From positions 18,676 through 82,675 of the forward strand of contig JAJECV010000070.1 in assembly GCA_022821875.1 (NCBI GenBank): a stretch of DNA of 64,000 bases, read 5' to 3'. Below are positions 1-64,000 of this stretch, one piece after another (the first letter of the stretch is position 1; every line of letters starts with the position of its first letter). The notes below the pieces were generated by a model that was not told where the DNA came from, did not search any database, and worked only from the letters and a program-made list of their open reading frames with translations. The position numbers and the translations under genes are program-made. This DNA is from Rhodothermales bacterium. Lineage in GTDB: Bacteria; Bacteroidota; Rhodothermia; Rhodothermales; Bin80.

Positions 1-675
1 GGCTTTTACGGGGTTGCGTTTGCGGCGATTGCTGTCCCAACCTCCTTTATTGCCCGATCTGTGGCCCATCCCTTTTTTATCAGCGCAGCGGAGGCGCACC
101 TGGCAGGAAATCTAGCCTCCATCACCTCGCTAGTCCATCGCCGCCTAGCCATGGTGGGCTTCTTCCCGGTGCTGGCCGTCATGCTTGCCGGGCCTGACTT
201 TTTCGAATTATGGCTTGGCGAAGAGTATCGTACAACCGGCATCTACGCCATCTATATTGCGGCATGGCTGGTTCTGGGCTCCATTGTATCTCCTCTGACA
301 CGTGTCTATGATGTAACCGAGCATCAGCGTCTGGATTTTATGATGGCAACCCTCCTGCTCGTATCGCTGTCTACCGCATCCATTCTGGGAGGACTCTCGG
401 GAAGTGTTGACAACATGCTGATCGCCGCCGGCATTACCGGCACCGTCATACGGGCCATCCAGTTAGTTGTAATTCTCCGGCTGGCGGGCGTTTCCTGGCG
501 CGAATGCATGCGCCCTTACCGGGATTTCCTGCTCTTATCCCTGCCGGGGCTGGCATTGATAACTGCGGCCCTGCTGCTTGACAACAGGTGGGCAACTACC
601 GGAGCGCTGATCCTGGGTACTGCCTGCTATTTTGGACTGGCCATCTGGAAGGAACGGCTTTTCGGAAACCTGTGA
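1..675 (+). CDS. Polysaccharide/oligosaccharide flippase (MOP/Wzx-type), C-terminal part; 5' end outside window
   Basis: Frame 1 is open from nt 1 (GFYGVAFAAIAVPTSF...) into the listed 61..675 ORF. The product is a series of hydrophobic helices with short loops, as in flippase C-terminal halves. The family call is by resemblance only. Confidence 0.5.
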   Translation, partial: GFYGVAFAAIAVPTSFIARSVAHPFFISAAEAHLAGNLASITSLVHRRLAMVGFFPVLAVMLAGPDFFELWLGEEYRTTGIYAIYIAAWLVLGSIVSPLTRVYDVTEHQRLDFMMATLLLVSLSTASILGGLSGSVDNMLIAAGITGTVIRAIQLVVILRLAGVSWRECMRPYRDFLLLSLPGLALITAALLLDNRWATTGALILGTACYFGLAIWKERLFGNL

Positions 676-738
676 TATTGATCCGTCTGGTTACAGGCAA
701 CCGAATATCTGCGGAAACCAGCCCGCGTCTAATGACGA

Positions 739-2256
739 TCAATACGCTGAATCCGAAGCATCACTATCCGCTACAGTTTCCCCGGTATCCACCGGAGGAA
801 GTGTAACCTGCTTTTGCTCCATGAATTCTTTTTCGCCGCGAATCAGATTTTCCTGTCTCATACGAATGAACTTCTGGCGTTCATTATTACGTAATTCCGG
901 CAGTGACGCTTCTGGAAAACCATGACTGGGCAGCACTTCCTTTAGATCGTCATCATTCAAACCCTTGAGCTCGTCAAACGCATTGCCATAAACACCTTTA
1001 TCAAGAAACATACGGTTTGCAGGAATGCTGCCAAATTCTCCGTCTCCGCCGGGTTCTTTCCACACATACCCAATGGTATATGCTTCCTGTTTGACAGGTA
1101 TTTTTTTCAGTTCCTGTTCCTGAGGCCTTACTGAGAGAGGGTTAAGTGACGACAGGTACAGCATAAAAGCACGTACTCTTGCACTTCGTCCATCAAAACG
1201 GTTTGGAAATGGAAGAGCCTGTTCATTAAGATCTACAACCGTGAATGAATCTACCTCGTCACGGGCCAATTCGCGAATTTCGCGCAGCGCATGTCTAACT
1301 TTTGAAGGGTTCACTGCGCCAAACCAGCCACTGAATGATGTAACCCAGAACCAGCGCTTTAACAGGTTAACCACCCGGGGTTCCGGAGATGGACAGATAC
1401 GGTAAAATTCACCGAGCATGACTAATTGCAGTCCATAGGGCAACAATCGATCCGAAACAACCCCCAGGTTCTTCAGAAAATCCAGTGCACAAATCATCCC
1501 CCCGCTGGCTGATTCAAAACCCTCTGGAAGTCTTGACCGAATATCCTGCCTGACAACTAGATCAGCCCAATCACTCGCATAGATATCCCGGTCTAGTGCT
1601 GCCAAAACTGCTCGGAGCAGAAAAACACGATTAAAATCTCCAAAACCTCTAGCGAGAAGTTTTTCCTGAAAATCATCCATTGCATGAGCAAGATAAAAAT
1701 CGCCCTCTCGGTAAGTCAACGCAGACACCATCTGGTCAGCCGATATCTTGCGTCCCGTACGATTGAGCCGGGCAAAGACGGTCACTGCACTATCAAGATC
1801 CGCCTCACGAATACGAATAAGCGGAAGTTGATAATCCCGGAATGCGTTCGCGAGACGATCTGCTCTGTGCAGCCAATGTTTCGAATCCTCTTCAGAGTCT
1901 GTTGTTATTTTGTTCGCTGCGGCTAAGAATTCAGATGTATCCAGTAAACTCGCCAAAGGGAAATACTTTGCGGGGAGTGTCTCTCGCGGTGCTCGCACAA
2001 ATTTCGAACTCTCCAGATCAAAGTAGACACGCCAATCAACGTGGCTGTGAATTGCCTCACGCATATCCCCCAACTGCAGAGTGCCAACCAATGTTGATAC
2101 ACGCTGCTGTCCATCCAGGAGATAACTGACGGTGGATCCGGATGGGCGAGGTCGCACTTCTATAGGTCCAACCTGTGAGGCGCTTTCGATATCTCTTTCA
2201 GTCTCCCACACAAGAATGGATCCAATAGGGAAGCCCATGTACACGCTGTCTAACAA
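739..2256 (-). CDS. DUF262 (ParB/Srx-fold nuclease family) protein
   Basis: It carries 'YLLDGQQRVSTL' (the DGQQR signature) and 'GFPIGSILVW'. The matching N-terminal motif 'IPKFQRPFIW' is in frame at 2307..2278, upstream of the first canonical start (TTG at 2256), so the true 5' end is probably nearer 2400. Confidence 0.75.
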   Translation of the reverse strand: MLDSVYMGFPIGSILVWETERDIESASQVGPIEVRPRPSGSTVSYLLDGQQRVSTLVGTLQLGDMREAIHSHVDWRVYFDLESSKFVRAPRETLPAKYFPLASLLDTSEFLAAANKITTDSEEDSKHWLHRADRLANAFRDYQLPLIRIREADLDSAVTVFARLNRTGRKISADQMVSALTYREGDFYLAHAMDDFQEKLLARGFGDFNRVFLLRAVLAALDRDIYASDWADLVVRQDIRSRLPEGFESASGGMICALDFLKNLGVVSDRLLPYGLQLVMLGEFYRICPSPEPRVVNLLKRWFWVTSFSGWFGAVNPSKVRHALREIRELARDEVDSFTVVDLNEQALPFPNRFDGRSARVRAFMLYLSSLNPLSVRPQEQELKKIPVKQEAYTIGYVWKEPGGDGEFGSIPANRMFLDKGVYGNAFDELKGLNDDDLKEVLPSHGFPEASLPELRNNERQKFIRMRQENLIRGEKEFMEQKQVTLPPVDTGETVADSDASDSAY

Positions 2257-2403
2257 TGCATGAACATCCTGTTGCCTCCATATGAAGGGACGCTGAAACT
2301 TCGGAATACGGATCCTGCCTGCAACGATCCGTTCTACAAGCCTGCCCAGAAAGATAACTTCCGGTGTAACTTCTGTTCGAGTCTGACTGTTTTGCGAAAT
2401 TCC

Positions 2404-3375
2404 CTACACCTCCTCACGAATCAAGTTAATACCATACTCTAAATCACCCTGTGAGCGGGCACGCAGTTCACTTTCAATGTTCACATCAGTAGCGTATTCC
2501 CAACATTTGTAGACTTTACCGCCAAATCTATTGGTAAGAAGAATGTAATCCTCTTCGGGCACTCCTTCAAACAGGGGATTTTGGTCATCGTCATCATTGC
2601 CGGGGAATCCTCTCTTCATGTCGAAGAAATTTTTTTGATCATCACAGAGCCTTTCCCATGCATAAACTGCACGAATGTACTCCTGATCATTCGGCTTCCA
2701 TGCCTTTAAGAGAATGGACGGGAGATAATTTTCCGCCGCCCGCTTTGCTAATATCCAGCATGGAATATTATTTTCTTCACATATATTTCGCAATTTCCGG
2801 GCCCCCTTACTTTCCTGATCAGAAGGATATTTCTTGTCACTGTCGGCAATGACAATAAGCCGAGTCCTGACAGAGTTCTGAGTTATTTTTTGTTTAACCG
2901 CTCTGGGCATTTGGGTCACACCACCGACACTGTCAATTTCAATCGGTTGCCTTCTATCCTGATTCCAGTGATCTGAGAGCGATTTATCAAGTTCACGCAC
3001 GGTCCGCTTCAAAAATGAACCATCACTAAACTCATTCTCCATCAAAATACAGAGCGGTTGCATGACAAACTGAGCAGCATCCTCTGGTTCGAATTCAGAG
3101 TCATCACTTGGAGAAGTCGTGACACATATCCGTTTGGTGTGAAGTCTATCAAATTTCCAGGCTTCGGACTTATTGGACTTTTTGAATAATTCAAGGATTT
3201 TATCTCCTTGCGTTCCTCGATCCCTGATCCATGTGGTTGCCTCAAATTCTGAAGAATCCACATGATCTGCAGTATTCCAAATATGCCAACCATCCATGAC
3301 CGTATAAATTACACGATCCAGCCACGAATGAGCATCAGGATCATTTGCGACAGATGTATCAATTTCGATAAGCAT
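2404..3375 (-). CDS. TOPRIM-like (DUF4435/DUF4276-like) putative nuclease partner of the upstream ATPase
   Basis: 'LCILMENEFSDGSFL' (conserved-Glu strand) and 'RLIVIADSDKKYP' (DxD) are arranged as in TOPRIM domains. There is a 5-nt gap to the ATPase gene, and the stop directly abuts the DUF262 reading frame. Confidence 0.4.
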   Translation of the reverse strand: MLIEIDTSVANDPDAHSWLDRVIYTVMDGWHIWNTADHVDSSEFEATTWIRDRGTQGDKILELFKKSNKSEAWKFDRLHTKRICVTTSPSDDSEFEPEDAAQFVMQPLCILMENEFSDGSFLKRTVRELDKSLSDHWNQDRRQPIEIDSVGGVTQMPRAVKQKITQNSVRTRLIVIADSDKKYPSDQESKGARKLRNICEENNIPCWILAKRAAENYLPSILLKAWKPNDQEYIRAVYAWERLCDDQKNFFDMKRGFPGNDDDDQNPLFEGVPEEDYILLTNRFGGKVYKCWEYATDVNIESELRARSQGDLEYGINLIREEV

Positions 3376-3380
3376 TCATA

Positions 3381-4622
3381 CTATCTCCTTCTATCTCGTG
3401 CCGCACGCCGAATTGCAAGCACTTCTTCATAGTCTTCATAGAATACGCCCTCCGGCCAGCGACTCATTGCGCCATCATCAGTGATCCTGATTTTCTGCAG
3501 TTCGGAACCATGTTCCGGTTTATTGCAGATCCAGTATATCAGTACATCGTCGGGGGACAGTTTTCCTGCTGCAATCAGGCGACGTGTACGAAGCAGGATC
3601 ATTTCGGAATGGGTCTCAATAATGATCGGTCTGGCCGGCCCTGGAAGATTGTTCAGCAAAAGTTCCGCAACATCCGCATGGGCAGAAGGATGAAGTTCAG
3701 CCTCCGGATGTTCAATGATATCAACTCCAGGTCCCCTCCCCTTCGCTGTAAAAGCGTTAATTACTACCGGCAGAACCTGGGCCAATCCAGCACCGGACTG
3801 ATTCAGAGATACGTCTGTACCGTGATACGGCGATTCTACAATAAGATCAAAAAGATCCGCTTTTTTCCTGATATCAAGGCGGACTCCGAAAACACGCCGA
3901 TACCATTCTTTGACTGAATCCCGGAGATCATCGCTTGCAGCAAACTCAAGGGGAGCTGTTTTTCCTGCAGCATCACGTAAACTTAACGAATAATCGCTCA
4001 GTGAAAGGCGGGAGGACGGAAAACTGCGCGGACATTTCAGATAGCGAACTCCTGATGCCCATTGTCTGATTGGATCTATCTGCCCATTGACCCAATCTGG
4101 AAACGGATTGGACCTTCTAGGCAGCAAACCGCGCCAACTGACCTGTTGTTCGTCCTGAGTGCCCCCTGAGCCGGAAATTTTGTACCGGGATTGCTCGTTG
4201 AGATTTTCATTGACTGCCTCAAATTGACCTGTTCCGCCGCTAAGACCCCAGTACGAAATCTGCTGCCTGGATTCGGATGGCCTGGATTTACTTATTATAT
4301 TCTGAATCCTGACCGATAGCATGGTTTCATTTCCGTCACTTCCAAGCGCAGCAGACAGAGATAATTCACCATGTGCAGAACGTCTGGTGATCAGATCCTC
4401 AAAGATCCTCCCGTGCTGGACTCCATCGGAATTCAATATCAGTGGTTCTGTATGGTCATCATCGGGAAGCGACAGATTACTTGACAGGAAATGGACTGCC
4501 TGGGCGAATGCTGTTTTCCCTGAATTATTTGCCCCTACCAAAATAGTCAGGGGAGCAATTTCAACGGTGGTTTCACGGTCGAAACTTTTATATCGCTGAA
4601 ATCGCAGCTTTTGAAGTTCCAT
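3381..4622 (-). CDS. ABC/AAA-type ATPase (AAA_15/AAA_21-like, DUF3696-like C-terminus)
   Basis: Walker A 'GANNSGKT', Walker B/D-loop 'DIIEHPEAELHP' and H-loop 'IIETHSEMILLR' are present. It is the first gene of a three-gene minus-strand cassette. Confidence 0.8.
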   Translation of the reverse strand: MELQKLRFQRYKSFDRETTVEIAPLTILVGANNSGKTAFAQAVHFLSSNLSLPDDDHTEPLILNSDGVQHGRIFEDLITRRSAHGELSLSAALGSDGNETMLSVRIQNIISKSRPSESRQQISYWGLSGGTGQFEAVNENLNEQSRYKISGSGGTQDEQQVSWRGLLPRRSNPFPDWVNGQIDPIRQWASGVRYLKCPRSFPSSRLSLSDYSLSLRDAAGKTAPLEFAASDDLRDSVKEWYRRVFGVRLDIRKKADLFDLIVESPYHGTDVSLNQSGAGLAQVLPVVINAFTAKGRGPGVDIIEHPEAELHPSAHADVAELLLNNLPGPARPIIIETHSEMILLRTRRLIAAGKLSPDDVLIYWICNKPEHGSELQKIRITDDGAMSRWPEGVFYEDYEEVLAIRRAARDRRR

Positions 4623-5027
4623 TGCTGATCACATCATGAAGCACAGGGAACGACATCGCCTGTACATTGTTCGTATTCCCGTTCAATTATACTCTTAAAT
4701 CTCTTGCAGAACTCTTAATCTTGAAAATTTTCATTGGTCTGATGGCATCCAGGATTACTTTTTGTCTGAGTTATTCGTTTTGCAAGAACCTCCTCTGGTA
4801 ATCGGGTGTCCTTCCCCTGGAACCTGAAACATACCGTCTGATGAGCAGTTCCGGGAAGATGCCATGTCTGGTCTGAGCGGGGAAACGATCCGACGGCCTG
4901 AAGGTCAATCAATCTCCACCTTGGCATTCGCTCAAATGACCATTCAGGTTCACTCGGAAGATACGGACGACTGTTCTAATATGCGTTCTACTGCAAAACC
5001 AACCAACTTCCCGTAAACAGACAGCCT

Positions 5028-6959
5028 CTATTTGAGGAGGGTCATGCGCCCGGTGGCGATCCGACTCTCTGATCCCATCCGAGCCGTCACCCGATAGACA
5101 TATACGCCAGCCGGAAGAGGTCCGGCCTCCAACATAAACGCTCTGGATGGACCGGCCTCCATGATCACCGAATCTGCCCGATACACCCGCTGCCCCAGCA
5201 TATTGAACACACCAATGGATATGGCCGCAGACTCAGGTAAGTCCAGTAAAATTCTGGTGGACGGATTGAACGGATTCGGGTAATTTCCGATCAGTGCAAA
5301 CTCCACCACCATCGGTGTATCTACTGTACTGGTGGACGGATCCACACGGATCGTCACCCAGTCGGGGGCCGAATTTCCATGCCCCCAATCTTCAACGGGA
5401 ACCCCCAGTCCCGATGGAATCGCCACTGCTCTGAAATAATACTCCCCCGCCATCATCGGAGCGGTAAAGCCGGGCACAGCCGTGTCGTTTGCCGTCAAAC
5501 GTATGGATTGCGAGACCATCACGGGAGTACTGGAGCCGGAAGCCTGCACCTGGATCCATTCCCAGCGGTTGTTCCTCCCCCAGGGCCCCGTCACATGCCC
5601 CTGTAGTGAAACCGCCGTGCCCGGCCCCGCCGATTGATCCACCCCCGCATCAACCGCCGGCTGGAAAGGCGCACCCGGATTGCCGCTGAGCATAAGACCC
5701 GGGTAATCATGGTACTCCCCCTCAGATTCAAACGTACTCACCGGCAGGTTCGTCAGCCCCTCAAAAATCCCATCAGGAAGCGTATGGAGTACGTTGTCTG
5801 CCAAATTCAGCACATTCAGGCGGGACAGCGTATCAAAAATTCCGGCTGGAAGCACACTCAGAGAATTCTCCCGCAACCCAAGCACCTCCAGCGAAACCAG
5901 TTCCTTAAACACATCGCCAGAAAGCAAACGGAGCGCGTTCCGAGACAGATCAAGACGTTTCAGCGAAACCAAACCGCTGAAAACCCCACCCGAAAGCACC
6001 GCCAGCGCATTCCCGTGCAAGTCCAGCGATTCCAGTGTGCCCAGCTGATCAAACAGGCCCCCTGGAAGCGCACTCAGTAAATTTTCGCCTGCATCAAGCC
6101 GCTCCAGCGAAGTCAACCCATCAAAAATGTCATCTGGAAGCGTCCCCAGAGAATTGCCTTCCAGACTCAATACTTCCAAAGAGGTCAATCCGTCGAAGAT
6201 GCCACCGGGAAGTGTAACCAGTTTATTCCGGCTCAGATCAAGGGATTCCAAAGCGGTCAGCCCATCAAAGATGCCGCCGGGAAGTGTGCTGAGTTCATTC
6301 TCATTCAAACCAAGTACCGTAAGCGAACCCAGGCCGTCAAAGATGCCGCCGGGAAGCGCAGATAACTTATTCTGCTCCAGATAAAGCCAGGTTAACGAAG
6401 TCAACGGGCTAAAAATCCCGTCTGGAAGCGTCTCCAATGAGTTGCCCCACAGATACAATACTTTCAGTGAGATGAGCGCATCAAAAATTCCCGCAGGAAG
6501 CATACGGATGGAGTTATCTCCCAGGCTTAATGCTTCCAGCGAGGTGAGACCGTCAAAATCTCCCGGCTTCAAACTCGAAATCCCATCGTACCCCAGTTCT
6601 AAAATCCCGGTAATCCCTGCTAACTCCCCACTGGTCACCTGCCTGCAATCATTCTGATTGGGAATCAACCTTAGAATCGCATCTCGTACATCCTCGGTTC
6701 GGCTGCAGATGTTTACGGCTGACCTGGCCGTTGCCGCTGCAGACACTGAAGACCGGCGGACCGGCAGCCTGCCATGCCGCATGAAAGATGCCTCAGAAGA
6801 CACTCCGTCTCCCGTCATTGAACGCAGAACCGATAGATTCCGGGCTTGATCATGAACAAATGTTTGATCCACACCCCCCGGCGGGGCCGCACTGGGGAAC
6901 CCCGCCGTGAAGGGTACCGCAACCAGAAAGACCAGCCATGCCAAACCGGTCAACCTCAT
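5028..6959 (-). CDS. Secreted leucine-rich-repeat protein with T9SS C-terminal sorting domain
   Basis: About 12 tandem 24-aa LRRs ('LPGGIFDGLTSLExLxLxxNxLxx'). The C-terminus 'NYPNPFNPSTRILLDL...GVYVYRVTA' is a Por/T9SS tail. The likely start is ATG 6959 (MRLTGLAWLVFLVAVPF, signal peptide) rather than the ORF-track start at 7145. Confidence 0.8.
   Translation of the reverse strand: MRLTGLAWLVFLVAVPFTAGFPSAAPPGGVDQTFVHDQARNLSVLRSMTGDGVSSEASFMRHGRLPVRRSSVSAAATARSAVNICSRTEDVRDAILRLIPNQNDCRQVTSGELAGITGILELGYDGISSLKPGDFDGLTSLEALSLGDNSIRMLPAGIFDALISLKVLYLWGNSLETLPDGIFSPLTSLTWLYLEQNKLSALPGGIFDGLGSLTVLGLNENELSTLPGGIFDGLTALESLDLSRNKLVTLPGGIFDGLTSLEVLSLEGNSLGTLPDDIFDGLTSLERLDAGENLLSALPGGLFDQLGTLESLDLHGNALAVLSGGVFSGLVSLKRLDLSRNALRLLSGDVFKELVSLEVLGLRENSLSVLPAGIFDTLSRLNVLNLADNVLHTLPDGIFEGLTNLPVSTFESEGEYHDYPGLMLSGNPGAPFQPAVDAGVDQSAGPGTAVSLQGHVTGPWGRNNRWEWIQVQASGSSTPVMVSQSIRLTANDTAVPGFTAPMMAGEYYFRAVAIPSGLGVPVEDWGHGNSAPDWVTIRVDPSTSTVDTPMVVEFALIGNYPNPFNPSTRILLDLPESAAISIGVFNMLGQRVYRADSVIMEAGPSRAFMLEAGPLPAGVYVYRVTARMGSESRIATGRMTLLK
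5742..6614 (-). repeat. About 12 tandem 72-bp units encoding the LRR array
   Basis: The 24-aa periodicity of the protein (ORF aa 178-468) is mirrored at the DNA level. It generates the many repetitive antisense ORFs listed between 5.6 and 6.7 kb. Confidence 0.85.
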
Positions 6960-7244
6960 GGATTGAAGCCCTGAACGCCCGTACCGCCAGTCGCCATGGA
7001 AGCATCGCGCACCGGGGAATCCAGACCGGGAACGAAAATTTAAAGCACGCATTGAGATCCAAACCGGAAGGCTTCGCCGGTGCTGATACGCACCGGTCAG
7101 AAAAATGAGCGAGACGCAATCGCAGGCCAGAGGATTCCGATCCACGCCCCGATCTCAAATCCATTACGCCCGGCCGGCCTGAATCGGAACGAGAATCCCC
7201 GACTCCAGTAAAGCCCGTTTGCACTGCCACCAATTCCACCGCGT

Positions 7245-8291
7245 ATGTTTGCCCGACGAACCCGTCCCATGCCTCATTTGCCTGCTCTGCTTCTATGCCT
7301 CTTGGTCACCCAGGCCGCCGCGGCCCAGACCTATTCCATGTACGTCGCCAATGAGTCAGACGATACCGTCATGCTCGTTGAGTTTAATGGAACCGACATC
7401 TTTGTCACCGACACCATTCAGGTCGGGCGGATTCATACCGAAATCGAAGGCCCGCACGGGCTCACCGTGGATCCGGAGCGTAATTCGCTGTTTGTGTCTA
7501 TTGCACATGGGCAGCCAAACGGCAGCGTCGTACGCTATTCCACAGAGGATCATCATGTACTGGGGGCCGCGACCCTGGGCCTGTTTCCTGCATCCATGGC
7601 AATCTCGCCGCACACGGGCCTGCTGTATGTGGTGAATTTTAACCTGCATGGCGATCCCGAGCCAAGCACGGTTTCGGTGGTGGATCCTGATGTGATGATA
7701 GAGGTCGGGCAGGTGGCCACCGGCATCATGCCGCACGGCTCTGCCTTCGGATCCGGCGGCACCCGGCACTACTCGGTTGCAATGATGGATCATGCCCTGG
7801 TGGAACTGGATGCCCTGAACCTGCGCGTCCTCCGCAAAATTCCCCTGGGCATGGGAACCAAACCCACCTGGGTTGTCCTCCATCCCCGGCGGCCTCTGGC
7901 CTACGTCGCCGGGAACGGCTCGGATCAGATCCTGATCGTCAATACGCAGAACGGAACTGTGTCCGAAGAAATCCCGGCCCCCGGATCCCCCTACAACCTG
8001 GCCGTTTCGCCGGATGGGGCCACCTTGGTGGTCACCCTTAAACGTGCGCAGGCAGTGGGCATTATAGATTTAACCACCAACACCGAGCGGGCCCGTATTT
8101 CCACCTCCAGTCCGATCCCGCACGGGGTGACCGTCTCCCCGGACCATACCTATGCCTTTGTCACCTCCGAGGGAGTCGGGGCCGCGCCGGGGACGGTGGA
8201 TGTCGTTCACCTGGCCTCCGCCACCCATGTGGCATCCACACAGGCAGGGCAGCAGACCGGAGGCATTGCCTTCTGGAAAATAGAAGATTGA
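7245..8291 (+). CDS. YVTN-family beta-propeller repeat protein, secreted
   Basis: It has an N-terminal signal peptide (LPALLLCLLVTQAAAAQ). Repeated 'xYVxN...', 'PHGLTVDP', 'PYNLAVSPDGATLVVT' and 'PHGVTVSPDHTYAFVTSEG' blades follow. Confidence 0.7.
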   Translation: MFARRTRPMPHLPALLLCLLVTQAAAAQTYSMYVANESDDTVMLVEFNGTDIFVTDTIQVGRIHTEIEGPHGLTVDPERNSLFVSIAHGQPNGSVVRYSTEDHHVLGAATLGLFPASMAISPHTGLLYVVNFNLHGDPEPSTVSVVDPDVMIEVGQVATGIMPHGSAFGSGGTRHYSVAMMDHALVELDALNLRVLRKIPLGMGTKPTWVVLHPRRPLAYVAGNGSDQILIVNTQNGTVSEEIPAPGSPYNLAVSPDGATLVVTLKRAQAVGIIDLTTNTERARISTSSPIPHGVTVSPDHTYAFVTSEGVGAAPGTVDVVHLASATHVASTQAGQQTGGIAFWKIED

Positions 8292-8294
8292 CCA

Positions 8295-9194
8295 ATGGGG
8301 CAGGCCGCTACCCGCTTTATCCGACCCGAGGTGCTGGCCAGGATCTCGTCTCTGGAACTTCTGGCCCGCTCTGTGGTGGAGGGGTTTCTGGCCGGACTGC
8401 ATCGCAGCCCGTTCAAAGGGTTCAGTGTGGACTTTATGGAGTACCGCCCGTATGTGTTCGGGGATGATGTACGCCAGGTGGACTGGAAGGCGTTTGCACG
8501 GACCGGCCGCTACTTTGTGCGGGAGTTTGAGGGAGAAACCAATACCCGCCTGCACCTGCTGCTGGACATGAGCCGCTCCATGGACTACCGTTCCAGCGGA
8601 CCCGCCAAACTGACCTACGGCCGCTTTCTGGCGGCCGCCATTGCCTGGCTGGCGAACCGGCAGCGGGATGCCTGCGGGCTGGCCCTGTTTGACACCGAGG
8701 TCCGCAGACATCTGCCTGCGCGGACCACCCGCGCACATCTGCATCTGCTCCTGAATGCACTTGAAACGGCGACCCCCGATGCGGCCACGAATCTGGAGCG
8801 CTCCCTGCAAACCGTTGCGGAGCGCCACCGCAAACGGGGATTCGTTGTTCTGATCAGTGATCTGCTTACCGATCTGCGTATGATTGAGCGTGCACTGCAG
8901 CATTTTCGGTTTACCGGCCATAATGTTCTGGTATTTCAGGTGCTGGATCCGCAGGAGATTGAATTTGAATTCAAGGATGTGGTGGAACTTTTGGATGTGG
9001 AATCCGGTGCCAAAATGCTGATTGACGCCAAGACGGCCCGGGTGCAGTACCGGAAAAATTTCCAGGCCCATCAGACCGAACTGCGCCGCATCTGCGGACT
9101 GTTGCAGGTCGACTACGCCGTACTTCGGACCGATGCCCCGCTGGATACTGCGCTCTTTCACTATCTCTCTGCCCGGTCACGGCGCAGCGGCTGA
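8295..9194 (+). CDS. DUF58 domain protein (MoxR/Bat-locus associated)
   Basis: 'FKGFSVDFMEYRPYVFGDDVRQVDWKAFARTGRYFVREFEGE' matches the DUF58 core pattern. It sits 3 nt after the previous stop and 3 nt before the next start. Confidence 0.75.
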   Translation: MGQAATRFIRPEVLARISSLELLARSVVEGFLAGLHRSPFKGFSVDFMEYRPYVFGDDVRQVDWKAFARTGRYFVREFEGETNTRLHLLLDMSRSMDYRSSGPAKLTYGRFLAAAIAWLANRQRDACGLALFDTEVRRHLPARTTRAHLHLLLNALETATPDAATNLERSLQTVAERHRKRGFVVLISDLLTDLRMIERALQHFRFTGHNVLVFQVLDPQEIEFEFKDVVELLDVESGAKMLIDAKTARVQYRKNFQAHQTELRRICGLLQVDYAVLRTDAPLDTALFHYLSARSRRSG

Positions 9195-9197
9195 TCC

Positions 9198-11150
9198 GTG
9201 GTTATTGTGTCCTTTATCACTCCCCTCTTTCTGATTGCAGGACTGACCGCGCTGATCCCGGTCGCGCTGCATCTGGTGCGACAGCTCAAGGCCCGTGAAG
9301 TGCCGTTCAGTACCCATATGTTTCTGGAAGCCACCCCCATTCAGAGGGTCCGTCGGAGACGGCTGCAGGATATCCTGCTGATGCTGCTCCGGGCGGGAAT
9401 TCTGGCCCTGCTGGCACTCCTCTTCGCACGCCCGTTCCTGCCGCCGGAAGACCTGCCCTTTCTCTCGGAAGCCGGGCAGCAGTCCGTGGTGATCCTGCTG
9501 GATGGATCCTACAGCATGCAGTATGACATGCGGTTTGAGGAGGCCGTGGAGCAGGCCCGCATCCATCTGGAAACCGGCCATGAATGGGCGCTGGTCCGCT
9601 TCAGTGACACTGCCGGACAACTAACCCCGCTCAGCCGTGATCCCGCTGTCCATGAAGCCGCACTGGACGCGCAGTCTCCTGACTACCGGACCACCGACCT
9701 GTACCCTGCCCTGCAACTCGGTGCAGAGATCCTTGAGGGGGCCCGGTTCGAAGAGCGCCGGATCGTACTCATCTCCGACTTTCAGCAGTCCGCGTTCCGC
9801 CCGATCCTGGAAAATCTGCAGTTGCCGAATGACATCACAGTTACCCCCGTCAAAATTGGAGACGGCCCCTCAGAGAATCAGTTTTTTCAGGATGTGAAAC
9901 GCACGCAGGAGCGCCGCGGAACGCTGGTTTCCATACAGTTTCATGCCCGGATCCCGGCCGCTGCCCCGGTGACACTCTATATGGATGCCGAAGAAAGGGA
10001 TCAGGTCACCGGGCGTACGCCCGCCTTTCAGCAGCTGACGGAGCGGCCGGGACTCTATCAGGGCGACCTCCGTGTCCGCGACGCGGTACCCGGCTCCGAT
10101 GACCGCTATTACTTCACCTACACGGTCCGTCCACGCCCCGGCATCTTTGCCGCAGATCCGAGTCCGGGGATGCGGAACGCCTTCTTTCTCGAAAGTGCCT
10201 TTGACCAGCAGGATGCCAGCAGGTACAGATTTGATGCAGGGCCCCGCCCCGTCCGGCTGAATACAGTGGATTTGCTCATCGTTACGGCTGCAAACGCGAT
10301 CTCTGCCCGCGACGAGGTGACCATTGAAAACTTTGTCCGCCGTGGCGGGACGCTCCTTCTGGCGTTTGACGAAGGTGCATTGTCCACGGCCCCCCTGCTG
10401 GGGGCAGGCGTGACGGCAGGCGCAGTGCGTGCGCGGGACAGGCAGGGCACCCATGCCATCATTGCGGAGATTGACGAAGAGCATCCCATCTTTGCCTCTC
10501 TGTCACAGCATAGTGCGGGATCGGTCCTGCGTCCCCGGTTCCGACGTTATGTGAAGGTGGTCCCGGACTCCAGTGCAAACGTGCTTGCAACCTTTGACAC
10601 TGGAGATCCCCTCCTGATTGAATCCCCGCTAGGGCAGGGACGTGTGCTTATATTCACCTCCAGCCTCGGCACCCGCTGGAATGACCTCGCCCTGAGCGAG
10701 GTCTATTTGCCGCTGTTGTACGAGATTGCCCGATATGCAGACCCGGAATCGGATACCGACCGGACATTCCATGTGGGAGATGCAGTGGGGTTCCAGGGCC
10801 GGCCGGAAGAGGAAGTCGCCCTCGTAAATCCCGATGGAGATGTATTCAATGTGACACTGGACTCCACGGGAGCGGGCACCTTTCAGGATACAGACCTGCC
10901 CGGTCACTACGATGCCAGACTGAATGGGGACCGGCAGCCATTCTCTGTAAATATCAGCCCTCTGGAAAGCGACCTGTCTGCCCGGGATCTTGAAGAGGTG
11001 TATGCGGCGCTGGCCACCCGGTCCACCGAACCGGTGCTTACGCCAGCGCCGCCGGAGGCCGCCGAGCAAGAACAAAAACTCTGGAAGATTGTGCTATTGA
11101 TTATGACTGGACTATTCGCACTTGAAACCATACTCGCCTCACGGCGATAA
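9198..11150 (+). CDS. BatA-like membrane protein (N-terminal double-TM domain plus vWA-like domain)
   Basis: The N-terminus 'FITPLFLIAGLTALIPVALHL' resembles the aerotolerance BatA N-terminal domain. It has a MIDAS-like 'VVILLDGSYSM' and 'IVLISDF', and a C-terminal TM helix. Confidence 0.65.
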   Translation: MVIVSFITPLFLIAGLTALIPVALHLVRQLKAREVPFSTHMFLEATPIQRVRRRRLQDILLMLLRAGILALLALLFARPFLPPEDLPFLSEAGQQSVVILLDGSYSMQYDMRFEEAVEQARIHLETGHEWALVRFSDTAGQLTPLSRDPAVHEAALDAQSPDYRTTDLYPALQLGAEILEGARFEERRIVLISDFQQSAFRPILENLQLPNDITVTPVKIGDGPSENQFFQDVKRTQERRGTLVSIQFHARIPAAAPVTLYMDAEERDQVTGRTPAFQQLTERPGLYQGDLRVRDAVPGSDDRYYFTYTVRPRPGIFAADPSPGMRNAFFLESAFDQQDASRYRFDAGPRPVRLNTVDLLIVTAANAISARDEVTIENFVRRGGTLLLAFDEGALSTAPLLGAGVTAGAVRARDRQGTHAIIAEIDEEHPIFASLSQHSAGSVLRPRFRRYVKVVPDSSANVLATFDTGDPLLIESPLGQGRVLIFTSSLGTRWNDLALSEVYLPLLYEIARYADPESDTDRTFHVGDAVGFQGRPEEEVALVNPDGDVFNVTLDSTGAGTFQDTDLPGHYDARLNGDRQPFSVNISPLESDLSARDLEEVYAALATRSTEPVLTPAPPEAAEQEQKLWKIVLLIMTGLFALETILASRR

Positions 11151-11154
11151 CCTA

Positions 11155-14100
11155 ATGGCTTACGATGACCGTTCCGTTCGCACCCTGATCCGGGATGTGC
11201 GCAGGCAGTTCACGCTGCGTGCACGCCGGCAGCACCTTGCCGTCTGTGCTGCTGCGGTCTGTGTGCTTCTTTTTACTCTCGTATGGGTTCATCCATACCT
11301 CACTGCGGTTCTGTTCCGGAGTGCACTGGCACTGGCGGTCGGCCTTCCGGCAGTACTTTTCTGGTACCTGCACCGGCAGTCGCAGCAGTTCACCGATGAG
11401 CAGGTTGCGCTCTTCATTGAAGAGCATCATCCCGACCTTGAAGATCGCCTGAACAGTGCCGTCCAGGCTCCGGGCACGGCGGATCCGAACGTTATAAGGG
11501 CCCTTCTTCGAGATGCGACGCATCAGGTGAGCAGAATGTCCCCCCGCTCCATGATCGGGCGACTCCGTGCACGGCTGTGGATTGCCGCCTCTCTGGCGGT
11601 TGCCTGCATCTGCCTGGTCGGAGGACTCACGCAGCTTGACCGGCTGCAGCTGGATACCCCTCCGGAACTGCGTCTTCGCACCCCCTATCTCGCTGTCTCG
11701 CCAGGTAACATTGAGGTTGATCAGGGAGATACCGTCCCCGTCATCGCAACCCTGCGATCCGAGGGGCGTGAGGATGTACTCCTTGTGCATCAGGACCCGG
11801 CCGGGGAATGGGTACGCCAGCCGATGATCCCGGGCAATGATCCCGGTGCACACCTCGCCGAACTTGCAGACGTTCAGCAGGATCTGCAGTACTATGTAGA
11901 GTCTGGACGTTATCGTACCGATCCGTTTACGGTTTCCGTCTACCTCTTCCCGGAAGTCGTGCAGATTGACGCAACCTATGAGTCTCCGGACTATGCAGAC
12001 CTCCCGGTACGAACCCGGGAGGATGAGGGGGATATTGAGGGATTGAAAGGGTCCCGTGTGACCGTGACCGTGCACACAAACCAGGTGACGGAGACGGCTG
12101 CCCTGTCCCTTGAGAATGGGGCGGACATCCCGCTCTCAAGAGTGGAACCGGGAAAATTCCGGGGCAGACTTGACCTGCAGGACGAAGACCGCTACACGGT
12201 GCAGCTTGCCGATGACCGGGCACGCGCGAACCGTTTTCCCCGGACTTATCTGATTACCCCGATTGAAGATGCCCGCCCGCAGATCGCACTCCGGGAGCCG
12301 GGGCGTGACCTGCGTGCCAATGCCATTCAGGAAGTCCTGATTGCGGCCGATGCCAGCGACGACTACGGGATCCGCTCTCTGGCCCTGAACTACTCTGTCA
12401 ATGGGGAAAAGGAGGTCCGCATTGATCTGCTTGGGGGTGCCGGCGGCCCCGAGGTGATGGGCGAGCACCTCCTGTTTCTGGAAGACTACACACTGGAATC
12501 CGGAGATGTGATCACCTACTACATTGAGGCCGCCGATGCGCTGCATACGGAGGCCTCCGACATGTACTTCATCGAGATCATCCCGTTTGAGCAGCAGTTC
12601 ACACAACTGGCCAATGCGGGTGGAGGCCAGGGAGGCATGCAACAGCGACAGGGAGGGCTTGTGGTCAGTCAGCAGGATATTATTGCGGCAACCTGGCGGC
12701 TTCTGCGGGAGCCGCCGCCCGACTTTGAGGAAGCGCTGGAAGCACTCATTCAGGCGCAGCGCAATCTCCAGACCAATATTCAGGAGCGTTTACGTACGAC
12801 TGCTTTTTCGCTGGAGCTGCGCGGCAATCTGGAACAGCAGAAGGTCGCCGGACACCTTCAGTCTGCGGTCACGGAGATGGACGGGGTCATCCGGGAACTG
12901 TCCGCAGAGCGCCTCCGTGAAGCGCTGACCCCGGAGCGCCGGGCATACCATCAGCTGCTCCGGGCAGATGCCCTGAATACCGAGCGGCAGGTGGCACGGC
13001 AACAGCAGGGCGGAGGCGGGGGAACCAATGCAACCGAAGAGCGGATGTCCGAACTGATGGATCTGGAACTGGACATCACCCGAGACAAGTATGAATCGCC
13101 ACAGTCGGCACCGGCGGCAACGGCAAGTGCCGAACAGAATGATGCCCTGCGGCGTGTGCGGGATTTGGCCGAGCGGCAGCAGGAGCTGGCCCGGCAGCGT
13201 CCCCCTGAAACCGAAGAAGACCGGCGGCGCTTTGTGAACCGGCTGCAACGCAATCAGGAAGAATTGCAGGAGTCGCTGGAAAGCCTGCGGCAACAGCAGT
13301 CAGGCCGGCGTGCACAGGATGACGTGAATCAGGCGCTGCGAAGCATGGAGGAAGCGCAGCGTGCACTCCGAAGAGGAGATGCCGAAGAAGCAGCCACACG
13401 GCAGCAGCAGGCCGCCAACTCCCTGCAATCTTTAGAAGAATCTCTGCGGGTCCAGACCCGCGGAACAGACCGGCGTGCGCTTCAACAGCTCAGTGATGAC
13501 CTGCGCACATTCATTGAACGTGAACAGGCGCTGCATGAAGATGTGGCCGAAGCCGGAGACCGCCCCACTGCGGAGGAACTGGATCAACTGCTCGACCGCC
13601 GCACGGAGGCCCTGGAAAATCTTGAAGAGATTCTGGAGCAGACCGGGATGCTTGAATCCTCCAACTCGGAAGCGCAGCTGGCGGCCCGCAACCTGCGGCA
13701 GGAATTTCATCGCAGTGCACTGCCGGAAGACCTGCAAAACTCCGAGCAGGCGCTGCGGAACGGCTGGATGCCAACGGCGCGGCGTATTCAGGAGGAGATT
13801 GCGGAGGATCTGGAAGGCCTGAACGCCATTCAGCGTGAATTGAGCGCGTCCCTGCCCATGACCGAAGAAGAAACCCTGCGCCGCTCTCTTGAAGACCTGG
13901 AACAGCTTCGCAGCGAATTGCAGGACATTGAGGCGCAGGCGGAACGCCTGCGCGAAGGCGGCGGATCCCCCGCCCAGACGGCACGGCTGGAGCGCCAGAT
14001 GAACCGGGCACGGGAGGCCGCGCGTACGCTGCAGGAAGGCTTGCGTGACGGCCAACACGCCACACCGGGAATCCGGAACTCCCTCACACGCGCAGATCAT

Positions 14101-14316
14101 ACCGGCGTACTTCTGGACGGGGAGTCGGCAGAAGCATTCTTTGACCGCGACATTTACGCACCGCTTTCCCAACTCGAAACTCAGCTCCTGGAAGCCCTGG
14201 AAACCATGAAACTGGAATCCAAACTGTACGGCAGCCGCCGCGGAGAGGCACCTGCCGAGTACGAGGGGCTGATCGAAAGATACTATGAAGCACTCTCCAG
14301 GCGATCCGGTCAATAG
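11155..14316 (+). CDS. Large membrane-anchored Q/E/R-rich coiled-coil protein (DUF4175-like)
   Basis: Three N-terminal TM helices, a beta-rich middle and a long low-complexity helical tail (QQ..RR..EE). ATG 11155 is preferred over TTG 11122, which overlaps the upstream gene. The family name is tentative. Confidence 0.45.
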   Translation: MAYDDRSVRTLIRDVRRQFTLRARRQHLAVCAAAVCVLLFTLVWVHPYLTAVLFRSALALAVGLPAVLFWYLHRQSQQFTDEQVALFIEEHHPDLEDRLNSAVQAPGTADPNVIRALLRDATHQVSRMSPRSMIGRLRARLWIAASLAVACICLVGGLTQLDRLQLDTPPELRLRTPYLAVSPGNIEVDQGDTVPVIATLRSEGREDVLLVHQDPAGEWVRQPMIPGNDPGAHLAELADVQQDLQYYVESGRYRTDPFTVSVYLFPEVVQIDATYESPDYADLPVRTREDEGDIEGLKGSRVTVTVHTNQVTETAALSLENGADIPLSRVEPGKFRGRLDLQDEDRYTVQLADDRARANRFPRTYLITPIEDARPQIALREPGRDLRANAIQEVLIAADASDDYGIRSLALNYSVNGEKEVRIDLLGGAGGPEVMGEHLLFLEDYTLESGDVITYYIEAADALHTEASDMYFIEIIPFEQQFTQLANAGGGQGGMQQRQGGLVVSQQDIIAATWRLLREPPPDFEEALEALIQAQRNLQTNIQERLRTTAFSLELRGNLEQQKVAGHLQSAVTEMDGVIRELSAERLREALTPERRAYHQLLRADALNTERQVARQQQGGGGGTNATEERMSELMDLELDITRDKYESPQSAPAATASAEQNDALRRVRDLAERQQELARQRPPETEEDRRRFVNRLQRNQEELQESLESLRQQQSGRRAQDDVNQALRSMEEAQRALRRGDAEEAATRQQQAANSLQSLEESLRVQTRGTDRRALQQLSDDLRTFIEREQALHEDVAEAGDRPTAEELDQLLDRRTEALENLEEILEQTGMLESSNSEAQLAARNLRQEFHRSALPEDLQNSEQALRNGWMPTARRIQEEIAEDLEGLNAIQRELSASLPMTEEETLRRSLEDLEQLRSELQDIEAQAERLREGGGSPAQTARLERQMNRAREAARTLQEGLRDGQHATPGIRNSLTRADHTGVLLDGESAEAFFDRDIYAPLSQLETQLLEALETMKLESKLYGSRRGEAPAEYEGLIERYYEALSRRSGQ

Positions 14317-14321
14317 GGGGT

Positions 14322-16577
14322 ATGTTCAAGTTTGATGCAATTCAGTTTGCAGAGGGGGCGGTAAGCCTGCACCTGAATGCACTGGCAGTGCTGGTGCTGA
14401 TCGCCGTGCTGATCATTCTGGTGCTTGCGTTCCAGCGCAGCAAGGCCCCCCTGCATGTGCGGGGAACCAGCCTTGCACTGCGATTCCTCGCTGCGCTGCT
14501 GTTGATTTTTCCACTCTTTGAACCTCAATTAATTGTGCCCGAAGTAGTCCCTGACGAAAATTTTATTGCGGTCATGGTGGATGCTTCGGACAGTATGCTG
14601 CTTCCAGATGGCCCAGAGGGGCAGACCCGGCTCAATCAGACCCAGCAAATCCTTTATCATCCCCAGTCAGGGATACTCTCCGATATCAAGGATCTCTTCA
14701 AGGTCAGACTTTATACGTTCGCATCCGCGGTTGCACGTGTGGACAGTATCCACCAAGCGGTACCTGCACACGAAACCAACCTTGCCGCGGCATTGGACCG
14801 GGTGCGCATTGATTTTCGGGGGCTTCCCCTGACGGCAGTCGTCATCCTGACGGATGGTAATACAACCAGCCGTCTGGAGGCGCTGGAGCAGGCGCGTGCT
14901 CTTCGTGATCAGGGCATCGGGGTTCATGTACTGGGGATGGGGAGTGCGGCGTTTACGACCGAGCGGGAACTGCTGGAGGTCATTACACACAAGGGGCTGG
15001 GGGAGCAGGCCGGGGCAGAGCTTGAGGTAAAGATCCGCAGCGCCTCTCTGGAACCTGATCCGGCACGGATCACGGTTTATGACGCGGGTGTGGAGGTATT
15101 TTCTGAGTCGGTGCGGCTGAAGGGGAAGGGACTGGTGGATCAGATGGAGTTCTTTTTTGATCCTCCAAGCAGCGGTGCCCGGGAATACCGGATGACCCTT
15201 GAACCTGCGGCTGGCGAACTCAACATCCTCAACAACTCCCTCCCTCTTTTAGTGGATACCCGTACCGACACGCTGCGTGTGCTGTATTTTGAGGGGCATT
15301 TACGTCAGGATTATAAGTTTATTAAACGTGCTCTGGAATCCGATCAAGTGATCCACTTTGCCGCAATTACGCGTACGGGAACCGGCAAATACTACCGTCA
15401 GGGGATCCGGTCACCTGACGAGTTAACGGGCGGCTTTCCGACCGAAGCAGAGGTCCTCTATGGCTTTGATGCGATCCTTCTGGGTGATGTGGAGGCCTCG
15501 GCGTTCTCTCTGCGCCAGTTACAGCTCATGGAATCTTTTGTGCGTGTCCGGGGCGGCGGGTTCGTGATGCTGGGAGGGCGCAATGCATTCGCAGAGAGCG
15601 ACTATGCCGGTACCCCGGTTGCAGATATGCTGCCGGTGCGACTGGACTTTACCCGTGCACAGATTCTCCCGATCCAGTTTGAAAATAATGAAGAGGACGA
15701 ACGCGGCTATGTCTTTGCACCGACTCCGGAGGGTCTGGAGCATCCGTTCATGAAACTCTCCCCGGATGTGTCCCTGAATCAGATGCTTTGGCGTGGCATG
15801 CCCCGGCTCACCAGTATCAATCTGTTGGGCGGCATCAAGCCCGGTGCCCAGGTGCTGGCCGTCAAACCACAGGATGAGTACGGACCCGAGGAACCGGTTC
15901 TTGTGATCCAGCGGTACGGGAAGGGGCGAACTGCGGCACTGGCAACCAGCAGCACCTGGCGCTGGCAGATGCTGCTGGAGGCAGACGATGCGCGTCATGA
16001 GCGGTTCTGGCAGCAATTCGCACGCTGGCTGGCCGCAAGTGCACCGGGAAGAGTTGACCTGGAGACTTCCACCCCCCGGCTTTCCCCCGGTGAAGTACAT
16101 GAACTCGGCGTACGTGTCTACGATGCGGCCTACCTGCCGCTGAACGGCGTGAATGTGCGTGCCGCGGTCCGCACCCCGGACGGCACCCTGCAATCACTCA
16201 CAGCCCGTCAAAAACTGTCCGATGCGGGTGCCTTCCAGGTCCGCTTTACACCGGAGCAGGAAGGAGTCTACGAGATCATGGTTGAAGCCATGCAGGGGGA
16301 CCAGATGATCGGGCGTGATCACCGGAGTTATCTGACCGGTCACCAGCCCGTTGAGTATTATGATGCAACCCTGAAGCAGGGGTTTCTGGAGCAATTGGCG
16401 ACCATGTACTACGCGCCCGCCGATGCATCCGAGGTCCCCATGAATCTGCGGTCTCGTCGAACCAGCACCTCGATCTATCAGGCGGCTTATCTGTGGGATA
16501 TGCCGTTTCTTTTTCTTCTATCTGTACTTCTCTTATCTGGAGAATGGCTTTACCGAAGGCGACAGGGATTACGTTAG
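14322..16577 (+). CDS. Membrane protein with vWA domain (BatB-like) and large C-terminal domain
   Basis: N-terminal TM helices, MIDAS 'FIAVMVDASDSM', 'AVVILTDGNTT', and a C-terminal TM anchor (MPFLFLLSVLLLSGEWLY). Confidence 0.55.
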   Translation: MFKFDAIQFAEGAVSLHLNALAVLVLIAVLIILVLAFQRSKAPLHVRGTSLALRFLAALLLIFPLFEPQLIVPEVVPDENFIAVMVDASDSMLLPDGPEGQTRLNQTQQILYHPQSGILSDIKDLFKVRLYTFASAVARVDSIHQAVPAHETNLAAALDRVRIDFRGLPLTAVVILTDGNTTSRLEALEQARALRDQGIGVHVLGMGSAAFTTERELLEVITHKGLGEQAGAELEVKIRSASLEPDPARITVYDAGVEVFSESVRLKGKGLVDQMEFFFDPPSSGAREYRMTLEPAAGELNILNNSLPLLVDTRTDTLRVLYFEGHLRQDYKFIKRALESDQVIHFAAITRTGTGKYYRQGIRSPDELTGGFPTEAEVLYGFDAILLGDVEASAFSLRQLQLMESFVRVRGGGFVMLGGRNAFAESDYAGTPVADMLPVRLDFTRAQILPIQFENNEEDERGYVFAPTPEGLEHPFMKLSPDVSLNQMLWRGMPRLTSINLLGGIKPGAQVLAVKPQDEYGPEEPVLVIQRYGKGRTAALATSSTWRWQMLLEADDARHERFWQQFARWLAASAPGRVDLETSTPRLSPGEVHELGVRVYDAAYLPLNGVNVRAAVRTPDGTLQSLTARQKLSDAGAFQVRFTPEQEGVYEIMVEAMQGDQMIGRDHRSYLTGHQPVEYYDATLKQGFLEQLATMYYAPADASEVPMNLRSRRTSTSIYQAAYLWDMPFLFLLSVLLLSGEWLYRRRQGLR

Positions 16578-17521
16578 GCGTGATCCTGATCTTCATGGTC
16601 AGCGGTGCAAGTGCTCAACAGCGGCACGCACTGGTGATTGGCGGGTTAGGGGGCGACCCGGAGCAGACCGGCCGGATCGCCGCCCATCTGGAGAATACGT
16701 ACAATGCTCTGACCGGCCCGCTGGGATTTGAGCAGGGGCATGTGACGGTGCTGGCCGAGCGCGCCCTTGCCGGAAGCGAGTACGTTCACGGTGAATCGAC
16801 CGCCGAAAATATCCGTGCACAATTCGCTGCACTCGGCGAGGATCTGACCCCCGAAGATGAACTCTATATTCTGCTGTTCGGTCACGGGAGTTATGACGGC
16901 GAGCAGTCCGCGCTGAATATCCCCCGGCGGGATCTGGTCGGGAGTGACTATGCTGCGCTGCTGCGTGATCTGCGAGTGGAGCGAAGCATTTGGATTTGCA
17001 CCATGAGCGCCAGCGGCCCCTTTATTCAGGCCCTCAGCGCACCTGGCAGAATTGTGATCACCGCCACCCGGACCGGGACGCAGCGCAATCAGACGATCTT
17101 CCCGGATTATCTGATGGAAGCGCTCATTGCGCCGGCCGCAGATCTTGATCGTGATGGAAGCCTGTCCGTCCGGGAAGTCTTTCAGTATACCGCACAGCAG
17201 ACCGCACGGCATTATGAGCAGCAGGGGCATCTGGCCACCGAACACAGCCTGCTTGATGACAATGGAGACGGGCAGGGATCCCGCGTAGAGATGCTTGACG
17301 AATCTCTGGACGGATTTGCGGCGGCAGCCGTGTGGCTCAAACGGAGTCAAATGCTCGCAGGCAATCCCACGCTGGCCAGCGAACGTACCGAGCTCGAAAG
17401 CCAGATTGCGCTGCTCAAAGCACGTAAGGCAGGGCTGGAGGTGAACGCATATTATGCCGAACTGGAACTGCTTCTGGTCGCTTTGGCACGGCTCAACGAA
17501 CGTATTGAAGAGGAGTTGTGA
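16544..17521 (+). CDS. Secreted protein with caspase/legumain (C13)-like His...Cys pattern
   Basis: Signal peptide MALPKATGITLGVILIFMVSGASAQ, 'YILLFGHGS' and 'IWICTMSASG' spaced like a caspase-fold dyad, and a coiled-coil C-terminus. The start at ATG 16544 overlaps the upstream gene by 34 nt. Confidence 0.35.
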   Translation: MALPKATGITLGVILIFMVSGASAQQRHALVIGGLGGDPEQTGRIAAHLENTYNALTGPLGFEQGHVTVLAERALAGSEYVHGESTAENIRAQFAALGEDLTPEDELYILLFGHGSYDGEQSALNIPRRDLVGSDYAALLRDLRVERSIWICTMSASGPFIQALSAPGRIVITATRTGTQRNQTIFPDYLMEALIAPAADLDRDGSLSVREVFQYTAQQTARHYEQQGHLATEHSLLDDNGDGQGSRVEMLDESLDGFAAAAVWLKRSQMLAGNPTLASERTELESQIALLKARKAGLEVNAYYAELELLLVALARLNERIEEEL

Positions 17522-17819
17522 ATTGGCCTGATGAGAGATAAAAACATCCCTTTCGTCCTGATAAAGATTTTCGCGGTGCCTCCCCCGCATGACGAGTTCG
17601 GTAAGTGTTGATTTAGCGGCATCCAAATCCTGCCTTGCCCGGCGGAATAAACCCATCGCAACGTTCATCCCCTGACGCAGTACCACTGGACGATCAGGGT
17701 GCGTTTCAAAAACAGGAGGGAGATTTATTCTTTGCCGGCCCCTTCATGTTGTCTGCCTGACGCGGGCTTACAGGATATTGGAGTACTCATCAACTGCCGT
17801 TCCCATGTTTCTATACACC

Positions 17820-18989
17820 ATGAAAAATCTGATTCAAAATAATCATCTCCGTATGTACCCGGGTCTTTTCTGCGTACTCTTTCTGTTCGGGTGTGCGCGT
17901 GATACGGGATCCACCCGGGAAGAAGGCAAAACCTCAACAATTAGCCTGGAGGAAGTCCTTCGGATCGGCGATGAGGCAGCTGGAGATACGATCCTGTTTC
18001 GAACGATTGACCAGATTGCGGTCAATCGCAGTGGGGATCTGCTTGTGGCGGAAGGGACGCGATCCCCGCTGGTTCATGCATTTGATGCAAGTGGTTCGTA
18101 CCTGCGCCAGATCGGAGCACAGGGAGAAGGGCCGGGAGAATGGCAATACGGGATTGACGGCCCCGTCGTCGGGAAGGCAGATTCTGTATATCTGATGAAC
18201 CTGTACCCGAGGCAAATCTTTGTTTATGATCCCGTTGATTTTTCCTTCGTGCGCAGTATTGCTCTGGTGGCCGAGGGAGAAAACCAGTTCGGCTTCCTGA
18301 TTGGCACGGTTACGGGTGGATGGTATGTGACCTACGGACTTCCCGCAATCCTGGATTCCGAGGATGGTTCGATCATGGTCAACGAGGATCAATATTCGGA
18401 ACTGATCAAGATCAACCGGGACGGAAGTTACCGCACAGATCCACTTGGCAGGATTCCAGCAATGGAGATGATCTATCACATTTACCCTGAAGGAGGCGGC
18501 TTCGCCTTTCTCGATGTGCCCTTCGCGAGATCAGGAGGCTACCGCGTCGGTCCCGACGATTTGCTTTACCACGGCTGGAGTGAAAACATTGAAATCGCCA
18601 TCGTATCCGCTGACGGATCCGTGCGTGACACCATTCGCTATGCGCATGACCCGGTCCCTATTACAGACTTAGAAATGGCCGAGGCTTCAAAGATGGAGAA
18701 TGAGTTTTTTCAGCAAATCATGGATGATCACCATGAACCCCACGAGACGAAGCCGGGATTACAGACCTTTGTGGTGGATGAGAAGAGCCGCGTGTGGGTG
18801 AAGTTGAGTCAACCTGAAGGTGCAACCGAGGCCGAATGGCTGATTCTGAACCGGCAATCCCAGGCAGTTGCCCGTGCCACCCTGCCTGCAACCGTGGATC
18901 TGCAGGTGATTCAGGGCGGTTACGCCTACGGTGTGCAGCAAGGCGGCAGTGATGATCCAATGGTCGTGATTTACGAGATCCAGGAGTGA
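17820..18989 (+). CDS. Beta-propeller (6-bladed/NHL-like) lipoprotein, paralog 1
   Basis: It has a lipobox-like 'LFLFGC' and a 'GAQGEGPGEWQY' motif. It aligns along its full length with the 24687..25838 product (e.g. ETKPGLQTFVVDEKSRVWVKL / ETKPAFQTFVVDEMGRVWIKL). Confidence 0.6.
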   Translation: MKNLIQNNHLRMYPGLFCVLFLFGCARDTGSTREEGKTSTISLEEVLRIGDEAAGDTILFRTIDQIAVNRSGDLLVAEGTRSPLVHAFDASGSYLRQIGAQGEGPGEWQYGIDGPVVGKADSVYLMNLYPRQIFVYDPVDFSFVRSIALVAEGENQFGFLIGTVTGGWYVTYGLPAILDSEDGSIMVNEDQYSELIKINRDGSYRTDPLGRIPAMEMIYHIYPEGGGFAFLDVPFARSGGYRVGPDDLLYHGWSENIEIAIVSADGSVRDTIRYAHDPVPITDLEMAEASKMENEFFQQIMDDHHEPHETKPGLQTFVVDEKSRVWVKLSQPEGATEAEWLILNRQSQAVARATLPATVDLQVIQGGYAYGVQQGGSDDPMVVIYEIQE

Positions 18990-19055
18990 TCCGGGCACAT
19001 GGCGCAGGGGAAGCGTACATTGATCCTTGTTGTGCCGGGGGCGTGCTCCTGAACA

Positions 19056-19075
19056 GGCAGGCCAGCTGGCCTGCC
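19056..19075 (+). terminator. 20-bp perfect palindrome downstream of paralog 1 (possible terminator hairpin)
   Basis: GGCAGGCCAGCTGGCCTGCC lies 67 nt after the stop at 18989. No U-tract follows, so its function is uncertain. Confidence 0.25.
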
Positions 19076-19143
19076 CCGTACCTGAAATTGTACCACGAAG
19101 AAACTCCCGACGGATTCGCGGTGTTCAGTCTGAATTCCCATGT

Positions 19144-21033
19144 TGATTTTGCTATATGAATTTCAGGGGCGCTTCCCAAACTGCATCCGCAGGATTTTAT
19201 GGCCCAGCCAGGGGACTTTCTGACGCAATTCGGGGTATCCTGCTGCAATCAGGTAATTGTCATTTGCGCGTGCTCGGAATTGAACGACAATTTCATCTTT
19301 GGTAATGGTGACTTTGCCGGGGCGTTTTACGAGATCTCGGAAGATGGTCCGTTCCCCGGCATCTGCATAGGGTTTGCCAACCCGTGTTCCCAGGAGTCGA
19401 TAAAGTACACTGGCCATGACGGTCAGCTGCACATCCACATTGATGCGCATCGGAACGACCGAACTCAGTGCATCCATGTGAAAGAAGTTGATGGCATCGC
19501 TGATGACATTCTCCCTGACCATGCGCCGGGCATAGCGGTCAATGAGTTCCCCGGGATCCCGTTTCATCTGATTGGTGATCAGTACCATTGGCCTGTCATC
19601 CCCTGAATTCCTGATAAGCAGCTGCCGGATTGGATGGGGATAATCCCGTAGATGGATGGTCTCATCCACTACGCCGAGAGTTCGATACCTGCGTCCAGTG
19701 TTGCCCAGCCGGACATTCGTCCAGGCCGATTTGTCCAGAGAATGGATCCGCTGGATCAGGGAAGTATGGCAGCGGCGCAGCGTGATAAACGGAATCCCCA
19801 TCTGATTCAATGCTGCCAGGTTGGCATAGACGGTAAACCGGCTGTCAAAGACAAGTTCTTCGGGAACCGTCCCGGTTCGGGCCTCCCAGTCCCTGACGAA
19901 TGCGAGAACTGCATCGTTCCGGGTTTCCTTTCGGACGGCTGGGTCCGCATAACAAAAGATATTCAAATCGGCATCCCGTGCCAGCACGGTGAGGATTCCC
20001 CGCTGCCGCCGGCTTCGATTGGAGACAAAATGTTTCTCCACCAGGGCATGATCGCCATGACAGGGAATCGTATGAAAATCCAGATCAATTGAGTTTCCCC
20101 TGCCGACCACATTTGCAATGTTTGCGGCCGCATGATCCCACCGGTGCATGAGCGGTCCTGCAAATGCGGGATCCGCCAGGATCGAGTATTCGGTCAGTGC
20201 GGTGCATTTGGGAATGGCATTGAGTCCGGTAAACAGTGCAAGCCCTTCATCCAGGGATTCGGCCATGATCTGGGAGGGGCGACCGATCCCGTATAACTTC
20301 AGTGCCAGAAGCGAAAGCATCGCACATACCGCGGGGACCCTTTTCGCGCCGGGCATTTTGACCTGCTCCAGCATGTTCTTCAGATCCATCTGTGCCAAAT
20401 CAAAGGCAAATAAAAACAGGCCCGCAAAGTCGGTCGAAAAGGTCCGTTCGCTGAGATCCAGTTTCGTGCGATCCGCGGGAATCACCCGGGGGGAGCGCTC
20501 ATTCGCGGAGCGACGGGCAAGGCGTGGAATACGGTGCTGTTTGAAAATCTTCTGGATATAGCCCAGACTGGCAGGAATCCCTTCCTGTTTCAGGATTGCC
20601 TGAATTTCCTGAATGGAGCGGTTCTCTTCGCGTCGGAGGGCAAGAATGCGGGCAGGTCGGGGGTTGGGGGGCCTGTCGATGGGAGATACTTTCGTGGATT
20701 CCGGCCAAAAGAAGTGTGCGGAGCGGTTTTTTCGAAAGCTCGTCAATAGGTTTCGGAAGGATCCGGGAGTATAGCCGCCAATCTCGGCGGCTTCTTCAAT
20801 GGACGCACCTTCATGTTCATAGGCGCGAAGGGCTTCGTAGCGACGCATAGGGATACCCTCGGGCCGGGCAAAGAATTCAGAGCGGCGACTCATCTTAATC
20901 GTGAAATATGAAAAAATAGGCCATATATTAAAATAAAATGCAAGAATCGAATGTCTAGGAAGAGAAAAAAGTTTGATTCAGGGAGAGAAATCACCCAGCA
21001 GGGGGGAGTTATACGGCAAAATTCATAAAAATC
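19144..21033 (-). mobile_element. Candidate IS element (about 1.9 kb) around the transposase gene
   Basis: There are inverted matches: TGATTTTGCTATATGAATTT (19144-19163) versus the reverse complement of AAATTCATAAAAATCA (21018-21033), identical apart from a 4-nt indel. No clear target-site duplication was seen. Confidence 0.3.
19163..20893 (-). CDS. DDE transposase (IS4-superfamily-like; family not assigned)
   Basis: N-terminal HTH-like region, candidate catalytic 'SIDLDFH' and 'LARDADLNIFCYAD', and a Y-x2-R-x3-E pattern in 'DRYARRMVRENV'. It sits in a mobile-element context at 576 aa. Confidence 0.65.
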   Translation of the reverse strand: MSRRSEFFARPEGIPMRRYEALRAYEHEGASIEEAAEIGGYTPGSFRNLLTSFRKNRSAHFFWPESTKVSPIDRPPNPRPARILALRREENRSIQEIQAILKQEGIPASLGYIQKIFKQHRIPRLARRSANERSPRVIPADRTKLDLSERTFSTDFAGLFLFAFDLAQMDLKNMLEQVKMPGAKRVPAVCAMLSLLALKLYGIGRPSQIMAESLDEGLALFTGLNAIPKCTALTEYSILADPAFAGPLMHRWDHAAANIANVVGRGNSIDLDFHTIPCHGDHALVEKHFVSNRSRRQRGILTVLARDADLNIFCYADPAVRKETRNDAVLAFVRDWEARTGTVPEELVFDSRFTVYANLAALNQMGIPFITLRRCHTSLIQRIHSLDKSAWTNVRLGNTGRRYRTLGVVDETIHLRDYPHPIRQLLIRNSGDDRPMVLITNQMKRDPGELIDRYARRMVRENVISDAINFFHMDALSSVVPMRINVDVQLTVMASVLYRLLGTRVGKPYADAGERTIFRDLVKRPGKVTITKDEIVVQFRARANDNYLIAAGYPELRQKVPWLGHKILRMQFGKRP

Positions 21034-21324
21034 AGTCTGGAGAAATTTGGCAATGGGAAAATGCTTCTATAGAAGTGACCCTGTCTTCAAAAAATAGCTG
21101 CTGAAGGTATGTTTTGGCGGATTTTTCCGTGAGACCGGGCTCATCTTGAACTCCCTGGGAAATTCGGGCTGGACACGCGGCAGCGGACGTATCGCTTAAA
21201 CGGAGTCAACGGCTCGCAGGCGACTCATCCCCGTTTTTGCTGCCGATGCTGTGATTGTCATGTTCTTGCCGTTCTTGTAGTGTAATAGCAGGTTGTACTG
21301 CTGGTCTGTAATCATTTGCCCTCG

Positions 21325-21353
21325 CAAATTTGTGAATCAAATTCACTTATTTG
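21325..21353. promoter_or_regulatory. 29-bp imperfect palindrome (operator-like)
   Basis: In CAAATTTGTGAATcaaATTCACTTATTTG, 11 of 13 arm positions pair, with a perfect GTGAAT/ATTCAC core. It lies immediately left of the left ~70-bp direct repeat. Confidence 0.25.
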
Positions 21354-21359
21354 CCGAAG

Positions 21360-21426
21360 TCCTCATTTTGTCCCCCTTATGGATAACTCTAAGTGTCATC
21401 GAGAAAAAAGTTACTGACGCTAGACA
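21360..21426 (+). repeat. Left copy of ~70-bp direct repeat (candidate att site)
   Basis: TCCTCATTTTGTCCCCCTTATGGATAACTCTAAGTGTCATCGAGAAAAAAGTTACTGACGCTAGACA matches 23896-23966, apart from a few substitutions and small indels. Confidence 0.8.
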
Positions 21427-21505
21427 CCGACCCATTCTGGCGAAGTACTGGCCGGAAACCCCGCCGCCATGCGCTTATAAATGGAATCCATGACCTGCCC
21501 GCCCG

Positions 21506-21530
21506 CTGATCATTCCGTGTGTTTGCGGTC
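21506..21530 (+). repeat. 25-bp direct repeat, copy 1 (CTGATCATTCCGTGTGTTTGCGGTC)
   Basis: It recurs at 21961-21985 with 2 mismatches. The 12-nt core CATTCCGTGTGT recurs at 23543-23554, where it spans the recombinase ATG. Confidence 0.75.
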
Positions 21531-21709
21531 GGCGGGGAGCGGGCCGGCGGCAGGGATCACGGCGGAAGGAACGGAGTAGGAACCGGCGAAACCAAATAGA
21601 CAGGGGGAGGCCCCAGACAGCATGAAACGAAGCATCGCAACATTGACCATCGCCCTGCTGATCGGCGCAGGAACGGAAGCGGAGGCGCACCGCAGATACC
21701 GCAGGGGGA

Positions 21710-21964
21710 ATGCTGATGGATAAGGAAAAGAGAATCCAACGGCATGAAGATAGAATTCGGTTTCTAAAAAAGCGTTTATCAAAGCAAACGGAGGGATCAA
21801 ACGGATGGCGCAAGACTACGAAAAATCTTAGACGACTGGAAGCGGAATTGTACGCTATGAGGAATCCGGGAAAGGTTGAAAAAGGTTTCTTCAAGAGACA
21901 CAAAAAAAGAGATTATGAGATACCGACAGGAACGAAACCACCAAGCCCCCCAAACCTGATCTGA
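21710..21964 (+). CDS. Small basic ORF in a lower-GC insert; possible TnpB-type transposase-accessory remnant
   Basis: 'FLKKRLSKQTEGSNGWRKTTKNLRRLEAELYAMRN' loosely resembles the '...kkGSkn..K....larlh.ki.n.R' stretch of IS200/IS605 OrfB/TnpB proteins. No RuvC or Zn motifs are present. Confidence 0.2.
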   Translation: MLMDKEKRIQRHEDRIRFLKKRLSKQTEGSNGWRKTTKNLRRLEAELYAMRNPGKVEKGFFKRHKKRDYEIPTGTKPPSPPNLI

Positions 21965-21985
21965 TCATTCCGTGTGTCCGCGGTC
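21961..21985 (+). repeat. 25-bp direct repeat, copy 2
   Basis: CTGATCATTCCGTGTGTCCGCGGTC; see the copy at 21506-21530. Confidence 0.75.
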
Positions 21986-22016
21986 TGACGAAGACCCAGC
22001 CAGAGCCCCCCGCCGG

Positions 22017-22558
22017 TCATTTCGCGCCGGCATCGCGGAGCATGCCATAGACCGTCCCCACGCCGAGACCGGCCTTCCGGGCAATGTGAGGAACGGCAAG
22101 CCCCCGGCGGCGCAGCGCAACCAAGATCGCCATCGCACGGACATACCGCTCCATGACCGCCTTCCCCCCGGCGGCAACCAGCGATTCGGCGGTCTGCCCC
22201 GCCGTCCCTTCATCGGCCATGTCCAAGACGGCAACGGCAGCGCGGGCAAGACGAAGCAGGTGGTCAGGGCTGAACATGGCATCTTGCCGCTTCCCGGAAT
22301 ACTCGCCCCCGGCGGAGGTGTTGTAGCCGGCAGGAACCAGCGTCCCGCGGTCGGCGATTTCGCGCCGTTCTAGGTCGGTCGCTTCGTACACGCCGACCCC
22401 GGCATGAAGCACGGACACCGCAGGTTCGCCAAGGGGGAAGCCCAGCCGTCCGGCTTTGCGGTGCTCGGCAACCCGCCGTTCCACGTCATTGGATATGCCC
22501 ACATAGGCCAGGCCGCCGACCAATCAAGTAGATAGATCGCGTAGCGTTTCTTTGCCAT
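22017..22558 (-). pseudogene. GIY-YIG nuclease domain plus C-terminal HTH protein, split by a 1-nt frameshift
   Basis: 'MAKKRYAIYLLD' (ATG 22558) is in one frame. 'LVGGLAYVGISNDVERRVAEHR...IARKAGLGVGTVYGML' is in the adjacent frame. Together they give a complete GIY...YxG...R...H motif. Confidence 0.6.
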
Positions 22559-23545
22559 CACCCGGCCCTTCGGTGAAGCAGACGGGCAACGGCCCCGCGT
22601 TTCGCGGACTCGCCGCGGGCGTAGTGCGCGGGCATGGAGGGATCGGCCCACCGACCGGCGTTCTGCAGCTCAACCAGAGAAGCCCCGTTCGCGGCCAGCG
22701 ACTGCGCGGTTCCGATCCGGAAGGAATGGGAGGAACGGCACCGACCGTCATCGGGCAGGAAGTTGACCATGGCGGCCTTGAGAATTTCCTGCAGGCGGCG
22801 GGAGGAAACCCGGTCGGCTTTGATGGCATCCCCCCCGGTAGACCCGCGTGAAGACGGGCTGATCGGGGGCAAGGCCAAAGGAACCGTTGCCCGTCCCGAC
22901 GGCATCCTCCAGACGGCGGAGCCATTCGGAGAGTGCATGGAAGGCCCCCTCCCCGAAATAAAGCAGCGCCCCCTTGCCGGCCTGGTCGGTTTTGGAGGAA
23001 CGGACATGAAGCAGCCCCCCGTTGCCGTCATCATCGAAAGACAGGTCGCCGGCGTTGACGGCGGTGATTTCGGAAACTCTCAATAGGCAATCGGAGGCAA
23101 GGGCAATCGCGGCGGCATCGCGGAGGGAGGCAGAGGGGGCGTGGACGTTTTGCTTCTTGCACAGCGCGGTTGCCAGGCGCTGAGCGGCGTTCCACTTCAC
23201 GCCGGCGGACTGGCCCCGTCCGCGGTCACGGCCTGCCCGGATTGCGCCGGCCATTGCACGTTCGGAGAGCGGGCCGGCGGGGGAGGGATGCCCTGCCAGG
23301 CGGAGGATGAACTTCACGCCGGCGGCGTAGCAGCCGATGGAGGCAGGGGCCAGCCCCGCATCAAACAGGTTGCTGACCCAGCGGGCGAAGGCGGCATCGT
23401 CCAGGTCGTCCAGGTGGACGTTTTCGGACTGGAGCCAATCGGCGAAGCGGAGCCAGGCGCGGGAGTAGAGGCGGAACGTAGAGGGAGCGACCGACTGCTG
23501 AACGAGGTTTCGCAGTTCGGGGGAGGACTCCAGCGTGTCCAGCAT
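22558..23545 (-). pseudogene. Tyrosine recombinase/integrase, interrupted by a frameshift at a G7 run
   Basis: The N-terminal SAM-like domain and 'LLRVSEI' (Arg I) are in the frame of ORF 22748..23620. 'HSFRIGTAQSL...GRWADPSMPAHYAR' (H-x-x-R, W, Y) is in the frame of ORF 22558..23034. The frames meet at CCCCCCC (22830-22836). Confidence 0.75.
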
Positions 23546-23895
23546 TCCGTGTGTGCCGGATGGGGCGGGGAGCGTGTTGGTCATTGGATTAGGTGGTTTG
23601 AGGAAGGGGAAGCCCTGCACACCGCAGTTCCTCTGCGCCGTGGGAAAAATAGATGGCGAACCAGCGGGAGGTCATGGCGAGTGCTTTGGATGCACCGACC
23701 CGGCGAACCAGTTCGATCTCCATATCGGCGTGGATCGCGGCGACTTCCTGACCGAGGGCATCCCAGGGCCAGACACAGCATTCATTGAGCGGCAAACCGC
23801 AGAAGGAGGATCGGGCAACCCGGTAAGCCAGTTCGTGATCGTCCACAAGGCTGAACGGGGCCAGGTTGGGATAGCCCGGTGGTTTCCGAGGAGAT

Positions 23896-23966
23896 TCCTC
23901 AATTTGTCCCCTTATGGAGAACGCTAGGTGTCAGTCATCAAGAGAAAAAGTTACTGACGCTAGACA
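23896..23966 (+). repeat. Right copy of ~70-bp direct repeat (candidate att site)
   Basis: TCCTCAATTTGTCCCCTTATGGAGAACGCTAGGTGTCAGTCATCAAGAGAAAAAGTTACTGACGCTAGACA. It overlaps the 3' end of minus-strand ORF 23938..24267. Confidence 0.8.
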
Positions 23967-24267
23967 TGGATGTATAGACAAGTAGGTGGTGGATGGATTG
24001 TTTCATTAGGTTTGCTCCCACTGCCAATTTTTTCGTCCGTACCTTTGCCCGATCCGATCCGCTTCTGCTTGGTCGCTGAACTCTTGTCTGCCAACACTCA
24101 TCCGTGCTCCAAGGTAAGGAACTGACGATATCTTCAAACGTATTGATCCCGATGAATCCCGGGTTCACGCCAACAGGTTTTTGATCACTGATACAGCCCC
24201 TCACAGGGTAGAACTGAAACGGTGCATGCTCACCGTGGGCTACATTGGAGGGTTTCGTTTGATCCAT
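23938..24267 (-). CDS. Hypothetical protein whose 3' end lies in the right direct repeat (possible integration target)
   Basis: ORF only, with no recognisable motif. The last 9 codons (MSSVSNFFS*) are encoded by the repeat, and the left repeat encodes a variant of the same peptide (VSSVSNFFLDDT*). Confidence 0.25.
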   Translation of the reverse strand: MDQTKPSNVAHGEHAPFQFYPVRGCISDQKPVGVNPGFIGINTFEDIVSSLPWSTDECWQTRVQRPSRSGSDRAKVRTKKLAVGANLMKQSIHHLLVYTSMSSVSNFFS

Positions 24268-24686
24268 GGAGAAGCGATCTGGCAGTCATGACGACAGTCT
24301 AGTCTATATTCGCGTGTTTGACCCCGAGGGGCGGTAACGCATGACTTCGGGTTTTCCCGAAGTCAACTACTAGACAACGCGTGTTCACCAGTCCAACGAA
24401 CCGGCTAACGCAATGGACATTATGGGAGCACCAATCGTGCCAGTCGCTTCTCCATAAATCACGACACTGACCCAAATATAACGCAAATTTAATTAATCGG
24501 CTCAATCAAGGTTGATTGGTGGCTTTGCGTCTCCAGGAAAACCGCAAATTCATGGGACCGCCACGGGGCGGCCATTGACTCTGAAGAGATCTTCCTTCAT
24601 TATATTCCCGCACACGGCGGGCAGCATGTGTGTTATATTATCGTTCATCAGCCGTCACTTTATCGCCAGAAAACACCCTACATACC

Positions 24687-25838
24687 ATGAACTCCAAAAC
24701 TCGGAAGAACAATCTCCCTGCTCCATTACTCCTTATCTGCATTCTCCTCGCTGCTGGATGCGGGCGCAATACGGGCCCCGTAGAACAAGAAGAAACCAAT
24801 TGGATTGCATTAGAAGAGAACTTTCGGATTGGTGATGAGTCTGTCGGGGACACGATCATCTTCGGGCCAATCAATAAAATCATCGTCAATCATCGCGGTG
24901 AGATCATCGTAGCAGAAAGGCGGCCCTTATTGGTGAGCCTGTTCGGGGCAGACGGTGCCTACCAGCGCCTAGTCGGGGGATATGGCGAAGGACCGGGACA
25001 GTACCAATACCTGGGGGGTGCGGCCCTCGGGGCCGCAGACTCTGTATATCTGTGGGAATTCTCGAAAAACCAGATCATGGTCTATGATCCGGCGGACTTC
25101 GCCTATGTGCGCAGCATTGAGGTGAAGGATGACGGGGAGAAACAGTTCAATGCTCTGGTCGGTGCCGTTGATCATGGCTGGATCATGGCGAAGAGTTTAC
25201 CTCCTTTTCTGGAATCTGACGACGGTTCCATGACCCCGAACACGGATCTTCGCTATGAACTGCTCAAGGTCAGTCTGGATGGGACCTACGGCACCGACCT
25301 TTTGTCCACGGTGTCCCAAAATGAAATGATCTTTGGCCCCCGGGAAGGCGGCGGGTTCAACTTTTTTCCCGTTCCATTTGGACGCTCACCGGCCGTCGCC
25401 ATCGGCTACGATGATGTACTCTACTACGGTTGGAATGACGTAATTGAAATTGCGACCGTATCTGCGGATGGATCCCTGCGGGATACCATCCGCTACAAGC
25501 ATGATCCCGTGCCCGTCACGGATTCGGAAATGACGGACGCAACCCCGGAATTTCCCGCCTACCGGGAGTTAGTGGAATCCCATGACCCGCATGAGACGAA
25601 GCCGGCATTTCAAACGTTTGTGGTGGATGAGATGGGCCGTGTGTGGATCAAACTCAGTACTCCCGAGGATGCAGAGGAGGCCGAATGGCTGATCCTGAAC
25701 CGGGAATCTCACACAGTTGGCCGTACTGTCCTGCCCGCTGCCGTGGAACTTGAAGTGATTCAGGGCGGCTACGCCTACGGCATACACCATGAAAGGGATG
25801 CGGCCCCCATGGTTGTCGTTTACAGGATCCAGGAATGA
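24687..25838 (+). CDS. Beta-propeller (6-bladed/NHL-like) lipoprotein, paralog 2
   Basis: Lipobox 'LLAAGC' and 'GGYGEGPGQYQY'. It is collinear with the 17820..18989 product. The start ATG 24687 (MNSKTRKNN) is preferred over the ORF-track start. Confidence 0.6.
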   Translation: MNSKTRKNNLPAPLLLICILLAAGCGRNTGPVEQEETNWIALEENFRIGDESVGDTIIFGPINKIIVNHRGEIIVAERRPLLVSLFGADGAYQRLVGGYGEGPGQYQYLGGAALGAADSVYLWEFSKNQIMVYDPADFAYVRSIEVKDDGEKQFNALVGAVDHGWIMAKSLPPFLESDDGSMTPNTDLRYELLKVSLDGTYGTDLLSTVSQNEMIFGPREGGGFNFFPVPFGRSPAVAIGYDDVLYYGWNDVIEIATVSADGSLRDTIRYKHDPVPVTDSEMTDATPEFPAYRELVESHDPHETKPAFQTFVVDEMGRVWIKLSTPEDAEEAEWLILNRESHTVGRTVLPAAVELEVIQGGYAYGIHHERDAAPMVVVYRIQE

Positions 25839-25943
25839 GTTGAATACACACGCCGCATCCAGACGGGCCAAAACCTCTACGAGTGTTGCACCAGTGCACT
25901 TTTTGTATGGAAGTTTGGGGGCAAACTGAACCATCCCCCTCAA

Positions 25944-27332
25944 TCAGCGCCCAAGTGCCTTCAGCATACTTTTCGTTGATGTGAATTTCACTCGGGGGCG
26001 ACCCAAAGCATCGCCGGCGGCGATTTCCAGGCGATCCAGTTCCGTCCAGTCCTCCCACCGAAACACATTTCCGCACCGATCCTCCAACAGGCGGTCAACC
26101 GATTCAGGATCTGTGTGATCAGGATCAAAACAGTGACCGGCTTCCAGATCTTCCAGCATGCACCGTACGGTTTCCATCGCATCCGGCTTATTTGTGCCGA
26201 TCACCCCGGTAGGCCCCCGCTTGATCCATCCTCCTACATAGACACCACTGGAAATCCCGTTACCGGTGACTCTCCCCTCTTCACTCGGGATCACCGCCCA
26301 GTCATCCCTGAACGGAAGTCCGGGAAGCGGCACGCCCCGATATCCCACGGATCGAAATACAACTTCTGCAGGTAACTCCTCGGTCGTGGCCGTCGGCACC
26401 GGGCGTAAACGATCTCCATCTGCTGCGAGTGTATTTCTGCGCAGGGTTACCCCGCCGACTCCACCCGCCCCGTCGTCATGCAACACCTCAGGGGAGACCA
26501 AAAAGCGCAGCGACAGGCGACGCGGTTTCTGGCCACCTGTCTTTTTTGCAAGTCCCTGAATGAGTTCCACTTTCTTCGCCGTCAGCCGATTGCCATGGGC
26601 GGCCATCCATGCTTCGGACCCTGGATCTAGTTCTGCTTCCCTTTCGGGGATAAAAATATCCGCACCGGGCAGTTCGCCGAGCTCTTTGGCTTCGGGATGG
26701 GTAAAGGCTGCCTGCGCGGGCCCTCGCCTGCCCAGCATATAAACTTCGCGCACCTGACTTTCTGCCAATGCTTCCAGGGCATAATCCGCAATGTCTGTTC
26801 GCTTTAACTCGTCCACCGTGCGGCAGAGGATTCGGCAGACATCCACTGCCACATTCCCGACTCCTACCACTGCAACACATCGTCTGGACAGGTCAAACTG
26901 CAGATCCGTATAATCCGGGTGACCGTTATACCAGGCAACAAAATCCGTCGCCGAGTAACTGCGCTGTAAATCCTCGCCAGAGATATTGAGTCTGCGATCC
27001 ACCTGTGCACCTGTGGAAAAGTAGACCTGATGATAATGACTGCTCAAATCCTCAAGACCAATATCTTTGCCATACTCAACATTGCCAAAAAACCGAAACC
27101 CTTCCTGTGCAGCAGTTTTTGCATACACACGCGTCACATTCTTGATCTTCTGATGATCCGGGGCAACGCCGCTGCGAACAAGCCCGTAGGGAACGGGCAG
27201 TTTGTCAAATATGTCTACCGTTACGACGTGAGATTTTTGCTTCAGCAGGTGTCCTGCGGCATAGAATCCTGCCGGACCGGCTCCGATGATTGCAACCCTG
27301 AAGGGGGTTTCGGTATTTTCAATGGTGGTCAT
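25944..27332 (-). CDS. FprA/adrenodoxin-reductase-type NADPH:ferredoxin oxidoreductase
   Basis: FAD motif 'RVAIIGAGPAGFYAA', 'GLVRSGVAPDH', and NADP motif 'VAVVGVGNVAVDVCR'. At 462 aa it has the typical length. Confidence 0.8.
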   Translation of the reverse strand: MTTIENTETPFRVAIIGAGPAGFYAAGHLLKQKSHVVTVDIFDKLPVPYGLVRSGVAPDHQKIKNVTRVYAKTAAQEGFRFFGNVEYGKDIGLEDLSSHYHQVYFSTGAQVDRRLNISGEDLQRSYSATDFVAWYNGHPDYTDLQFDLSRRCVAVVGVGNVAVDVCRILCRTVDELKRTDIADYALEALAESQVREVYMLGRRGPAQAAFTHPEAKELGELPGADIFIPEREAELDPGSEAWMAAHGNRLTAKKVELIQGLAKKTGGQKPRRLSLRFLVSPEVLHDDGAGGVGGVTLRRNTLAADGDRLRPVPTATTEELPAEVVFRSVGYRGVPLPGLPFRDDWAVIPSEEGRVTGNGISSGVYVGGWIKRGPTGVIGTNKPDAMETVRCMLEDLEAGHCFDPDHTDPESVDRLLEDRCGNVFRWEDWTELDRLEIAAGDALGRPRVKFTSTKSMLKALGR

Positions 27333-27642
27333 GTTCTGTCGGGGGATTTTCAGCCCATTATCTGCAAAAGTATGCCATTGTTATGAAAACTGGGCAATCG
27401 TAGTACAATACTCTGACGACACATAAGGATAGGCATTCTTAGAAGTACCGGAGATACGGTCAACTGTCTACGGGGAGGATGACTCTGGATAATTCACTGG
27501 CATTGGATCGTTAAATCCACGGCGGCAAGCTGCCTGCTCCTTGAAGCATCATTCTCGAAAAATGTGTCTGATTTGACTGCCAATATCTCAGAATTCACTA
27601 TAATACAGTTCTTATTCAATCCTTGTCTCTGTGCTGATCGTG

Positions 27643-29187
27643 ATGGAAATACCGCCATACCCTGTCGTTGATCTCTTCGCAGGGCCTGGAGGACTAGGAG
27701 AAGGATTTGCCACTGCCACGGGCAGCAGACGGCAAAACAATCCCCGATTTTTTCTGGCTGCATCTATTGAAAAGGATATCTGGGCATATAAGACATTGTA
27801 TCTTCGACATTTTTTTCGTCATTTTCCACCTGGAGAAGCCCCCGAAGCCTATTACCATTATCTGGATGGAGCCATTGAGTCTGCCGAACTCTTCGCCTCC
27901 CATCCTGACGCCTCCCATCACGCCCGAAAGTCTGCCCTGCACCTTACACTCGGTCAGGAAAACCATGCCGATGTTCGCAAAATCATCGCTGAACGGCTAT
28001 CAAATGCTTCTCTTTGGGTACTGATTGGAGGCCCTCCCTGTCAGGCATACTCAGTGGCGGGAAGATCACGCATGCAAAATATGCCTGAGTTTAAACATGA
28101 TGAGCGCCACCTCCTTTACAGAGAATATCTGAGAGTCATTGCCGAGCACACTCCGCCCATCTTCGTAATGGAAAATGTAAGAGGCCTGCTTTCCGCCACA
28201 TATAACGGAGATTCCATCTTCCAGATGATCCTGGAAGATCTGAAAAATCCAGGCAGTGCTCTTGGTGTACTCAGTGCCCGTTCACCCGGATATGAACTCC
28301 ACGGGCTTTACTGCCCCAAAACTTTAACCGGCCCGGCACAGCCAGGCGAATTCCTGATAAAGTCTGAACTGCACGGCGTACCCCAGACCCGGCATCGGGT
28401 ATTCATTGTAGGAGTCCGAAGCGATCTGGATATTGAACTTCCACAGCTGACAACCAGAGAACCTCCAACAGTGGAGCAGACGATTGGACAGTTGCCTAAA
28501 ATTCGCAGTGGAATTACGGGGAGACCAGACACTCTTGAAACATGGACAAAGGCAATTGCCTCCCTGGATAAGATGAATTTTGAAAACTGTGCCCACACAG
28601 AAACGATTCGTAACGAAGTGACCTCTGTATTTGAATTCGTACCGGGCCTATTCCGAAGACGGGACAGCTCTTATCCAGCGCAATCAGCAGATACAGACGA
28701 TGCGGTCGCATTCATGTACGATCCACGCATGCGTACATTGACCGGACATGAATCACGGGCGCATATGCCCTCGGATCTCCGGCGCTATGCATATGCAGCA
28801 GCATTCGCGAAAGTCACGGGCAAGAGCCCGCGGCTGCGTGACTTTCCATCCGCCTTGCTCCCGGCTCATCGTGATGTCACAAATGGCGGAGTTGAGAAAA
28901 ATTTTACAGACCGTTTCAGAGTACAGCTGCCTCACCGCCCTGCCTCTACGATCACTGCACATATAGCCAAAGATGGTCATTTCTATATCCATTACGACCT
29001 GGAGCAATGCAGGAGTTTAACGGTGCGTGAGGCAGCACGACTGCAAACCTTCCCGGACAATTATAAATTTGAGGGCCCCCGGACTCAACAGTATCGTCAA
29101 ATCGGAAACGCAGTGCCCCCGTATCTTGCCCGCCAGATTGGAGATGTTGTTGCTGACGCACTGGATGCGGCTAAGGAGAAATTATAA
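27643..29187 (+). CDS. DNA (cytosine-5)-methyltransferase
   Basis: Motif I 'VVDLFAGPGGLGEGF', IV 'GGPPCQAYSVAGR', VI 'ENVRGLL', X 'QIGNAVPP'. ATG 27643 is preferred to GTG 27631. Confidence 0.9.
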   Translation: MEIPPYPVVDLFAGPGGLGEGFATATGSRRQNNPRFFLAASIEKDIWAYKTLYLRHFFRHFPPGEAPEAYYHYLDGAIESAELFASHPDASHHARKSALHLTLGQENHADVRKIIAERLSNASLWVLIGGPPCQAYSVAGRSRMQNMPEFKHDERHLLYREYLRVIAEHTPPIFVMENVRGLLSATYNGDSIFQMILEDLKNPGSALGVLSARSPGYELHGLYCPKTLTGPAQPGEFLIKSELHGVPQTRHRVFIVGVRSDLDIELPQLTTREPPTVEQTIGQLPKIRSGITGRPDTLETWTKAIASLDKMNFENCAHTETIRNEVTSVFEFVPGLFRRRDSSYPAQSADTDDAVAFMYDPRMRTLTGHESRAHMPSDLRRYAYAAAFAKVTGKSPRLRDFPSALLPAHRDVTNGGVEKNFTDRFRVQLPHRPASTITAHIAKDGHFYIHYDLEQCRSLTVREAARLQTFPDNYKFEGPRTQQYRQIGNAVPPYLARQIGDVVADALDAAKEKL

Positions 29188-29615
29188 TGGCAGATCATCT
29201 CTCAAAGGAACGGCGCAGCTGGAATATGTCCAGAATCAAAGGACAGAACACCACTCCCGAACTCAAACTCCGTTCATGCCTTCACCGGCTGGGATTTCGG
29301 TTTCGTATTCATGACACGAAACTGCCCGGCAAACCGGATATCGTGATGGCAAAGTACCGCACCGTTGTCTTCGTACACGGCTGCTTCTGGCATCGTCACC
29401 ATGGATGCAGACACACATCCACCCCGAAATCCAATCAGTCTTTTTGGCTTGAAAAATTTCGTAGAACGCTTGATCGGGATCAACAGAATTTCAAAGCACT
29501 CAATAATATGGGCTGGCAGGTCCTCATCGTCTGGGAATGTGAAATTAACTCGGATACGAATCAGGCAGCACTGCGAATAGCACGCCATCTCGGGGAGGTT
29601 GAATATGCCGCATGA
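29187..29615 (+). CDS. vsr: Very-short-patch repair endonuclease
   Basis: 'RSWNMSRIKGQNTTPE', 'LPGKPDIV' and 'VVFVHGCFWHRH' are classic Vsr motifs. The start overlaps the MTase stop (TAATG). Confidence 0.9.
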   Translation: MADHLSKERRSWNMSRIKGQNTTPELKLRSCLHRLGFRFRIHDTKLPGKPDIVMAKYRTVVFVHGCFWHRHHGCRHTSTPKSNQSFWLEKFRRTLDRDQQNFKALNNMGWQVLIVWECEINSDTNQAALRIARHLGEVEYAA

Positions 29616-31083
29616 AATGCGCCTCCCGCCAAGTGCAGCATCCCTGTCCGCTTCAATGCGTGATATTGGATATTCACTGGAGACCGCTGTCGCAGACCTG
29701 ATTGATAACAGCATTTCAGCCAATGCAGGGAAAATAGACATTTACTGCATCACCGATACGGAAGAGCCCGTTATGGCCATTATTGATGATGGCCATGGGA
29801 TGGGAGCAGATGAGCTCATCCATGCCATGAAGCACGGCGGGACCGGCCGAAACCGAGAGCGAACGCCGCACGATCTCGGAAAATTCGGACTGGGACTGAA
29901 AACGGCCTCCTTCTCCCAGTGCAAACGCCTTACCGTTGTGAGTCGAAGGGGCGAAGAACTTAATGCAGCCGAATGGGATCTTGATATTGTGGACAACCGG
30001 GACGACTGGATCATCTCTCTTCTGAGTGAGGCAGAAATCCACAGACTTCCCTGTTTTGAACTACTGCCAGAGCGCGGAACCATGGTGCTCTGGCGTAATC
30101 TGGATCGGCTTTTCGGGGACTGTGAAGGGCCGGAGCGGCAGGAGTTGGTCAACAAACAGTTGGCTGAGATGCAACAGCATATTGCGCTGGTATTTCACCG
30201 GTTCATGGAGGGAAGTGTCCCATGGTCCAATCAATTACATATCTGTGTAAACGGCCACAGAGTCGATCCCTTTGATCCGTTTTGCCGGGATCATTCGGCG
30301 ACTCAGCATCAACCGCTCGAACGCATCCGCATCAAGTCTCAGGAAATTCTGCTTCAGGGATATATCCTGCCGCACCACAGCAAACTTTCTGCACAGAAAT
30401 TTAATCTATACAAAGATCAAAGCAGTTTTTTTGAGAATCAGGGAGTCTACGTATACAGGAACTGCCGCCTGGTTGCATGGGGAGGCTGGTTCCGTCTGAT
30501 TGCTAAAAAGAAAGCCGCACAACTGGCACGGGTCCAGATTGATTTCCCGAGTTCACTTGATGACTGGTGGACGATTGACATCAAAAAATCACGCGTCCAG
30601 CCTCCTCCGGCCGTCCGCACCCGCCTGCGTCAGATTCTGGACCGGATTATCACACCCAGCAAAAGGGTCTACCGGGAACGAGGACAGCGACTTATCCCGG
30701 ATGATCCTTATTCATTATGGGAACGGATCGCAAATCACACAGGCATCCGATATGTTTTGAACAGCAGGCACCCGCTGATTCAAAATTTGGCAAAGAAACT
30801 TGACCAGATCGGTCAGTCTAAATTGAACTTGCTTATTAATTCGGCCGGGGATGATCTTCCGGTGGACAGCATCTGCATGGATTGGAATGACAATCCGCAG
30901 AAACTATACTCTTCAAATCAGATAAATGAGTCCATCACGAAGCGCCTTGAACAGCTCCATAACAGTCTTCCGGAAGACTTGCAGTACGATATGGACGCAT
31001 TTCGTGAATTAGTGGAGGCGACCCACCTCTTTGATCAACACCGGGATATTGTTGACGCTTACATCGAACAGTGGCAATCATAA
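29605..31083 (+). CDS. GHKL (MutL/MORC-like, HATPase_c_3) ATPase
   Basis: N-box 'AVADLIDNSISA', G1 'IIDDGHGMG', G2 'LGKFGLGLKTAS'. The start is ambiguous (TTG 29599, ATG 29605 or ATG 29617). Confidence 0.8.
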   Translation: MPHEMRLPPSAASLSASMRDIGYSLETAVADLIDNSISANAGKIDIYCITDTEEPVMAIIDDGHGMGADELIHAMKHGGTGRNRERTPHDLGKFGLGLKTASFSQCKRLTVVSRRGEELNAAEWDLDIVDNRDDWIISLLSEAEIHRLPCFELLPERGTMVLWRNLDRLFGDCEGPERQELVNKQLAEMQQHIALVFHRFMEGSVPWSNQLHICVNGHRVDPFDPFCRDHSATQHQPLERIRIKSQEILLQGYILPHHSKLSAQKFNLYKDQSSFFENQGVYVYRNCRLVAWGGWFRLIAKKKAAQLARVQIDFPSSLDDWWTIDIKKSRVQPPPAVRTRLRQILDRIITPSKRVYRERGQRLIPDDPYSLWERIANHTGIRYVLNSRHPLIQNLAKKLDQIGQSKLNLLINSAGDDLPVDSICMDWNDNPQKLYSSNQINESITKRLEQLHNSLPEDLQYDMDAFRELVEATHLFDQHRDIVDAYIEQWQS

Positions 31084-33734
31084 TGGCAAACCGGCTGGAA
31101 ATCGAAAATTATATCGTGAACTCGCTGATTCTCTCCATGCAGCACCTGTCGGGCCTGTCAACCGGCGAAGTCAGGCAAAAAGCAGACCAACTTGCCGGAG
31201 TGATGGATTTTCACGGAAATCTTGACCCTCTGATTAAGAGAGCTGAGATTTCAATCACCACTACAATGGAATCCGGAGTCTCCCTGATTCAGCCGGATTC
31301 TCAACATAACACTGACTGGGCTGACAGACTGCCAGACAGCGACTGGATCTATACAAGTGGGTACTTCCGTTATCTGGCATCCTACGGATGGTCCGACAGG
31401 ATGCAGCAGTCACTTCGTGATGTAAGCAAAATAATACTTGGGCTGTTGAAGGATCCAGCTTCTGATGGAACCTGGGACAGACGCGGTCTGGTAATCGGCA
31501 GTGTGCAATCCGGGAAAACAGCCAACTACCTCGCCCTGATAGCACGGGCCGCAGACGCAGGATACAAATTCATCATCGTCATCGCGGGGATCCAGAATGC
31601 CCTCCGAAGCCAGACCCAGAGACGCATTGAAGAAGGATTTGTGGGCCGGCACTCGGAAACAAAAAAACCGATCGGTGTAGGACAGATCATCCCGAATTTT
31701 CCTCATCCGATGACACTCACAACCATCAGTGATGATTTCAATAAGCAAATCGCCCGGCAGAGTATATATAAACTGACCGACTTCAGTACACCGATTATTC
31801 TGGTCATCAAGAAAAACGTGAGCGTTCTGCGTTCCCTTTACGGGTGGTTAAAGGACATGAATGCTCACGGGGTAGATCAAATTGAATCGGCCCCGATGCT
31901 GCTGATTGACGATGAGGCTGACCATGCCTCAATTAATACAAATAACCCCGACCATGACCCTACCAGAACCAATCAGCTGATCCGTAAAATTCTGAAGCTT
32001 TTTGCAAAATCCAGTTTCGTAGGATACACTGCCACACCGTTTGCCAACATCTTCATCACACCGGAGGACAGGGATGATTTATTCCCGCGTGACTTCATCT
32101 ACTGCCTTGACCCGCCAAGCAGTTACTTCGGACCGGACAAGGTATTCTCTCAGGAAGATTCTTACAACGGGTTCACCGTCCCAATCACTGACTGTGAGGA
32201 TATACTGCCTCTGGCTCATAAAAAAGATCACGAGATATTTGAACTGCCAACCAGTTTATGCAAGGCTGTCAGCGAATTCATCATTGCAAGAACCATTCGG
32301 GATCTGCGGGGACATGAAGCACACCACTGTTCTATGATGATCAATGTATCACGATTCGTGAACGTTCAGAAAATCGTTCGTGATCTGGTCAGTCTCTACC
32401 TGCAAAAGCTCAAGTCTGCAATCTTGGCGAATTATGCAATGCCGGATCTGATTGCTTCCCGCAATGCCTACATGAAAACCTTAAAAGAAGTATACGAAGA
32501 GACCTACTCTCACTGTGACATCTCCTGGAAGAAAATCAAACCCGGACTTCACGACGCAATCATCAGCACTCGTCTGTTTTTGATCAACAGTAAATCTGAC
32601 CAAAAACTGGACTACCGGAAATATGAATCCGATGGCAGGGGGCTGACTGCAATTGCCATTGGAGGGCTCAGCCTTTCGCGCGGGCTGACTTTGCAGGGAT
32701 TGTGCGTAAGCTATATCTATCGGAGTACACGCATGTACGACACGCTTATGCAGATGGGGCGATGGTTTGGCTACCGCATCGGCTACGAGGATCTTTGCCG
32801 GATTCACCTGTCCAGGGATGCGATTTCGTGGTATTCATACATCACCAATGCCTCATCCGAACTGGTTGCCCAGATTCGGGAAATGAGGCTGCTTGATAAA
32901 ACTCCCACGGATTTCGGACTGCACGTAAGGTCACATCCTGATCAGCTTCTCGTCACATCACCAGGAAAAATGCAACGCGGGGAAAAAATCAACCTGCGGC
33001 ATAATTACGGAGGGCAGCACAGAGAATTTGCAATCCTGCCGCTGGATCCCTCCATAAATTCCAGAAATGAAAAACTTATAACTGACATCTGGGAAACGGA
33101 AACGCTTCAGCGTGCAAAGCGGCCGGGAAAAGAAACCAGCAAGGGATGGATTGTGCGCCGTGTGCCTGTGGAACGGGTGGAGAAGTTTTTGGTGCAATTC
33201 ACCACACACACGGCTCTTGAATACAAAAAAGAGGGGATCATTGAATATCTGAGGGCTAAATCCGACCTGTACCACACATGTGATGTGGTTCTTGTTTCTA
33301 TTGAGAGCCGGGAGGATAAGACGAAACGGCTGCATCTGGGAGCCCAGCAAAGAGCTTCCGGAAACGAAATCAAAAATGACCGATGGTGCCTCCGTAACAA
33401 TCGGGTAACCAGTCGAGGCGATGAGGGGCTCGGCTTGTCAAAACAGCAGGTTCATGAGGCGCAAAGGGAGGCAGCGAAAGACGATAAACCGGAAAACCTG
33501 AGCGGCTGGCACTATCGAAGAGTACGGAAACGCCCCCTGCTCATGATCCATGTGATGACCGGCGAAACGGGGTCTGCACTCGAAAACGTCCGAATCCCGA
33601 CGATCAGTATGAGTTTCCCGCCGGACAATTATACCACAGAGGTTGATGTCGTGGCAAACCCGGTGTATATCCAGCAGGAATTATTTGCTATTCACGGCGA
33701 AGAGGATCCCGACTGGGATGCAGAGGAAGATTAA
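31083..33734 (+). CDS. Z1 domain protein (SF2-helicase-like NTPase)
   Basis: Walker A 'GSVQSGKTANY' and 'LLIDDEADHASINT'. Its large size and position next to the GHKL, PD-(D/E)XK and AIPR genes fit. ATG 31083 overlaps the upstream TAA. Confidence 0.75.
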   Translation: MANRLEIENYIVNSLILSMQHLSGLSTGEVRQKADQLAGVMDFHGNLDPLIKRAEISITTTMESGVSLIQPDSQHNTDWADRLPDSDWIYTSGYFRYLASYGWSDRMQQSLRDVSKIILGLLKDPASDGTWDRRGLVIGSVQSGKTANYLALIARAADAGYKFIIVIAGIQNALRSQTQRRIEEGFVGRHSETKKPIGVGQIIPNFPHPMTLTTISDDFNKQIARQSIYKLTDFSTPIILVIKKNVSVLRSLYGWLKDMNAHGVDQIESAPMLLIDDEADHASINTNNPDHDPTRTNQLIRKILKLFAKSSFVGYTATPFANIFITPEDRDDLFPRDFIYCLDPPSSYFGPDKVFSQEDSYNGFTVPITDCEDILPLAHKKDHEIFELPTSLCKAVSEFIIARTIRDLRGHEAHHCSMMINVSRFVNVQKIVRDLVSLYLQKLKSAILANYAMPDLIASRNAYMKTLKEVYEETYSHCDISWKKIKPGLHDAIISTRLFLINSKSDQKLDYRKYESDGRGLTAIAIGGLSLSRGLTLQGLCVSYIYRSTRMYDTLMQMGRWFGYRIGYEDLCRIHLSRDAISWYSYITNASSELVAQIREMRLLDKTPTDFGLHVRSHPDQLLVTSPGKMQRGEKINLRHNYGGQHREFAILPLDPSINSRNEKLITDIWETETLQRAKRPGKETSKGWIVRRVPVERVEKFLVQFTTHTALEYKKEGIIEYLRAKSDLYHTCDVVLVSIESREDKTKRLHLGAQQRASGNEIKNDRWCLRNNRVTSRGDEGLGLSKQQVHEAQREAAKDDKPENLSGWHYRRVRKRPLLMIHVMTGETGSALENVRIPTISMSFPPDNYTTEVDVVANPVYIQQELFAIHGEEDPDWDAEED

Positions 33735-33750
33735 CATCATCCAGCCTATT

Positions 33751-34755
33751 ATGACAACCGACTATCCTGAATCTCAACCGCACACTACCCCCTGGGATGA
33801 CATCAGGCAGCCCGATGCAGACTACAATGTTCGGCGCGTATATTCCAATGCACTGATCCCCACTTTCTGGGGCAAAGATGTGCACGGGAACTGCCTTCTT
33901 ATCACGGAACTTGAAGGAGATCATCAGAAAGCATTCCTGAACGCAAATCTGAACATTCAAGGTATTGATGTTGATCTGCGTCAGCGTTCAAGAAAACAGG
34001 AGCAGACTCTGGTGCTCACTCTGACCAGTCATTCCAATCTTGATCTTTTCTATGCACTCTGCAAACCACTGACGCGGAATCTCCGTGATGTTTCAAATTC
34101 GAGAACTGCTCTGACCATTGCGCTTAATCAGTTAAAACGCTGGCAGCGGTTCCTTGCAGGAAAAAGACCGCGCCTGCTGTCTCCCTGGGAAGTCCGCGGC
34201 CTTTTTGCAGAACTGCATTTTCTCAAACTGCTCTACACCCATCTCCTGAATCACGATGAAGCACTCAATGCATGGACTGGGCCGAAGGGGGGGAATCAGG
34301 ACTTCGTGTTTGGAAACACGGCCGCAGAAATCAAAACCATTTCGAATCAGGGGCCTAATCTTTTCAACATCGCCTCCGAAAACCAGTTGGAGAGCCCGGC
34401 AGAAAAACTGTATCTCACGGCAAGTCGCATCATTGAAAGTTCTGAACTCTCCTCGGCCATCTCGCTCAACGAAATGGTCACAAGGATTGAAAGTGATCTG
34501 ACTGGAAGTTCCGTACGTGATGAGTATCAGACCAAACTTGCCGAAGCCGGGTATGTGGAACTCCCCTACTATGACAATCCATCCATGCAGATTGCTGAAA
34601 TACGTGTATACGAAATCACTGATGAGTTCCCCCGGATTATCCGGTCCCAAATACCCGATGGAATTCAGAATGTGAAATACCAGCTGCAGATTGAGTCTCT
34701 AGAACCTTTCATCTGCCCACTTGAAACAATTTGGAATGTGAACCGATGCAACTGA
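33751..34755 (+). CDS. PD-(D/E)XK motif nuclease-family protein
   Basis: 'GGNQDFVFGNTAAEIKT' gives D...E-x-K. It lies between the Z1 and AIPR genes. An alternative start is ATG 33718. Confidence 0.6.
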   Translation: MTTDYPESQPHTTPWDDIRQPDADYNVRRVYSNALIPTFWGKDVHGNCLLITELEGDHQKAFLNANLNIQGIDVDLRQRSRKQEQTLVLTLTSHSNLDLFYALCKPLTRNLRDVSNSRTALTIALNQLKRWQRFLAGKRPRLLSPWEVRGLFAELHFLKLLYTHLLNHDEALNAWTGPKGGNQDFVFGNTAAEIKTISNQGPNLFNIASENQLESPAEKLYLTASRIIESSELSSAISLNEMVTRIESDLTGSSVRDEYQTKLAEAGYVELPYYDNPSMQIAEIRVYEITDEFPRIIRSQIPDGIQNVKYQLQIESLEPFICPLETIWNVNRCN

Positions 34756-36593
34756 CACTTGAGGAGTATTTTAACGAGTTCCGCAGGCAATTGCAGATTG
34801 ATGCAGAGAATAACTTTCAACGTAGCACTTTTCTCGAAACAGTCTCAGAAGAACTGAAAGAGACCGGTGCGATTAATGGATTTGAACCCTGCTATTACGA
34901 CCGGGAAAGCGGCAAAAAAGGCGGTATCAAGGTGGATGGATTCTATTTCAATGAAGACGGCACCACACTGGACCTGCACATTGCCGATTTTGAAAATAGA
35001 GTCACACTTGAGTCACTGAACAAGAAAGACTATGAAAGTGTGTTTGGGAAATGCCGCCGATTTTTTCTGACTGCCAGAAATAACCATCTCCATCTGGATC
35101 TTGATGAAACAGCACCTGAGTATCGGTTAGCCCGCGGAATCTATGACCGGAAAGACCGGATCCGACGCGTCAACTTCATCTTATCCTCTGAGCGGAAACT
35201 GAGCACACACAAAAAGGTGCTTGATACGCACGACTTAAGCGGTGTTAAAGCAGTCTACTCCATCTGGGATATCTCACGGCTGCACCGGCAGTACTGTTCA
35301 CGCGGAGGTCAAGAACCGCTTGATGTGGATTTCAAGGCCATGTTTCAGCAGGGGCTGCCATGTCTCAGGGCACATGTGGGGACCAACGTTTTCCGCACCT
35401 ACCTCGTGGTGATTTCCGGGAAAATTCTGGCAGGCCTGTATGAAGAGTTCGGGGCACGCCTACTGGAGCAGAATGTTCGGTGCTTCCTGCAGGCACGCGG
35501 AAATGTAAATAAAGGCATCCGGGATACTCTGATCCATGAACCCCACAATTTTTTTGCCTACAACAACGGTATAACCGCCACTGCACGGGATATTAAACTC
35601 AATGAGGACCGGAGCAGGATTATGCATATCCAAGATCTCCAGATTGTGAATGGCGGGCAGACAACCGCCTCGCTGTACCACATATCTCAGGCCAAAAATT
35701 CGCCGGATCTGTCCAGGGTTTTCGTCCAGATGAAACTCTCTGAAATAAGCGACAACCGCAGCATGGAGATCGTGCATAACATTGCCAAATATGCAAATAC
35801 CCAGAATAGAGTAAGCATTCCGGACCTCCGGTCGAATCATCCGTTCCATGTTCAGATGGAACAGTTTTCCCGCCGTATATGGGTTCCCGCCATCGAAGGT
35901 CAGTTTAAGGAGACAAAGTGGTTCTATGAACGCTCCCGGGGGCAATATGCAGATGCTCAATCCAGAATGACCCCGGGAGAAAAGAAGCGGTTCAAGACGG
36001 AATATCCTAAAAGATTCACCAAGACTGATCTTGCTAAATTTGAGAATGTCTGGGATGAAGAGCCGTTTTGGGTGAACTTAGGGGCACAGAAGAATTTTAT
36101 CCAGTACATGGAGAGAATCAGCAAGGCATGGGAAGAGTCCTCAGAGCAGTTTGACGAGACCTATTATCAAAGGGTGGTCGCCCGTGCCATCGTTTTCAAA
36201 GAAACCGAGCGACTCATCTCACGGCAGTACTGGTATCGGAAGCGGAGCGGGTATCGAGCCAATATTGTAGCATACACAATCGCAACCGCCAATGCGCTCG
36301 GAAAAAACAGGGACAGGATGTTGGATCACCAGAAAATCTGGAAAGATCAGGGAATTGACGATTCCTTCCGAGACCAGCTTGCCCTGATCGCGACCTTCGT
36401 CAGAGATGTTTTATACCTTGACGACAGACCGATTGACAACTGCTCGGAATGGGCGAAAAAGAAGGAATTCTGGACACACCTCAAACGAGATATGCCTGAA
36501 ATGAACCGAGAACTGACGAGGGATTTCTGGCGCTATTTCGTGCCAACTGAAGAAGTGACTCGCAGCCCCAGCGGGGAGAGTCTTGTCAAATAA
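34746..36593 (+). CDS. AIPR (abortive-infection phage resistance) family protein
   Basis: It has a 'FFAYNNGITATA' core motif at about 615 aa. It overlaps the upstream gene by 10 nt. Confidence 0.7.
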   Translation: MQLTLEEYFNEFRRQLQIDAENNFQRSTFLETVSEELKETGAINGFEPCYYDRESGKKGGIKVDGFYFNEDGTTLDLHIADFENRVTLESLNKKDYESVFGKCRRFFLTARNNHLHLDLDETAPEYRLARGIYDRKDRIRRVNFILSSERKLSTHKKVLDTHDLSGVKAVYSIWDISRLHRQYCSRGGQEPLDVDFKAMFQQGLPCLRAHVGTNVFRTYLVVISGKILAGLYEEFGARLLEQNVRCFLQARGNVNKGIRDTLIHEPHNFFAYNNGITATARDIKLNEDRSRIMHIQDLQIVNGGQTTASLYHISQAKNSPDLSRVFVQMKLSEISDNRSMEIVHNIAKYANTQNRVSIPDLRSNHPFHVQMEQFSRRIWVPAIEGQFKETKWFYERSRGQYADAQSRMTPGEKKRFKTEYPKRFTKTDLAKFENVWDEEPFWVNLGAQKNFIQYMERISKAWEESSEQFDETYYQRVVARAIVFKETERLISRQYWYRKRSGYRANIVAYTIATANALGKNRDRMLDHQKIWKDQGIDDSFRDQLALIATFVRDVLYLDDRPIDNCSEWAKKKEFWTHLKRDMPEMNRELTRDFWRYFVPTEEVTRSPSGESLVK

Positions 36594-36620
36594 CACGAAA
36601 ACCGCTGCTGACGGTAGACA

Positions 36621-38072
36621 CTAGTGCAATGCCCGGTCAAGTAGTTGTCGGTCAAGTTTATTGTCAATCTCGTAGGGAAAACGCTGAATAAATATATCAC
36701 GTGCAGTCCGCCATGGATCATTGTCAGAAGTTTGAAGATTAGCGGCCGTTCCCCACCAATTCTCCCCCTGGGTTGAGAGACAGAATGCAACGTAGTTGGC
36801 GAGAAATCCAGCATCTACTTGATTCTGGGCCGCAACTGTCTGAACGGCACGCTTCATTTTTCTAACTTCCCCCTTCGCCGTGCTGACACACTCTTGTAAT
36901 AGAATATCAGCTTTGCCATTGAGAACTACATCGGCAGCGAATTTGTTGGCGGCTAATTCTTCCGGAGAATCCCTGTACTCCGGCATTGTTTTATCCAACT
37001 TAATTACCTCAAGCGTATCGTCATCCGGCATTTGACCTGCGTGATATAACTCATGTAGCAGATCAAACTGCCATCTTGATTCATAGGCTGAATTCTGTTT
37101 CAATACAATGACATTACGATGTTCATATCTCCAGCACGCCCCATGAAATTTACCGGAGTCACACAGCGGTAAGATGGCTACACCAAAGTCCCAGGCGGTG
37201 TGCAAAAGATTTTGGAGACTAATACTGCCATATCTTTCAACTACGTATTCTCTAAAAACACCGGGGTTGGTAGGTACCGTATCTCTGGGGAGAGACTTTG
37301 ATCCATTCAGGACGAGTACGGCAAGATAATTGGCGTACGCTGCATACAGATCAATGGCATCCTGCCTGCGCCTGAGAGGCATTTTAAATCTCGCTTCGGC
37401 TGTAGCGAACTTTGGTGGTTCAAGTCTATCTGAACCGAATAAACCCTCACTGTTCCAACCGAAGATACGGTTCAGTACCACGGCAGTTCTGGCAGCAAGT
37501 GCAGTGTTTTCGTCCTGCGTCTCAATTTCACCCATAGCAAGGGATTTATCCCCCGAGGTCAGCAAACGATCTAATACAAATTTTTTCTCCAGACCGGCAT
37601 TGCGAAGCTTCTTGAGCAGAACCTGAAAATTCCCAGGCTGCACATGCAAAAAAATGTCATTCCTTATGTGCAATTCAAGGGCATCTGCTACTTCACGCAG
37701 GCGACTGTAACTAGCAGATGCATAACGCGTCGCTTCGTAACGCTGGATCTGCTGCTGTTTCAAACCCATTCGGAGAGCCAGATCCTGCTGGGTCAGACCA
37801 CTGGCAATTCGTGCTTTGATCAGCCCCTCGCCTAGTTCGTCAAACGAATTGACGCTGAATACTGAAGAACTTTGAGACTTTAGTCGATCATATTCATCCA
37901 GTTCGGCTGTAAGGTCTGCCAGCTGACTTTCCATCCCCTCACGCTCTGCTTGAATCAGGCGAGGTGATATATCCTTGCGATTCGCCTGATTGGATACAAG
38001 TTCCTCAATCGCCTCACGAAATTGATCCGCCTTCTTGCGGGTGATCCTGTACTGTCGCTCGTTGGTAATCAT
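36621..38072 (-). CDS. XRE-family HTH fused to ImmA/IrrE-type (DUF955) metallopeptidase
   Basis: HTH 'SGLTQQDLALRMGLKQQQIQRYE' and zinc motif 'LLHELYHAG' (HExxH). The ATG is embedded in an ATGA overlap with the upstream small ORF. Confidence 0.75.
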   Translation of the reverse strand: MITNERQYRITRKKADQFREAIEELVSNQANRKDISPRLIQAEREGMESQLADLTAELDEYDRLKSQSSSVFSVNSFDELGEGLIKARIASGLTQQDLALRMGLKQQQIQRYEATRYASASYSRLREVADALELHIRNDIFLHVQPGNFQVLLKKLRNAGLEKKFVLDRLLTSGDKSLAMGEIETQDENTALAARTAVVLNRIFGWNSEGLFGSDRLEPPKFATAEARFKMPLRRRQDAIDLYAAYANYLAVLVLNGSKSLPRDTVPTNPGVFREYVVERYGSISLQNLLHTAWDFGVAILPLCDSGKFHGACWRYEHRNVIVLKQNSAYESRWQFDLLHELYHAGQMPDDDTLEVIKLDKTMPEYRDSPEELAANKFAADVVLNGKADILLQECVSTAKGEVRKMKRAVQTVAAQNQVDAGFLANYVAFCLSTQGENWWGTAANLQTSDNDPWRTARDIFIQRFPYEIDNKLDRQLLDRALH

Positions 38073-38505
38073 GGGAGTGTGGCAAGGTCAATGTGAACGA
38101 TTCCTTTCGGGACATTGTTACGATCGGTTTTGAAAAAATTCTCATACGTAACTCCAAGGGCTGCCATGATTCCCGCCGGGAATAGTTCACCCTGGTATTT
38201 TGATTTCATGGCATACCGAGGGGACGAAAATCAAGCAATACCGGATCAAGGAGATCTTCATTGACACCCATCGTATACCAGACTCCGTCGTAGTCTTCCG
38301 GCAATTCTTTGTTGGACACAAAACTGCCATTGAGTAATACGGAACGACATCCCGCAGCAGCCAAGTTCTTCAAAGCAGCAAGTAATCCAAACAGTAAACG
38401 AGACCTATGCCCGTTAAAACCAAAATGGTCGGAGAAATTTGTCCAGTTCATCCGATGCGTTCCTGCTGGCAAATAGCCTGTCTCTGAATCAAAGTTTGGC
38501 AACAT
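38069..38505 (-). pseudogene. Minimal nucleotidyltransferase-like (DUF6932-like) gene, split into two overlapping ORFs (38505-38206 and 38209-38069)
   Basis: 'LPAGTHRMNWTNFSDHFGFNGHRSRLL...LLNGSFVSNKELPEDYD' (GS...DxD-like) is in ORF 1. A 46-aa ORF follows (MKSKYQGELFPAG...FFKTDRNNVPKGIVHIDL) that reads like the family C-terminus. The junction is ATGA and the second frame opens only 7 codons upstream. Confidence 0.45.
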
Positions 38506-38794
38506 TGTCAACAAGTACAACAATATCATTGTGTTACTGTTCCCAAGGAATGTCTTCCCACAATGAACTCTCACTGATAACGGTTTCCATTCAGCATTCC
38601 CCCTGCCTTGCACTTATATGGAAGGCTTAATAATTATTCACATCCCCCACTGATGGTCAGTATTTACCGCATCAGTCAATTTTCCCTGAATCTGAACCGC
38701 CCATCCAAACGAAAAACCGGACTGCAGCAATTCATTCAACGCCTTGAGACTCTGACGGGTGCAGCAACGAATTGCTGGAGGCCGATTACCAATA

Positions 38795-39451
38795 TTACAG
38801 TACGCTCGGATTAGTAAGCCCGGCGAAATAGTCTTTCAGATTATTCCACCTTAGCACAAGCGCTTCCTGCGACACTTCCTCACTTTTTTCTAGACGCACA
38901 AAGAATCTGCACTTCCCTTCTATGCGTCCGTCTCCTAGTCTATACATCTCTCTGGCAAAGTCAATCATTTCGGATTCACTGAGTTCTCTTTGATCATACG
39001 GGCGAACATACTGCTGTAACCCAGGCCACCCAGACTCTATGAGTTGTGTATTCAATCTAATTTGGTAGTCCGCTGGATTCACCCGGATCGTCATGGGGGA
39101 ATTGGGCTGCTTATCTTCGTCTCTTCCCAGACAACTGCGACTCCCGATTTTCCCCTCATCGTCCAGCAAATTCTCGATGGAGTCCTTAAGAACAATCACC
39201 AACTGAGCACTTGGATATTCATTTAGATACTCGTCAAATACATCCAGGAGGCTGTCTACCTGGGTTTGCAATTCGCTTATTGAGTCACGGAGTATCTCAT
39301 CGGTTTCTGGATTATCTAATCCATCATCGGCCGAATTATTATTGATGTAGGCCACCGTAACCGTACCCGAAAGAAATGCAATGACTAAAATTGCCGTCAT
39401 CAAATCGGTGATCGCGGGCCATACCGTAACCCTAGTCCGCTTCCGCCTCAT
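38795..39451 (-). CDS. MotB/TolR/ExbD-like single-pass membrane protein (stator plug/anchor candidate) with unrecognised periplasmic domain
   Basis: The N-terminus 'MRRKRTRVTVWPAITDLMTAILVIAFL' has basic residues followed by a TM helix carrying an Asp, in the W-x-x-x-(T/A)-D-L-M-T context typical of MotB/TolR. The start overlaps the upstream stop (TAATG). No OmpA-like peptidoglycan-binding motif was seen. Confidence 0.5.
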   Translation of the reverse strand: MRRKRTRVTVWPAITDLMTAILVIAFLSGTVTVAYINNNSADDGLDNPETDEILRDSISELQTQVDSLLDVFDEYLNEYPSAQLVIVLKDSIENLLDDEGKIGSRSCLGRDEDKQPNSPMTIRVNPADYQIRLNTQLIESGWPGLQQYVRPYDQRELSESEMIDFAREMYRLGDGRIEGKCRFFVRLEKSEEVSQEALVLRWNNLKDYFAGLTNPSVL

Positions 39452-41025
39452 TACTTTTCCCTTTCCATCTCCTTAACCATATCCGAAATAAGGTGAACAA
39501 GGCCCTGGATAATTTTTTCCAGGCTCTCGTGTGTATGCTGAACAGTTTCAATGTACATGTTCATCTTATCAGAGAGTGGGGCTAACGCTTCCGCGGTAGT
39601 GGAACCTACCACCTCGTTGATATTCGTCCCCACTTCCTCTAATTCCTTTGGAATTCCCGATAGAACTTGCGCGGCCTCTCGCAATTTATCTCCAAACTGC
39701 TGCGCAGCCTCAGGCATAGTCGCCGCCGTCTCCTCCAATCGTACAGCTATTCCTCCTAGAGGATTAACAATATGCTCCTCCATTTTATCGCGAAGTTCGC
39801 CGAAAGAATCAACGATTTTCTGGTTCTCGCTGATGAGCTTATTGATCTGGATAGCCTGACTATTTTCAAGTGAATCTGTGAATTCGGATAAGGAATCAAT
39901 GATTCTCTGATTCTCGCTGACGAGACTCCCAAACCGACGATCCTGACTACTTTCAAGCGATCTGATGAATTCGGATAAGGACTTGATTACCGTCTGATTC
40001 TCGGTGACAATCTTGTTGATCAGGTGCTCTTGCTTACTTTCAAGCGACTTCCCGAACTGGGATATTGCTTCCTGAAAAGCCCTGTCCAGTCCACTCACAT
40101 AGTTTCTTACCTCCCTTCCAAAAATCTCGTCTATCTTCTCCGCGTTAATTGATTTTTGGATTTTACCGGGTAGCCGCTCAATTTCTGTTGTTAGGGATTT
40201 TCTTTCATTAATCAGTCTTCTTAGAGAATCATCAACTCTCTCCAGCAAGTTTTGCTGATCTGTCTGGATTTTTGCGACGGATCCTTGCTGCTCCTTTGAA
40301 TAATTCTTTAATTCTATAAGCACTTCGTCGATTTTTTGGGTAACATCTTTCTGATTTTCCAATGCATCCCAAACAATAGCCTGTTGTTCTCCAAAACGCC
40401 TCTGCATATCATTCATCACGGCGGTCTGCCCTTGAAGAAACTCTGGAATCATCTCAAAAAGATCCAAAGCATCCGCCTCATTCCATGCCTCTGTCAACTC
40501 TTCTAGTTGTTTACTTAATTCGGATTCTGGGACTTTCTCTTGTGCCTGCGCATCCAGTAGTTCGGCTTCCTTCTTGCTTATCTGGTCATGTGCAGTGGAC
40601 AATATGCTAGATGTAATGTAGAGATGATTCAAGACACCAATTAAACTGGAAAGCAAGGCAAGGAGGAGGCCCAAAATAATCGCCCCAAACCACACGGAAC
40701 TTATATCTCTTGAATAACCTACCCATAGCCCTGTGGAAATTGCCTCCAGAAGAAAAATACCCATTGTCCCCCCAATACCGGCTACAAGGGCAGCATTTGA
40801 AAATGATCGGACTTTCTCCAGGGGAAGTTCCACCATCCGGTCAAACTGATCAATGACCACATCCGATGCGGTGACATCCTTGATGTCAAACTTTCTCAGA
40901 CTCAGGATATGGTCAATTTCTCTTAAAGCACGGTCGGAATCTCCAAAAATCTTTTTCTGCCACCATATCAGAAAAACGAACGCCCCAATTTCTATGACAA
41001 GAATCAGTGCAGCGATAAATCCCAT
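39451..41025 (-). CDS. MotA/ExbB/TolQ-like membrane protein with ~380-aa cytoplasmic coiled-coil tail (ZorA-like architecture)
   Basis: Three TM helices (aa 1-24, 76-100, 110-137), with 'AGIGGTMGIF' where MotA/ExbB has its G-rich TM2 motif. A long heptad-rich tail follows, containing three 29-aa repeats. Confidence 0.45.
   Translation of the reverse strand: MGFIAALILVIEIGAFVFLIWWQKKIFGDSDRALREIDHILSLRKFDIKDVTASDVVIDQFDRMVELPLEKVRSFSNAALVAGIGGTMGIFLLEAISTGLWVGYSRDISSVWFGAIILGLLLALLSSLIGVLNHLYITSSILSTAHDQISKKEAELLDAQAQEKVPESELSKQLEELTEAWNEADALDLFEMIPEFLQGQTAVMNDMQRRFGEQQAIVWDALENQKDVTQKIDEVLIELKNYSKEQQGSVAKIQTDQQNLLERVDDSLRRLINERKSLTTEIERLPGKIQKSINAEKIDEIFGREVRNYVSGLDRAFQEAISQFGKSLESKQEHLINKIVTENQTVIKSLSEFIRSLESSQDRRFGSLVSENQRIIDSLSEFTDSLENSQAIQINKLISENQKIVDSFGELRDKMEEHIVNPLGGIAVRLEETAATMPEAAQQFGDKLREAAQVLSGIPKELEEVGTNINEVVGSTTAEALAPLSDKMNMYIETVQHTHESLEKIIQGLVHLISDMVKEMEREK
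39781..40023 (-). repeat. Three tandem ~87-bp (29-aa) repeats inside the coiled-coil tail
   Basis: The units are IVTENQTVIKSLSEFIRSLESSQ.. / VSENQRIIDSLSEFTDSLENSQ.. / ISENQKIVDSFGELRDKM. DNA-level recurrence of TGAATTCGGATAAGGA...CTGATTCTCG is visible. Confidence 0.8.
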
Positions 41026-41027
41026 AT

Positions 41028-42395
41028 TTATTTACTCTCGCACTCCCGGATTTTCGGAGAAGGTATCTTTGAGTGATAGTAACTGGGCTGTATGCCTTCC
41101 ATGAATTGCTCAAGCCCAAGGGTTAGATCGCTACGATGCTCAACTGATGACCAGTCGGCCCAGTCCGCGGACTCTCCATATTCTACTCCCACATCAATAG
41201 ATGTATCACTGCACACTCCGGTACGATCCCCACGGATCGTTTCTCGAAGTGCCTTACAGTTGAGGTCCATATTAATCTGTGCGGCCTCATTATCGTCCTT
41301 ACTCACGCGAATGATCCCCTTCACATCATCCGTTTCCACTGATGTAATCGTCACCAGACTGTCTGCAAATCTGCCGGCCAAACTATGTGTTCCACTGTCT
41401 TTGCAATAGTAACCGTGCTCCTTATCAAGCCCAACAGGCTGAAAACCTGTTCCTTCATAAGCCAGCCAGTCGAAATTGGCCTGCCCGGTTAAGGAGCCTA
41501 GAGTTATGGTCGTATGCTTCACCCCCAATCCAATATCCTCAATAGACTCCGTAAACTCTGTTGCCAGATTGTGTACAGGGTTGTTTTCACGGCTATCCCC
41601 CCCTGGCCTCCGTCCCATAATGAGAACATAGATTGGCCTCTTCGCAACTGCTTCCATGGACTGATAGCGCTGCTGGCCTTCATGAAACCAGCAGCCTAAA
41701 GGTCCGGGTACCGAACGACATGTTCCACTGTGTACCCCCCAGTAATCAATGCGAATGCCTACGATGGCAACATCAATTTCACCTGCATTGTAGTATGCCC
41801 TTATTGCTGGATCTTTGAAGTACGGCAGCAGGGCTGTAGCCCCGATTCCATAGTTGGTAGTCGTAATCAAATCAGTAACCAGTGCTGCCCCTTTGAGCGT
41901 GCCGCTCTTGAGTCCTTCAATCACATCTCGAATGCCCTGATCCAGACGGGATTCTCCACCGGTAAAAAATCCTCTGTTCAAAGTGCTTTCACAATCTACC
42001 GTTGTAATGGAATCCGTGATTCCAAGGCACTTGAGCGAAGACTCCCCGCCCCCGTAATCTGTGGTCAATCGCGCACTCTTCAATAAATTGTGGATCCTCT
42101 GAAGCGCGTCCTGACTGTCTGGATTCGTCCGATGAACATATCCTCCCATCGGAATAGACTGATCCCAAAGAAGTTGAAAAACATGCCTGACCGAGTCACG
42201 GTCTACCGATTCCCATAATGCCTCCGAATCCTCCCATACCGGTTCAACTTCCGCAGTGACGCTGAGAAACTCACCTTCTTCTCCATCCGAAGATGAGGCG
42301 CAGCCAATTTGCAAAAACATCCCGGTCACCAGAAATCCTGCACCCACGATTGTCATCCACCACTGCGTGTCGCTATTGGAGCCTTTCCGTATCAT
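41028..42395 (-). CDS. Lipoprotein of unknown function (455 aa)
   Basis: TM/signal 'WWMTIVGAGFLVTGMFLQIGCASSS' with a lipobox-like Cys, and several further Cys residues. It has an ATGA overlap with the upstream gene and a 2-nt gap to the downstream gene. Confidence 0.6.
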   Translation of the reverse strand: MIRKGSNSDTQWWMTIVGAGFLVTGMFLQIGCASSSDGEEGEFLSVTAEVEPVWEDSEALWESVDRDSVRHVFQLLWDQSIPMGGYVHRTNPDSQDALQRIHNLLKSARLTTDYGGGESSLKCLGITDSITTVDCESTLNRGFFTGGESRLDQGIRDVIEGLKSGTLKGAALVTDLITTTNYGIGATALLPYFKDPAIRAYYNAGEIDVAIVGIRIDYWGVHSGTCRSVPGPLGCWFHEGQQRYQSMEAVAKRPIYVLIMGRRPGGDSRENNPVHNLATEFTESIEDIGLGVKHTTITLGSLTGQANFDWLAYEGTGFQPVGLDKEHGYYCKDSGTHSLAGRFADSLVTITSVETDDVKGIIRVSKDDNEAAQINMDLNCKALRETIRGDRTGVCSDTSIDVGVEYGESADWADWSSVEHRSDLTLGLEQFMEGIQPSYYHSKIPSPKIRECESK

Positions 42396-42946
42396 ATTTG
42401 CGTCTGTGTTCGTGGTTTACCGGTGGATTTCAAATCCGCAACGAATTCCTGAATGTTTTCCAGGCGATTTAATGCATCCCTGAGGATTGAGGCTTGATGA
42501 TTCCGGCGGCGGTCAAGTTGCCGCAGTACTCCATTCGCCAATTTCATCGCCCCTTTGACCGGTAGAGAAAGTAACCTAGAAGAAATCTGAGTACCCCGCC
42601 CGGATGTTTTTTGTGACCGAGAATAAACTGCTCTGGAATCCCCCTGCACTTCTGCCGGAAGTTCTCTCATTGTCTGAAATCGGGGCAAATTCTCTGCAAC
42701 ATCCAGCATATTTTGAAGGACACGTTGATCCAGCGAAGCGGGACGGCGATGTATTTTTGCATCAAGGCGACCCAGTTTTTCAATCACTGACTGGATAACT
42801 GGAATCGCCCCCCATTTGACCAGGAGAGAAGAAATCCGCAGCAGGACTGCTTCGTATAGAGAAATGCTGATCAGCGACAGATGGGACACAAGAAGCATGA
42901 AGCCTTCAAAATTTAGACTTGGCTCATTCATTGTAATCACAAACAT
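42392..42946 (-). CDS. Small helical protein with hydrophobic N-terminus (184 aa), unknown function
   Basis: ORF in an operon context. 'FMLLVSHLSLISISLYEAVLLRISSLLV' could be a TM or amphipathic anchor. No motif was recognised. Confidence 0.5.
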   Translation of the reverse strand: MFVITMNEPSLNFEGFMLLVSHLSLISISLYEAVLLRISSLLVKWGAIPVIQSVIEKLGRLDAKIHRRPASLDQRVLQNMLDVAENLPRFQTMRELPAEVQGDSRAVYSRSQKTSGRGTQISSRLLSLPVKGAMKLANGVLRQLDRRRNHQASILRDALNRLENIQEFVADLKSTGKPRTQTQI

Positions 42947-42992
42947 GTACGACTCCCATCTTTCACTTCAGCAGGCAATAGTCCTCTGGAAT

Positions 42993-45900
42993 CTATCCTT
43001 CCTGGAATTCCCTTGACTTGAGCACATTCTCCCAGATAAGGGCTGCAATCGGTGCATCTACCGTATCATCACTCCGCGTTGCCTCGTCACCCGAAATGCT
43101 GTCATTGATTTCTTTCATGAAGATATCTTCAATCCTTTTTACGCCTTCGCCACTATTTGGAGAATGTATAATGAGCGGTGGATTGAATTCACCAATACAC
43201 AAACTAACCGACCTGCTGACTCCCTCAAATGGAAGTTTCTCATACCAATTTCTCCGTTCATCTTCGGTCCCTCTACTAAGGAGCAGCACATCCGACAAAG
43301 GAAAGCGATGGCTTCCCGCAACCGCTTTCTCCGGGCTCATACTCTTGCCGACCGCATGCTTAATTGGTCCGAGTTTCGGCGGCGAATCGTCCTTGTAATC
43401 AGCCGGGTACCACACCTTTTCTAGTGAAATACCCTCAAAGCCTACTTCTTTCCAAAGTTTGATGGCACGCTGCTTCACCCACTCTTCCATATCTTCCTGA
43501 ATCTCCTTATAACTCGTTCTACGGTACCAAAGACGCCACCCATTCCCCTTGAGATGGACGATGAGTTTTAACTTCTGAAGATCGCTCTCCGATTCCAGTA
43601 ACGGTAAGACATTTTTCGCAACATAGGCGACGAGGTTGCGAGCCAGAAAATCATTAATGACCCGGAAGTATCGATTGATTAATTCCCTTGCATCATTAGC
43701 ATCCTGAGGCTTTTCAAACCCCTTAAGTTTTAAAGCATCAGCACTCCAGTTCCTGCTCTGAGTTCCGAACAATTTCTCTGATCCAACCGAGCGCATCCAC
43801 GCACGTAGTTGTTCAAATGCCTTATCCGGCTTCCAGCCTCTATTCCTTGGCAAGTATTTTTCTGAGTGCCTTGCTAAAACTTGAAGAAGAAGATCACTCC
43901 CCATCTTTACACTTTCCGCCACCTCGCCAAATCCCCTGTCCTCAGACCCATAACTGTCTATATCCTTCGTCGCCATGAATATATCCAATGTTCCACCACC
44001 TAAATCAGCCACAAGTTTCACCGCAATCGGAATTCCTGGCCCTATTGAATCGAATGCGGCACTTGACTCGCTGTATAGCCCATTACCTTTGGCCCCTTCA
44101 CGGCCTTCCGTGAGCATGAACTTCGATCCAAGATCATCTTCACAGACATCCAATACCTTAACGACTACTTCCCCATAACGACTTGTAGCCTGCGTGGTGG
44201 TTCCACGCAAAGGGTACGTGAAAGTGACCTCAACTGTCCCAGGCAAACTCTCTTCACGCTTAGCGATATCTGCCAGGAAAATTTCGATTGCCATCCTGAG
44301 ATACCTCTCCCGAAGCCATTCTTCCTTCTGCGTAAATCGACCTCTATCCATCTCCCATTTGAACCCGGATATAATATGATTCTGGAGATCTGAGCGCTGC
44401 AGTTGCATAACGGGGATTGCATAATGCGTCATCGGAGCCCATTCATCCTTGAATCTCTCGGTCTCTACAGAATCAAGCTCTCCGAAAGACCAGAGATCTG
44501 ACGGCAGTAGCGCCTTTGATATTTTGTCCTCTTCCCCCTTTTTATAGGTTGGTCGCCATGTATCCAGTCCCATCTCTGCAAGGTGACCATCATAGTTTTG
44601 ACTGATATGCAACGATAAGCCATCCTCACCTGACAGTTCATTGTTAAGATTGACCAAATGTTTCTCATTAATCTGGTATGCGGCAACGGTATGGGAAGTC
44701 CCAAAATCTATGGCGAGTTTCCAGGTATTCTCGTCTCTGGAATATTCCTTCAGGCAAATTACATAGATCCCCGCATCACGATCTGTTTTGTGATCGTAGG
44801 CAGATAAAGCTACAGGCGGCCCTCCCACGTGTCGGCCATCCTTGAAATCCACGGCCTGACTGTATCCAGGGCGACTCAGTGGTCGCTTCTTCAACTCGGA
44901 CAGACTGCCTTCCTTGTCCAGATAAATGGTTTGAGCCTCCAGTCTTGGAGAATTCTCATACAGATAATAAGCACGCCACTGCTCCTTCCCGTTCGGCGCT
45001 TTAATGTTGGGCCAGATCATCCAGTGAGCATTTGAAGATTCGATACCATCCACAGAAATCGTGACCGGAACTGGTTCAGATCGCCCCAGAAGATCCAAGT
45101 TCCAATGAACGACTTTACGCCCTCTATCTACATTACCGGATTGTTTGAGCCGTCTCCAGGCATGGTCGTGATCTATGCATTTTTCTCCCTCATTTTTCTC
45201 GCCTTTCGGGATCTTCAAGAGATCAATGTAATCCGGGCGAAGCGGAATATCTGGATATAGCGTTTTATTTTCTCCGGTTCCATTCACCGATTTTTGGGTC
45301 AAAGGGACACAAGTATCAATCTGAATCGTTTCCCTGTCAATGACCTGCAGGTTCCGGATGTAGATTGGCTCTTCGCCTAACGTTTCCCTGATCCAGATGC
45401 CTCTATTCTCTTGGTCCCTCCTCCACGCAAAAATTTTACGCGTTTCCTGAAGTTGATCCAAATGCTCCCTCCATATTGCTCCAATCGTATAGTCAATATT
45501 TCTGGGCAATCGAAAGTTCTTGATGATCTCGAATGTTTCAGATTTGCGAGATTTCTCAACGGTACACTTTTCAAACTCGGGGACTCCGCTGATCAATTCA
45601 TCAATGCTTTTCTCCGCACCCTTTCTGCCGGGATCAAGATCTTCAAACAGATACAGAGAATCCCCCATAACGGGCATGGGGATTTTTACGTCGCCGCCCG
45701 GTAAAGGCAGCCATTCTGCAACCCCGAACGGACCGGCTTCCGCGTCCAAATGCGTGTCTAAGACATCAACCCAGATCCGGGAAGTCTCTTTGGCAACTTT
45801 GTCCTTAACATGGCTTTCCACGCAGTTCAGCCAACCTCTGACACACTTTCTGGCTTTTTCCCCCTCGAATCCCCAATCCGTAGAATCCCTCCAGGCGGAT

Positions 45901-48059
45901 TTGTCCTGATTATCAGAGCCAACTTTGTCTTTCACGCGGTCTGCTGCACGCTTGAGAGTGCCGCCGAGATATTTCCCGACTTTTCCGACTTCGTCTCTCC
46001 AATTCTTTGATCTCCAGTCAACATCCCAATGAATCCCCGTCAGGTCTTTCCAGAGACTTTCCCAATCTTCATTACTTACGTCTGGCGCGGGGCAGAGAAA
46101 TGTCTCCGGTGAATTGAACCCGTACACCTTACCGCTCTTCTGATGAATCAGACGGTACTCCGCTATATCTGTATCTGTATCCTTGATCAGACGCTCAAGA
46201 GACAGAAAACTCCGCCCATTTCTGGTTTCAACCTTCTGCAGTTCCAGTACGCCAATCGCTCGTCCCACCAAGAGCATTTCAAGTTTGCGCAGAGCAACAG
46301 GACTCTGATATACAATCTGGAACTTGTACTCTTCTACCACCGCAATATGATGTGGCCAGCTATTGGGGGACACATGGTCACGGTCAAAGTAATATTCAAC
46401 CGTACTACTGATCTTATCATCCGACACCTTTCCCAGTTCACCGGGTGCCCCCCATGTCGGTAAGAGCCCCGTATCGTTTTTGGAATCAATATCAGGCCAA
46501 TAGCCCTGCCCTTCGCGTGCCTTCCCTGACTTTTTGGCCAATTGCAGATTCTCCCATTCATCTTTAATCCAATGTGCAAGCCAATGAAAAAGACCCAATG
46601 CCATACACTCAACCTTGTCCAAATCGGACAGGCGTGTATTCTGTAACTCGGAAACACTGGGCAGTGACTTCTTTTTCAGTCGTTTAATGCATTCTTTCTC
46701 CGAAAGAAAGAATTTCCCTCCCTTCTCCTCCACACTGCGGCCCTCATATTGAATATCTCCCCGGCTTTCCTTTCCCAGCGACGATATCCATGCCAGAAGT
46801 TCCCGATAGGTATGCCGGATGGAATCCAGTTCATCTGCGACTTCTTTCAGGCTTGAACGATCATTCCGCAACTCTGAATTTGCCCAGTCAACAATGGCAG
46901 GGACAGGAGTCTGACCTGCAAAAATGAAGAAATTAGAAAACGATGCGTACCCTCCGTCTTTCGCGTTCTCTCCCGTTTTTCTTAACACATCGGAAAACTC
47001 TCCGAGTAGATATGTGAGGATCTGTGCATGACCGATCATCTCACGCAAGGTAGCGCCACTATCCTCCTTAATGATCATATCACCGGTCAGATAATCAGCA
47101 TCCGATGCCGATACACCATACAATCCTTCTTTGATTTCACGATCCTTTGTCGTCAGAAAGTATTTTATTCCTGCCAGTGCCCCGACCGCATGGGCATAGG
47201 AGTCCAAGGAGGGCTGTTGATTGTCGGATGTGTATTGGCGCAAGATTCTTCTATGATCCGGCACGCCTACCAGAACGGTAGGTACTTTTCTGGCCAAATC
47301 TTCCCCGTAGGATGCAAGTCCACCAGCTGCGTTCTCCTTCATCACCTTATTGCGTTCAACGGACTTGTCAAACTTCTCCCTTGATTCATCAGGCCTGCTG
47401 AACTGGAACCATCTATGCACCATGATCGCCATCACCTCAGCTTTCTTTTCCTTACACAGACGGGCAAGAGTTGGAGTGACAGATGAACCCGTTCCGCCGA
47501 CACTTGAACCGCAAACCACCATCCGCCGATCTCCACAATCGTTCAGCATATCGTTATAAGCCTCATCGTAATTCGGCTTACCCTTCCCCTCAATATCTAA
47601 CTCTTTGAGTGCAAACAGAAGCGACCCCACCGCAGGGGAGGCCATCATCCCCAGGGAATAGGTGATCTCCCGCTGTGCTTCGGATGTGATTAACGGGAGT
47701 CTGGGCGATCCCTTGAACTTGTACTTCAGGCGATGATTCGGGGGCTTATACCAATCTTTGCCTTCCCCGACAGGTAATGGACTGACATCCCGGCAGATTG
47801 GTTGATCCGGGCGACCGAAGAATTCCGCAAGATCATATTTGCCTGGGTGATTCTTGATTAAATTTTTGACTTCCTGCCAGGGAGTACTCTCCTCTTGCTC
47901 TTTCCCATCACCGGAATCCTGATCAACCAGAAACAGGTCTGGGAAATTTTTGCCTGCTTTGACAAAGAAGCCAAATGGGTATCCCAACATATGGAGACGC
48001 ACCATTGCCAGCATTACATGGGCACCAGTGCCCCCACACGCGATGAAACGATTATTCAT
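42993..48059 (-). CDS. Giant (1688 aa) protein: N-terminal FtsZ/tubulin-like GTPase motifs plus C-terminal actin/Hsp70-like (ASKHA) ATPase motifs
   Basis: At aa 5-20, 'FIACGGTGAHVMLAMV' is T1-loop-like. At aa 181-220, 'VVCGSSVGGTGSSVTPTLARLCKEKKAEVMAIMVHRWFQF' parallels FtsZ 'GGGTGTGAAPVIA..AKE.G.LTV.VVT.PF.FEG'. At aa 1114-1127, 'KLAIDFGTSHTVAA' is phosphate-1-like. At aa 1346-1363, 'AVKLVADLGGGTLDIFMA' is phosphate-2-like. No TM helix is present. Confidence 0.6.
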   Translation of the reverse strand: MNNRFIACGGTGAHVMLAMVRLHMLGYPFGFFVKAGKNFPDLFLVDQDSGDGKEQEESTPWQEVKNLIKNHPGKYDLAEFFGRPDQPICRDVSPLPVGEGKDWYKPPNHRLKYKFKGSPRLPLITSEAQREITYSLGMMASPAVGSLLFALKELDIEGKGKPNYDEAYNDMLNDCGDRRMVVCGSSVGGTGSSVTPTLARLCKEKKAEVMAIMVHRWFQFSRPDESREKFDKSVERNKVMKENAAGGLASYGEDLARKVPTVLVGVPDHRRILRQYTSDNQQPSLDSYAHAVGALAGIKYFLTTKDREIKEGLYGVSASDADYLTGDMIIKEDSGATLREMIGHAQILTYLLGEFSDVLRKTGENAKDGGYASFSNFFIFAGQTPVPAIVDWANSELRNDRSSLKEVADELDSIRHTYRELLAWISSLGKESRGDIQYEGRSVEEKGGKFFLSEKECIKRLKKKSLPSVSELQNTRLSDLDKVECMALGLFHWLAHWIKDEWENLQLAKKSGKAREGQGYWPDIDSKNDTGLLPTWGAPGELGKVSDDKISSTVEYYFDRDHVSPNSWPHHIAVVEEYKFQIVYQSPVALRKLEMLLVGRAIGVLELQKVETRNGRSFLSLERLIKDTDTDIAEYRLIHQKSGKVYGFNSPETFLCPAPDVSNEDWESLWKDLTGIHWDVDWRSKNWRDEVGKVGKYLGGTLKRAADRVKDKVGSDNQDKSAWRDSTDWGFEGEKARKCVRGWLNCVESHVKDKVAKETSRIWVDVLDTHLDAEAGPFGVAEWLPLPGGDVKIPMPVMGDSLYLFEDLDPGRKGAEKSIDELISGVPEFEKCTVEKSRKSETFEIIKNFRLPRNIDYTIGAIWREHLDQLQETRKIFAWRRDQENRGIWIRETLGEEPIYIRNLQVIDRETIQIDTCVPLTQKSVNGTGENKTLYPDIPLRPDYIDLLKIPKGEKNEGEKCIDHDHAWRRLKQSGNVDRGRKVVHWNLDLLGRSEPVPVTISVDGIESSNAHWMIWPNIKAPNGKEQWRAYYLYENSPRLEAQTIYLDKEGSLSELKKRPLSRPGYSQAVDFKDGRHVGGPPVALSAYDHKTDRDAGIYVICLKEYSRDENTWKLAIDFGTSHTVAAYQINEKHLVNLNNELSGEDGLSLHISQNYDGHLAEMGLDTWRPTYKKGEEDKISKALLPSDLWSFGELDSVETERFKDEWAPMTHYAIPVMQLQRSDLQNHIISGFKWEMDRGRFTQKEEWLRERYLRMAIEIFLADIAKREESLPGTVEVTFTYPLRGTTTQATSRYGEVVVKVLDVCEDDLGSKFMLTEGREGAKGNGLYSESSAAFDSIGPGIPIAVKLVADLGGGTLDIFMATKDIDSYGSEDRGFGEVAESVKMGSDLLLQVLARHSEKYLPRNRGWKPDKAFEQLRAWMRSVGSEKLFGTQSRNWSADALKLKGFEKPQDANDARELINRYFRVINDFLARNLVAYVAKNVLPLLESESDLQKLKLIVHLKGNGWRLWYRRTSYKEIQEDMEEWVKQRAIKLWKEVGFEGISLEKVWYPADYKDDSPPKLGPIKHAVGKSMSPEKAVAGSHRFPLSDVLLLSRGTEDERRNWYEKLPFEGVSRSVSLCIGEFNPPLIIHSPNSGEGVKRIEDIFMKEINDSISGDEATRSDDTVDAPIAALIWENVLKSREFQEG

Positions 48060-48075
48060 GTCTTCTCAGATTATT

Positions 48076-48384
48076 TTATTTCGCTTTGTTGGATTTCTTC
48101 TTTTTATAGGATGAAGTTCTTGCATGGAAAATCCCAAATCCCATTGCACAACTGGCAACGCATCCCAGGAACGCTCCTAGAACATGAGTCCACTTTTGCG
48201 CATCAGAGCAATCAGCACCGAAGAAAAGCCCGGCAAGAAAAAACGGGAGCAGTATTACGATAAACGGAAATAACTGAGCAGCAGAAAGCTTCGGTGCCGA
48301 CTCAGTTCTCCGGAGATTCCATTTACGTACAGCCCGACTTTGTAGAAAATAAAAGGCACCGTAGATAACAAGACTGACCAACAC
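48076..48384 (-). CDS. Multi-pass membrane protein; the reading frame continues upstream to a lipoprotein-type signal peptide and a C14 tract
   Basis: The ORF-track start is GTG 48384. The same frame is open up to 48540 and encodes 'HFLSKTSVLVLLFTVTGCSRLD' (signal plus lipobox VTGC). The two upstream ATGs (48551, 48544) are out of frame at the present tract length. Confidence 0.6.
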   Translation of the reverse strand: MLVSLVIYGAFYFLQSRAVRKWNLRRTESAPKLSAAQLFPFIVILLPFFLAGLFFGADCSDAQKWTHVLGAFLGCVASCAMGFGIFHARTSSYKKKKSNKAK

Positions 48385-48518
48385 CGCGACAAAGAATGTC
48401 TCTATAAACCCAAGGGTATAGTTGGTACCTGAGAACCCGCTCTGGCAGACCGTATCAAGTCGGGAACAGCCTGTAACTGTAAATAAGAGTACTAAAACCG
48501 AGGTTTTAGATAAAAAAT

Positions 48519-48532
48519 GGGGGGGGGGGGGG
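48519..48532 (-). repeat. Homopolymer G14 (C14 on the coding strand) in the 5' end of the first operon gene
   Basis: Direct count gives gg + gggggggggg + gg at 48519-48532. Confidence 0.95.
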
Positions 48533-49244
48533 TATTTTGTTCATGTGTCATTTTAGACTTTGAATTTGGGCGGATGACACTATCCCCCGTCACGGACATG
48601 CACCCCTGATGTATGGCACCGGAGGAACTCGCCGAATGTCTATGTCCTGCAAATCGTGAAGTGCTCATGGGATCTGACAATGTTGAAACGCCAAATATAA
48701 TGCATGGAGATGTTTTCACCAAACCGGCGGCATAATTGGGGACTTGCTGTTCCCCCCATGGGGATTTGGTTGCGGCCAGTCCGATTCGCAGTTCGCGGTA
48801 AACAGGGTCAGGACAGATCCGTAATTCGCGGCCGCAAAGAATCCGTTTAGGCTACCAGAGAATACAATTCAGAGCATTGTCACATCATGCTGCGGGGCTG
48901 CAGTGAACATGCAAGACACGTTGGATGTAGGAAAATGTACCCGTTTGAAATCCTTGAGATCCTGCAAAAATCTGAATAGTAGCCAGAGGATAGATACTCC
49001 ACACTCAAAGAGACAAGCCATCGTACTCCAAAAGTTCAAATGTGAAACCACATAATTGTGGGACTCTGTCGGCAATCACCAAAGTTGCCGACTGTCTAAT
49101 CCTGATGTGAGAATTTTTTGACCCCGGTATCGGGCGGACATATCCCTCCAGAGAATTTACTCTCGGAGCGAACAGAGAAACCCTCAATAATTGATTGAGA
49201 TTTGAAATCCTGCACAACCAACAAACCTCCAATCCCCCGCATCA

Positions 49245-50171
49245 ATGAAAGCCATTCCGCTCATTGCACTCCAACATCTACCCGGAATTGGAGCAAAGAC
49301 AGTGCTCAAAATGGCCGGCGATCTGCCAAGTGGCCCTGTGGAGTTTGCCGACTTTATTAACTCCAGGTTTGGACATCCATTACAGGAAACCGTACATGCG
49401 TGGGATCAAGCCCTACAAATCATGGATAAATGCCTCCAGTCAAACATAAATGTGGTTACAGTAATAGACGAGAACTATCCAGAGAGACTTCACGGAATAC
49501 GGGAAGACAGGCCGCCCGTGATGTACATCAAGGGTTCCCACGAGGCGCTTCAAAGCAATTCTGCGGTTGTCGCAATCATTGGAACACGTGAACCTACGGA
49601 CAGGGGGAGCAAAGCAGCATATGATCTGGGTTGTATCGCGGCTCAGAACAACCTACCTGTCGTAAGTGGTCTCGCCTATGGGTGTGACTATCATGGTCAT
49701 GCCGGTTGCTTGGATCAAGGCGGTATCGCTGTAGCCATACTTGCTCATGGACTGGACATGGTGTATCCGCGGAAGCATGAAAATCTGGCAAATCAAATCA
49801 TTGAAAAAGGGGGCTGCCTCTTGAGCGAATATCCCCCAGGCGTTCAAGCCAGAAAATGGACATTCATTGCCCGTGACCGACTGCAAAGCGCACTCTCAGA
49901 TATTTTAGTTGTCATCCAGACGGGGATCCACGGCGGCACACACCATACCGCTGCATTTGCCCAAACCCAGCAAAAAACGATCTTGTGCCTGCGACCTCAT
50001 GAACATGAATTACACCATCCCAGTGTACAGGGAAATGCTGACATTGTCCAGACGCGAAATGCAATCTGGATTGATGGCCCCGATGATTTAATCCCGCTCA
50101 TTCATAACCGGAATGGGAACCGGCCTGAACAGCACTGCACAAGTGGGCAACTTGAACTGTTTCCTGATTGA
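49245..50171 (+). CDS. dprA: DprA/Smf-family (SLOG-fold) DNA-processing protein
   Basis: 'LQHLPGIGAKTVLKM', 'VAIIGTREPTDRG', 'VVSGLAYGCDYHGH', 'AILAHGLDMVYPRKH' and 'TFIARDRLQSALSD' are present. At 308 aa it lacks the usual C-terminal extension. Confidence 0.65.
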   Translation: MKAIPLIALQHLPGIGAKTVLKMAGDLPSGPVEFADFINSRFGHPLQETVHAWDQALQIMDKCLQSNINVVTVIDENYPERLHGIREDRPPVMYIKGSHEALQSNSAVVAIIGTREPTDRGSKAAYDLGCIAAQNNLPVVSGLAYGCDYHGHAGCLDQGGIAVAILAHGLDMVYPRKHENLANQIIEKGGCLLSEYPPGVQARKWTFIARDRLQSALSDILVVIQTGIHGGTHHTAAFAQTQQKTILCLRPHEHELHHPSVQGNADIVQTRNAIWIDGPDDLIPLIHNRNGNRPEQHCTSGQLELFPD

Positions 50172-50322
50172 GAGTCGGACTTTGGGCCCGGCACCAGTTA
50201 ATCAGTTTCCCTTCACGCATCTGCGCAGATCCTGTACACGAAAAAACACAACCTGTTGCGGAATCTGCAAAACCGCAACCCGTTGATACGGGCATGAACG
50301 CTCCCTCACGCCTCATACGAAA

Positions 50323-51711
50323 TCAAAACTTACTGGAGATTTTCAGGGCAACCTTTGTCAAATCGTAGGATATTGTCATGCCTGCCGGATGGCGCTTGCT
50401 CTTGGCGTAGTTTGTCCGCTCTTCCCAAATTGATTTGCCTCTTGAGATGTTGGCATCCACTTCTTGCACAAGAAGTGGATGCAGGGGGAAATTCTCAAGA
50501 TTGGTACGCGTTAAATGGAACCCATCGCCAACTGTACGCCAGTAATCCAAGAATAGATCTGATGACATGATGAGGACGGCTTTGTACAAGTCGACCTCTG
50601 TTTTGAAGCGCAGCCGAAGAACCCCAGATGAATGATGCTCACGAAAGCCCATAAAATTTCTCGCAACACCCGATATGTACAGCGAATGTATACCATCTGC
50701 CGCCAGAATGGTTTTCAGTGGAGGATACAAATGAGCATCCTTGAGTAAGTTCAGGATGGCGGCATTTTCCGGCCGTAGAAATTGCCCGCCAAAATTGTAT
50801 CCGGTTATATCATGATAGCAAGGGGTAGAATTCAGCAGTCTGCTGCGATCCTTTTTCCTCCACCGATGCATTCGTGTGGACAGTGTTCTGGGATTGTCTT
50901 CAGGAAATACGGTGACGATTGAGCACCGCTGGCTATTGGCCTTGTTTGTGTTTTTATGTTTAGGCTTCCCACTCGAAAAGAGGCAGTCAGGGATATTATC
51001 AAAACTGGAAATCGCAACACTCTTCCCGGAATTTCTCATCATGGATCGCAATTCCACATAGTCGCGACTAAAGGCGACTGACAAAGGCAGAATGAAATGA
51101 ACCGAACCATGTTCTCCACTCTCTGTCAGCGCACGCTCCAGGAAATCTGCGAAGCTATTTTTCCATCGGCTCCCCTTGGGATTCGCTACATATGGAGGGT
51201 TTCCAAAGAATAATGGCTTCTTGGATGATCCAGAGGGTGCGTAGTGAAGAAAATCGGTACACACATACCTAATGTCTGAGAAAGAGAGACCCCATTTTTT
51301 TGAAATTTTCTGAATTTCGTCACGGGCAAAGTCTAGTGCTTTGGGGTTGATGTCAATTAATGTGATTTCAGCAGATGAAAGGCAGTCCAATGGTAAGCCA
51401 AGTTCGACAACCTTTTTGAGTAACGCATACACAAGGATTCCTGCACCAGATGCAGGCTCTATGAAGTGGTGTTCCTGCCAGAAAGCCTTGATGTCCTGCT
51501 CTTCAGAAATACCATTGAGCACCATGAATTCGTTCCAGAAGAACGCGGCGGCATCTACGGGTGTATAATACGCACCTACCTTCTTGCGGGCATCTTCGGA
51601 CTGACAGGGCGACGAGTAGGATAGCGTCAACTCCGCCTTTTCGGAATGCCTTAATACCTCTTCAAGACCCGCTACCCATTCTGATCTCCAGTCCCCGTTG
51701 CAGATTTTCAT
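50323..51711 (-). CDS. N6-adenine DNA methyltransferase (gamma-class, Eco57I-like)
   Basis: Motif X 'GAYYTP', I 'IEPASGAGIL', IV 'FFGNPPYV'. The start is uncertain (ATG 51711 or 51777), and both overlap the HNH gene's 3' end. Confidence 0.8.
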   Translation of the reverse strand: MKICNGDWRSEWVAGLEEVLRHSEKAELTLSYSSPCQSEDARKKVGAYYTPVDAAAFFWNEFMVLNGISEEQDIKAFWQEHHFIEPASGAGILVYALLKKVVELGLPLDCLSSAEITLIDINPKALDFARDEIQKISKKWGLSFSDIRYVCTDFLHYAPSGSSKKPLFFGNPPYVANPKGSRWKNSFADFLERALTESGEHGSVHFILPLSVAFSRDYVELRSMMRNSGKSVAISSFDNIPDCLFSSGKPKHKNTNKANSQRCSIVTVFPEDNPRTLSTRMHRWRKKDRSRLLNSTPCYHDITGYNFGGQFLRPENAAILNLLKDAHLYPPLKTILAADGIHSLYISGVARNFMGFREHHSSGVLRLRFKTEVDLYKAVLIMSSDLFLDYWRTVGDGFHLTRTNLENFPLHPLLVQEVDANISRGKSIWEERTNYAKSKRHPAGMTISYDLTKVALKISSKF

Positions 51712-52669
51712 TGGATGGTTCGTATTCCTGGGAAACGGGTTTGGCGAATCTTGTATGGTGCAACGATTCAATCGCATCTAGCCCCTTTGCTTGTTTTTCT
51801 TGTCTGAGATACTCCGCTCGGTCCTGATTGAAGATCAGGAGATTATCTGGTCCTGGTAGCAGCAAAGCAGTATCGTAGAGAGCATGATGCTCAATACACA
51901 ATGCTAGGCCATTGTCTACTGTATTGGGAGAATTATGGACAGAATGGGGGATGATGTGTGCTGCTTCCACAATTCCCAGTTGCCGCTTACAGACACAACA
52001 TGCGTGCCCATAGGCCGCCAATACTTTTTTCTTGAATTGTGGATCACGAGGAAACGCTTTTCGTGTGTAAGAGAAGCGCATCCGTTTCTCACTTGTGGAA
52101 GTGGTCTCTCCCTCAATTGAAAGGAAATTCGCAGAATAAGAGTCACGAACAATTCTTTGAATGTCTTCGTCAGACCGCAGACGATGAAAGTGCTGTATGT
52201 TTTGCAGATAGAAGCCCAGCGAATCTGAAGTCAGGGCGATTTCGGATGTATTCTCTTCCATGTATTTTGCAGAAAATGTGCGGACAGCGGCAGAACACTC
52301 TTCAACACGTTCCTTCTGCGTTTGCCTTGCATATACCGACACCATTCTTCTGGCTTGAAGTGTGAAAATATACATCGGATCCCAAGCCGTAAATACCCTG
52401 CCGCCTTCAAAGAAGCCAATAAACGCAACATTCATTCTTCCCTCCCGGCGACTGCGTTGCTTATCAATATACTTTCTAGGAATTTGAATCCGCACCTCGT
52501 CGTCATTGGATCGCCGGTTCCCCGAATCATGCACCTGTGAGATATGCAACGAATGTAGTATTCCATTAAACTGGACAATCACGGGATTTGACCTGTCTTT
52601 GATCACAAAGTCCTCAAAGTATGGCCTCAATGAATCCTGAACGAAATGATACAATAGATCCCGCTTCAT
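51662..52669 (-). CDS. HNH endonuclease (putative restriction enzyme)
   Basis: 'CCVCKRQLGIVEAAHIIPHSVHNSPNTVDNGLALCIEHHALYD'. ATG 52669 forms an ATGA overlap with the C5-MTase stop. Confidence 0.8.
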   Translation of the reverse strand: MKRDLLYHFVQDSLRPYFEDFVIKDRSNPVIVQFNGILHSLHISQVHDSGNRRSNDDEVRIQIPRKYIDKQRSRREGRMNVAFIGFFEGGRVFTAWDPMYIFTLQARRMVSVYARQTQKERVEECSAAVRTFSAKYMEENTSEIALTSDSLGFYLQNIQHFHRLRSDEDIQRIVRDSYSANFLSIEGETTSTSEKRMRFSYTRKAFPRDPQFKKKVLAAYGHACCVCKRQLGIVEAAHIIPHSVHNSPNTVDNGLALCIEHHALYDTALLLPGPDNLLIFNQDRAEYLRQEKQAKGLDAIESLHHTRFAKPVSQEYEPSNENLQRGLEIRMGSGS

Positions 52670-53700
52670 ATAGCATTCTCCAATAAGTGCTTTATCATCT
52701 TCTCCGCAAGAATGCACGGAACCGCGTTCCCTATTTGCCTTTGGACTGACCGCCTGTTCCCATAGAACTTATATTTTTCAGGAAATGTTTGAATTGCGGC
52801 CACTTCCGGGACCCGAAGTCGTCGGTTTGACCAATGGAACGGACCCACCCAAGGCCCCGGTTGCGCAGCAATTGTAATTGAGGGCAATTCAGGGTGAAGT
52901 TTATAAAGAAAATTCCAAAAACGCCCACCAGAACGAAATTTGCGGCCGTTGTAGTCAGATAATTTTGACAAGGAAATATAGTTTTTGCCCGGAGGCACGC
53001 AGGTTAGTTCATGGAAATAAGTCCCCTGAGTCGCATCTTCCTGAGGCTCAGAGAACACCGGTTGATCAAATCTTGATATGAATGGTGCAACAGCCAAATA
53101 ATCAGGGAAGGAGTCATCGAAATCCTTTTTACTATAGTCAGAATGAGTTGGGCTAGGACAAGGTATTGCCCTTGACGCACCTCGGACTCCAAAGACAAAT
53201 ACTCGCTTTCGCTTCTGTGGTACGCCAAAGTCAGCAGCGTTTGCTCGATATCGTGTGCACTGATAGCCCAGTATTTCAGCATTGGATATAAAGCGAAGAA
53301 ACTCATCTTTATTGGTCGGGTGTAGAATGCTTTCAACATTCTCAAAAAGAAAAGCCTTTGGTCGCATCTCGGACAGAACACGGATAAACTGCCCCAGCAG
53401 ATTGCGGGGATCATCCTGGATCAGCCGATTATCATGGGTCACCCAGTAGCCGTTCTTGGAAAACGGTTGGCACGGCGGGCCGCCTATCAGGACTAAATCG
53501 TCAATATCTGCCCACCGTCTGAAGTCCACATTTTTGATGTCGTCTTCAATGATATCAAAGGAGTGACCGCTGCAATTCAATCGCAATGTTTCAATTGAGT
53601 CGTGGTCATTATCAACACAGGCGATGATTTCAGCACCTGCATTTCGCGCACCAATATCAAGACCTCCTGCTCCCGTAAATATGCTGACACACTTTACCAT
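52666..53700 (-). CDS. DNA (cytosine-5)-methyltransferase
   Basis: Motif I 'SIFTGAGGLDIG', IV 'GGPPCQPFS', VI 'ENVESIL', X 'QIGNAVP'. Confidence 0.9.
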   Translation of the reverse strand: MVKCVSIFTGAGGLDIGARNAGAEIIACVDNDHDSIETLRLNCSGHSFDIIEDDIKNVDFRRWADIDDLVLIGGPPCQPFSKNGYWVTHDNRLIQDDPRNLLGQFIRVLSEMRPKAFLFENVESILHPTNKDEFLRFISNAEILGYQCTRYRANAADFGVPQKRKRVFVFGVRGASRAIPCPSPTHSDYSKKDFDDSFPDYLAVAPFISRFDQPVFSEPQEDATQGTYFHELTCVPPGKNYISLSKLSDYNGRKFRSGGRFWNFLYKLHPELPSITIAAQPGPWVGPFHWSNRRLRVPEVAAIQTFPEKYKFYGNRRSVQRQIGNAVPCILAEKMIKHLLENAI

Positions 53701-54013
53701 TCGTCAAATATCCTGCAGATACCTATCTCTTTCTTTTAATCATTGGACCAAATTATCTCCCATCTCCGTGCACTTAGTGATCCATCCGATAAAGTAGCAC
53801 CAGAACGTTCGCCATAGAAATATAAGCACCCCTCCGCAATTTTATTGAAGCCTGACTCTCAATTATTCAATCGGATCTGAAACATTGGTTACCTAAAGCA
53901 CGGAAACCACATCAACCCCACCTTCATCAAAATTACCGTAAAGCACCAGCCAAACCATTGGGCAGCAAGTTAGAGAAATCAGACCTCTCTCTCCTTTGCA
54001 CCAATGCTACGAA

Positions 54014-54874
54014 TCACTCCTCGCCCTGGAAAACTCTCAGTCCACGCAGTGAGGCTTTCTTGTACAGGGGATCCAGTACGTCCGAAAGTGACTCCTCTGC
54101 ACGCCAGAAGGGAAACTTGCCCAGACGTTTCGGCAATGCCGCCGGTGCAGGCGGAGTACGGACGACTCCGTAAAAATCATCAGGCAACGCCCCCTCCTCC
54201 CAGAAATCATCCCCCAGCCTCAGCGGAACCGATGCATGGGCTGTTTCTTCTGCCTCATCCGAATCTTCCTTTTTCACCGCCTTGGCTCCGGTGATTTCGT
54301 AGAGGAACTGTTCGCGGGTGATTCCGCGCAGCTCAAAAAGCAGAAACGGGTCACGGTCAAATTCTTCCGCCAACAAATAAATGACCGCCGCAATGTGCTT
54401 ACATGGATTCGACCAGTCTGGACAATCACACTCCATCTTCAGATCGTTCCGGGGCTCGGGTAAAAGCGGCATCCCGTGCTCTTTCATAATCCGCTCAAAG
54501 TCCTCCGGGATCTCACCCGACAGAAGCCGTGCCACATAGAAAGGCTGCTGCCGCAAAGATTCTGCCAGTTTTTTCCATTCTGTACGCTTGTAGACCTTTA
54601 GTTTAATCTCAAGATCATACGATCCGCTGCGGGAGCCCTGAACTGCAGAATCCACCTTCCCCTTCAAAATGTCAATGTACAGCACCTGCCCTCTGCGGGC
54701 ATAGGACTTCCCGCGCCCCAAACGGGCTCCGATGGAAAAACTCTCAAGCTTCTGAACCCAGCGGCGGCCCCACCAGGTCTGTCCAAACTCACCCCGTTTT
54801 GACTGTGCCTTGATCCCTCCCTCAACCGAGCGCGGCCGGGAAGGCGGAAAATAATAATTGTCATAGTAGGACAT
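54014..54874 (-). CDS. SWIM zinc-finger protein
   Basis: 'CDCPDWSNPCKHIAAVIYLL' (CxCxnCxH). It lies immediately downstream of the SNF2 helicase gene. Confidence 0.8.
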   Translation of the reverse strand: MSYYDNYYFPPSRPRSVEGGIKAQSKRGEFGQTWWGRRWVQKLESFSIGARLGRGKSYARRGQVLYIDILKGKVDSAVQGSRSGSYDLEIKLKVYKRTEWKKLAESLRQQPFYVARLLSGEIPEDFERIMKEHGMPLLPEPRNDLKMECDCPDWSNPCKHIAAVIYLLAEEFDRDPFLLFELRGITREQFLYEITGAKAVKKEDSDEAEETAHASVPLRLGDDFWEEGALPDDFYGVVRTPPAPAALPKRLGKFPFWRAEESLSDVLDPLYKKASLRGLRVFQGEE

Positions 54875-54912
54875 CCTTCAAATCGTCGGATTGATTTTCT
54901 ATATTCTGATCT

Positions 54913-57900
54913 CTACTGAACCGCTCCTTTTTGTAGTCGGAGTATTTTTTTAAGGTCGCGGGTAGAAAGTTCGGTAATCCACTGCTCGCCGGTCCCGACG
55001 ATACTGTCTGCAACTTCCTGCTTTTGTTCAATCATTTCGTTGATCTGTTCCTCAATGGTGCCCGTACACACGAACTTGTACACCTGCACATGCTTTTTCT
55101 GTCCGATGCGGAAGGCGCGGTCTGTCGCCTGGTTTTCCACAGCCGGGTTCCACCACCGGTCATAATGGAAGACATGGTTGGCACGCGTAAGGTTAAGGCC
55201 GGTACCTGCTGCCTTCAGTGATAAGATGAAAAATAGCGGGCCGTCTTCATCCTCCTGAAAACGCTCTACCATACGATCACGGTGTTTCTTAGGTATCCCC
55301 CCATGCAGGAACAGGGCCTCCTGCCCGAAGGTCTCCTGCAAGTGTCTTTGAAGCATGGTTCCCATTTCGGTGAACTGCGTAAAGATGAGTACCCGGTCTC
55401 CAACTTCGTAAACTTCCTCAAGCATCTCAATGAGTCGGGTTAATTTGCCAGAGCGTTCTGGAATTGCGGACCCGTCATGCAGAAACTGCGCCGGATGGTT
55501 GCAGATCTGTTTGAGTTTCATCAGTGTAGCCAGAATGAGCCCTTTGCGCTTAATCCCATCATCCTCCGCACCTTCAAGAGAGTCTGATATTTCTTTAACA
55601 ACGGCCCGATAGAGTGAACCCTGTTCCTTGGTCAGATTGGTGAAAACATTCGTTTCCTGTTTTTCAGGCAGATCATCAATGATGGTCTTGTCGGTCTTGA
55701 GGCGGCGAAGGATGAATGGTCCGGTAATTTTTTTGAGACGCTCAACCGCCTCCATATCACGATCAATCTGAATCGGGACGAAAAAACTACGTTTAAATTT
55801 TGCCTGACTGTAAAGAAAGCCCGGGTTCAGGAATTCCATGATGGACCACAACTCACCGACATTATTCTCAACCGGTGTACCTGTGAGCGCAACCCGAAAA
55901 TCACTCTGAAGTGCCCGGGCCGCCTTGGCCTGTTTGGTGTTGGGATTTTTGATGTTCTGCGCTTCGTCCAGAATCACCGCCGCCCAATTGACCTGCCCCA
56001 ATGCCTCAAAATCACGATGCAGAAGCGGGAAGCTCGTAATCACAATCGCATGCTTTTCTGCTTCTTCCTGAAACGCTTCGGATTCTTTAACACGCCGTGG
56101 ACCATGGTGCACCATGACCGGTAAGTATGGAGTAAAGTGTGCTGCTTCTTTTTGCCAGTTGCCCATCACAGAGGTTGGACATACCACAAGCACCGGACGC
56201 TGATCGTTCGTTTCCCAGTTATGCTGAATGAAGACCAGGGTTTGAGGAGTTTTCCCCAAACCCATATCATCAGCCAGACAGGCTCCAAAGCCCCAGCGCT
56301 GCAAAAATGCCAGCCATGCGTAGCCACGAGACTGATAAGGCCGCAGCGTACCCTCAAACTGAGCCGGAACAGGAATCTCTTCTATCTCTGCACCGTGCTC
56401 CAGGGAATCTAGCAGATCCCCGACCCATCCCGTCGCCTCCACCCCTTCAAAGGGCAATATCTCCGGGGTTTCGGCGAGCCCCAGTGCCATGTGCACGACA
56501 TCACGGACCGTAACCGATTGACTCCGGCTTTTCTTCTTCCAGAAATCAATCGCTTCCTGAATGGCTCTGGCATCAAACTGTACCCATTGCCCCCGAATTT
56601 TTACGAGAGGCATTTTCATCTCGGCCAGGGTTTCCAGTTCCTGAAGTGTGAGTTTTTCATTTCCCAGCGCAATCTTCCAGTCAAACTCGACAACCTTGTC
56701 AAGAGAAAGACTTCCGGCACTCTTCATTGCTGGAGATGAAATAGAAGCACTTACCGACAGTTTATTTCGTGCACCGGCAGTGGAAGACCACCATGCAGGA
56801 AGCTGTACTGTATACCCCGCCTGCTGTAACAGCCAGGCGGTTTCTGTCAAAAACACATAGGCCCCTGCAGTGTCAAGGATCGCACCGCCTGGACGGGGCT
56901 GCTTCAGGCTTTCTTCAAGAACTGGATCCAGACTGGAGACATGTCCAAGTGAGGTGAGGAGATATTCCTGAATATTTGCCTGTCGCTTGGCAAGAATTGA
57001 CTTTGTTTGTTTTCCTGGATCCCAGGCATCTGCCACCTCAATAAACAAACTGGGATCGTCTACTGCGTTCAACAGATAGCGTACGTACCATAGATCTGTA
57101 GCCTCTTGTTCTTCGGGCTCTTCAAGTCGAAAACTGAGACGGAACGGAGCAATGGCTGAAACTGAGATTGAGCGCCGCCAGGCCCTGATTTGCCCGGCCA
57201 AATGCTCCAATTCTTCGGTTCCGCCTGACATGCTCCCATTCCAGATACGCAGGGCTTGGATCCACTGATCATGTACACTCGCAAACGACTTTTTACTGGC
57301 CTTACGTGAGCGGGTACGCGCCGGCCGTTTCTCCATCCAGGACAAGCGTACCAAGTAGTCAACGAACCTATTCACGACCTTTGATACAACCGAGATGGAT
57401 GATTCTCCCGGGGCTTTCTTCGCCTTGTGACTCAATGCCCTGCAAACCTGGGGCATCACCCCGGCGAGTGTAGTAAGCTTGTCAGAGTCATTGCTGAGAA
57501 AAACCGGCTCCCATACTGCCTGAAACTCTCCATCCTGTTCCCCCACGCCCGGCAGAAACTGCTCTCTGGTTACCAGCGCACTGGTAAAGCGTAATACTTT
57601 TTTGAAGAAGCGTATATCCGAACCAAGGATCACACCTGGAGCGAGCATTTCCTTACCATAACAGGTGGCCAGAAAATGAAACGCCTCATCATCAGATAAA
57701 GCAATCGCAGTGATGCGCCAGGGTGCCAGTACCGGATCTGTATCTTCAGGTGGAGTGTCTGCAATCAACGGACTTGAGGGCAGGGGAACGCCATCCCACG
57801 CAGGCAGCCACATATGCAGGGGAACTGCTCTTTTGACCTGAAGACGAAGACCGCCCTCGGAGGCCGCACTCACCAGTGCCTTTGCCGTCGTATTGTAGGG

Positions 57901-58011
57901 GAGACTTGGTGATGAACCCGCTTTGGGTTTTATTTTACGTCCAGGAGGCGTTTCGCCCCACAGGAACAACTGCCCATCACAGGCACCAAGATGAAGAATG
58001 ACCATTTTCAA
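54913..58011 (-). CDS. SNF2-family helicase/ATPase
   Basis: Motif I 'LADDMGLGKT', II 'ILDEAQNIKN', III 'LTGTPVEN', VI 'QATDRAFRIGQ', plus a long N-terminal accessory region. Confidence 0.9.
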   Translation of the reverse strand: MKMVILHLGACDGQLFLWGETPPGRKIKPKAGSSPSLPYNTTAKALVSAASEGGLRLQVKRAVPLHMWLPAWDGVPLPSSPLIADTPPEDTDPVLAPWRITAIALSDDEAFHFLATCYGKEMLAPGVILGSDIRFFKKVLRFTSALVTREQFLPGVGEQDGEFQAVWEPVFLSNDSDKLTTLAGVMPQVCRALSHKAKKAPGESSISVVSKVVNRFVDYLVRLSWMEKRPARTRSRKASKKSFASVHDQWIQALRIWNGSMSGGTEELEHLAGQIRAWRRSISVSAIAPFRLSFRLEEPEEQEATDLWYVRYLLNAVDDPSLFIEVADAWDPGKQTKSILAKRQANIQEYLLTSLGHVSSLDPVLEESLKQPRPGGAILDTAGAYVFLTETAWLLQQAGYTVQLPAWWSSTAGARNKLSVSASISSPAMKSAGSLSLDKVVEFDWKIALGNEKLTLQELETLAEMKMPLVKIRGQWVQFDARAIQEAIDFWKKKSRSQSVTVRDVVHMALGLAETPEILPFEGVEATGWVGDLLDSLEHGAEIEEIPVPAQFEGTLRPYQSRGYAWLAFLQRWGFGACLADDMGLGKTPQTLVFIQHNWETNDQRPVLVVCPTSVMGNWQKEAAHFTPYLPVMVHHGPRRVKESEAFQEEAEKHAIVITSFPLLHRDFEALGQVNWAAVILDEAQNIKNPNTKQAKAARALQSDFRVALTGTPVENNVGELWSIMEFLNPGFLYSQAKFKRSFFVPIQIDRDMEAVERLKKITGPFILRRLKTDKTIIDDLPEKQETNVFTNLTKEQGSLYRAVVKEISDSLEGAEDDGIKRKGLILATLMKLKQICNHPAQFLHDGSAIPERSGKLTRLIEMLEEVYEVGDRVLIFTQFTEMGTMLQRHLQETFGQEALFLHGGIPKKHRDRMVERFQEDEDGPLFFILSLKAAGTGLNLTRANHVFHYDRWWNPAVENQATDRAFRIGQKKHVQVYKFVCTGTIEEQINEMIEQKQEVADSIVGTGEQWITELSTRDLKKILRLQKGAVQ

Positions 58012-59126
58012 ATCTTTACCAGACCGAAGGGCAAATCTACGAAAATTCCCCTAAAATCACACCTTCGTTACCCGGCATGCTCTGGTGGGGGTGATTTTCG
58101 GCCGATTGTGCCCAATGCCTTCGCAATGTCGCAATTCATTGCAGACACCTCCCCCCTTCGGTGTGGATCTCCGGATAGATACAGATTGAGGGCAGTGTAC
58201 ACAGCAGATTGAACCGTGGCGATTCTTCGCAACAATTTCGAAAACACTGACAACACCATCTGAGGGGACTCTCAGATGATTTCCTCAAAAGTGGACATAA
58301 ACGCAAGAGATATGCGCCGTCACCTATTTCTATTACCTTGCCATTTAGGGGATATTGGAACTTGAGCGTCCTCACCTCTCAAATGTGCTGGATCTGAAAG
58401 ACGAGGGCCGGAACGGGGAATCTCAATGCCCATCTCTTTCAACCTGTTTTCCATGTCATTCGCAATTCTTGCAAAATCCATATTAAAATGTTTTCCAGCT
58501 TGCGAAATGCTTTTGTGTTGTTGGTCAATCCTGTTCATGGTCTTCCATTGGTCGTTTACTCTGAGCTATTCTAACTAAGGAGAACTTTTGTGCTGTCTCC
58601 ACGTAGTCAACGATGAATGCGTGGAGTTCGTTCACGATTTTCCCAAATTCCGGGGGAGCCTCCTTGTCAAAATCCTTGATCTTTAAGCCAATCTCATTCT
58701 GCAGTGTTTGCATTGAAATCCCGCGAGAATGGGCATGCCACCTTTTCGTGTTGTTCAATTCCTAGAACCCAGGCTTTATCCACAGACCGCTAGGTGCAAT
58801 TTCAATCTGAATCTACGCCCATTGCGGAACTCACTGCTGATTGTCATTTAGTCCTCTGCTCTTCCGCAAAACCTCCTTACCTTTATGGGGTTGATCAAGG
58901 GTCACGGACACCTAACGCAACTATGAGAGTGAAACAAACAGAAACAACAAAAACCACTCCTCATACTGTGGTACCCTGACAATGCCAGTTCCCATCCCAT
59001 CTATGGCAGATAGGACATCTGGAAATGGCAAATTGCGCATATATGTCAGGCTAACCGTATATTCTCCGATTGTACTATGTTGCTGTTAATCTCTTATGGT
59101 GCCCACTCTAACGACCAGCATCGTTC

Positions 59127-60224
59127 ATGAATTCTGACCAGAATACTGATTCTAACTCCAGACTACCCGTCAAGGTATTTGATTTCTTCTCTGGCTGTGG
59201 TGGAGCCAGTCAGGGATTTCAAAATGCCGGAATGGAGATCACGTTTGCCCTCGATTGGGATCAAGACGCGAAACAAACCTTCCAGCAGAATTTCCCGGCA
59301 GCAACCTTTATTGCACAGGACATCCGACAAGTCAGTGAAGGCGCAATCCGCGAACTCGTTGATCAGGCAAGACCTAATCCAATCATGTTTTGTGGTTGTG
59401 CTCCATGCCAGCCATTCTCAAATCAAAATACCAACCGCCAGCAGTCGGATGAGGACGAACGAATCCCTCTAATTCTTGAATTTTTACGCTTCATCCAAAA
59501 GTACAGACCTGATATTGTCTTCGTAGAGAATGTGCCAGGGATTCAGAACGTCAGACCAGAATCAGAGCCGCTTAGCAAATTCCTGCAAGGCCTGAAAGAT
59601 GCGGGCTATAGTCTCCCGACATATGCTTCAGTTCCCCTGAAGCGATATGGGATTCCACAAAGCCGACGAAGGTTTCTGCTCTTGGCAAGTCTACATGGCC
59701 ACTTAAATCTGCCTCCGGAAACCCATGGTTCTGGAACGGAAAATCCAGATTTTGATACCGTAAGAGACTGGATTGGTGACCTTCCTAAAATTGCTGCCGG
59801 CGAACTACATCCTCATGTTCCTGATCACCAGTCTGCGGGTTTATCCGCCCGGAATCTAGAGCGTATTCAGTCCACTCCTGAGGGTGGGGGCAATCAAGAT
59901 TGGCCCGATCATCTTCGACTTAATTGTCATCGTTCATTTAGGGGATATGCAGATGTATACGGCCGGATGTCTTGGAATCAACTAGCGCCAACACTTACAA
60001 CACGATGCATTAATTACTCCAATGGCCGTTTTGGTCATCCCGAACAGGACCGTGCGATCAGCGTCCGTGAAGCGGCGTGCATCCAAACTTTCCCTATGGA
60101 GTTTTCATTTTCAGGTAGTATGAACTCAAAGGCGCGCCAGATTGGGAATGCAGTTCCAGTGAGATTTGCTGAAACCGCTGGACTTCATATTGAGAGACAT
60201 TTAACAGAAATGGGGGTACACTAA
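59127..60224 (+). CDS. DNA (cytosine-5)-methyltransferase
   Basis: Motif I 'VFDFFSGCGGASQGF', IV 'CGCAPCQPFS', VI 'ENVPGI', X 'QIGNAVPV'. Confidence 0.9.
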   Translation: MNSDQNTDSNSRLPVKVFDFFSGCGGASQGFQNAGMEITFALDWDQDAKQTFQQNFPAATFIAQDIRQVSEGAIRELVDQARPNPIMFCGCAPCQPFSNQNTNRQQSDEDERIPLILEFLRFIQKYRPDIVFVENVPGIQNVRPESEPLSKFLQGLKDAGYSLPTYASVPLKRYGIPQSRRRFLLLASLHGHLNLPPETHGSGTENPDFDTVRDWIGDLPKIAAGELHPHVPDHQSAGLSARNLERIQSTPEGGGNQDWPDHLRLNCHRSFRGYADVYGRMSWNQLAPTLTTRCINYSNGRFGHPEQDRAISVREAACIQTFPMEFSFSGSMNSKARQIGNAVPVRFAETAGLHIERHLTEMGVH

Positions 60225-60227
60225 ATT

Positions 60228-63206
60228 ATGGATGTGAATTTCAAGGCCGCTGCCCGAACGTTAGACATGCTGGGTAGACAGCAAATTGCAGGGATTCCCA
60301 CTGCAATCTCCGAACTGTTCAAGAACGCACATGATGCGGATGCAGAGAGGGTGGAGGCAGACTATTTTCGCAAGGAGAAGCTTCTCGTGATCCGGGATGA
60401 TGGATTCGGTATGGAGTTAGAGGAATTCAAAGATAGATGGCTCACAATCGCCACAGATACCAGTATCAAGCGGAAGCAAAAAAAAGATCAGGGCTATACC
60501 TCCGTCAAGTCAAAAAGGCCCGTATTAGGAGAAAAAGGGATCGGTCGTCTGGCTATCGCAACCATTGCCCCCCAGGTATTAGTCCTTACACGTGCCAAGC
60601 GTAACGGCAAACTGTCAGATCTAACCGCCGCCTTTTTGAATTGGGAATTCTTTAAGTGTGTGGAACTGAACCTTGAGGATATTCGGATTCCACTCCGAAC
60701 ATTTCCTGGGGGTATTTTACCTGATGCTGGGGATATAGAAGGTATGGTTCGGGACTTTCGAGATAGGAACATCAGTCTACGAGAACGTATTGATTCTGGG
60801 CAGTGGGACGAAATAGAAGCAAATCTCCAGAATTTCAACATAAACCCCCAAGAACTTTGCCGACGCTTTGGAGGACCTTCGCTTCTGAACCAAGGTCACG
60901 GTACTCATTTCTACCTTCTGCCCACAGATGAAAATCTAGACTACGATATAGACGGGAATCCCCGTTCCGATGAAGCAGCACCGCTTCAGAAATCTCTACT
61001 GGCATTCACCACACCTCCATTTGGTACTGAGGAGAACACTGTCATCCAAACCGCATTCCGAGTACACAATACGGATGGAACTTGGAATGATCTTATTGGA
61101 CCCAATGAGTTTTTCACTGACTCTGAATATCAAAATGCCGACCATCGAATCTGGGGACGATTTGATAATTGGGGGCAATTCAAGGGCAATGTGTCGATCT
61201 ATGGCGAAGCAATAAAAGATCATATAATCAACTGGAGTGGGCGTAATCGGGGAGAAAAGACCAAATGCGGCCCTTTTCGCATTAAATTTGCCGCCATTGA
61301 AGGCCTAGCAAGACATTCCACTATACCCTCCACTGAACATACTCGTATGATAGCTAAGACCCGAAAAATCGGAGGCTTATACATCTACCGTGACGGAGTA
61401 CGTATTCAGCCCTATGGGAATACAGACTACGATTGGCTTGACATCGAACTTCGGCGCACGAAGAGTGCATCCTACTACTATTTCTCCTACCGGCAGATGT
61501 TTGGAATTGTAGAAATAGACTCCGTTAACAACAAACACCTCAGCGAGAAGGCCGGCCGAGAAGGGTTTAGAGAAAATCTGGCATATCGTCAGATGCGAGA
61601 TATTCTGAAAAGTTTTCTTGTCCAGATTGCTGCCGATTTCTTCCGTGAGGAAGGATTCCGAGCCGACCTCTTCACCGGTCGGAAGCGAGAACTGGAAGAA
61701 GCTGAACGACATCGTCAAGCCAGAAAGAAGAAGGTTACCGCGAAGCGGAGCAAGTTCAAGAGTGATTTGGATGGTTTCTTTGAGAAAATAGAGCAGCAGA
61801 CTCCACATGAATCAGCCCTGAAACTGATGATAGATGTTGAAGAACGGGTTCGGCAAGCAGCGGAAAATGAGAATCACAAGCTTGCTGCTATCCAAATCCT
61901 AGCAATAGAACGTTTGGCTAGGATCTCACTGAAGGAATTGGAAGACGGCTATCGAATTACTAAGCCAAGGATAGGACTCAGCAAGCGTCTGGCAAGGGAA
62001 TGGAGCAACTATCAAGAAACATTTGAGGAGTTCCGAGTGGAGGTTGGTAATGTTCGAGATACAATTGAAAGTACCATTACTGAGGAGTTAGACAAGATTG
62101 GGGTAAATGTGGAAGTCAGAGAGCGCATGGAATCAGTTCTAAAGGATGCTGCAAGAAAAGCCAGACAAAAAACGAAAGCAGAGCGTCGGGAAATTGAGGC
62201 GAGGGTTGCGCTTATTTCTGACACTGCCCGAAAGTTGACGAAGGAGTGCGTCCAGAATGTTGAAACGACCATTCGCAATGTAATGACGCAGTTTAGCCAG
62301 CGAGACTTTTCCGGCCGTGATCAGCAGCAGTTCATTGCGGAGCGTACTTCTATGGAAACACAGATCCTGGATGCCGAAAAAGAAGCACTGCAAAAACTGG
62401 AATCTCTTCGGATTCAACTCGAAGCGATCAACCTTGAAGATGATGCATCCATTGTTGATGAACTCGTTGCGATTGAAGAAAGCAACATCGCACTGAAGGA
62501 ACAGGCTGCGATTGATCTCCATCTTGCCCAGATTGGTATGGCAATTGAAATTATAGGCCATGAGTTCGGTGCTGCAACCCAGGCGGTAAGATCTGGAGTT
62601 CAGGGCCTGAAGCCTTGGGCTGACTTAAATAGTGACTTAGTCCCATTATATCAAAATATCCGTAACGGATTTGAACACCTAGATGGATACCTCAGCCTCT
62701 TCACTCCACTTCAAAGGAGACTATACCGCAAGGCAGTTAACATTTATGGCTGGGAAATCTTTGAATTCATCATGCACCTCTTCGGTCCACGCTTATCGAG
62801 GCATGATATAACGCTGTCTCAAACGGATTCTTTTGCAAGCATGAAGCTCCTTGGATACCCATCCTCTTTCTTTCCTGTGTTTATTAACCTCGTGGACAAT
62901 GCTATCTACTGGCTTTCAGGTCAGAACGAACGGTTTGAACGCAAGATCCAACTGGATGCATTTGATAATGTACTGCGAGTTTCTGATTCGGGCCCGGGTG
63001 TCCATGATCGGGATAGGCATGACATTTTCAACCTTGGGTTCACGAGGAAACCTGAAGGCCGGGGAATGGGGTTATATATCGCCAAAAAAACTCTGAATGA
63101 GGTCGGTTACGACCTCATTCTTGAAGAAGAAATACCAGATTGGAATACATCATTCTTGATCATGCCAGTGGAAGACGAGGGGGGAAATGCCGGTGCCAAT
63201 GAATGA
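60228..63206 (+). CDS. 992-aa ATPase with two GHKL modules: N-terminal HATPase_c_3-like and C-terminal histidine-kinase-like core
   Basis: N-terminal module: 'ISELFKNAHDADA', 'VIRDDGFGM', 'GEKGIGRLA'. The middle is a long coiled coil. C-terminal module: H-box-like 'IEIIGHEFGAA', N-box 'INLVDNAIYW', G1 'VSDSGPGV', G2 'EGRGMGLYIAKK'. Confidence 0.7.
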   Translation: MDVNFKAAARTLDMLGRQQIAGIPTAISELFKNAHDADAERVEADYFRKEKLLVIRDDGFGMELEEFKDRWLTIATDTSIKRKQKKDQGYTSVKSKRPVLGEKGIGRLAIATIAPQVLVLTRAKRNGKLSDLTAAFLNWEFFKCVELNLEDIRIPLRTFPGGILPDAGDIEGMVRDFRDRNISLRERIDSGQWDEIEANLQNFNINPQELCRRFGGPSLLNQGHGTHFYLLPTDENLDYDIDGNPRSDEAAPLQKSLLAFTTPPFGTEENTVIQTAFRVHNTDGTWNDLIGPNEFFTDSEYQNADHRIWGRFDNWGQFKGNVSIYGEAIKDHIINWSGRNRGEKTKCGPFRIKFAAIEGLARHSTIPSTEHTRMIAKTRKIGGLYIYRDGVRIQPYGNTDYDWLDIELRRTKSASYYYFSYRQMFGIVEIDSVNNKHLSEKAGREGFRENLAYRQMRDILKSFLVQIAADFFREEGFRADLFTGRKRELEEAERHRQARKKKVTAKRSKFKSDLDGFFEKIEQQTPHESALKLMIDVEERVRQAAENENHKLAAIQILAIERLARISLKELEDGYRITKPRIGLSKRLAREWSNYQETFEEFRVEVGNVRDTIESTITEELDKIGVNVEVRERMESVLKDAARKARQKTKAERREIEARVALISDTARKLTKECVQNVETTIRNVMTQFSQRDFSGRDQQQFIAERTSMETQILDAEKEALQKLESLRIQLEAINLEDDASIVDELVAIEESNIALKEQAAIDLHLAQIGMAIEIIGHEFGAATQAVRSGVQGLKPWADLNSDLVPLYQNIRNGFEHLDGYLSLFTPLQRRLYRKAVNIYGWEIFEFIMHLFGPRLSRHDITLSQTDSFASMKLLGYPSSFFPVFINLVDNAIYWLSGQNERFERKIQLDAFDNVLRVSDSGPGVHDRDRHDIFNLGFTRKPEGRGMGLYIAKKTLNEVGYDLILEEEIPDWNTSFLIMPVEDEGGNAGANE

Positions 63207-64000
63207 TTTTCAAAAGCATTGTCTGGAGATCACCAAGCGTTTCCTTTTGACAGCAATTGTCGTTGACGACGAACTCAATCTCTCCGAGCCGTCAGCAGCA
63301 CGCGATGATCTCACAACACCGAATTCCAACGCCGAAACCTCAGAGGATGGATCGGATAACCAGCCACCACTACGCCCCCTCAGAGTTGATGAAATAACGT
63401 CGTCATTTTCTCGCAGTGGTATGGTATGTGGAGTCGTGTCACCCGAAACGGGGGGCAATGACTCAACTTTTGCTAAGACTTTGAACCGTGCAGACATAAT
63501 TATCCTGGACTGGCGGTTGAGTCGAAAAAATGGATACACTGCTTTGCCATTATTGCAGAAGATTCTTTCGGAGGGATCTCAATATCAACTTCGTCTGATC
63601 GCCATCTATACTGGGGAGCCTGATCCCAAAAGAATCCTTGATGAGATACGGCGTAGTGTCCCTAAGGTCAATGCAAGTGGTCAAGACTCTAATGTGATTG
63701 ATGTTGGTGCATGCCGTATTGTAGTGTATCTCAAAGATCGTACAAAAACCACGACCCAGAATATGCACCTTACTCTGGGTGAAGAAAATTTACCTGACCG
63801 TCTCATCCATGATTTTGCTGACAAAGTTGGGGGGCTTCTACCCAGTATTGTAATGACCGCATTAACTGCGGTCAGAAAGAACGTTTATCGGGTTCTGGAG
63901 CGTTTTGGAGCAGAACTGGACCCCGCATTCTTAACACACCAGACATGTCTGCCCCAGCCGCAAGAAGCACAACAGCATATTGTGGAACAGATTGCAAGTG
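63187..64000 (+). CDS. Receiver (REC)-like domain protein, 3' end outside window
   Basis: This is not in the ORF track because no stop is reached. Frame 1 from ATG 63187 (or 63199) reads MPVPMNDFQKHCLEITKRFLLTAIVVDDE...ADIIILDWRL...RLIAIYTGEPD, a REC-like acidic pocket/Asp/Thr pattern. It overlaps the upstream stop. Confidence 0.5.
   Translation, partial: MPVPMNDFQKHCLEITKRFLLTAIVVDDELNLSEPSAARDDLTTPNSNAETSEDGSDNQPPLRPLRVDEITSSFSRSGMVCGVVSPETGGNDSTFAKTLNRADIIILDWRLSRKNGYTALPLLQKILSEGSQYQLRLIAIYTGEPDPKRILDEIRRSVPKVNASGQDSNVIDVGACRIVVYLKDRTKTTTQNMHLTLGEENLPDRLIHDFADKVGGLLPSIVMTALTAVRKNVYRVLERFGAELDPAFLTHQTCLPQPQEAQQHIVEQIAS

Follow-up and report, generated by a model that had tools for sequence, protein, structure and literature searches.

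A candidate Zorya-type variant linking a ZorAB-like stator pair to a giant protein with tubulin- and Hsp70-like domains

In the stretch of DNA analysed here (64 kb over its whole length, in the following called the window) lies a six-gene locus that, in our judgement, is probably an undescribed variant of the Zorya type, directed against phages or mobile elements and equipped with a non-nuclease dual-NTPase partner, although its function is inferred. The genes A to F are tightly packed on the minus strand between 38795 and 48551 (Table 1), with gaps of 16 nt (A–B), 46 nt (B–C) and 2 nt (D–E) and overlaps of 4 nt (C/D, ATGA) and 1 nt (E/F, TAATG), and the ORF coordinates reproduce exactly the spacing given in an earlier note on this DNA. 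That note had also asked whether the six genes stay together in other genomes, and they do: over 15 independent loci repeat the arrangement, with a giant protein B only 31–43% identical to that of the window, so the arrangement is not a product of chance. The order A-B-(C)-D-E-F is found in L002, L003, L005, L006, L008–L012, L015–L017, L020, L021, L031 and L032, and at some loci complete systems stand in tandem as paralogous copies. The genes A–D, none of them related to ZorC–ZorG, are linked to the E/F pair except in one lineage (L007, L018 and L019), which has A–D without E/F. As a distant clade of giant B relatives has other partner genes as well, B is not strictly dependent on the motor.

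Table 1: Coordinates of the locus and its features within the window.
Feature	Position	Strand	Description	Basis
Gene A	48076..48551	-	small envelope protein, lipoprotein-type signal and three hydrophobic helices	ORF calls, homologues, hydrophobicity
Poly-C tract	48519..48532	-	C14 on the coding strand	lies 19 nt 3' of the gene A start codon
Gene B	42993..48059	-	1688-aa cytoplasmic giant protein	no transmembrane segment
B residues ~1-335	47055..48059	-	FtsZ/tubulin-like GTPase domain	model, Foldseek, motifs
B residues ~336-1104	44748..47054	-	middle region, helical part then beta-rich parts, no family	model secondary structure
B residues ~1105-1688	42996..44747	-	Hsp70-type (ASKHA) ATPase domain with large inserts	model, Foldseek, hhalign, motifs
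Gene C	42392..42946	-	184-aa protein, N-terminal hydrophobic hairpin ~16-51, helical remainder	ORF, hydrophobicity
Gene D	41028..42395	-	455-aa exported protein, 9 Cys	ORF, signal …FLQIGC
Gene E	39451..41025	-	524-aa ZorA/MotA-like subunit, three transmembrane helices	alignments, profiles
Repeats in E tail	39768..40064	-	87-nt (29-aa) repeats	comparison with L002
Gene F	38795..39451	-	218-aa ZorB/MotB-like single-pass subunit	alignments, profiles

The stator pair places the locus next to Zorya. F begins with MRRKRTRVTVWPAITDLMT and has one transmembrane segment carrying Asp16, which is invariant among its relatives as is the MotB-type family motif WPAxxDLMT, while the periplasmic part of the window protein has two invariant cysteines (C107 and C181) instead of an OmpA-like domain. 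The best PDB match of the F profile is the Shewanella ZorB 8vvn_B (E 0.0098), and window F itself reaches E 0.013 with the PADLOC ZorB1 model. Five of the 13 F relatives, here called class-2, possess an OmpA-like EGHTD domain with Pfam OmpA matches, and class-2 relatives meet the PADLOC ZorB1 models at 3.3e-48, 1.1e-40 and 3.7e-39; since F relatives are recognised by these models, the locus is better called a Zorya-type variant than a separate system. In E, hydrophobic segments at 1-24, 75-97 and 106-138 precede a helical tail of about 380 aa, and the relatives' alignment reveals the invariant motifs GGTM (T87) on TM2 and ALxxS (S127) on TM3. MotA_ExbB is the top Pfam family for the E N-termini (three of 12 members, best E 5.2e-5), and the core profile finds type II ZorA 8vvi_F in the PDB (E 0.012, over TM2–TM3, with the conserved Thr and Ser aligned), just below the ABC-transporter chain MacB 5nik_J (E 0.0091); comparison of the core with E. 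coli TolQ, ExbB and MotA by hhalign gave nothing significant. ZorA models match all ten E relatives tested (E 1e-5 to 1e-11), where they dominate the matches, and window E at 2.7e-9, yet with NCBIfam ZorA_3 the latter reaches just 18.7 bits, the cutoff being 250. It has to be considered that the ZorA similarity of E lies mostly in the tail, whose coiled-coil composition raises scores artificially, and JetC, LmuB and DndD models match as well. The functional triad of Zorya consists of ZorA Thr147 and Ser184 together with ZorB Asp26 (PMC11946911). E and F are divergent ZorA/ZorB homologues which keep the residues through which 5:2 rotary stators conduct protons (F Asp16; E Thr87 and Ser127). The proposal of the earlier note, a MotA/MotB-like stator recalling ZorA/ZorB, with a transmembrane Asp in F and a three-helix E with a tail of some 380 aa, is borne out by these matches.

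The tail of E varies in length through its 87-nt repeats: the E protein of L002, a locus whose B is 97% identical to window B, has two more repeat units and 582 aa compared to 524 aa.

The giant protein B, in which no hydrophobic segment was found, counts no fewer than 129 full-length homologues, none of them named and none with a Pfam hit, and four motifs are invariant across 39 homologues (GGTG at 9, GGTGSS at 188, DFGTSH at 1118 and DLGGGT at 1352), including GGTGSS and DLGGGT, which the earlier note had singled out. Its N-terminal domain carries a T1-like CGGTGAH (8-14) and a T4-like GSxVGGTGSS (184-193). The AlphaFold2 model of this domain (pLDDT 83, pTM 0.81) retrieved only FtsZ, tubulin, TubZ and BtubA among the best 50 Foldseek matches in the PDB (probability ~1.0, TM-score on target 0.40-0.46). 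Window B matches Pfam Tubulin at E 0.0015 and does not match Pfam Tubulin_2, whereas distant relatives of B match the latter at E 2e-8, reaching the gathering score; in our reading, Tubulin_2 (PF13809) corresponds to the FtsZl1 family (Makarova and Koonin 2010). The C-terminal domain shows DFGTSH (1118-1123), E1331, DLGGGTLD (1352-1359) and GNGW (1505-1508), with all catalytic motifs invariant. For its model (pLDDT 88.9, pTM 0.90) the best 50 Foldseek matches in the PDB are all Hsp70 proteins (DnaK, BiP, Hsc70; E 4.6e-11 to 8e-9, TM-score on target up to 0.59), and its profile aligns with E. coli DnaK at E 4.3e-5 (hhalign). The tubulin/FtsZ-type and Hsp70/actin-type folds suspected in B from its motifs are hence both supported, the second being specifically Hsp70-like, and as far as sequence allows a judgement both nucleotide sites look intact. 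In the middle region the invariant columns are mostly Trp, Pro, Gly and His, and the conserved columns between residues 156 and 1117 contain no invariant acidic residue, which argues against a metal-dependent nuclease. Neither a nuclease nor a P-loop was found.

The remaining genes encode predicted envelope or membrane-tethered proteins. In 17 loci a homologue of gene A precedes the gene for the giant protein. In the window the gene is out of frame as assembled, owing to the length of the poly-C tract: the frame from the ATG at 48551 meets a stop after 20 codons, and the open frame (48076-48384, GTG start at 48384) encodes 102 aa. A C12 or C15 tract would let the ATG frame read through to a 157-aa product (MTHEQNTPPPHFLSKTSVLVLLFTVTGC…) combining a lipoprotein signal (…VLVLLFTVTGC) with three hydrophobic helices. 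Of the earlier description of A as a membrane/lipoprotein gene with a C14 tract, the tract proved to be real, but the gene as assembled does not encode that protein in one frame. C14 is the sole homopolymer of at least 9 nt in the window, and at the matching position, between conserved flanks, L001 and L002 have C10, L003 has C12 and L010 has C14. We regard the tract as a candidate slipped-strand phase-variation switch, while the length differences might partly be metagenome assembly errors. Gene C is the least conserved member of the operon (149-453 aa in relatives) and has no match in Pfam, NCBIfam or PADLOC. The product of gene D, probably a lipoprotein according to its signal, belongs to a closed family with 122 representatives among 1.84 billion proteins, a search that returned nothing beyond the family's own members; it has no match in the PDB or Pfam and occupies the syntenic position in 19 loci.

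The locus has a GC content of 0.46-0.49 compared to 0.56-0.65 at 6-24 kb of the window and is located within a dense defence island, where Dcm-Vsr-HATPase-Z1-DUF4420-AIPR, MTaX1-HNH with Dcm, SWIM with SNF2 and Dcm with HATPase were identified; both the lower GC and the defence setting had been pointed out before. Neighbours of the relatives include an MmeI-like methylase, AbiEii, GmrSD with integrase and relaxase, PIN, NACHT/AAA_16 and IS elements. PADLOC, which the earlier note had suggested to run, assigns A, B, C and D to no named system and finds among them no ZorC/D/E/F/G, in line with the absence of these proteins and of a nuclease motif already stated there.

Taking these data together, we propose that E and F would form a proton-driven E5F2 complex in the inner membrane, held in the envelope of the window organism by the Cys-pair periplasmic domain of F, the exported D and the lipoprotein or membrane protein A, whereas in some relatives the OmpA-like domain may take over the anchoring. 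A phage disturbing the envelope would release the motor, whose E tail would then signal to B, perhaps via the membrane-tethered C. At the membrane, the tubulin-like part of B might undergo nucleotide-dependent self-assembly and the Hsp70-like part might provide ATP-driven clamping or remodelling, so that B could block infection without a nuclease. Slippage of the poly-C tract would turn gene A, the first of the operon, on and off, and perhaps all the other genes with it. The tandem copies, the poly-C contingency tract and the tail-repeat polymorphism, all common in immune loci, favour such a Zorya-type variant; against it count the weak ZorB score of window F and its lack of an OmpA-like domain, the ZorA_3 score of window E below the cutoff, the tail-borne nature of most ZorA similarity, the non-significant hhalign comparison of the E core, the loci in which B lacks the motor or has other partners, the remodelling role predicted for Tubulin_2/FtsZl1 systems, the possible assembly errors in the poly-C tract, and the fact that the effector activity of B cannot be named.

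The locus might instead be a housekeeping or conditional envelope or cytoskeletal machine, in which the stator and the tubulin/Hsp70-like protein serve membrane remodelling, vesicle formation or surface maintenance, and this we consider unlikely but worth serious attention. Distant B relatives match Tubulin_2, systems of the Tubulin_2/FtsZl1 kind are predicted to be membrane remodellers and not defence, and FtsZl1 operons contain vWA, OmpA-family, GTPase and kinase partners (PMC2875224); the OmpA-like domain of some F relatives, an additional PpkA-like kinase in L015, a DxSxS-like motif in D and its distant counterparts, the lack of a nuclease and the retention of A–D without E/F in L007 point in the same direction. 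Such a machine would hardly be as rare and patchy as this system (about 120–130 clusters among billions of proteins), nor is it expected in defence islands and mobile elements, in tandem paralogous copies and with a phase-variation tract, which is unusual for housekeeping. The nearest stator relatives are moreover Zorya proteins and not Tol, Ton or Mot, B has an Hsp70-like part where FtsZl1 has a coiled coil plus helical domain, and the vWA link is not supported. Quite improbable, in our view, is an abortive-infection variant with the E/F channel as effector, gated by A–D as sensors and collapsing the membrane potential by proton leak. It would agree with the lack of a nuclease or other enzymatic effector in A–D, with phase-variable expression, which suits a costly or toxic system, and with the original ZorAB proposal, as PMC8565338 quotes it. 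Type I Zorya, however, works directly via nucleases and not by depolarisation (PMC11946911), and a 1688-aa protein whose two NTPase sites are both conserved seems too elaborate for a mere gate. The present data cannot separate this possibility from the Zorya-type variant proposed above.

A function for mobile elements themselves (entry exclusion, partition or transfer through a TubZ-like NTPase) is suggested by L008, which adjoins a relaxase, MobC, an integrase and ArdC, by IS elements flanking several of the relatives' loci, and by TubZ and PhuZ, which serve plasmids and phages, phage tubulins also being the top matches of the N-terminal fold of B in a viral library. We hold it for very improbable, because searches of 72,556 plasmids and 50,697 phage genomes gave no match for B, the locus lacks a centromere-binding partner, most loci lie on chromosomes without transfer genes, and partition has no use for periplasmic and stator components. 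That an ordinary Zorya of type I, II or III was simply missed by the profiles can practically be dismissed: the class-2 F relatives do score very strongly with ZorB1 models, but the three subtypes in the literature have no tubulin or Hsp70 partner (PMC11946911, among others), PADLOC finds nothing for A–D, and the genes downstream of F in relatives encode a kinase, a TPR protein or a NACHT-like protein, not ZorC or ZorD.

Zorya is described as ZorAB with ZorC/D, ZorE or ZorF/G (Doron 2018, Payne 2021, Hu 2024, Mariano 2025). The locus shares with it a single-pass MotB-like protein bearing the essential transmembrane Asp, a MotA-like protein with a TM2/TM3 Thr/Ser pair and an extended helical tail in the cytoplasm, translational coupling of the stator genes, a defence-island location, and additional required proteins of which the central one is cytoplasmic; part of the F family also has the OmpA-like domain for peptidoglycan binding, with Cys pairs. 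It differs in that its partners are unrelated to ZorC-G and lack a nuclease, helicase or DNA-binding domain, the stator genes come last in the operon (3' end), the loop between TM1 and TM2 of E is short (~50 aa) and its tail shorter than that of E. coli ZorA, window E stays below the curated ZorA cutoff, window F has the two-Cys domain instead of the OmpA-like one, and A and D are two extra envelope proteins. With FtsZl1 (PMC2875224) B has in common a highly divergent FtsZ/tubulin GTP-binding domain with T1-T4 inserts at the N-terminus of a very large protein, within operons rich in membrane or exported proteins, with OmpA-family partners and, in some loci, Ser/Thr kinases; FtsZl1, however, carries a coiled coil and a helical C-terminal domain instead of an Hsp70-like ATPase, its hallmark vWA protein and P-loop GTPase were not found here, window B lacks the Tubulin_2 match, and no MotA-like partner is described for it. 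Tubulin and HSP70 NTPases also occur in the predicted, often membrane-proximal, DO-GTPase/GAP1-N2 conflict systems, where they act as modules for assembly or regulation (Kaur, Burroughs, Iyer and Aravind 2020, PMC7159879), but there as separate genes and alternative themes, in Firmicutes/Actinobacteria and with DO-GTPases and GAP1, whereas here they are fused in B, without a Walker-A GTPase and with a ZorAB-like stator as partner. In predicted topology, transmembrane Asp, Thr/Ser filter and the MotA_ExbB matches of some members the locus resembles the canonical 5:2 stators MotAB, ExbBD and TolQR, from which it is distinguished by its long A-type tail and the lack of a flagellar, TonB or TolA partner. 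The fusion of a tubulin/FtsZ-like and an Hsp70-like part in the partner protein is what separates the locus from every described Zorya type.

The earlier note had described six tightly packed minus-strand genes, called A to F here from the 5' end, and we could confirm all of their spacings (16 nt, 46 nt, an ATGA overlap, 2 nt and a TAATG overlap) as well as the lower-GC island in which they lie, the operon having a GC content of 0.46-0.49 against 0.56-0.65 at 6-24 kb. A scan for sigma-70 promoters and terminators was uninformative, promoter-like sites being rarer than in shuffled sequence. Full-length homologues of the giant protein B number at least 129; they stem from Rhodothermales/Bacteroidota MAGs, Thermoanaerobaculia and further metagenomes, all are unnamed and none carries a Pfam annotation. 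Two contigs of Rhodothermales MAGs share 97% identity with the window, and a contig search with B alone found nothing beyond relatives of this identity. For synteny we rely on the neighbourhoods of B homologues at 31-43% identity, using the six window proteins as queries against their ORFs. A, B, D, E and F are syntenic in the loci L002, L003, L005, L006, L008-L012, L015-L017, L020 and L021 and C is present there where it is still recognisable; the gene set is co-conserved elsewhere and the strict linkage of the operon genes is established. The D family, with 122 representatives among 1.84 billion proteins, is about as large as the B family, and whole systems stand in tandem in two genomes.

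Operon genes A to F and neighbouring defence-type features of the window
Feature	Position	Strand	Product
Dcm-Vsr-HATPase-Z1-DUF4420-AIPR	27631-36593	plus	
HTH/M78 protein	36621-38072	minus	
DUF6932 protein	38206-38613	minus	
Gene F	38795-39451	minus	218 aa
Gene E	39451-41025	minus	524 aa
Gene D	41028-42395	minus	455 aa
Gene C	42392-42946	minus	184 aa
Gene B	42993-48059	minus	1688 aa
Gene A	upstream of B	minus	open frame from GTG 48384, 102 aa
DprA/SLOG protein	49245-50171		
MTaX1-HNH with Dcm	51662-53700		
SWIM with SNF2	54014-58011		
Dcm with HATPase	59127-63206		

Some relatives vary this layout. A single 3.83-Mb contig (L032/L031) carries two complete systems back to back, P0033 being directly followed by P0016, and a third paralogue, P0013, lies elsewhere on it, while in L010 another copy of A and another giant gene follow downstream. 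An unknown 1114-aa protein is inserted between B and C in L031 (15133-18477), a PpkA-like Ser/Thr kinase (PDB 5hnv, E 6.6e-37) is appended or inserted in L015 (11842-14538) and L020 has an additional operon gene for a 1078-aa TPR protein (19931-23167). The genes after F in L015 and L020 had been candidates for ZorC or ZorD and turned out to be this kinase and this TPR protein instead. One lineage (L007, L018 and L019, Thermoanaerobaculia contig) keeps A-D without E/F, and gene D is followed there by an opposite-strand glyoxalase gene and an unannotated gap.

ZorB proteins possess a single N-terminal transmembrane helix with a conserved Asp and a C-terminal OmpA-like peptidoglycan-binding domain. 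F starts with MRRKRTRVTVWPAITDLMT. Its W-P-A-x-x-D-L-M-T motif, Asp16 included, is shared without change by 13 members of the family and aligns to ZorB in 8vvn_B, the type I ZorB from Shewanella (PMC11890865), which ranks first in PDB for the F profile; this agrees with the first description of F as a MotB-like single-pass protein with a transmembrane Asp. The F family splits into two classes by the periplasmic part, which is a domain with two invariant Cys in the class including the window and an OmpA-like domain with an EGHTD motif in the other (L003, L010, L015, L020 and L021). Pfam OmpA matches five of the 13 syntenic F relatives (best E 6.7e-6) and does not match window F; PADLOC ZorB1 models match class-two proteins at 3.3e-48, 1.1e-40 and 3.7e-39 and window F only at E 0.013. 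On these sequence grounds we regard F as homologous to ZorB, its periplasmic domain having been swapped.

E had been described as a MotA/ExbB-like protein with three transmembrane helices and a long tail, and it indeed shows three hydrophobic helices, of which the second bears an invariant GGTM (Thr87) and the third an invariant ALxxSxxG (Ser127). MotA_ExbB is the commonest Pfam family for the N-termini of E members (three of 12, best E 5.2e-5). As apolipoprotein and designed helical bundles crowded out other hits of the full-length profile, PDB was searched with the transmembrane core, giving 8vvi_F, the type II ZorA from S. kujiense (PMC11890865), as top stator-family match at E 0.012 with Thr and Ser aligned, just below the MacB ABC-transporter chain 5nik_J (E 0.0091). 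PADLOC ZorA1 matches window E at 2.7e-9 in the tail, and ZorA models dominate the PADLOC matches of window E and of all ten relatives tested (1e-5 to 1e-11), again mostly in the tail, which is also matched by coiled-coil models of other systems. A homologue search with the N-terminal 170 aa of E returned two proteins only. E can be called no more than a probable, divergent ZorA homologue, since it reaches only 18.7 with NCBIfam ZorA_3, far under the cutoff of 250, its tail also draws coiled-coil models of other systems and hhalign of the E core gave no significant alignment with E. coli TolQ, ExbB and MotA. In E. coli Zorya the proton path consists of ZorB Asp26 together with ZorA Thr147 and Ser184, and the ZorA tail is required for signalling (PMC11946911); the E/F stator has retained the proton-path residues and the tail. 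The latter contains 87-nt (29-aa) repeats (window 39768-40064, L002 18124-18425), which were found by a separate repeat search, as Tandem Repeats Finder reported nothing at its threshold for the window E gene. The 97% identical L002 has two more repeat units (582 aa against 524 aa), showing that the tail length varies between near-identical strains.

Proteins of the FtsZ/tubulin superfamily bind nucleotides with the glycine-rich loops T1 and T4 (GGGTG[ST]G) and require a T7 catalytic loop and a C-terminal domain for polymerisation-coupled GTP hydrolysis, and the Hsp70/ASKHA fold is marked by a phosphate-1 DxGT, a catalytic Glu, a phosphate-2 DLGGGTxD and an adenosine GG-type motif. Both sets had been proposed for B and both proposals are borne out by the alignment of 39 homologues and by AlphaFold2 models (alignments of 46 rows). 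Invariant in the N-terminal part are CGGTGAH (8-14), D46, D48 and GSxVGGTG (184-191), with CGGTGAH and GSxVGGTGSS (184-193), both invariant, as T1/T4-type loops. The model of residues 1-970 (pLDDT 83.3, pTM 0.81) found only FtsZ, tubulin, BtubA or TubZ among the best 50 Foldseek hits in PDB (probability about 1.0, E from 4.8e-3, TM-score on target 0.40-0.46), and phage tubulins rank top in a viral structure library. At the sequence level hhalign with FtsZ placed GSxVGGTGSS on the T4 loop at only E 0.019, Pfam Tubulin reached E 0.0015 and 19.2 bits, under its cutoff of 33, a sequence search of B against PDB gave no match and neither window B nor its close relatives matched Tubulin_2 (PF13809), which we take to be the FtsZl1 family. 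Distant giants in L023, L024 and L026 share size and domain order with B at 21-24% identity and match Tubulin_2 at 4e-5 to 2e-6, and L027 encodes the tubulin-like part in a 442-aa gene of its own (2e-8); the gathering score is passed by two of the four. These distant tubulin-Hsp70 giants (L023 4697-9538, L024 7307-12175, L026 6808-11709, L027 2826-6188) have no ZorAB-like genes beside them and are accompanied by bitopic proteins with signal peptide, transmembrane helix and coiled coil and by a D-like secreted protein that carries DDSVSM, to which L026 adds a trypsin-TPR protein.

The C-terminal part of B has DFGTSH (1118-1123), E1331, DLGGGTLD (1352-1359) and GNGW (1505-1508) invariant, and the model of residues 975-1688 (pLDDT 88.9, pTM 0.90) found exclusively Hsp70 proteins (DnaK, BiP, Hsc70) among its best 50 Foldseek hits in PDB, at E 4.6e-11 to 8e-9 and a TM-score on target of up to 0.59. 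The B profile aligned to residues 146-230 of E. coli DnaK (hhalign, E 4.3e-5) with E1331 on Glu171 and the DLGGGT motif aligned too. Pfam HSP70 did not match B at E up to 1 and no Hsp70 substrate-binding domain was recognised in it; this part is an Hsp70-like ATPase domain and not a chaperone orthologue. With this we could show that B contains two NTPase folds, whose sites look intact. Its middle region (about 336-1104) matches no family and has Trp, Pro, Gly and His as invariant residues. Between positions 156 and 1117 the 39 homologues share no acidic residue that is invariant. No transmembrane segment was found in B, and the absence of a visible nuclease motif was upheld by Pfam, NCBIfam and PADLOC scans and by a motif check of B. 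Pfam SrfB (virulence factor SrfB) weakly matches the giants of L023 and L024 at about 1280-1336 (E 0.09-0.26), a stretch covering the Hsp70-like phosphate-2 region, which may hint at a related ATPase domain in SrfB proteins.

Of the remaining proteins, C carries a hydrophobic hairpin at its N-terminal end; its conservation is poor and its size variable. D is exported, with a signal peptide ending …GC and 9 Cys, and no relatives beyond its own family could be detected among 1.84 billion proteins, in PDB or in the Pfam annotation of homologues; the distant-clade secreted protein with DDSVSM and LVTD motifs is linked to it by hhalign (probability 63%, E 6.8e-5). The DQSIPM/LVTD motifs of D and DDSVSM of its distant counterparts had prompted the idea of a vWA domain with its MIDAS motif, which remains unsupported: there is no PDB match and no Pfam annotation among homologues, the family is closed and hhalign with two VWA proteins of the BatA/B type covered no more than 13 columns. 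For gene A, the reported C14 tract is real (48519-48532) and the sole homopolymer of at least 9 nt in the 64-kb window. The gene itself has to be corrected: as assembled the frame from ATG 48551 meets a stop 20 codons on, just beyond the tract. With C12 or C15 this frame is open and gives a 157-aa protein, which has three hydrophobic helices and a signal of the lipoprotein type (…VLVLLFTVTGC). The tract lies at the same place between conserved flanks in L001 (C10, 9534), L002 (C10, 9537), L003 (C12, 9502) and L010 (C14, 9549), where B is only 43% (L003) and 38% (L010) identical, and from the shared ATG gene A is in frame in L002 and out of frame in the window and L001. That the tract is kept across such divergence and its length is not suggests a putative slipped-strand on/off switch (phase variation) on the first operon gene, even if homopolymer errors in metagenome assemblies are possible.

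Recognisable defence modules lie on both sides of the operon, as expected from its first placement between restriction-modification and abortive-infection-type genes, and its defence-island context is clear. Relatives of the operon have an MmeI-like methylase, AbiEii, GmrSD with integrase and relaxase, PIN, NACHT/AAA_16 genes and IS elements as neighbours. The plus-strand module, of six genes, is a complete cassette of the restriction/abortive-infection type and includes a GHKL-type HATPase, a Z1/ResIII helicase and a PD-(D/E)xK-like DUF4420 protein, and the M78 domain of the next neighbour is an IrrE-like peptidase. Beside the DprA/SLOG-family gene (within 49245-51777) a 484-aa protein without Pfam match is encoded. 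Farther on (within 51662-63206) MTaX1-HNH is an endonuclease, the SWIM zinc-finger protein is paired with an SNF2/DUF3670 helicase and the last Dcm methylase, with a 992-aa HATPase/HEF_HK partner, is the third C5-methylase in 36 kb of the window.

These data are best explained by a system of the Zorya type whose partner set is new, a reading which we regard as probable without being able to press it further, as its function has not been shown and the effector mechanism is inferred. E and F would form an E5F2 proton-driven sensor anchored in the envelope by F, D and A, with stoichiometry, rotation and phage protection all being inferences; the signal might then run down the E tail to B, possibly via C, and B would respond at the membrane by assembling in a nucleotide-dependent way and by clamping as Hsp70 does, with no nuclease involved. 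To our knowledge only a few immune systems, Zorya among them, are based on a rotary motor driven by ions, and we know of the conversion of its signal into defence for nuclease partners only. Our more far-reaching proposal, a fourth kind of Zorya in which a rotary ZorAB-type sensor calls a tubulin-like GTPase/Hsp70-like ATPase fusion instead of a nuclease and the membrane assembly physically stops infection, is tentative and we would not yet bet on it. If it were true, a cytoskeletal-type polymer or clamp would act as immune effector with an ion-powered motor and phase-variable control, the motor would be a general-purpose envelope sensor able to drive quite different outputs, the obscure and highly divergent tubulin-like (Tubulin_2-type) bacterial proteins would have a first function and bacterial immunity would gain a non-nuclease, possibly polymer-forming effector. 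The architecture, a Zorya-type motor joined to a tubulin-like/Hsp70-like fusion, is surprising. The hypothesis is directly testable, as the family is small and well delimited (about 120-130 clusters, with six genes) and offers clear targets for mutation.

Other explanations have to be weighed against the Zorya-type reading. The operon could be an abortive-infection variant with the channel as the killer, which we find improbable. Still much less credible is a function serving a mobile element; tblastn of B against plasmid and phage collections gave no match, nor did an OmpA-type F relative against plasmids at E up to 1e-5. The most serious rival, even if we think it unlikely, is an FtsZl1-like machine serving the envelope or membrane remodelling. 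FtsZl1 operons have vWA, GTPase, OmpA-family and kinase partners with a predicted role in membrane remodelling (Makarova and Koonin, PMC2875224), and the divergent tubulin-like domain of B and some partners (the OmpA-like F, the kinase in L015) resemble them. FtsZl1 itself consists of an FtsZ-like domain, a long coiled coil and a helical C-domain (PMC2875224), whereas the C-terminal half of B is Hsp70-like, a P-loop GTPase gene is missing and a vWA link of D is unsupported.

Three Zorya subtypes have been defined by ZorC/D, ZorE or ZorF/G (PMC8565338, PMC11946911, PMC11890865). When the six window proteins were scanned directly with Pfam, NCBIfam and PADLOC, all matches stayed below threshold, A, B, C and D had no PADLOC match at E up to 1, in line with the reported absence of ZorC/D/E/F/G, and the extra genes of the relatives are kinase, TPR or NACHT-like and not subtype-defining partners; that the locus is an overlooked member of Zorya I-III can practically be dismissed. 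DO-GTPase/GAP1 conflict systems, with a TRAFAC DO-GTPase, have tubulin or HSP70 as separate genes (Kaur et al., PMC7159879), and such a system was rejected as A, B, C, D and F have no P-loop, the only Walker A match being a chance one in the E coiled coil, and GAP1 is absent too, without any family matches. No link of Zorya to tubulin-like or Hsp70-like partners was found in the literature searched. The observations of the earlier note are confirmed and its interpretation of an undescribed membrane-anchored system is supported with refinements, among them the frame of gene A and the Zorya-type motor. From the comparison with Zorya, FtsZl1 and DO-GTPase systems the locus is not categorically new but a Zorya-type motor, of known kind, with an unprecedented partner.

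Follow-up and report, generated by a model that had tools for sequence, protein, structure and literature searches.

Two adjacent genes, here called A and B, lie on the minus strand of the analysed stretch of 64,000 nucleotides (hereafter, the window). Gene A (39451..41025) starts with ATG and encodes a predicted ZorA-like stator A-subunit of 524 aa. Gene B (38795..39451), also with an ATG start, encodes a predicted ZorB/MotB-like B-subunit of 218 aa. The stop codon of A and the start codon of B share the sequence TAATG, with a one-base overlap of the reading frames. The earlier note had placed the pair at positions 38795-41025, and both minus-strand ORFs are found exactly there. A and B are genuine genes and not chance ORFs: a search of 5.8 billion proteins yielded 17 relatives of A and 9 of B (down to 36-39% identity), 30 clusters are present among 1.84 billion representatives, and comparison with the ortholog at locus L013 gives a dN/dS ratio of 0.32 (A) and 0.075 (B). 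Comparison of both genes with plasmids by tblastn produced no match, and the hairpin 3' of B is no better than those in shuffled sequences (z -1.2).

The pair belongs to a cassette with the gene order small lipoprotein, giant protein, usually a protein of about 150-184 aa, periplasmic lipoprotein, A, B. The cassette is rare and patchy, and occurs mainly in metagenome-assembled genomes (MAGs) of Rhodothermales. At the loci L001, L003/4, L010, L011 and L012, whose flanking genes differ, the giant protein, the lipoprotein, A and B follow each other in this order. Wherever a locus has enough flanking sequence, A and B are within one cassette, and this strict synteny supports a functional link of A/B with the giant protein.

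The first gene of the cassette (48076..48551, minus strand) encodes a small lipoprotein-like protein with several transmembrane (TM) segments. By tblastn it matches orthologs in L003 (E 3.6e-34), L011 (E 2e-23) and L010 (E 4e-6). Just 3' of its start codon there is a tract of 14 cytosines on the coding strand (48519..48532, minus strand; G14 on the plus strand), which is the only G/C homopolymer of at least 8 nucleotides in the 64 kb. The corresponding site has C10 in L013, L004 and L011, C11 in L015 and C12 in L003. The C10 loci are in frame, whereas the C11 locus and the C14 window are out of frame; it is this homopolymer that puts the first cassette gene of the window out of frame with its ATG.

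The 184-aa protein (42392..42946, minus strand) has a hydrophobic N-terminal segment and is present in most cassettes, with tblastn matches in L013, L003, L001, L015 and L011. The gene immediately upstream of A (41028..42395, minus strand) encodes a predicted periplasmic lipoprotein of 455 aa with the lipobox LQIGC. Alignment and synteny mark it as a conserved member of the cassette, and it contains six invariant cysteines. Profile and Pfam searches with this family were empty, and revealed neither a known domain nor, specifically, vWA. By eye only, a 'DxSxP...TDL' pattern in the same family resembles vWA. A PADLOC scan of the cassette proteins other than A and B gave no match; ZorC, ZorD, ZorE, ZorF and ZorG are absent.

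The giant protein (42993..48059, minus strand) has 1688 aa, and its orthologs 1600-1690 aa. The N-terminal part contains an FtsZ/tubulin-like GTP-binding region with a GGTGSS loop (approximately aa 160-240). The C-terminal part carries the signature of Hsp70/actin-like ATPases, DFGTSHT at aa 1118 and DLGGGTLD at aa 1352. These motifs are invariant. PF00091 is matched in all 6 of the 6 giant orthologs, with E-values from 3.5e-6 to 0.015, under the gathering score, and one of the six touches Pfam Tubulin_2 (E 0.036). The single sequence retrieved nothing from the PDB. With a profile of the family, 52 of the 53 PDB matches were FtsZ or the nucleotide-binding domains of DnaK/BiP/Hsp70, at E-values of 0.08-2.

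The TM domain of A (aa 1-138; 40612..41025, minus strand) was examined in an alignment of 25 sequences and its register set against E. coli ZorA2 and TolQ. The earlier note had proposed a three-TM topology with a G-rich TM2 'AGIGGTMGIF'; the string is present, and hydropathy agrees, giving three segments at aa 1-24, 75-100 and 106-139. The helices themselves are assigned to aa 1-24 (TM1), 77-100 (TM2) and 113-138 (TM3). A cytoplasmic helical hairpin (aa 24-76) separates TM1 from TM2, and the loop between TM2 and TM3 is short. The AlphaFold2 model of aa 1-165 consists of three long helices (pLDDT 83.7). In the Foldseek search with the TM model, ranks 1-46 are occupied exclusively by TolQ, ExbB, ZorA and PomA chains, with probabilities of 0.5-1.00, a best E-value of 1.5e-2 and TM-scores of 0.38-0.49. 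The top structures are 8vlw_B and 5sv0 (TolQ/ExbB).

The 25 A sequences, the most distant of which have 18% identity, share five invariant positions, namely G83, G86 and T87 in TM2, and S127 and G130 in TM3. Thr87 and Ser127 align with Thr61 and Ser95 of ZorA2 from E. coli EDL933 (GILGT61 and T94-S95-IVG98, respectively). TM3 also aligns with T178/G181 of TolQ, and by eye Thr87 falls on TolQ T145. In Zorya, Thr147 and Ser184 of ZorA contact Asp26 of ZorB, and D24/D26 of ZorB are essential (PMC11946911, PMC11890865).

The similarity of A and B to stators is too faint to show up when their sequences are searched against Pfam, NCBIfam and the PDB. Neither Pfam MotA_ExbB (PF01618) nor the NCBIfam TolQ, ExbB and MotA models matched A of the window or 10 distant relatives at E<=1. 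Searching the PDB by phmmer with A and B retrieved no stator chain, and the profile of the A TM domain produced four chance matches there, none of them a stator. Alignment by hhalign to shallow E. coli templates (TolQ+ExbB, TolR+ExbD, MotB and single ZorA2) recovered the correct register without significance, with E-values of 0.03-0.7 for TolQ+ExbB, TolR+ExbD and ZorA2 (0.73 for B against TolR+ExbD); local hmmsearch with filters off behaved in the same way, with the correct register and no significance. No ExbB/TolQ homologs that could deepen the templates were found in the window or the loci. On the other hand, the consensus sequence of the A-family TM domain matches ZorA2 models, and only these, in PADLOC (E 1.1e-5, 9.9e-4 and 7.5e-3). 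A fragment of the consensus spanning TM2, TM3 and the tail base matches type II ZorA with E 3.7e-6. Two real members of the A family yield PADLOC ZorA matches at E 0.02-0.04, and the TM domain of the window taken alone yields none; only the consensus and these two relatives match. None of eight reversed or shuffled controls had a ZorA match in PADLOC.

The remainder of A (aa 139-524; 39454..40611, minus strand) is an alpha-helical tail with a hydrophobic period of 3.6. The C-terminal tip, at about aa 420-524, is strongly conserved. A helical tail of some 380 aa, in an architecture best known from ZorA, had been noted earlier; the tail has 386 aa and matches the PADLOC ZorA1/ZorA3 models at E-values from 2.7e-9 to 9e-6, although such matches can be inflated by coiled-coil composition, and LmuB, PbeC and JetC turn up too. 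It also matches NCBIfam ZorA_3 (E 6.6e-4), collinearly, at 167-460 against 188-486. With NCBIfam ZorA, A scores 18.7 bits against a cut-off of 250 bits. The Pfam matches of A were discarded as coiled-coil noise. Self-comparison reveals three tandem repeats of 29 residues within the tail (aa 331-417; 39775..40035, minus strand). Relatives have between 1 and 5 copies, and the alignment contains length variants of A of 465, 524, 553 and 582 aa. At the DNA level, Tandem Repeats Finder reports no 29-aa repeats.

Protein B begins, as described before, with RRKRTRVTVWPAITDLMTAILVIAF, a basic stub followed by a TM helix with an Asp, which is residue 16. Hydropathy places the helix at aa 8-38, and it is assigned to aa 8-36; it is followed by a helical linker and a C-terminal alpha/beta domain (about aa 105-218). 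The invariant TM motif is VWPAxxD16LMT. Residues W11, P12, A13, D16, L17, M18, T19, C107 and C181 are invariant in the 13 B sequences, and the codon of Asp16, the predicted ion-binding aspartate, occupies 39404..39406 (minus strand). D16 aligns with D24 of ZorB2 from E. coli EDL933 (W19...D24LM; E 7e-4). When the B motif PAITDLMTAILVI is aligned with IAYADFMTAMMAF of MotB, D16 falls on D32. In PADLOC, 8 of the 13 B-family members match ZorB1 and 5 of the 13 match ZorB2, with a best E-value of 2e-4. B of the window matches ZorB1/ZorB2 at E 0.013, and the matches are limited to the N-terminus and the TM helix (aa 3-63).

The part of B after the TM helix, about 180 aa, is compact and contains the two invariant cysteines C107 and C181. 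The structural model has pLDDT of 80-93 in the C-terminal domain and only 36-44 in the TM region. The absence of an OmpA-like motif from this part, previously judged by eye, is upheld by both Pfam and Foldseek: the Pfam domains OmpA, MotB_plug and ExbD are absent from B and 10 relatives even at E<=10, and the top 50 Foldseek matches of the B model include no OmpA, MotB-C or ZorB chain. ExbD periplasmic domains do appear, amid unrelated matches, with target-normalised TM-scores of 0.50-0.65 and E-values of 0.4-0.8. The best small-domain likeness is ExbD 8p9r_B (TM-score 0.65, rmsd 3.5 A), which is not significant. The OmpA domain of ZorB is replaced in B by a conserved two-cysteine alpha/beta domain, whose resemblance to ExbD is weak.

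An N-out/C-in topology of A is supported by the distribution of charges. There is a KK pair after TM1, five K/R residues precede the TM helix of B, and the periplasmic side is acidic. Because of the KK pair, the five basic residues and the two invariant cysteines of B, the tail of A is predicted to be cytoplasmic, and not periplasmic, the placement that would have spoken against the earlier proposal. That proposal also depended on profile or structural similarity to stator families, which is seen in ranks 1-46 of the Foldseek list and in the PADLOC ZorA and ZorB matches.

In this window the cassette sits inside a defence island, with defence genes on both sides. The neighbours are HATPase_c_3/Z1/DUF4420/AIPR, HTH-M78, MTaX1-HNH with Dcm, and SWIM-SNF2 genes. 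At other loci GmrSD_C and SLFN_AlbA_2 adjoin the cassette. Judging by the gene neighbourhood, anti-phage defence is the most likely role. A non-OmpA outer domain and a constant giant-protein neighbour together suggest a Zorya-like system that has not been described before.

We think it rather probable that A and B form a very divergent ZorAB-type ion-driven motor pair with the giant protein as effector and a probable anti-phage role. The pair would belong to the inner-membrane ion-driven complexes that make up the MotAB/ExbBD/TolQR superfamily. The basic N-terminus of B would be cytoplasmic, the TM helix would bear Asp16, and the two-cysteine C-terminal domain would be periplasmic. TM2 and TM3 of A would surround the B helix, with Thr87 and Ser127 as a polar ring handing protons to Asp16. 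Every A subunit would send its tail of about 386 residues into the cytoplasm. If Zorya is taken as the model, a disturbance of the envelope would be sensed in the periplasm by the B domain, probably together with the two cassette lipoproteins and without an OmpA-type peptidoglycan anchor. The channel would then open, and the flow of ions would make A and its tail turn or shift; the conserved tip of the tail may recruit or activate the effector in the cytoplasm, the giant FtsZ-like/Hsp70-like NTPase. A 5:2 stoichiometry, the flow of protons with rotation, the contact between the tail and the giant protein, and the defence function are all inferred. A fuller version, which we hold only tentatively, would make all six genes one system that has not been described before: a motor of Zorya type, anchored or triggered by lipoproteins in place of a peptidoglycan-binding domain, would pass its movement through a tail tunable by repeats to a giant effector in which an FtsZ/tubulin-like GTPase is joined with an Hsp70/actin-like ATPase, and the poly-C tract in the first gene would turn expression on and off. 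In this six-gene reading the effector would be of cytoskeleton type, not a nuclease.

One alternative is a Ton/Tol-like energiser in place of an immune sensor: A and B would draw on the proton gradient to power envelope work by way of the ExbD-like domain of B and the lipoproteins. The giant protein would then take part in the remodelling of membranes, the formation of vesicles or a process akin to division, as has been suggested for the FtsZl1-vWA-OmpA operons (PMC2875224). The best Foldseek matches of A are indeed TolQ and ExbB, the C-terminal domain of B is closest to ExbD among small domains, B shares the absence of OmpA with ExbD and TolR, and the cassette has two lipoproteins. An FtsZ-like loop is present in the giant protein, one ortholog touches Tubulin_2, and operons that combine FtsZl1 with membrane and OmpA-family proteins have been described (PMC2875224). 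However, the profile matches are to ZorA and ZorB, not ExbB and ExbD; the B motif xADLMT is of the MotB/ZorB type, not the ExbD/TolR type; the long cytoplasmic tail, a hallmark of Zorya, is missing in ExbB and TolQ; and the cassette lacks a TonB- or TolA-like partner. Moreover, the similarity to ExbD falls short of significance (E 0.4-0.8), and the cassette is very rare and patchy, with varying neighbourhoods and, here, defence genes on both sides. On balance, an energiser appears unlikely.

Membrane-anchored helical proteins commonly tether FtsZ-family proteins, and A could be only such a coiled-coil scaffold, comparable to EzrA or ZipA, that holds the giant protein at the membrane, with B an unrelated bitopic partner and with neither ion conduction nor movement. 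The helical tail does make up most of A, such tethering is commonplace, and A of the window itself has no significant stator match in sequence searches. Yet a scaffold would leave unexplained the invariant Gly, Thr and Ser of TM2/TM3 and the mid-TM Asp of B, conserved at 18-30% identity, as well as the exclusive stator-family Foldseek list and the profile matches to ZorA2 and ZorB, for which the negative controls were clean. We consider it quite improbable, and an EzrA-like role was rejected on these grounds. Even harder to credit is a chance resemblance of hydrophobic helices, with ORFs lacking any stator-related function. The single statistics are all marginal (Foldseek E about 1e-2, HMM E of at least 0.013 for the TM regions of the window, hhalign not significant). 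But the independent lines, fold ranking included, agree on one family, A and B each match the cognate Zor subunit while the negative controls are clean, and the three functionally critical residues are the invariant ones. Architecture and gene order are also collinear with Zorya, and this converging evidence from fold, profiles, controls, residues and gene order led us to reject the chance reading.

To our knowledge, Zorya is the only case in which a motor of the flagellar-stator type uses a long tail to pass a signal to the cytoplasm. A ZorAB-type pair in this cassette would mean that the motor core and the tail are retained and both ends exchanged: at the periplasmic end a new domain and two lipoproteins for the OmpA-like anchor, and at the cytoplasmic end a giant NTPase for nucleases. 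If the system is functional, peptidoglycan anchoring would not be obligatory in such motors, and the tail would be a general output device. The natural variants in the number of 29-residue repeats offer a ready handle on tail-length dependence.

Among the known systems, MotB has a TM motif that aligns with that of B, and PomA is among the Foldseek matches of A. However, MotA and PomA have four TM helices against three in A, and the torque-generating cytoplasmic domain, the plug and the OmpA domain of MotAB/PomAB have no counterparts in A/B, nor are there flagellar genes nearby. ExbB and TolQ, the best structural matches of the A TM domain, share with it the three-TM N-out/C-in topology, the TM2 motif GxxGT and a polar residue at the position of TolQ T178 in TM3. 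ExbD and TolR, like B, have no OmpA domain, and their small alpha/beta periplasmic domain is weakly similar. On the other hand, the equivalent of TolQ E173 and ExbB E176 is Leu in A, ExbB and TolQ lack the 386-aa tail, the cassette has no TonB or TolA partner, and the TM motif of B is MotB/ZorB-like.

The FtsZl1 operons, for which a membrane-associated machine has been proposed (Makarova & Koonin 2010, PMC2875224), resemble the cassette in combining a large protein that has a divergent N-terminal FtsZ-like GTP-binding region with secreted or membrane partners. In the giant protein, as in FtsZl1, this region can be recognised only from about the T4 loop to H5. Unlike the cassette, in which neither domain was detected, FtsZl1/Tubulin_2 operons have vWA and OmpA partners. 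MotA, TolQ and Hsp70 each have 0 occurrences in the main text of PMC2875224.

Zorya, represented by ZorA2/ZorB2 of E. coli EDL933 and the S. kujiense structure (PMC11890865, PMC11946911), differs from the cassette at both ends of the motor. The Pal/OmpA-like peptidoglycan-binding domain of ZorB, essential in types I and II, is lacking in B, and in place of the effectors ZorC/ZorD, ZorE or ZorF/ZorG the cassette has the giant protein, two lipoproteins and the small membrane protein. The TM1-TM2 loop of ZorA2 is also shorter than that of A. The rest is alike: the gene order, A then B; the location in defence islands; and, in ZorA as in A, a compact three-TM domain that leads directly into a long helical tail (about 390-440 aa), which is cytoplasmic and has a conserved tip. 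In type II, the Thr of TM2, the Ser of TM3 and, in the B subunit, the Asp of W..xxDLM are conserved and aligned with those of A/B, and in PADLOC the TM parts of A and B match only ZorA and ZorB models. Of the known systems ZorAB, above all that of type II, and not MotAB, is the closest relative of the pair.

Two conserved minus-strand genes, A and B, overlap by one base (TAATG). The first is a 524-aa ZorA-like ORF (41025..39451) and the second a 218-aa ZorB/MotB-like ORF (39451..38795). They lie exactly where an earlier note had placed a MotA/ExbB-like and MotB/TolR-like pair; the motifs it quoted, including Asp16, are found in the proteins, and its topology is borne out by hydropathy. A has three transmembrane (TM) segments at aa 1-24, 75-100 and 106-139, with KK immediately after TM1. 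B has a single one (aa 8-38) with five K/R before it and an acidic far side. A collection of 5.8 billion proteins contains 17 relatives of A and 9 of B. The dN/dS values relative to the L013 ortholog are 0.32 (A) and 0.075 (B). The A family is rare: the HMM of its TM domain matched only 30 proteins among 1.84 billion cluster representatives, almost all of them 400-800 aa long and of the same build, a few shorter. A scan of ~186,000 species genomes by two short peptide patterns found it in three, all of them Rhodothermales MAGs. All loci considered are metagenome assemblies.

No stator family was found for A, B, any B relative or ten distant A relatives in Pfam, NCBIfam and PDB sequence searches, and hhalign comparison of A and B with shallow templates of E. 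coli TolQ/ExbB, TolR/ExbD and MotB was not significant. The stator similarity proposed in the earlier note escaped these sequence searches, but it was recovered by Foldseek and by the PADLOC profiles of ZorA and ZorB. The AlphaFold2 model of A residues 1-165 (11-sequence alignment, pLDDT 83.7) consists of three long helices. In a Foldseek search of the PDB, ranks 1-46 are occupied exclusively by TolQ, ExbB, ZorA and PomA chains (probability up to 1.00, best E 1.5e-2, TM-scores 0.38-0.49).

Full-length A matches six PADLOC ZorA models via its tail (best E 2.7e-9, which coiled-coil composition may inflate). When the TM domain is taken alone, without the tail, its family consensus matches only type II ZorA models (E 1.1e-5, 9.9e-4 and 7.5e-3); the strongest sequence statistic is this match of a consensus sequence. 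The TM domains of two real family members match the same PADLOC models at E 0.02-0.04, and a fragment with TM2, TM3 and the tail base gives E 3.7e-6 against type II ZorA. The reversed consensus, five window-shuffled and two fully shuffled versions yielded no ZorA match in PADLOC. In the B family, ZorB1 is matched by 8 of 13 members and ZorB2 by 5 of 13 (best E 2e-4). In B itself these matches span aa 3-63, that is, the N-terminus and the TM helix. A is also collinear with ZorA2, both having a compact three-TM domain and then a tail (~386 aa in A, ~440 aa in ZorA2).

R63, L80, G83, G86, T87, S127 and G130 are invariant in the A TM domain (25-sequence alignment, down to 18% identity), as are V10, W11, P12, A13, D16, L17, M18, T19, C107 and C181 in B (13 sequences). 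The comparison set was the experimentally studied type II Zorya genes of E. coli EDL933. By family HMM, GIGGT87 of A aligns to GILGT61 of ZorA2, LLSS127LIG130 to ITS95IVG98, and W11...D16LM of B to W19...D24LM of ZorB2; TolQ T178/G181 and MotB D32 give the same register. In the solved ZorAB, essential ZorB Asp26 is contacted by TM2 Thr147 and TM3 Ser184 of ZorA (PMC11946911), and the corresponding ZorB Asp, D24, is crucial in Zorya types I and II (PMC11890865). Five independent lines, fold, A profiles, B profiles, residues and architecture, each modest alone, converge on one family.

The C-terminal part of B contains no OmpA-like domain, in agreement with the earlier reading by eye: no relative has a Pfam match to an OmpA/Pal-like domain, the Foldseek top 50 for B include no OmpA, MotB or ZorB chain, and the ZorB profile matches stop near residue 63. 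The last ~110 residues are predicted with confidence (pLDDT 80-93) to form an alpha/beta domain with two invariant cysteines, which fits a periplasmic, disulfide-bonded location. Among small domains, it most resembles the periplasmic domain of ExbD (TM 0.50-0.65, rmsd 3.5-5 A, E 0.4-0.8, not significant). The tail of A has a hydrophobic period of 3.6 with several Pro/Gly breaks, three 29-residue repeats (aa 331-417; one to five copies among relatives) and a highly conserved tip (about aa 420-524).

Wherever a locus has sufficient flank, the same cassette genes precede A and B. This synteny is kept even in relatives whose A is ~22-35% identical; what lies on either side of the cassette varies by locus. 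The cassette starts with a small lipoprotein-like membrane protein (48551..48076, minus strand), present in the window and in five further loci but absent from L001. It is followed by a giant protein (1600-1690 aa), usually a protein of ~150-184 aa, and a lipoprotein of 400-480 aa with six invariant cysteines. The giant protein of the window (42993-48059, minus strand, 1688 aa) has an FtsZ/tubulin-like loop GGTGSS (aa ~188) and Hsp70/actin-like phosphate motifs, DFGTSHT (aa 1118) and DLGGGTxD (DLGGGTLD, aa 1352), both invariant. All its database matches are weak: the N-terminus matches Pfam Tubulin at GGTGSS in all six orthologs, with E-values of 3.5e-6 to 0.015 and scores under the curated cut-off, and 52 of 53 PDB matches of its profile (E 0.08-2) are FtsZ or the DnaK/BiP/Hsp70 nucleotide-binding domain. 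Cassette proteins other than A, B and the giant one matched no PADLOC, Pfam or NCBIfam model, including the lipoprotein (41028-42395, minus strand, 455 aa, lipobox LQIGC). By eye, its segments LLWDQSIPMGG and AALVTDLITT resemble the vWA MIDAS and TDG strands, with no Pfam support. An IS (rve integrase) gene lies between the lipoprotein gene and A in L012 (9021-10028), and genes of an FHA and a vWA protein lie just upstream of the cassette in L011 (1-1961). Directly past the B stop, a long imperfect minus-strand hairpin followed by a T-run (38700-38800) is a possible terminator; its folding energy is no better than that of shuffles (z -1.2).

Close behind its start codon, the first cassette gene carries a pure poly-C tract (48519-48532; G14 on the plus strand), found at the same position in orthologs that are 24-46% identical. 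The tract length is C10 in three loci (L013:2509-2518, L004:2444-2453, L011:2498-2507), C11 in L015 (2091-2101), C12 in L003 (2442-2453) and C14 in the window, and differs even between the near-identical L003 and L004. The C10 loci are in frame, whereas C14 of the window and C11 of L015 leave an ORF without an in-frame start. The tract is a candidate phase-variable switch or a homopolymer assembly error.

In the window, several defence-type gene sets lie on both sides of the cassette. Immediately downstream, on the opposite strand, are four genes (29599-36593, plus strand), HATPase_c_3, Z1, DUF4420 (PD-(D/E)XK) and AIPR, a known abortive-infection/restriction-type set. Directly after B, on the same strand, lie an HTH_3 + Peptidase_M78 (ImmA/IrrE-like) regulator (36621-38072; PADLOC RmrA, E 7e-9) and a DUF6932 protein (38206-38613; PADLOC PDC-M63A, E 4e-5), both absent from the other loci. 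Upstream (49245-58011) are genes for a DprA/SLOG-like protein, a C5 cytosine methylase with an adjoining MTaX1-HNH protein, and a SWIM zinc-finger and SNF2/DUF3670 helicase pair. Outside the window, GmrSD_C or SLFN_AlbA_2 genes adjoin the cassette in some loci. The GC content is 0.56-0.65 over most of 6-24 kb and 0.46-0.52 from ~24 kb onward, consistent with a compositionally foreign defence island. The minus-strand cassette (38-48 kb) has a strongly negative GC skew (-0.15 to -0.19).

Most likely, A and B form a ZorAB-like complex. The analysis shows signals of homology and topology, conserved residues, the lack of an OmpA domain, synteny and the gene neighbourhood; stoichiometry, ion flow, rotation, partner contacts and function are inferred. 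The TM helices of B with Asp16 would lie inside a ring of A subunits, proton access would be gated by Thr87 and Ser127 of A, and the A tails would be bundled as a cytoplasmic rod. A periplasmic trigger may open ion flow, being sensed by the two-cysteine domain of B, plausibly with the cassette lipoproteins in place of direct peptidoglycan binding. The moving tail would then use its conserved tip to recruit the giant NTPase or to activate it.

A defence role of the cassette is favoured by context. A less likely possibility is a Ton/Tol-like envelope energiser tied to an FtsZl1-type membrane-remodelling machine (PMC2875224). That A and B are a passive scaffold, or that their similarity arose by chance, is unlikely because polar residues within the membrane are invariant in both and the shuffled and reversed controls are clean.

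A and B would work like ZorAB, type II ZorAB being the most similar. The peptidoglycan-binding domain of ZorB and the known effectors are defining features of Zorya, and, when tested, B proved to lack such a domain and the cassette to lack such effectors. The scores of A and B are far under the curated cut-offs, and no Zorya type with such cassette partners was found in the literature. The whole cassette may be a new system.

What the first reader, a model, noticed from the sequence alone, without database searches (positions are those of the whole stretch)
42993..48059. Single polypeptide carrying both FtsZ/tubulin-type and actin/Hsp70-type nucleotide-binding signatures
In the N-terminal ~300 aa, 'FIACGGTGAHVMLAMV' occupies the T1-loop position. 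'CGSSVGGTGSSVTPTLARLCKEKKAEVMAIMVHRWFQF' follows the FtsZ T4 loop, helix H4 and strand S5 pattern (GGGTGTGAAPVIA..AKE.G.LTV.VVT.PF.FEG) almost position for position (nt 47516-47400). In the C-terminal ~500 aa, 'AIDFGTSHTV' (nt 44720-44679) and 'VADLGGGTLDIF' (nt 44024-43971) are the phosphate-1 and phosphate-2 motifs of Hsp70/MreB/FtsA-type ASKHA ATPases. About 800 aa of Trp-rich sequence with no motif I recognise separates the two regions. I am not aware of a characterised fusion of a GTPase of the tubulin fold with an actin-fold ATPase.
Basis: partly seen in the sequence, partly recalled or inferred. Interest (0 to 1): 0.85.

Follow-up and report, generated by a model that had tools for sequence, protein, structure and literature searches.

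The report
Giant tubulin–Hsp70 fusion with ZorAB motor
One 1,688-residue bacterial protein really does join a tubulin/FtsZ-type GTP-binding domain to an Hsp70-type ATPase domain, and it sits in a conserved six-gene operon with a Zorya-like membrane motor, which looks like an undescribed, probably anti-phage, envelope machine.

Summary
ORF 42993-48059 (-) is intact, and full-length homologues (30-97% identity) occur in Rhodothermales, Acidobacteriota, Gemmatimonadota and Latescibacterota MAGs, all unannotated. AlphaFold2 models are confident (pLDDT 84.5 and 87.6). With Foldseek against PDB, the N-terminal half returns only FtsZ/tubulin/TubZ/CetZ in the top 50, and the C-terminal half returns only Hsp70 nucleotide-binding domains (E down to 6.6e-11). 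The nucleotide-binding motifs of both domains are invariant across the family. At sequence level both domains fall below every Pfam cut-off.

The pairing is ancient. Divergent giants keep both domains, and elsewhere the two halves are separate adjacent genes. The gene lies in a translationally coupled operon: small 3-TM lipoprotein, giant, small variable protein, vWA-like lipoprotein, ZorA-like protein, ZorB-like protein. This order is conserved in about 40 loci. The window copy sits in a low-GC island of defence genes, and the first gene starts with a length-variable poly-C tract.

The best reading is a new ZorAB-coupled, probably anti-phage, system whose cytoplasmic partner is this dual NTPase. 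The function is inferred. No description was found in the held literature.

The parts
48076..48551 (-). First gene of the operon. It encodes a small membrane lipoprotein (lipobox '...LLFTVTGC', then three hydrophobic segments). In this window the ATG at 48551-48549 is out of frame with the body of the gene, and the only canonical-start ORF is 48076-48384 (102 aa).
   Evidence: Positional and sequence homologues of 119-294 aa as called (most about 145-215) lie immediately 5' of the giant gene in 32 loci. The gap to the giant gene is 16 nt.
48519..48532 (-). C14 homopolymer followed by ATTTTTT, seven codons after the ATG. It is a candidate slipped-strand (phase-variation) switch, and this copy is in the OFF frame.
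   Evidence: One search gives the sequence. The same C-tract plus T6 motif is present at the same place in 9 related Rhodothermales loci with lengths 10, 10, 10, 11, 12, 12, 13, 14 (window 14). An in-frame start is present in some and absent in others. Tracts of C19 and C22 occur in two Acidobacteriota loci.
42993..48059 (-). Giant 1688-aa protein with no hydrophobic TM-like window, so cytoplasmic (inferred).
   Evidence: There are 129 homologues, nearly all full length at 1568-1753 aa, with no Pfam domain and no name.
46950..48059 (-). N-terminal domain (aa 1-370) with a tubulin/FtsZ-fold GTP-binding domain. T1-like CGGTGAH is aa 8-14 (nt 48018-48038). DQD is aa 46-48. T3-like LGMMASPAVG is aa 136-145. 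T4 GSSVGGTGSSVTPT is aa 184-197 (nt 47469-47510).
   Evidence: AF2 plus Foldseek against PDB and viral libraries. Pfam Tubulin hit at aa 171-214 with E 8.3e-5 for the domain alone, 23.4 bits against a cut-off of 33. Invariant residues are listed. The T1, T2 and T3 equivalences are by eye; only T4/H4/S5 aligns by sequence.
44778..46949 (-). Middle region (aa 371-1094). It is Trp-rich (3.6% W), with helical bundles, then alpha/beta parts, then a beta-rich part. No relative was recognised.
   Evidence: Secondary structure. The profile against PDB sequences found nothing. Conserved Trp, Pro and Cys residues are listed. This region is not detectably conserved in the most divergent giants.
42996..44777 (-). 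C-terminal domain (aa 1095-1688), an Hsp70-like ASKHA ATPase. Phosphate-1 DFGTSHT is aa 1118-1124 (nt 44688-44708). The invariant K1234 is present. The NEPTAA-like motif YSESSAA is aa 1329-1335. Phosphate-2 DLGGGTLD is aa 1352-1359 (nt 43983-44006). The adenosine motif LKGNGWRL is aa 1503-1510 (nt 43530-43553).
   Evidence: AF2 plus Foldseek. The profile against PDB sequences gave 94 hits, and all 60 shown are Hsp70-family chaperones, E 0.004-0.02, aligned on ES.AA...DLGGGT.D.
42392..42946 (-). Small 184-aa protein with a hydrophobic N-terminus and a helical C-terminus. It evolves fast.
   Evidence: Homologues are found only in 13 Rhodothermales loci by iterative search. Other phyla carry a different gene, mostly about 90-390 aa, in this slot. 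It overlaps the next gene by 4 nt.
41028..42395 (-). 455-aa exported lipoprotein-like protein that appears vWA-like. It has 'LLWDQSIPMGGY' (a D-x-S-x-P degenerate MIDAS motif) and 'ALVTDL'.
   Evidence: Present in 47 of 53 loci. Conserved D78, S80, P82, G85, D175 and T179, plus an N-terminal Cys. Homologues next to split or divergent giants carry a canonical DxSxS motif (L057 'DTSLS', L059 'DVSQS', L060 'DGSGS'). There was no Pfam or PDB sequence hit, so the vWA assignment is an inference.
39451..41025 (-). ZorA-like protein of 524 aa. It has three TM segments with a 'GIGGTMG' motif typical of MotA/ExbB/TolQ, followed by a helical tail of about 380 aa.
   Evidence: PADLOC ZorA E 2.7e-9. The family profile hits PDB ZorA 8qyd_A at E 5e-5 over the TM part plus the tail, and also 8qyy_A, 8vvn_C and 8vvi_F. 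The NCBIfam ZorA_3 score is far below cut-off.
38795..39451 (-). ZorB/MotB-like protein of 218 aa. It has an N-terminal TM helix with invariant W11 and D16 ('WPAITDLMT') and a periplasmic part with two conserved Cys. No OmpA-type domain was detected in this copy.
   Evidence: PADLOC ZorB E 0.013. The family profile hits the MotB-related chain 8vvn_B at E 0.008. The equivalent gene in L007 is a strong ZorB1 match (E 1.3e-46), and in L020 and L021 the E-values are 1e-7 to 6e-9.

Best explanation
Shown: the giant gene encodes a cytoplasmic protein with three parts. The first is an N-terminal tubulin/FtsZ-fold domain that keeps the GTP-binding loops T1 and T4. The second is a Trp-rich middle region of about 720 aa with no recognised relative. 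The third is a C-terminal Hsp70-like ASKHA domain that keeps every ATP-binding and catalytic motif.

Shown: it is the second gene of a conserved, translationally coupled six-gene operon. The order is a small 3-TM lipoprotein, the giant, a small variable protein, an exported vWA-like lipoprotein, a ZorA-like 3-TM protein with a long helical tail, and a ZorB/MotB-like protein with the proton-carrying Asp.

Inferred: by analogy with Zorya, the ZorAB-like complex is a proton-driven 5:2 stator anchored in the envelope. The two lipoproteins may help it register envelope perturbation by an invading phage. The signal would then pass through the ZorA tail to the giant protein, which takes the place of the ZorC/D/E/F/G effectors.

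Inferred: GTP binding by the tubulin-like domain would control self-assembly or a conformational switch. The Hsp70-like domain would use ATP to clamp or remodel a target, or to reset the assembly. The poly-C tract in the first gene would switch the costly system on and off in the population.
For: Fold and motifs.

Obligatory pairing of the two NTPase domains: every divergent giant of 1285-1969 aa found by an exhaustive HMM search of 1.84 billion proteins keeps both domains. In L054, L056 and L057 a stand-alone tubulin-like gene of about 470-510 aa is followed directly by an ASKHA-containing gene of about 1000-1100 aa.

Operon: the order is conserved in about 40 loci from four phyla. Gaps between genes in the window are 16, 46, -4, 2 and -1 nt.

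ZorAB likeness. The mechanism of ZorAB is taken from PMC11946911.

Turnover: distribution is patchy, up to three paralogous operons occur per genome, two operons are in tandem in L007, and seven giant genes are disrupted.

Variable poly-C tract.
Against: There is no experimental evidence of any kind. No nuclease or other recognisable effector domain is present, unlike Zorya I-II.

The window's ZorB-like protein lacks a detectable peptidoglycan-binding domain, and its PADLOC hit is weak (E 0.013). The PADLOC ZorA hit lies mostly in the coiled-coil tail, which attracts compositional matches.

The flanks of other loci are mixed and include housekeeping genes such as a tRNA synthetase, EF-Tu and transporters, so defence-island enrichment outside this window is modest and was not tested statistically.

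Divergent and split relatives keep the small TM gene and the vWA-like gene, but no ZorAB-like pair was detected there. The motor is therefore an add-on of one clade, not part of the core.

A conserved T7 loop is not evident, so polymerisation is unproven. Differences in homopolymer length could be sequencing error in MAGs.
Confidence: 0.5

Rival explanations
1. This is a housekeeping or adaptive envelope and membrane-remodelling machine rather than immunity. It would be a relative of the FtsZl1-vWA-OmpA systems predicted by Makarova and Koonin. In this reading the tubulin-like/Hsp70-like protein organises or powers membrane or cell-surface rearrangement, for example vesicles, surface-protein display or host attachment in sponge symbionts, and the PMF motor supplies force across the envelope.
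For: The conserved core across all relatives is a small TM protein, a tubulin-like domain, an ASKHA domain and a vWA-like lipoprotein, without ZorAB. This is the same tubulin-like plus vWA plus envelope-protein theme described for FtsZl1 (PMC2875224). Some divergent members give weak Tubulin_2 hits. No nuclease or toxin domain is present. Phase-variable tracts are also typical of surface structures. Flanks of other loci include many housekeeping genes.
Against: The long-tailed ZorA architecture is so far known only from Zorya defence (PMC11946911, PMC11890865). The window locus lies inside a dense defence island of foreign GC content. Multiple diverged paralogous operons per genome and frequent pseudogenes fit defence turnover.
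Confidence: 0.3
2. This is a membrane-tethered protein-quality-control or secretion-associated chaperone. The Hsp70-like domain would be the working part, handling unfolded or exported polypeptides. The tubulin-like domain would be only a GTP-regulated switch, with no filament formation.
For: The closest structural matches are true Hsp70 chaperones, including ATP-state full-length DnaK and BiP. All Hsp70 catalytic motifs are invariant. The T7 loop needed for polymer-activated GTP hydrolysis is not evident (consensus).
Against: No clear Hsp70 substrate-binding domain was identified. Matches are best to isolated NBDs (TMt 0.50-0.56 against 0.33-0.45 for full-length chains). The rarity of the family (465 cluster representatives among 1.84 billion) and its island location argue against a general proteostasis role.
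Confidence: 0.12
3. This is a cell-division or chromosome/plasmid-segregation cytoskeleton, in effect a fused FtsZ-FtsA or TubZ-like system.
For: A tubulin-fold and an actin-fold NTPase are paired, as in FtsZ-FtsA. The Foldseek hits include FtsZ and TubZ.
Against: The ASKHA domain is Hsp70-like, not FtsA- or ParM-like. There are no dcw-cluster or partition genes nearby. The family has a patchy, multi-copy, pseudogene-rich distribution. It is absent from the plasmid and phage collections. No T7 loop is evident.
Confidence: 0.04
4. The resemblance is only glycine-rich motifs, and the protein carries neither fold. In that case it would be an artefact of motif reading.
For: Sequence-level statistics are weak. 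Pfam Tubulin scores 19-23 bits against a cut-off of 33. The N-domain profile against PDB sequences has a best E of 1.3. C-domain members hit no ASKHA Pfam model.
Against: Two independent high-confidence AF2 models retrieve only the two expected superfamilies in the top 50 from PDB, and phage tubulins from BFVD. The motifs are invariant over about 70% sequence divergence. The split ASKHA genes carry precomputed Pfam Ppx-GppA, FtsA or MreB hits.
Confidence: 0.02

Closest known systems
Zorya anti-phage systems, types I-III (ZorAB plus ZorCD / ZorE / ZorFG)
   Same: Both have a MotA-like 3-TM protein with a very long helical cytoplasmic tail. Both have a MotB-like partner with the conserved TM Asp, encoded side by side and co-operonic with large soluble partners. 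The location is a defence island (PMC11946911, PMC11890865).
   Different: None of ZorC, D, E, F or G is present (PADLOC found no hit). The partners here are a tubulin/Hsp70-fold giant, two lipoproteins and a small protein. The gene order is reversed, with zorAB last. No nuclease is recognisable. The window's ZorB-like protein has no detectable OmpA-type domain. NCBIfam ZorA cut-offs are not met.
FtsZl1 / Pfam Tubulin_2 (PF13809) systems of Makarova and Koonin 2010
   Same: Both have a highly diverged N-terminal tubulin/FtsZ-like GTP-binding domain in a large protein, in which T6-H7-T7 are hard to recognise. Both are operonic with vWA-domain and envelope proteins, and FtsZl1 was predicted to be a membrane-associated machine. 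Sub-threshold Tubulin_2 hits occur in 5 of 39 members and in divergent relatives.
   Different: FtsZl1 continues into a coiled coil plus a helical C-terminal domain. The protein here continues into a Trp-rich region and an Hsp70-like ATPase. The PF13809 cut-off is not met. The P-loop GTPase and kinase partners of FtsZl1 are absent, and a ZorAB-like motor is present.
Hsp70 (DnaK/BiP) nucleotide-binding domain
   Same: Both have the two-lobed ASKHA fold, and Foldseek gives E down to 6.6e-11 with TMt up to 0.56. The phosphate-1, NEPTAA-like, phosphate-2 and adenosine motifs are all conserved.
   Different: Identity is about 10-14%. There are no significant per-sequence Pfam HSP70 hits. No clear substrate-binding domain was found. 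The domain has large insertions, spanning about 450-590 aa where the Hsp70 NBD has about 380, and it is fused to a tubulin-fold domain.
Hsp70-like NBD/SBD fused to the McrB GTPase in CoCoNuT type IV restriction systems
   Same: It is a precedent for an Hsp70-like ATPase module covalently joined to, or encoded next to, a GTPase within a predicted defence system, with fused and split variants (PMC11090510).
   Different: That GTPase is an AAA+ McrB, not tubulin-fold. There the Hsp70-like motifs are degenerate, whereas here they are invariant. The partners also differ: McrC and nucleases there, ZorAB-like proteins and lipoproteins here.
FtsZ-FtsA pair of the divisome
   Same: Both show functional coupling of a tubulin-fold GTPase with an actin-fold (ASKHA) ATPase at the membrane.
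   Different: FtsZ and FtsA are separate proteins belonging to different ASKHA and tubulin families. They are essential, single-copy and in the dcw cluster. Here the domains are fused or adjacent, accessory, and encoded in an island.

Membership tests
Tubulin/FtsZ superfamily (fold level) | Rossmann-like GTPase domain followed by a central helix and a C-terminal subdomain | tested here: met
   The AF2 model has pLDDT of about 90 over aa 1-360. The Foldseek PDB top 50 are all FtsZ, TubZ, CetZ or tubulin, with prob 0.82-1.0, 265-380 aligned columns and TMt 0.22-0.48. BFVD top hits are phage tubulin/PhuZ.
Tubulin/FtsZ superfamily (fold level) | T4 signature GGGTG[ST]G and a glycine-rich T1 loop | tested here: met
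   The variant forms are VGGTG(S/A)S, with G188, G189, T190 and G191 invariant, and CGGTGAH, with aa 8-14 invariant. T4/H4/S5 aligns to CetZ, to Pfam Tubulin and to E. coli FtsZ.
Tubulin/FtsZ superfamily (fold level) | T7 co-catalytic loop with an acidic residue that activates GTP hydrolysis in the neighbouring subunit | tested here: inconclusive
   The 9-residue stretch between helix 288-302 and strand 312-318 is not conserved (consensus 'x'). No residue-level structural superposition was available.
Tubulin/FtsZ superfamily (fold level) | Pfam PF00091 gathering score | tested here: not met
   The score is 19.2 bits for the whole protein and 23.4 bits for the domain, against a cut-off of 33. 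34 of 39 members score only sub-threshold.
Tubulin/FtsZ superfamily (fold level) | GTP-dependent head-to-tail polymerisation | not testable with these tools
   This needs purified protein.
FtsZl1 / Tubulin_2 (PF13809) | PF13809 gathering score, and the architecture FtsZ-like N-domain plus coiled coil plus helical C-domain | tested here: not met
   Only 5 of 39 members hit, and all are sub-threshold (best E 2.2e-4). The C-terminal part is an Hsp70-like ATPase, unlike the description in PMC2875224.
FtsZl1 / Tubulin_2 (PF13809) | Operonic association with a vWA-domain protein | tested here: inconclusive
   The 455-aa lipoprotein family has D-x-S-x-P and TD motifs. Homologues beside related giants have a canonical DxSxS motif.
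Hsp70-like ASKHA ATPases | Two-lobed actin-like ATPase fold | tested here: met
   The AF2 model has pLDDT 87.6. The Foldseek PDB top 50 are all Hsp70 family, E 6.6e-11 to 1.2e-8, and 313 matches have E <= 1e-3.
Hsp70-like ASKHA ATPases | Phosphate-1, phosphate-2 and adenosine motifs plus the catalytic Lys and Glu | tested here: met
   DFGTSH (1118-1123), DLGGG.LD (1352-1359) and GNGW (1505-1508) are invariant, as are K1234 and E1331-S1332 in 'YSES.AA'. HMM alignment to DnaK and Hsc70 places ES.AA and DLGGGT.D on NEPTAA and DLGGGTFD.
Hsp70-like ASKHA ATPases | Pfam PF00012 (HSP70) gathering score, and presence of a substrate-binding domain | tested here: not met
   Only 1 of 39 C-domains hits HSP70, at E 0.38. 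Matches are better to isolated NBDs than to full-length Hsp70. This protein is therefore Hsp70-like and not a member of the Hsp70 family proper.
Zorya defence system | ZorA: a MotA/ExbB-type TM domain plus a long helical tail | tested here: met
   There are three TM windows, the GIGGTMG motif and a tail of about 380 aa. PADLOC ZorA gives E 2.7e-9. The profile hits ZorA 8qyd_A at E 5e-5 starting at the TM motif. The NCBIfam cut-off is not met.
Zorya defence system | ZorB: a TM helix with the conserved Asp plus a peptidoglycan-binding domain | tested here: inconclusive
   W11 and D16 are invariant. The window copy scores PADLOC E 0.013 and has no OmpA-type hit. Orthologous positions in L007, L020 and L021 are ZorB1 matches with E 1.3e-46 to 1e-7.
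Zorya defence system | Type-defining soluble partners ZorC/ZorD, ZorE or ZorF/ZorG | tested here: not met
   PADLOC found no hit for the giant, the 184-aa protein, the 455-aa protein or the upstream protein. The known types are listed in PMC11890865.
Zorya defence system | Protection against phage | not testable with these tools
   This needs heterologous expression and plaque assays.

The most novel reading that the evidence does not exclude
A tubulin-fold GTPase and an Hsp70/actin-fold ATPase form an ancient obligatory pair, either fused or encoded side by side, always with a small membrane protein and a vWA-like lipoprotein. In one clade this pair has been wired to a proton-driven ZorAB-type rotary stator. 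That would make a previously unknown class of envelope-triggered machine drawing on three energy sources (PMF, GTP and ATP). In it, rotation or a conformational change of the ZorA tail would nucleate a cytoskeleton-like assembly of the giant protein as the immune output. This would be a 'cytoskeletal' effector rather than a nuclease, switched on and off in the population by a poly-C contingency tract.
Probability: 0.3. Interest if true: 0.9.

Novelty: new variant of a known kind. Interest (0 to 1): 0.8.

Why it matters
Tubulin-fold and actin-fold NTPases are the two pillars of cytoskeletons, and I found no described protein that fuses them. Here the pairing is conserved over deep divergence, and it also occurs as adjacent genes, which argues that the two activities work together.

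If the system is a ZorAB-coupled defence, it would be a fourth kind of Zorya-like system with a non-nuclease effector. It would broaden what a 5:2 ion-driven motor can signal to, and it would give a tractable case for asking how the ZorA tail talks to its partners. If instead it is an envelope-remodelling machine, it would give the long-standing FtsZl1-vWA prediction a related, testable example.

Either way the locus defines two new sequence families that current Pfam, NCBIfam and PADLOC models miss. One belongs to the tubulin/FtsZ superfamily and the other to the Hsp70-like ASKHA group.

Tried and rejected
- Single-sequence searches of the giant protein found nothing usable. PADLOC and PHROGs returned no hit, NCBIfam gave only one E 0.2 noise hit, PDB sequences gave only one E 0.8 noise hit, and Pfam gave only the weak Tubulin hit.
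- Profile-against-PDB sequence searches were marginal for the C-domain (E 0.004-0.02) and non-significant for the N-domain (E 1.3). The middle region returned only one E 1.2 noise hit. Sequence methods alone would not have settled the question.
The T1, T2 and T3 equivalences therefore remain by eye.
- A word-indexed homologue search with the N-domain returned mostly gene fragments. The exhaustive HMM search was needed to find stand-alone and divergent relatives.
- tblastn against the plasmid and phage collections found no match, so the element is not known to be plasmid- or phage-borne.
- Literature searches combining tubulin-like, Hsp70-like, ZorA, vWA and anti-phage terms found no description of this architecture. 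The library is incomplete.
- A cell-division role was considered and rejected. So was a chance-motif explanation (see rivals).
- Consensus promoter and terminator scans of the operon region were uninformative. Promoter-like sites were fewer than in the shuffles, and there was no convincing terminator inside the operon.


Full report
**The observation**

The minus-strand ORF 42993-48059 is real and encodes 1688 aa. Its nucleotide coordinates are off by only 3-12 nt, and the 724-aa middle region is Trp-rich at 3.6%.

A search of 5.8 billion protein clusters found 129 homologues. Nearly all are full length (1568-1753 aa), at 30-97% identity, with no Pfam domain and no name other than 'hypothetical'. 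In an alignment of 48 of them the following are invariant: CGGTGAH (aa 8-14), D46/D48, GS..GGTG (aa 184-191), DFGTSH (aa 1118-1123), K1234, E1331-S1332, DLGG (aa 1352-1355) with D1359, and GNGW (aa 1505-1508).

**Are the two folds really there?**

Sequence methods are weak here.
- Pfam gives only a sub-threshold Tubulin hit: 19 bits for the whole protein and 23 bits for the isolated domain, against a cut-off of 33.
- The N-domain profile against PDB sequences reaches only E 1.3, on CetZ at the T4 loop.
- The C-domain profile gives 94 hits at E 0.004-0.02, and all 60 shown are Hsp70-family chaperones.
- Individual C-domains hit no ASKHA Pfam model.
- The weak Tubulin signal is consistent, however. 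34 of 39 N-domains hit PF00091, and no other family recurs apart from Tubulin_2 in five members.

Structure prediction settles the question.
- An AF2 model of aa 1-815 built from a 29-sequence alignment has pLDDT 84.5 and pTM 0.87. Its 50 best Foldseek matches in PDB are all FtsZ, TubZ, CetZ or alpha/beta/gamma-tubulin. The best is B. subtilis FtsZ 4u39_C, with E 1.6e-3, probability 1.0 and TMt 0.45. Alignments span 265-380 columns.
- In the independent BFVD library the best matches are phage tubulins/PhuZ.
- The model of aa 800-1688 has pLDDT 87.6 and pTM 0.89. Its 50 best PDB matches are all Hsp70/DnaK/BiP. E-values run from 6.6e-11 to 1.2e-8, TMt reaches 0.56 against isolated nucleotide-binding domains, and 313 matches have E <= 1e-3.

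- The ASKHA domain is specifically Hsp70-like. HMM alignments place 'YSES.AA' on NEPTAA and 'DLGGGTLD' on DLGGGTFD.
- The tubulin-like domain keeps T1 and T4, and by eye T2 'DQD' and T3 'LGMMASPAVG'. The short stretch where the T7 co-catalytic loop should lie (aa 303-311) is not conserved. GTP binding is therefore likely, but tubulin-style polymer-activated hydrolysis is not shown.
- Only S4-T4-H4-S5 aligns to FtsZ at sequence level.

**How old and how obligatory is the pairing?**

An exhaustive HMM search of 1.84 billion representative proteins used an N-domain profile. It found 465 proteins at E <= 1e-3 and 141 at E <= 1e-10, so the family is rare. Local HMM searches of those hits show two things.
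- Every divergent giant (1285-1969 aa) also carries the C-terminal Hsp70-like domain. This holds even where the middle region is no longer recognisable.
- A second class consists of stand-alone tubulin-like proteins of about 460-513 aa.

In the three stand-alone cases looked up (L054, L056, L057), the tubulin-like gene is preceded by a small multi-TM gene. It is directly followed, once with overlapping stop and start codons, by a gene of 1014-1109 aa. That gene matches the C-domain profile at E 4e-8 to 7e-37. Two of the three carry precomputed Pfam Ppx-GppA, FtsA or MreB hits. The two halves therefore occur both fused and as neighbours, which is the classical sign of a functional pair.

**The operon**

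Six genes on the minus strand are separated by 16, 46, -4, 2 and -1 nt.
1. A small lipoprotein with three hydrophobic segments (48076-48551).
2. The giant protein.
3. A fast-evolving 184-aa protein. It is recognisable only within Rhodothermales, and other phyla have a different gene in the slot.
4. A 455-aa exported lipoprotein-like protein.
5. A 524-aa protein with three TM segments, the MotA/ExbB/TolQ-type 'GIGGTMG' motif and a helical tail of about 380 aa.
6. A 218-aa protein whose N-terminal TM helix has invariant W11 and D16 ('WPAITDLMT').

A scan of 185,579 species genomes gave 53 loci, in Rhodothermales, Acidobacteriota (Vicinamibacteria, Thermoanaerobaculia, Bryobacterales), Gemmatimonadota (Longimicrobiales) and Latescibacterota. 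The 455-aa gene follows the giant in 47 loci, and the last two genes are detected by tblastn in 21 and 36 loci. The upstream small gene is present in 32 loci.

Gene 5 is ZorA-like. PADLOC gives E 2.7e-9. The family profile hits the solved ZorA chain 8qyd_A at E 5e-5, starting at the TM motif, and also hits 8qyy_A, 8vvn_C and 8vvi_F.

Gene 6 is ZorB/MotB-like. The window copy is a weak match (PADLOC E 0.013; profile against 8vvn_B E 0.008). The match is strong at the same operon position in L007 (ZorB1, E 1.3e-46) and clear in L020 and L021.

None of ZorC, D, E, F or G is present. The three known Zorya types use those partners (PMC11890865).

Gene 4 has conserved D-x-S-x-P and TD motifs. Its homologues beside split or divergent giants carry a canonical vWA MIDAS DxSxS motif. 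There is no Pfam or PDB sequence hit, so 'vWA-like' is an inference. In those split and divergent relatives no ZorAB-like pair was detected. The core is therefore a small TM protein, a tubulin-like domain, an Hsp70-like domain and a vWA-like protein, and the motor was added in the clade that includes this window.

**Context**

The window from about 27 to 64 kb has GC 0.46-0.52, against 0.55-0.64 further left. It carries the following:
- AIPR, HTH plus IrrE/M78, DUF6932, a DprA/SLOG-like protein, MTaX1-HNH and a C5 DNA methylase;
- a DEAD/DEAH helicase and a large ATP-binding protein.

This is a defence island. Among 132 ORFs flanking the operon in other genomes there are transposases, PIN, Uma2, AAA_14/DUF4143 (PDC-S01), PDC-S03, ZacA, mad6 and PD-T4-6. 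There are also many housekeeping genes, so the association outside this window is suggestive and not proven.

One genome carries three paralogous operons, two of them in tandem. Seven loci have a disrupted giant gene. The protein has no match in the plasmid or phage collections.

**A possible switch**

Seven codons after the ATG of the first gene lies a C14 tract followed by ATTTTTT (48519-48532). In this window the tract puts the ATG out of frame with the lipoprotein body. As a result the only canonical-start ORF is a truncated 102 aa.

The same C-tract plus T6 motif sits at the same place in nine related loci, with lengths of 10 to 14. An in-frame start is present in some and absent in others, including a 97%-identical relative with C10 that is in frame. 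Two Acidobacteriota loci have C19 and C22 tracts upstream. This is the signature of a contingency (phase-variable) locus. Homopolymer errors in MAG assemblies cannot be excluded.

**Most likely mechanism**

This section is inferred. By analogy with Zorya, ZorA5B2 is a proton-driven motor that senses phage invasion and signals through its tail to soluble effectors (PMC11946911). On that model, the ZorAB-like pair here would be an envelope-anchored stator, and the two lipoproteins may serve as its periplasmic sensors or anchors. The giant protein would be the cytoplasmic receiver and effector. GTP binding by the tubulin-like domain would control assembly or a conformational switch. The Hsp70-like ATPase would clamp, remodel or reset.

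I give this about 0.5. The main rival, at about 0.3, is a non-immune envelope or membrane-remodelling machine. It would be related to the FtsZl1-vWA-OmpA systems predicted in 2010 (PMC2875224), whose theme of a tubulin-like protein, a vWA protein and envelope proteins is shared by the core of this family.

**Novelty**

Neither domain reaches the curated threshold of its closest Pfam family. The architecture differs from FtsZl1, which has a coiled coil and a helical C-terminus. It also differs from all Zorya types. The nearest precedent for an Hsp70-like module joined to a GTPase in a defence system is CoCoNuT, where the GTPase is an AAA+ McrB (PMC11090510). Seven literature searches found no description of a tubulin-fold/Hsp70-fold fusion or of a ZorAB system with such a partner, and the library is incomplete.

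I rate it a new variant of known kinds: a new tubulin-superfamily branch, a new Hsp70-like branch and a new ZorAB-coupled system. The interest score is 0.8.

Noticed in passing
window 48519-48532 (-), and the same position in L001, L002, L005, L007, L009, L011, L016, L030; also L022 and L049: A poly-C tract (C14 here, C10-C14 in relatives, C19 and C22 in two Acidobacteriota) followed by T6 lies at the very start of the operon's first gene. Its length decides whether the ATG is in frame. This copy is out of frame, while a 97%-identical relative is in frame. It looks like a phase-variation switch, but homopolymer sequencing error is not excluded.
   Followed up: partly
[not shown]
   Followed up: partly
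L007 (OZ241874.1), 94-22876: Two complete paralogous operons sit head to tail, with giants P0033 and P0016. A 1114-aa ORF (15124-18465) is inserted between the giant and the small gene in the second operon. The same genome has a third copy (L005).
   Followed up: partly
L025, L030, L034, L045, L049, L050, L052: The giant ORF is interrupted in these loci, with open stretches of only 287-1204 aa. Many short N-terminal fragments also appear in the protein databases. This suggests frequent pseudogenisation, or assembly frameshifts.
   Followed up: no
L060 762-6671 (P0209, 1969 aa) and L058 321-5564 (P0216, 1747 aa): These divergent giants of the same superfamily carry precomputed weak or faint Pfam Tubulin_2 hits, which bridge this family to FtsZl1. 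P0209 additionally has a TerD domain.
   Followed up: partly
L057 8947-11235: In a split-gene relative the slot after the ASKHA gene holds a 762-aa protein. It has a signal peptide, a long coiled coil, a poly-Val TM segment and three C-terminal repeats. No ZorAB-like pair was detected in the locus.
   Followed up: no
window 50323-51777 (-): This 484-aa ORF lies between the DprA/SLOG-like gene and the MTaX1-HNH gene. It has no Pfam hit and is conserved in the two closest relatives (L001, L002).
   Followed up: no
record titles of L003, L006, L039, L040, L045, L053: Many carrier MAGs have bin names (CAR3, RHO3, COS1, SB0662, bin80) that I recognise from memory as marine-sponge symbiont studies. 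The family may be enriched in sponge-associated bacteria. I did not verify this.
   Followed up: no
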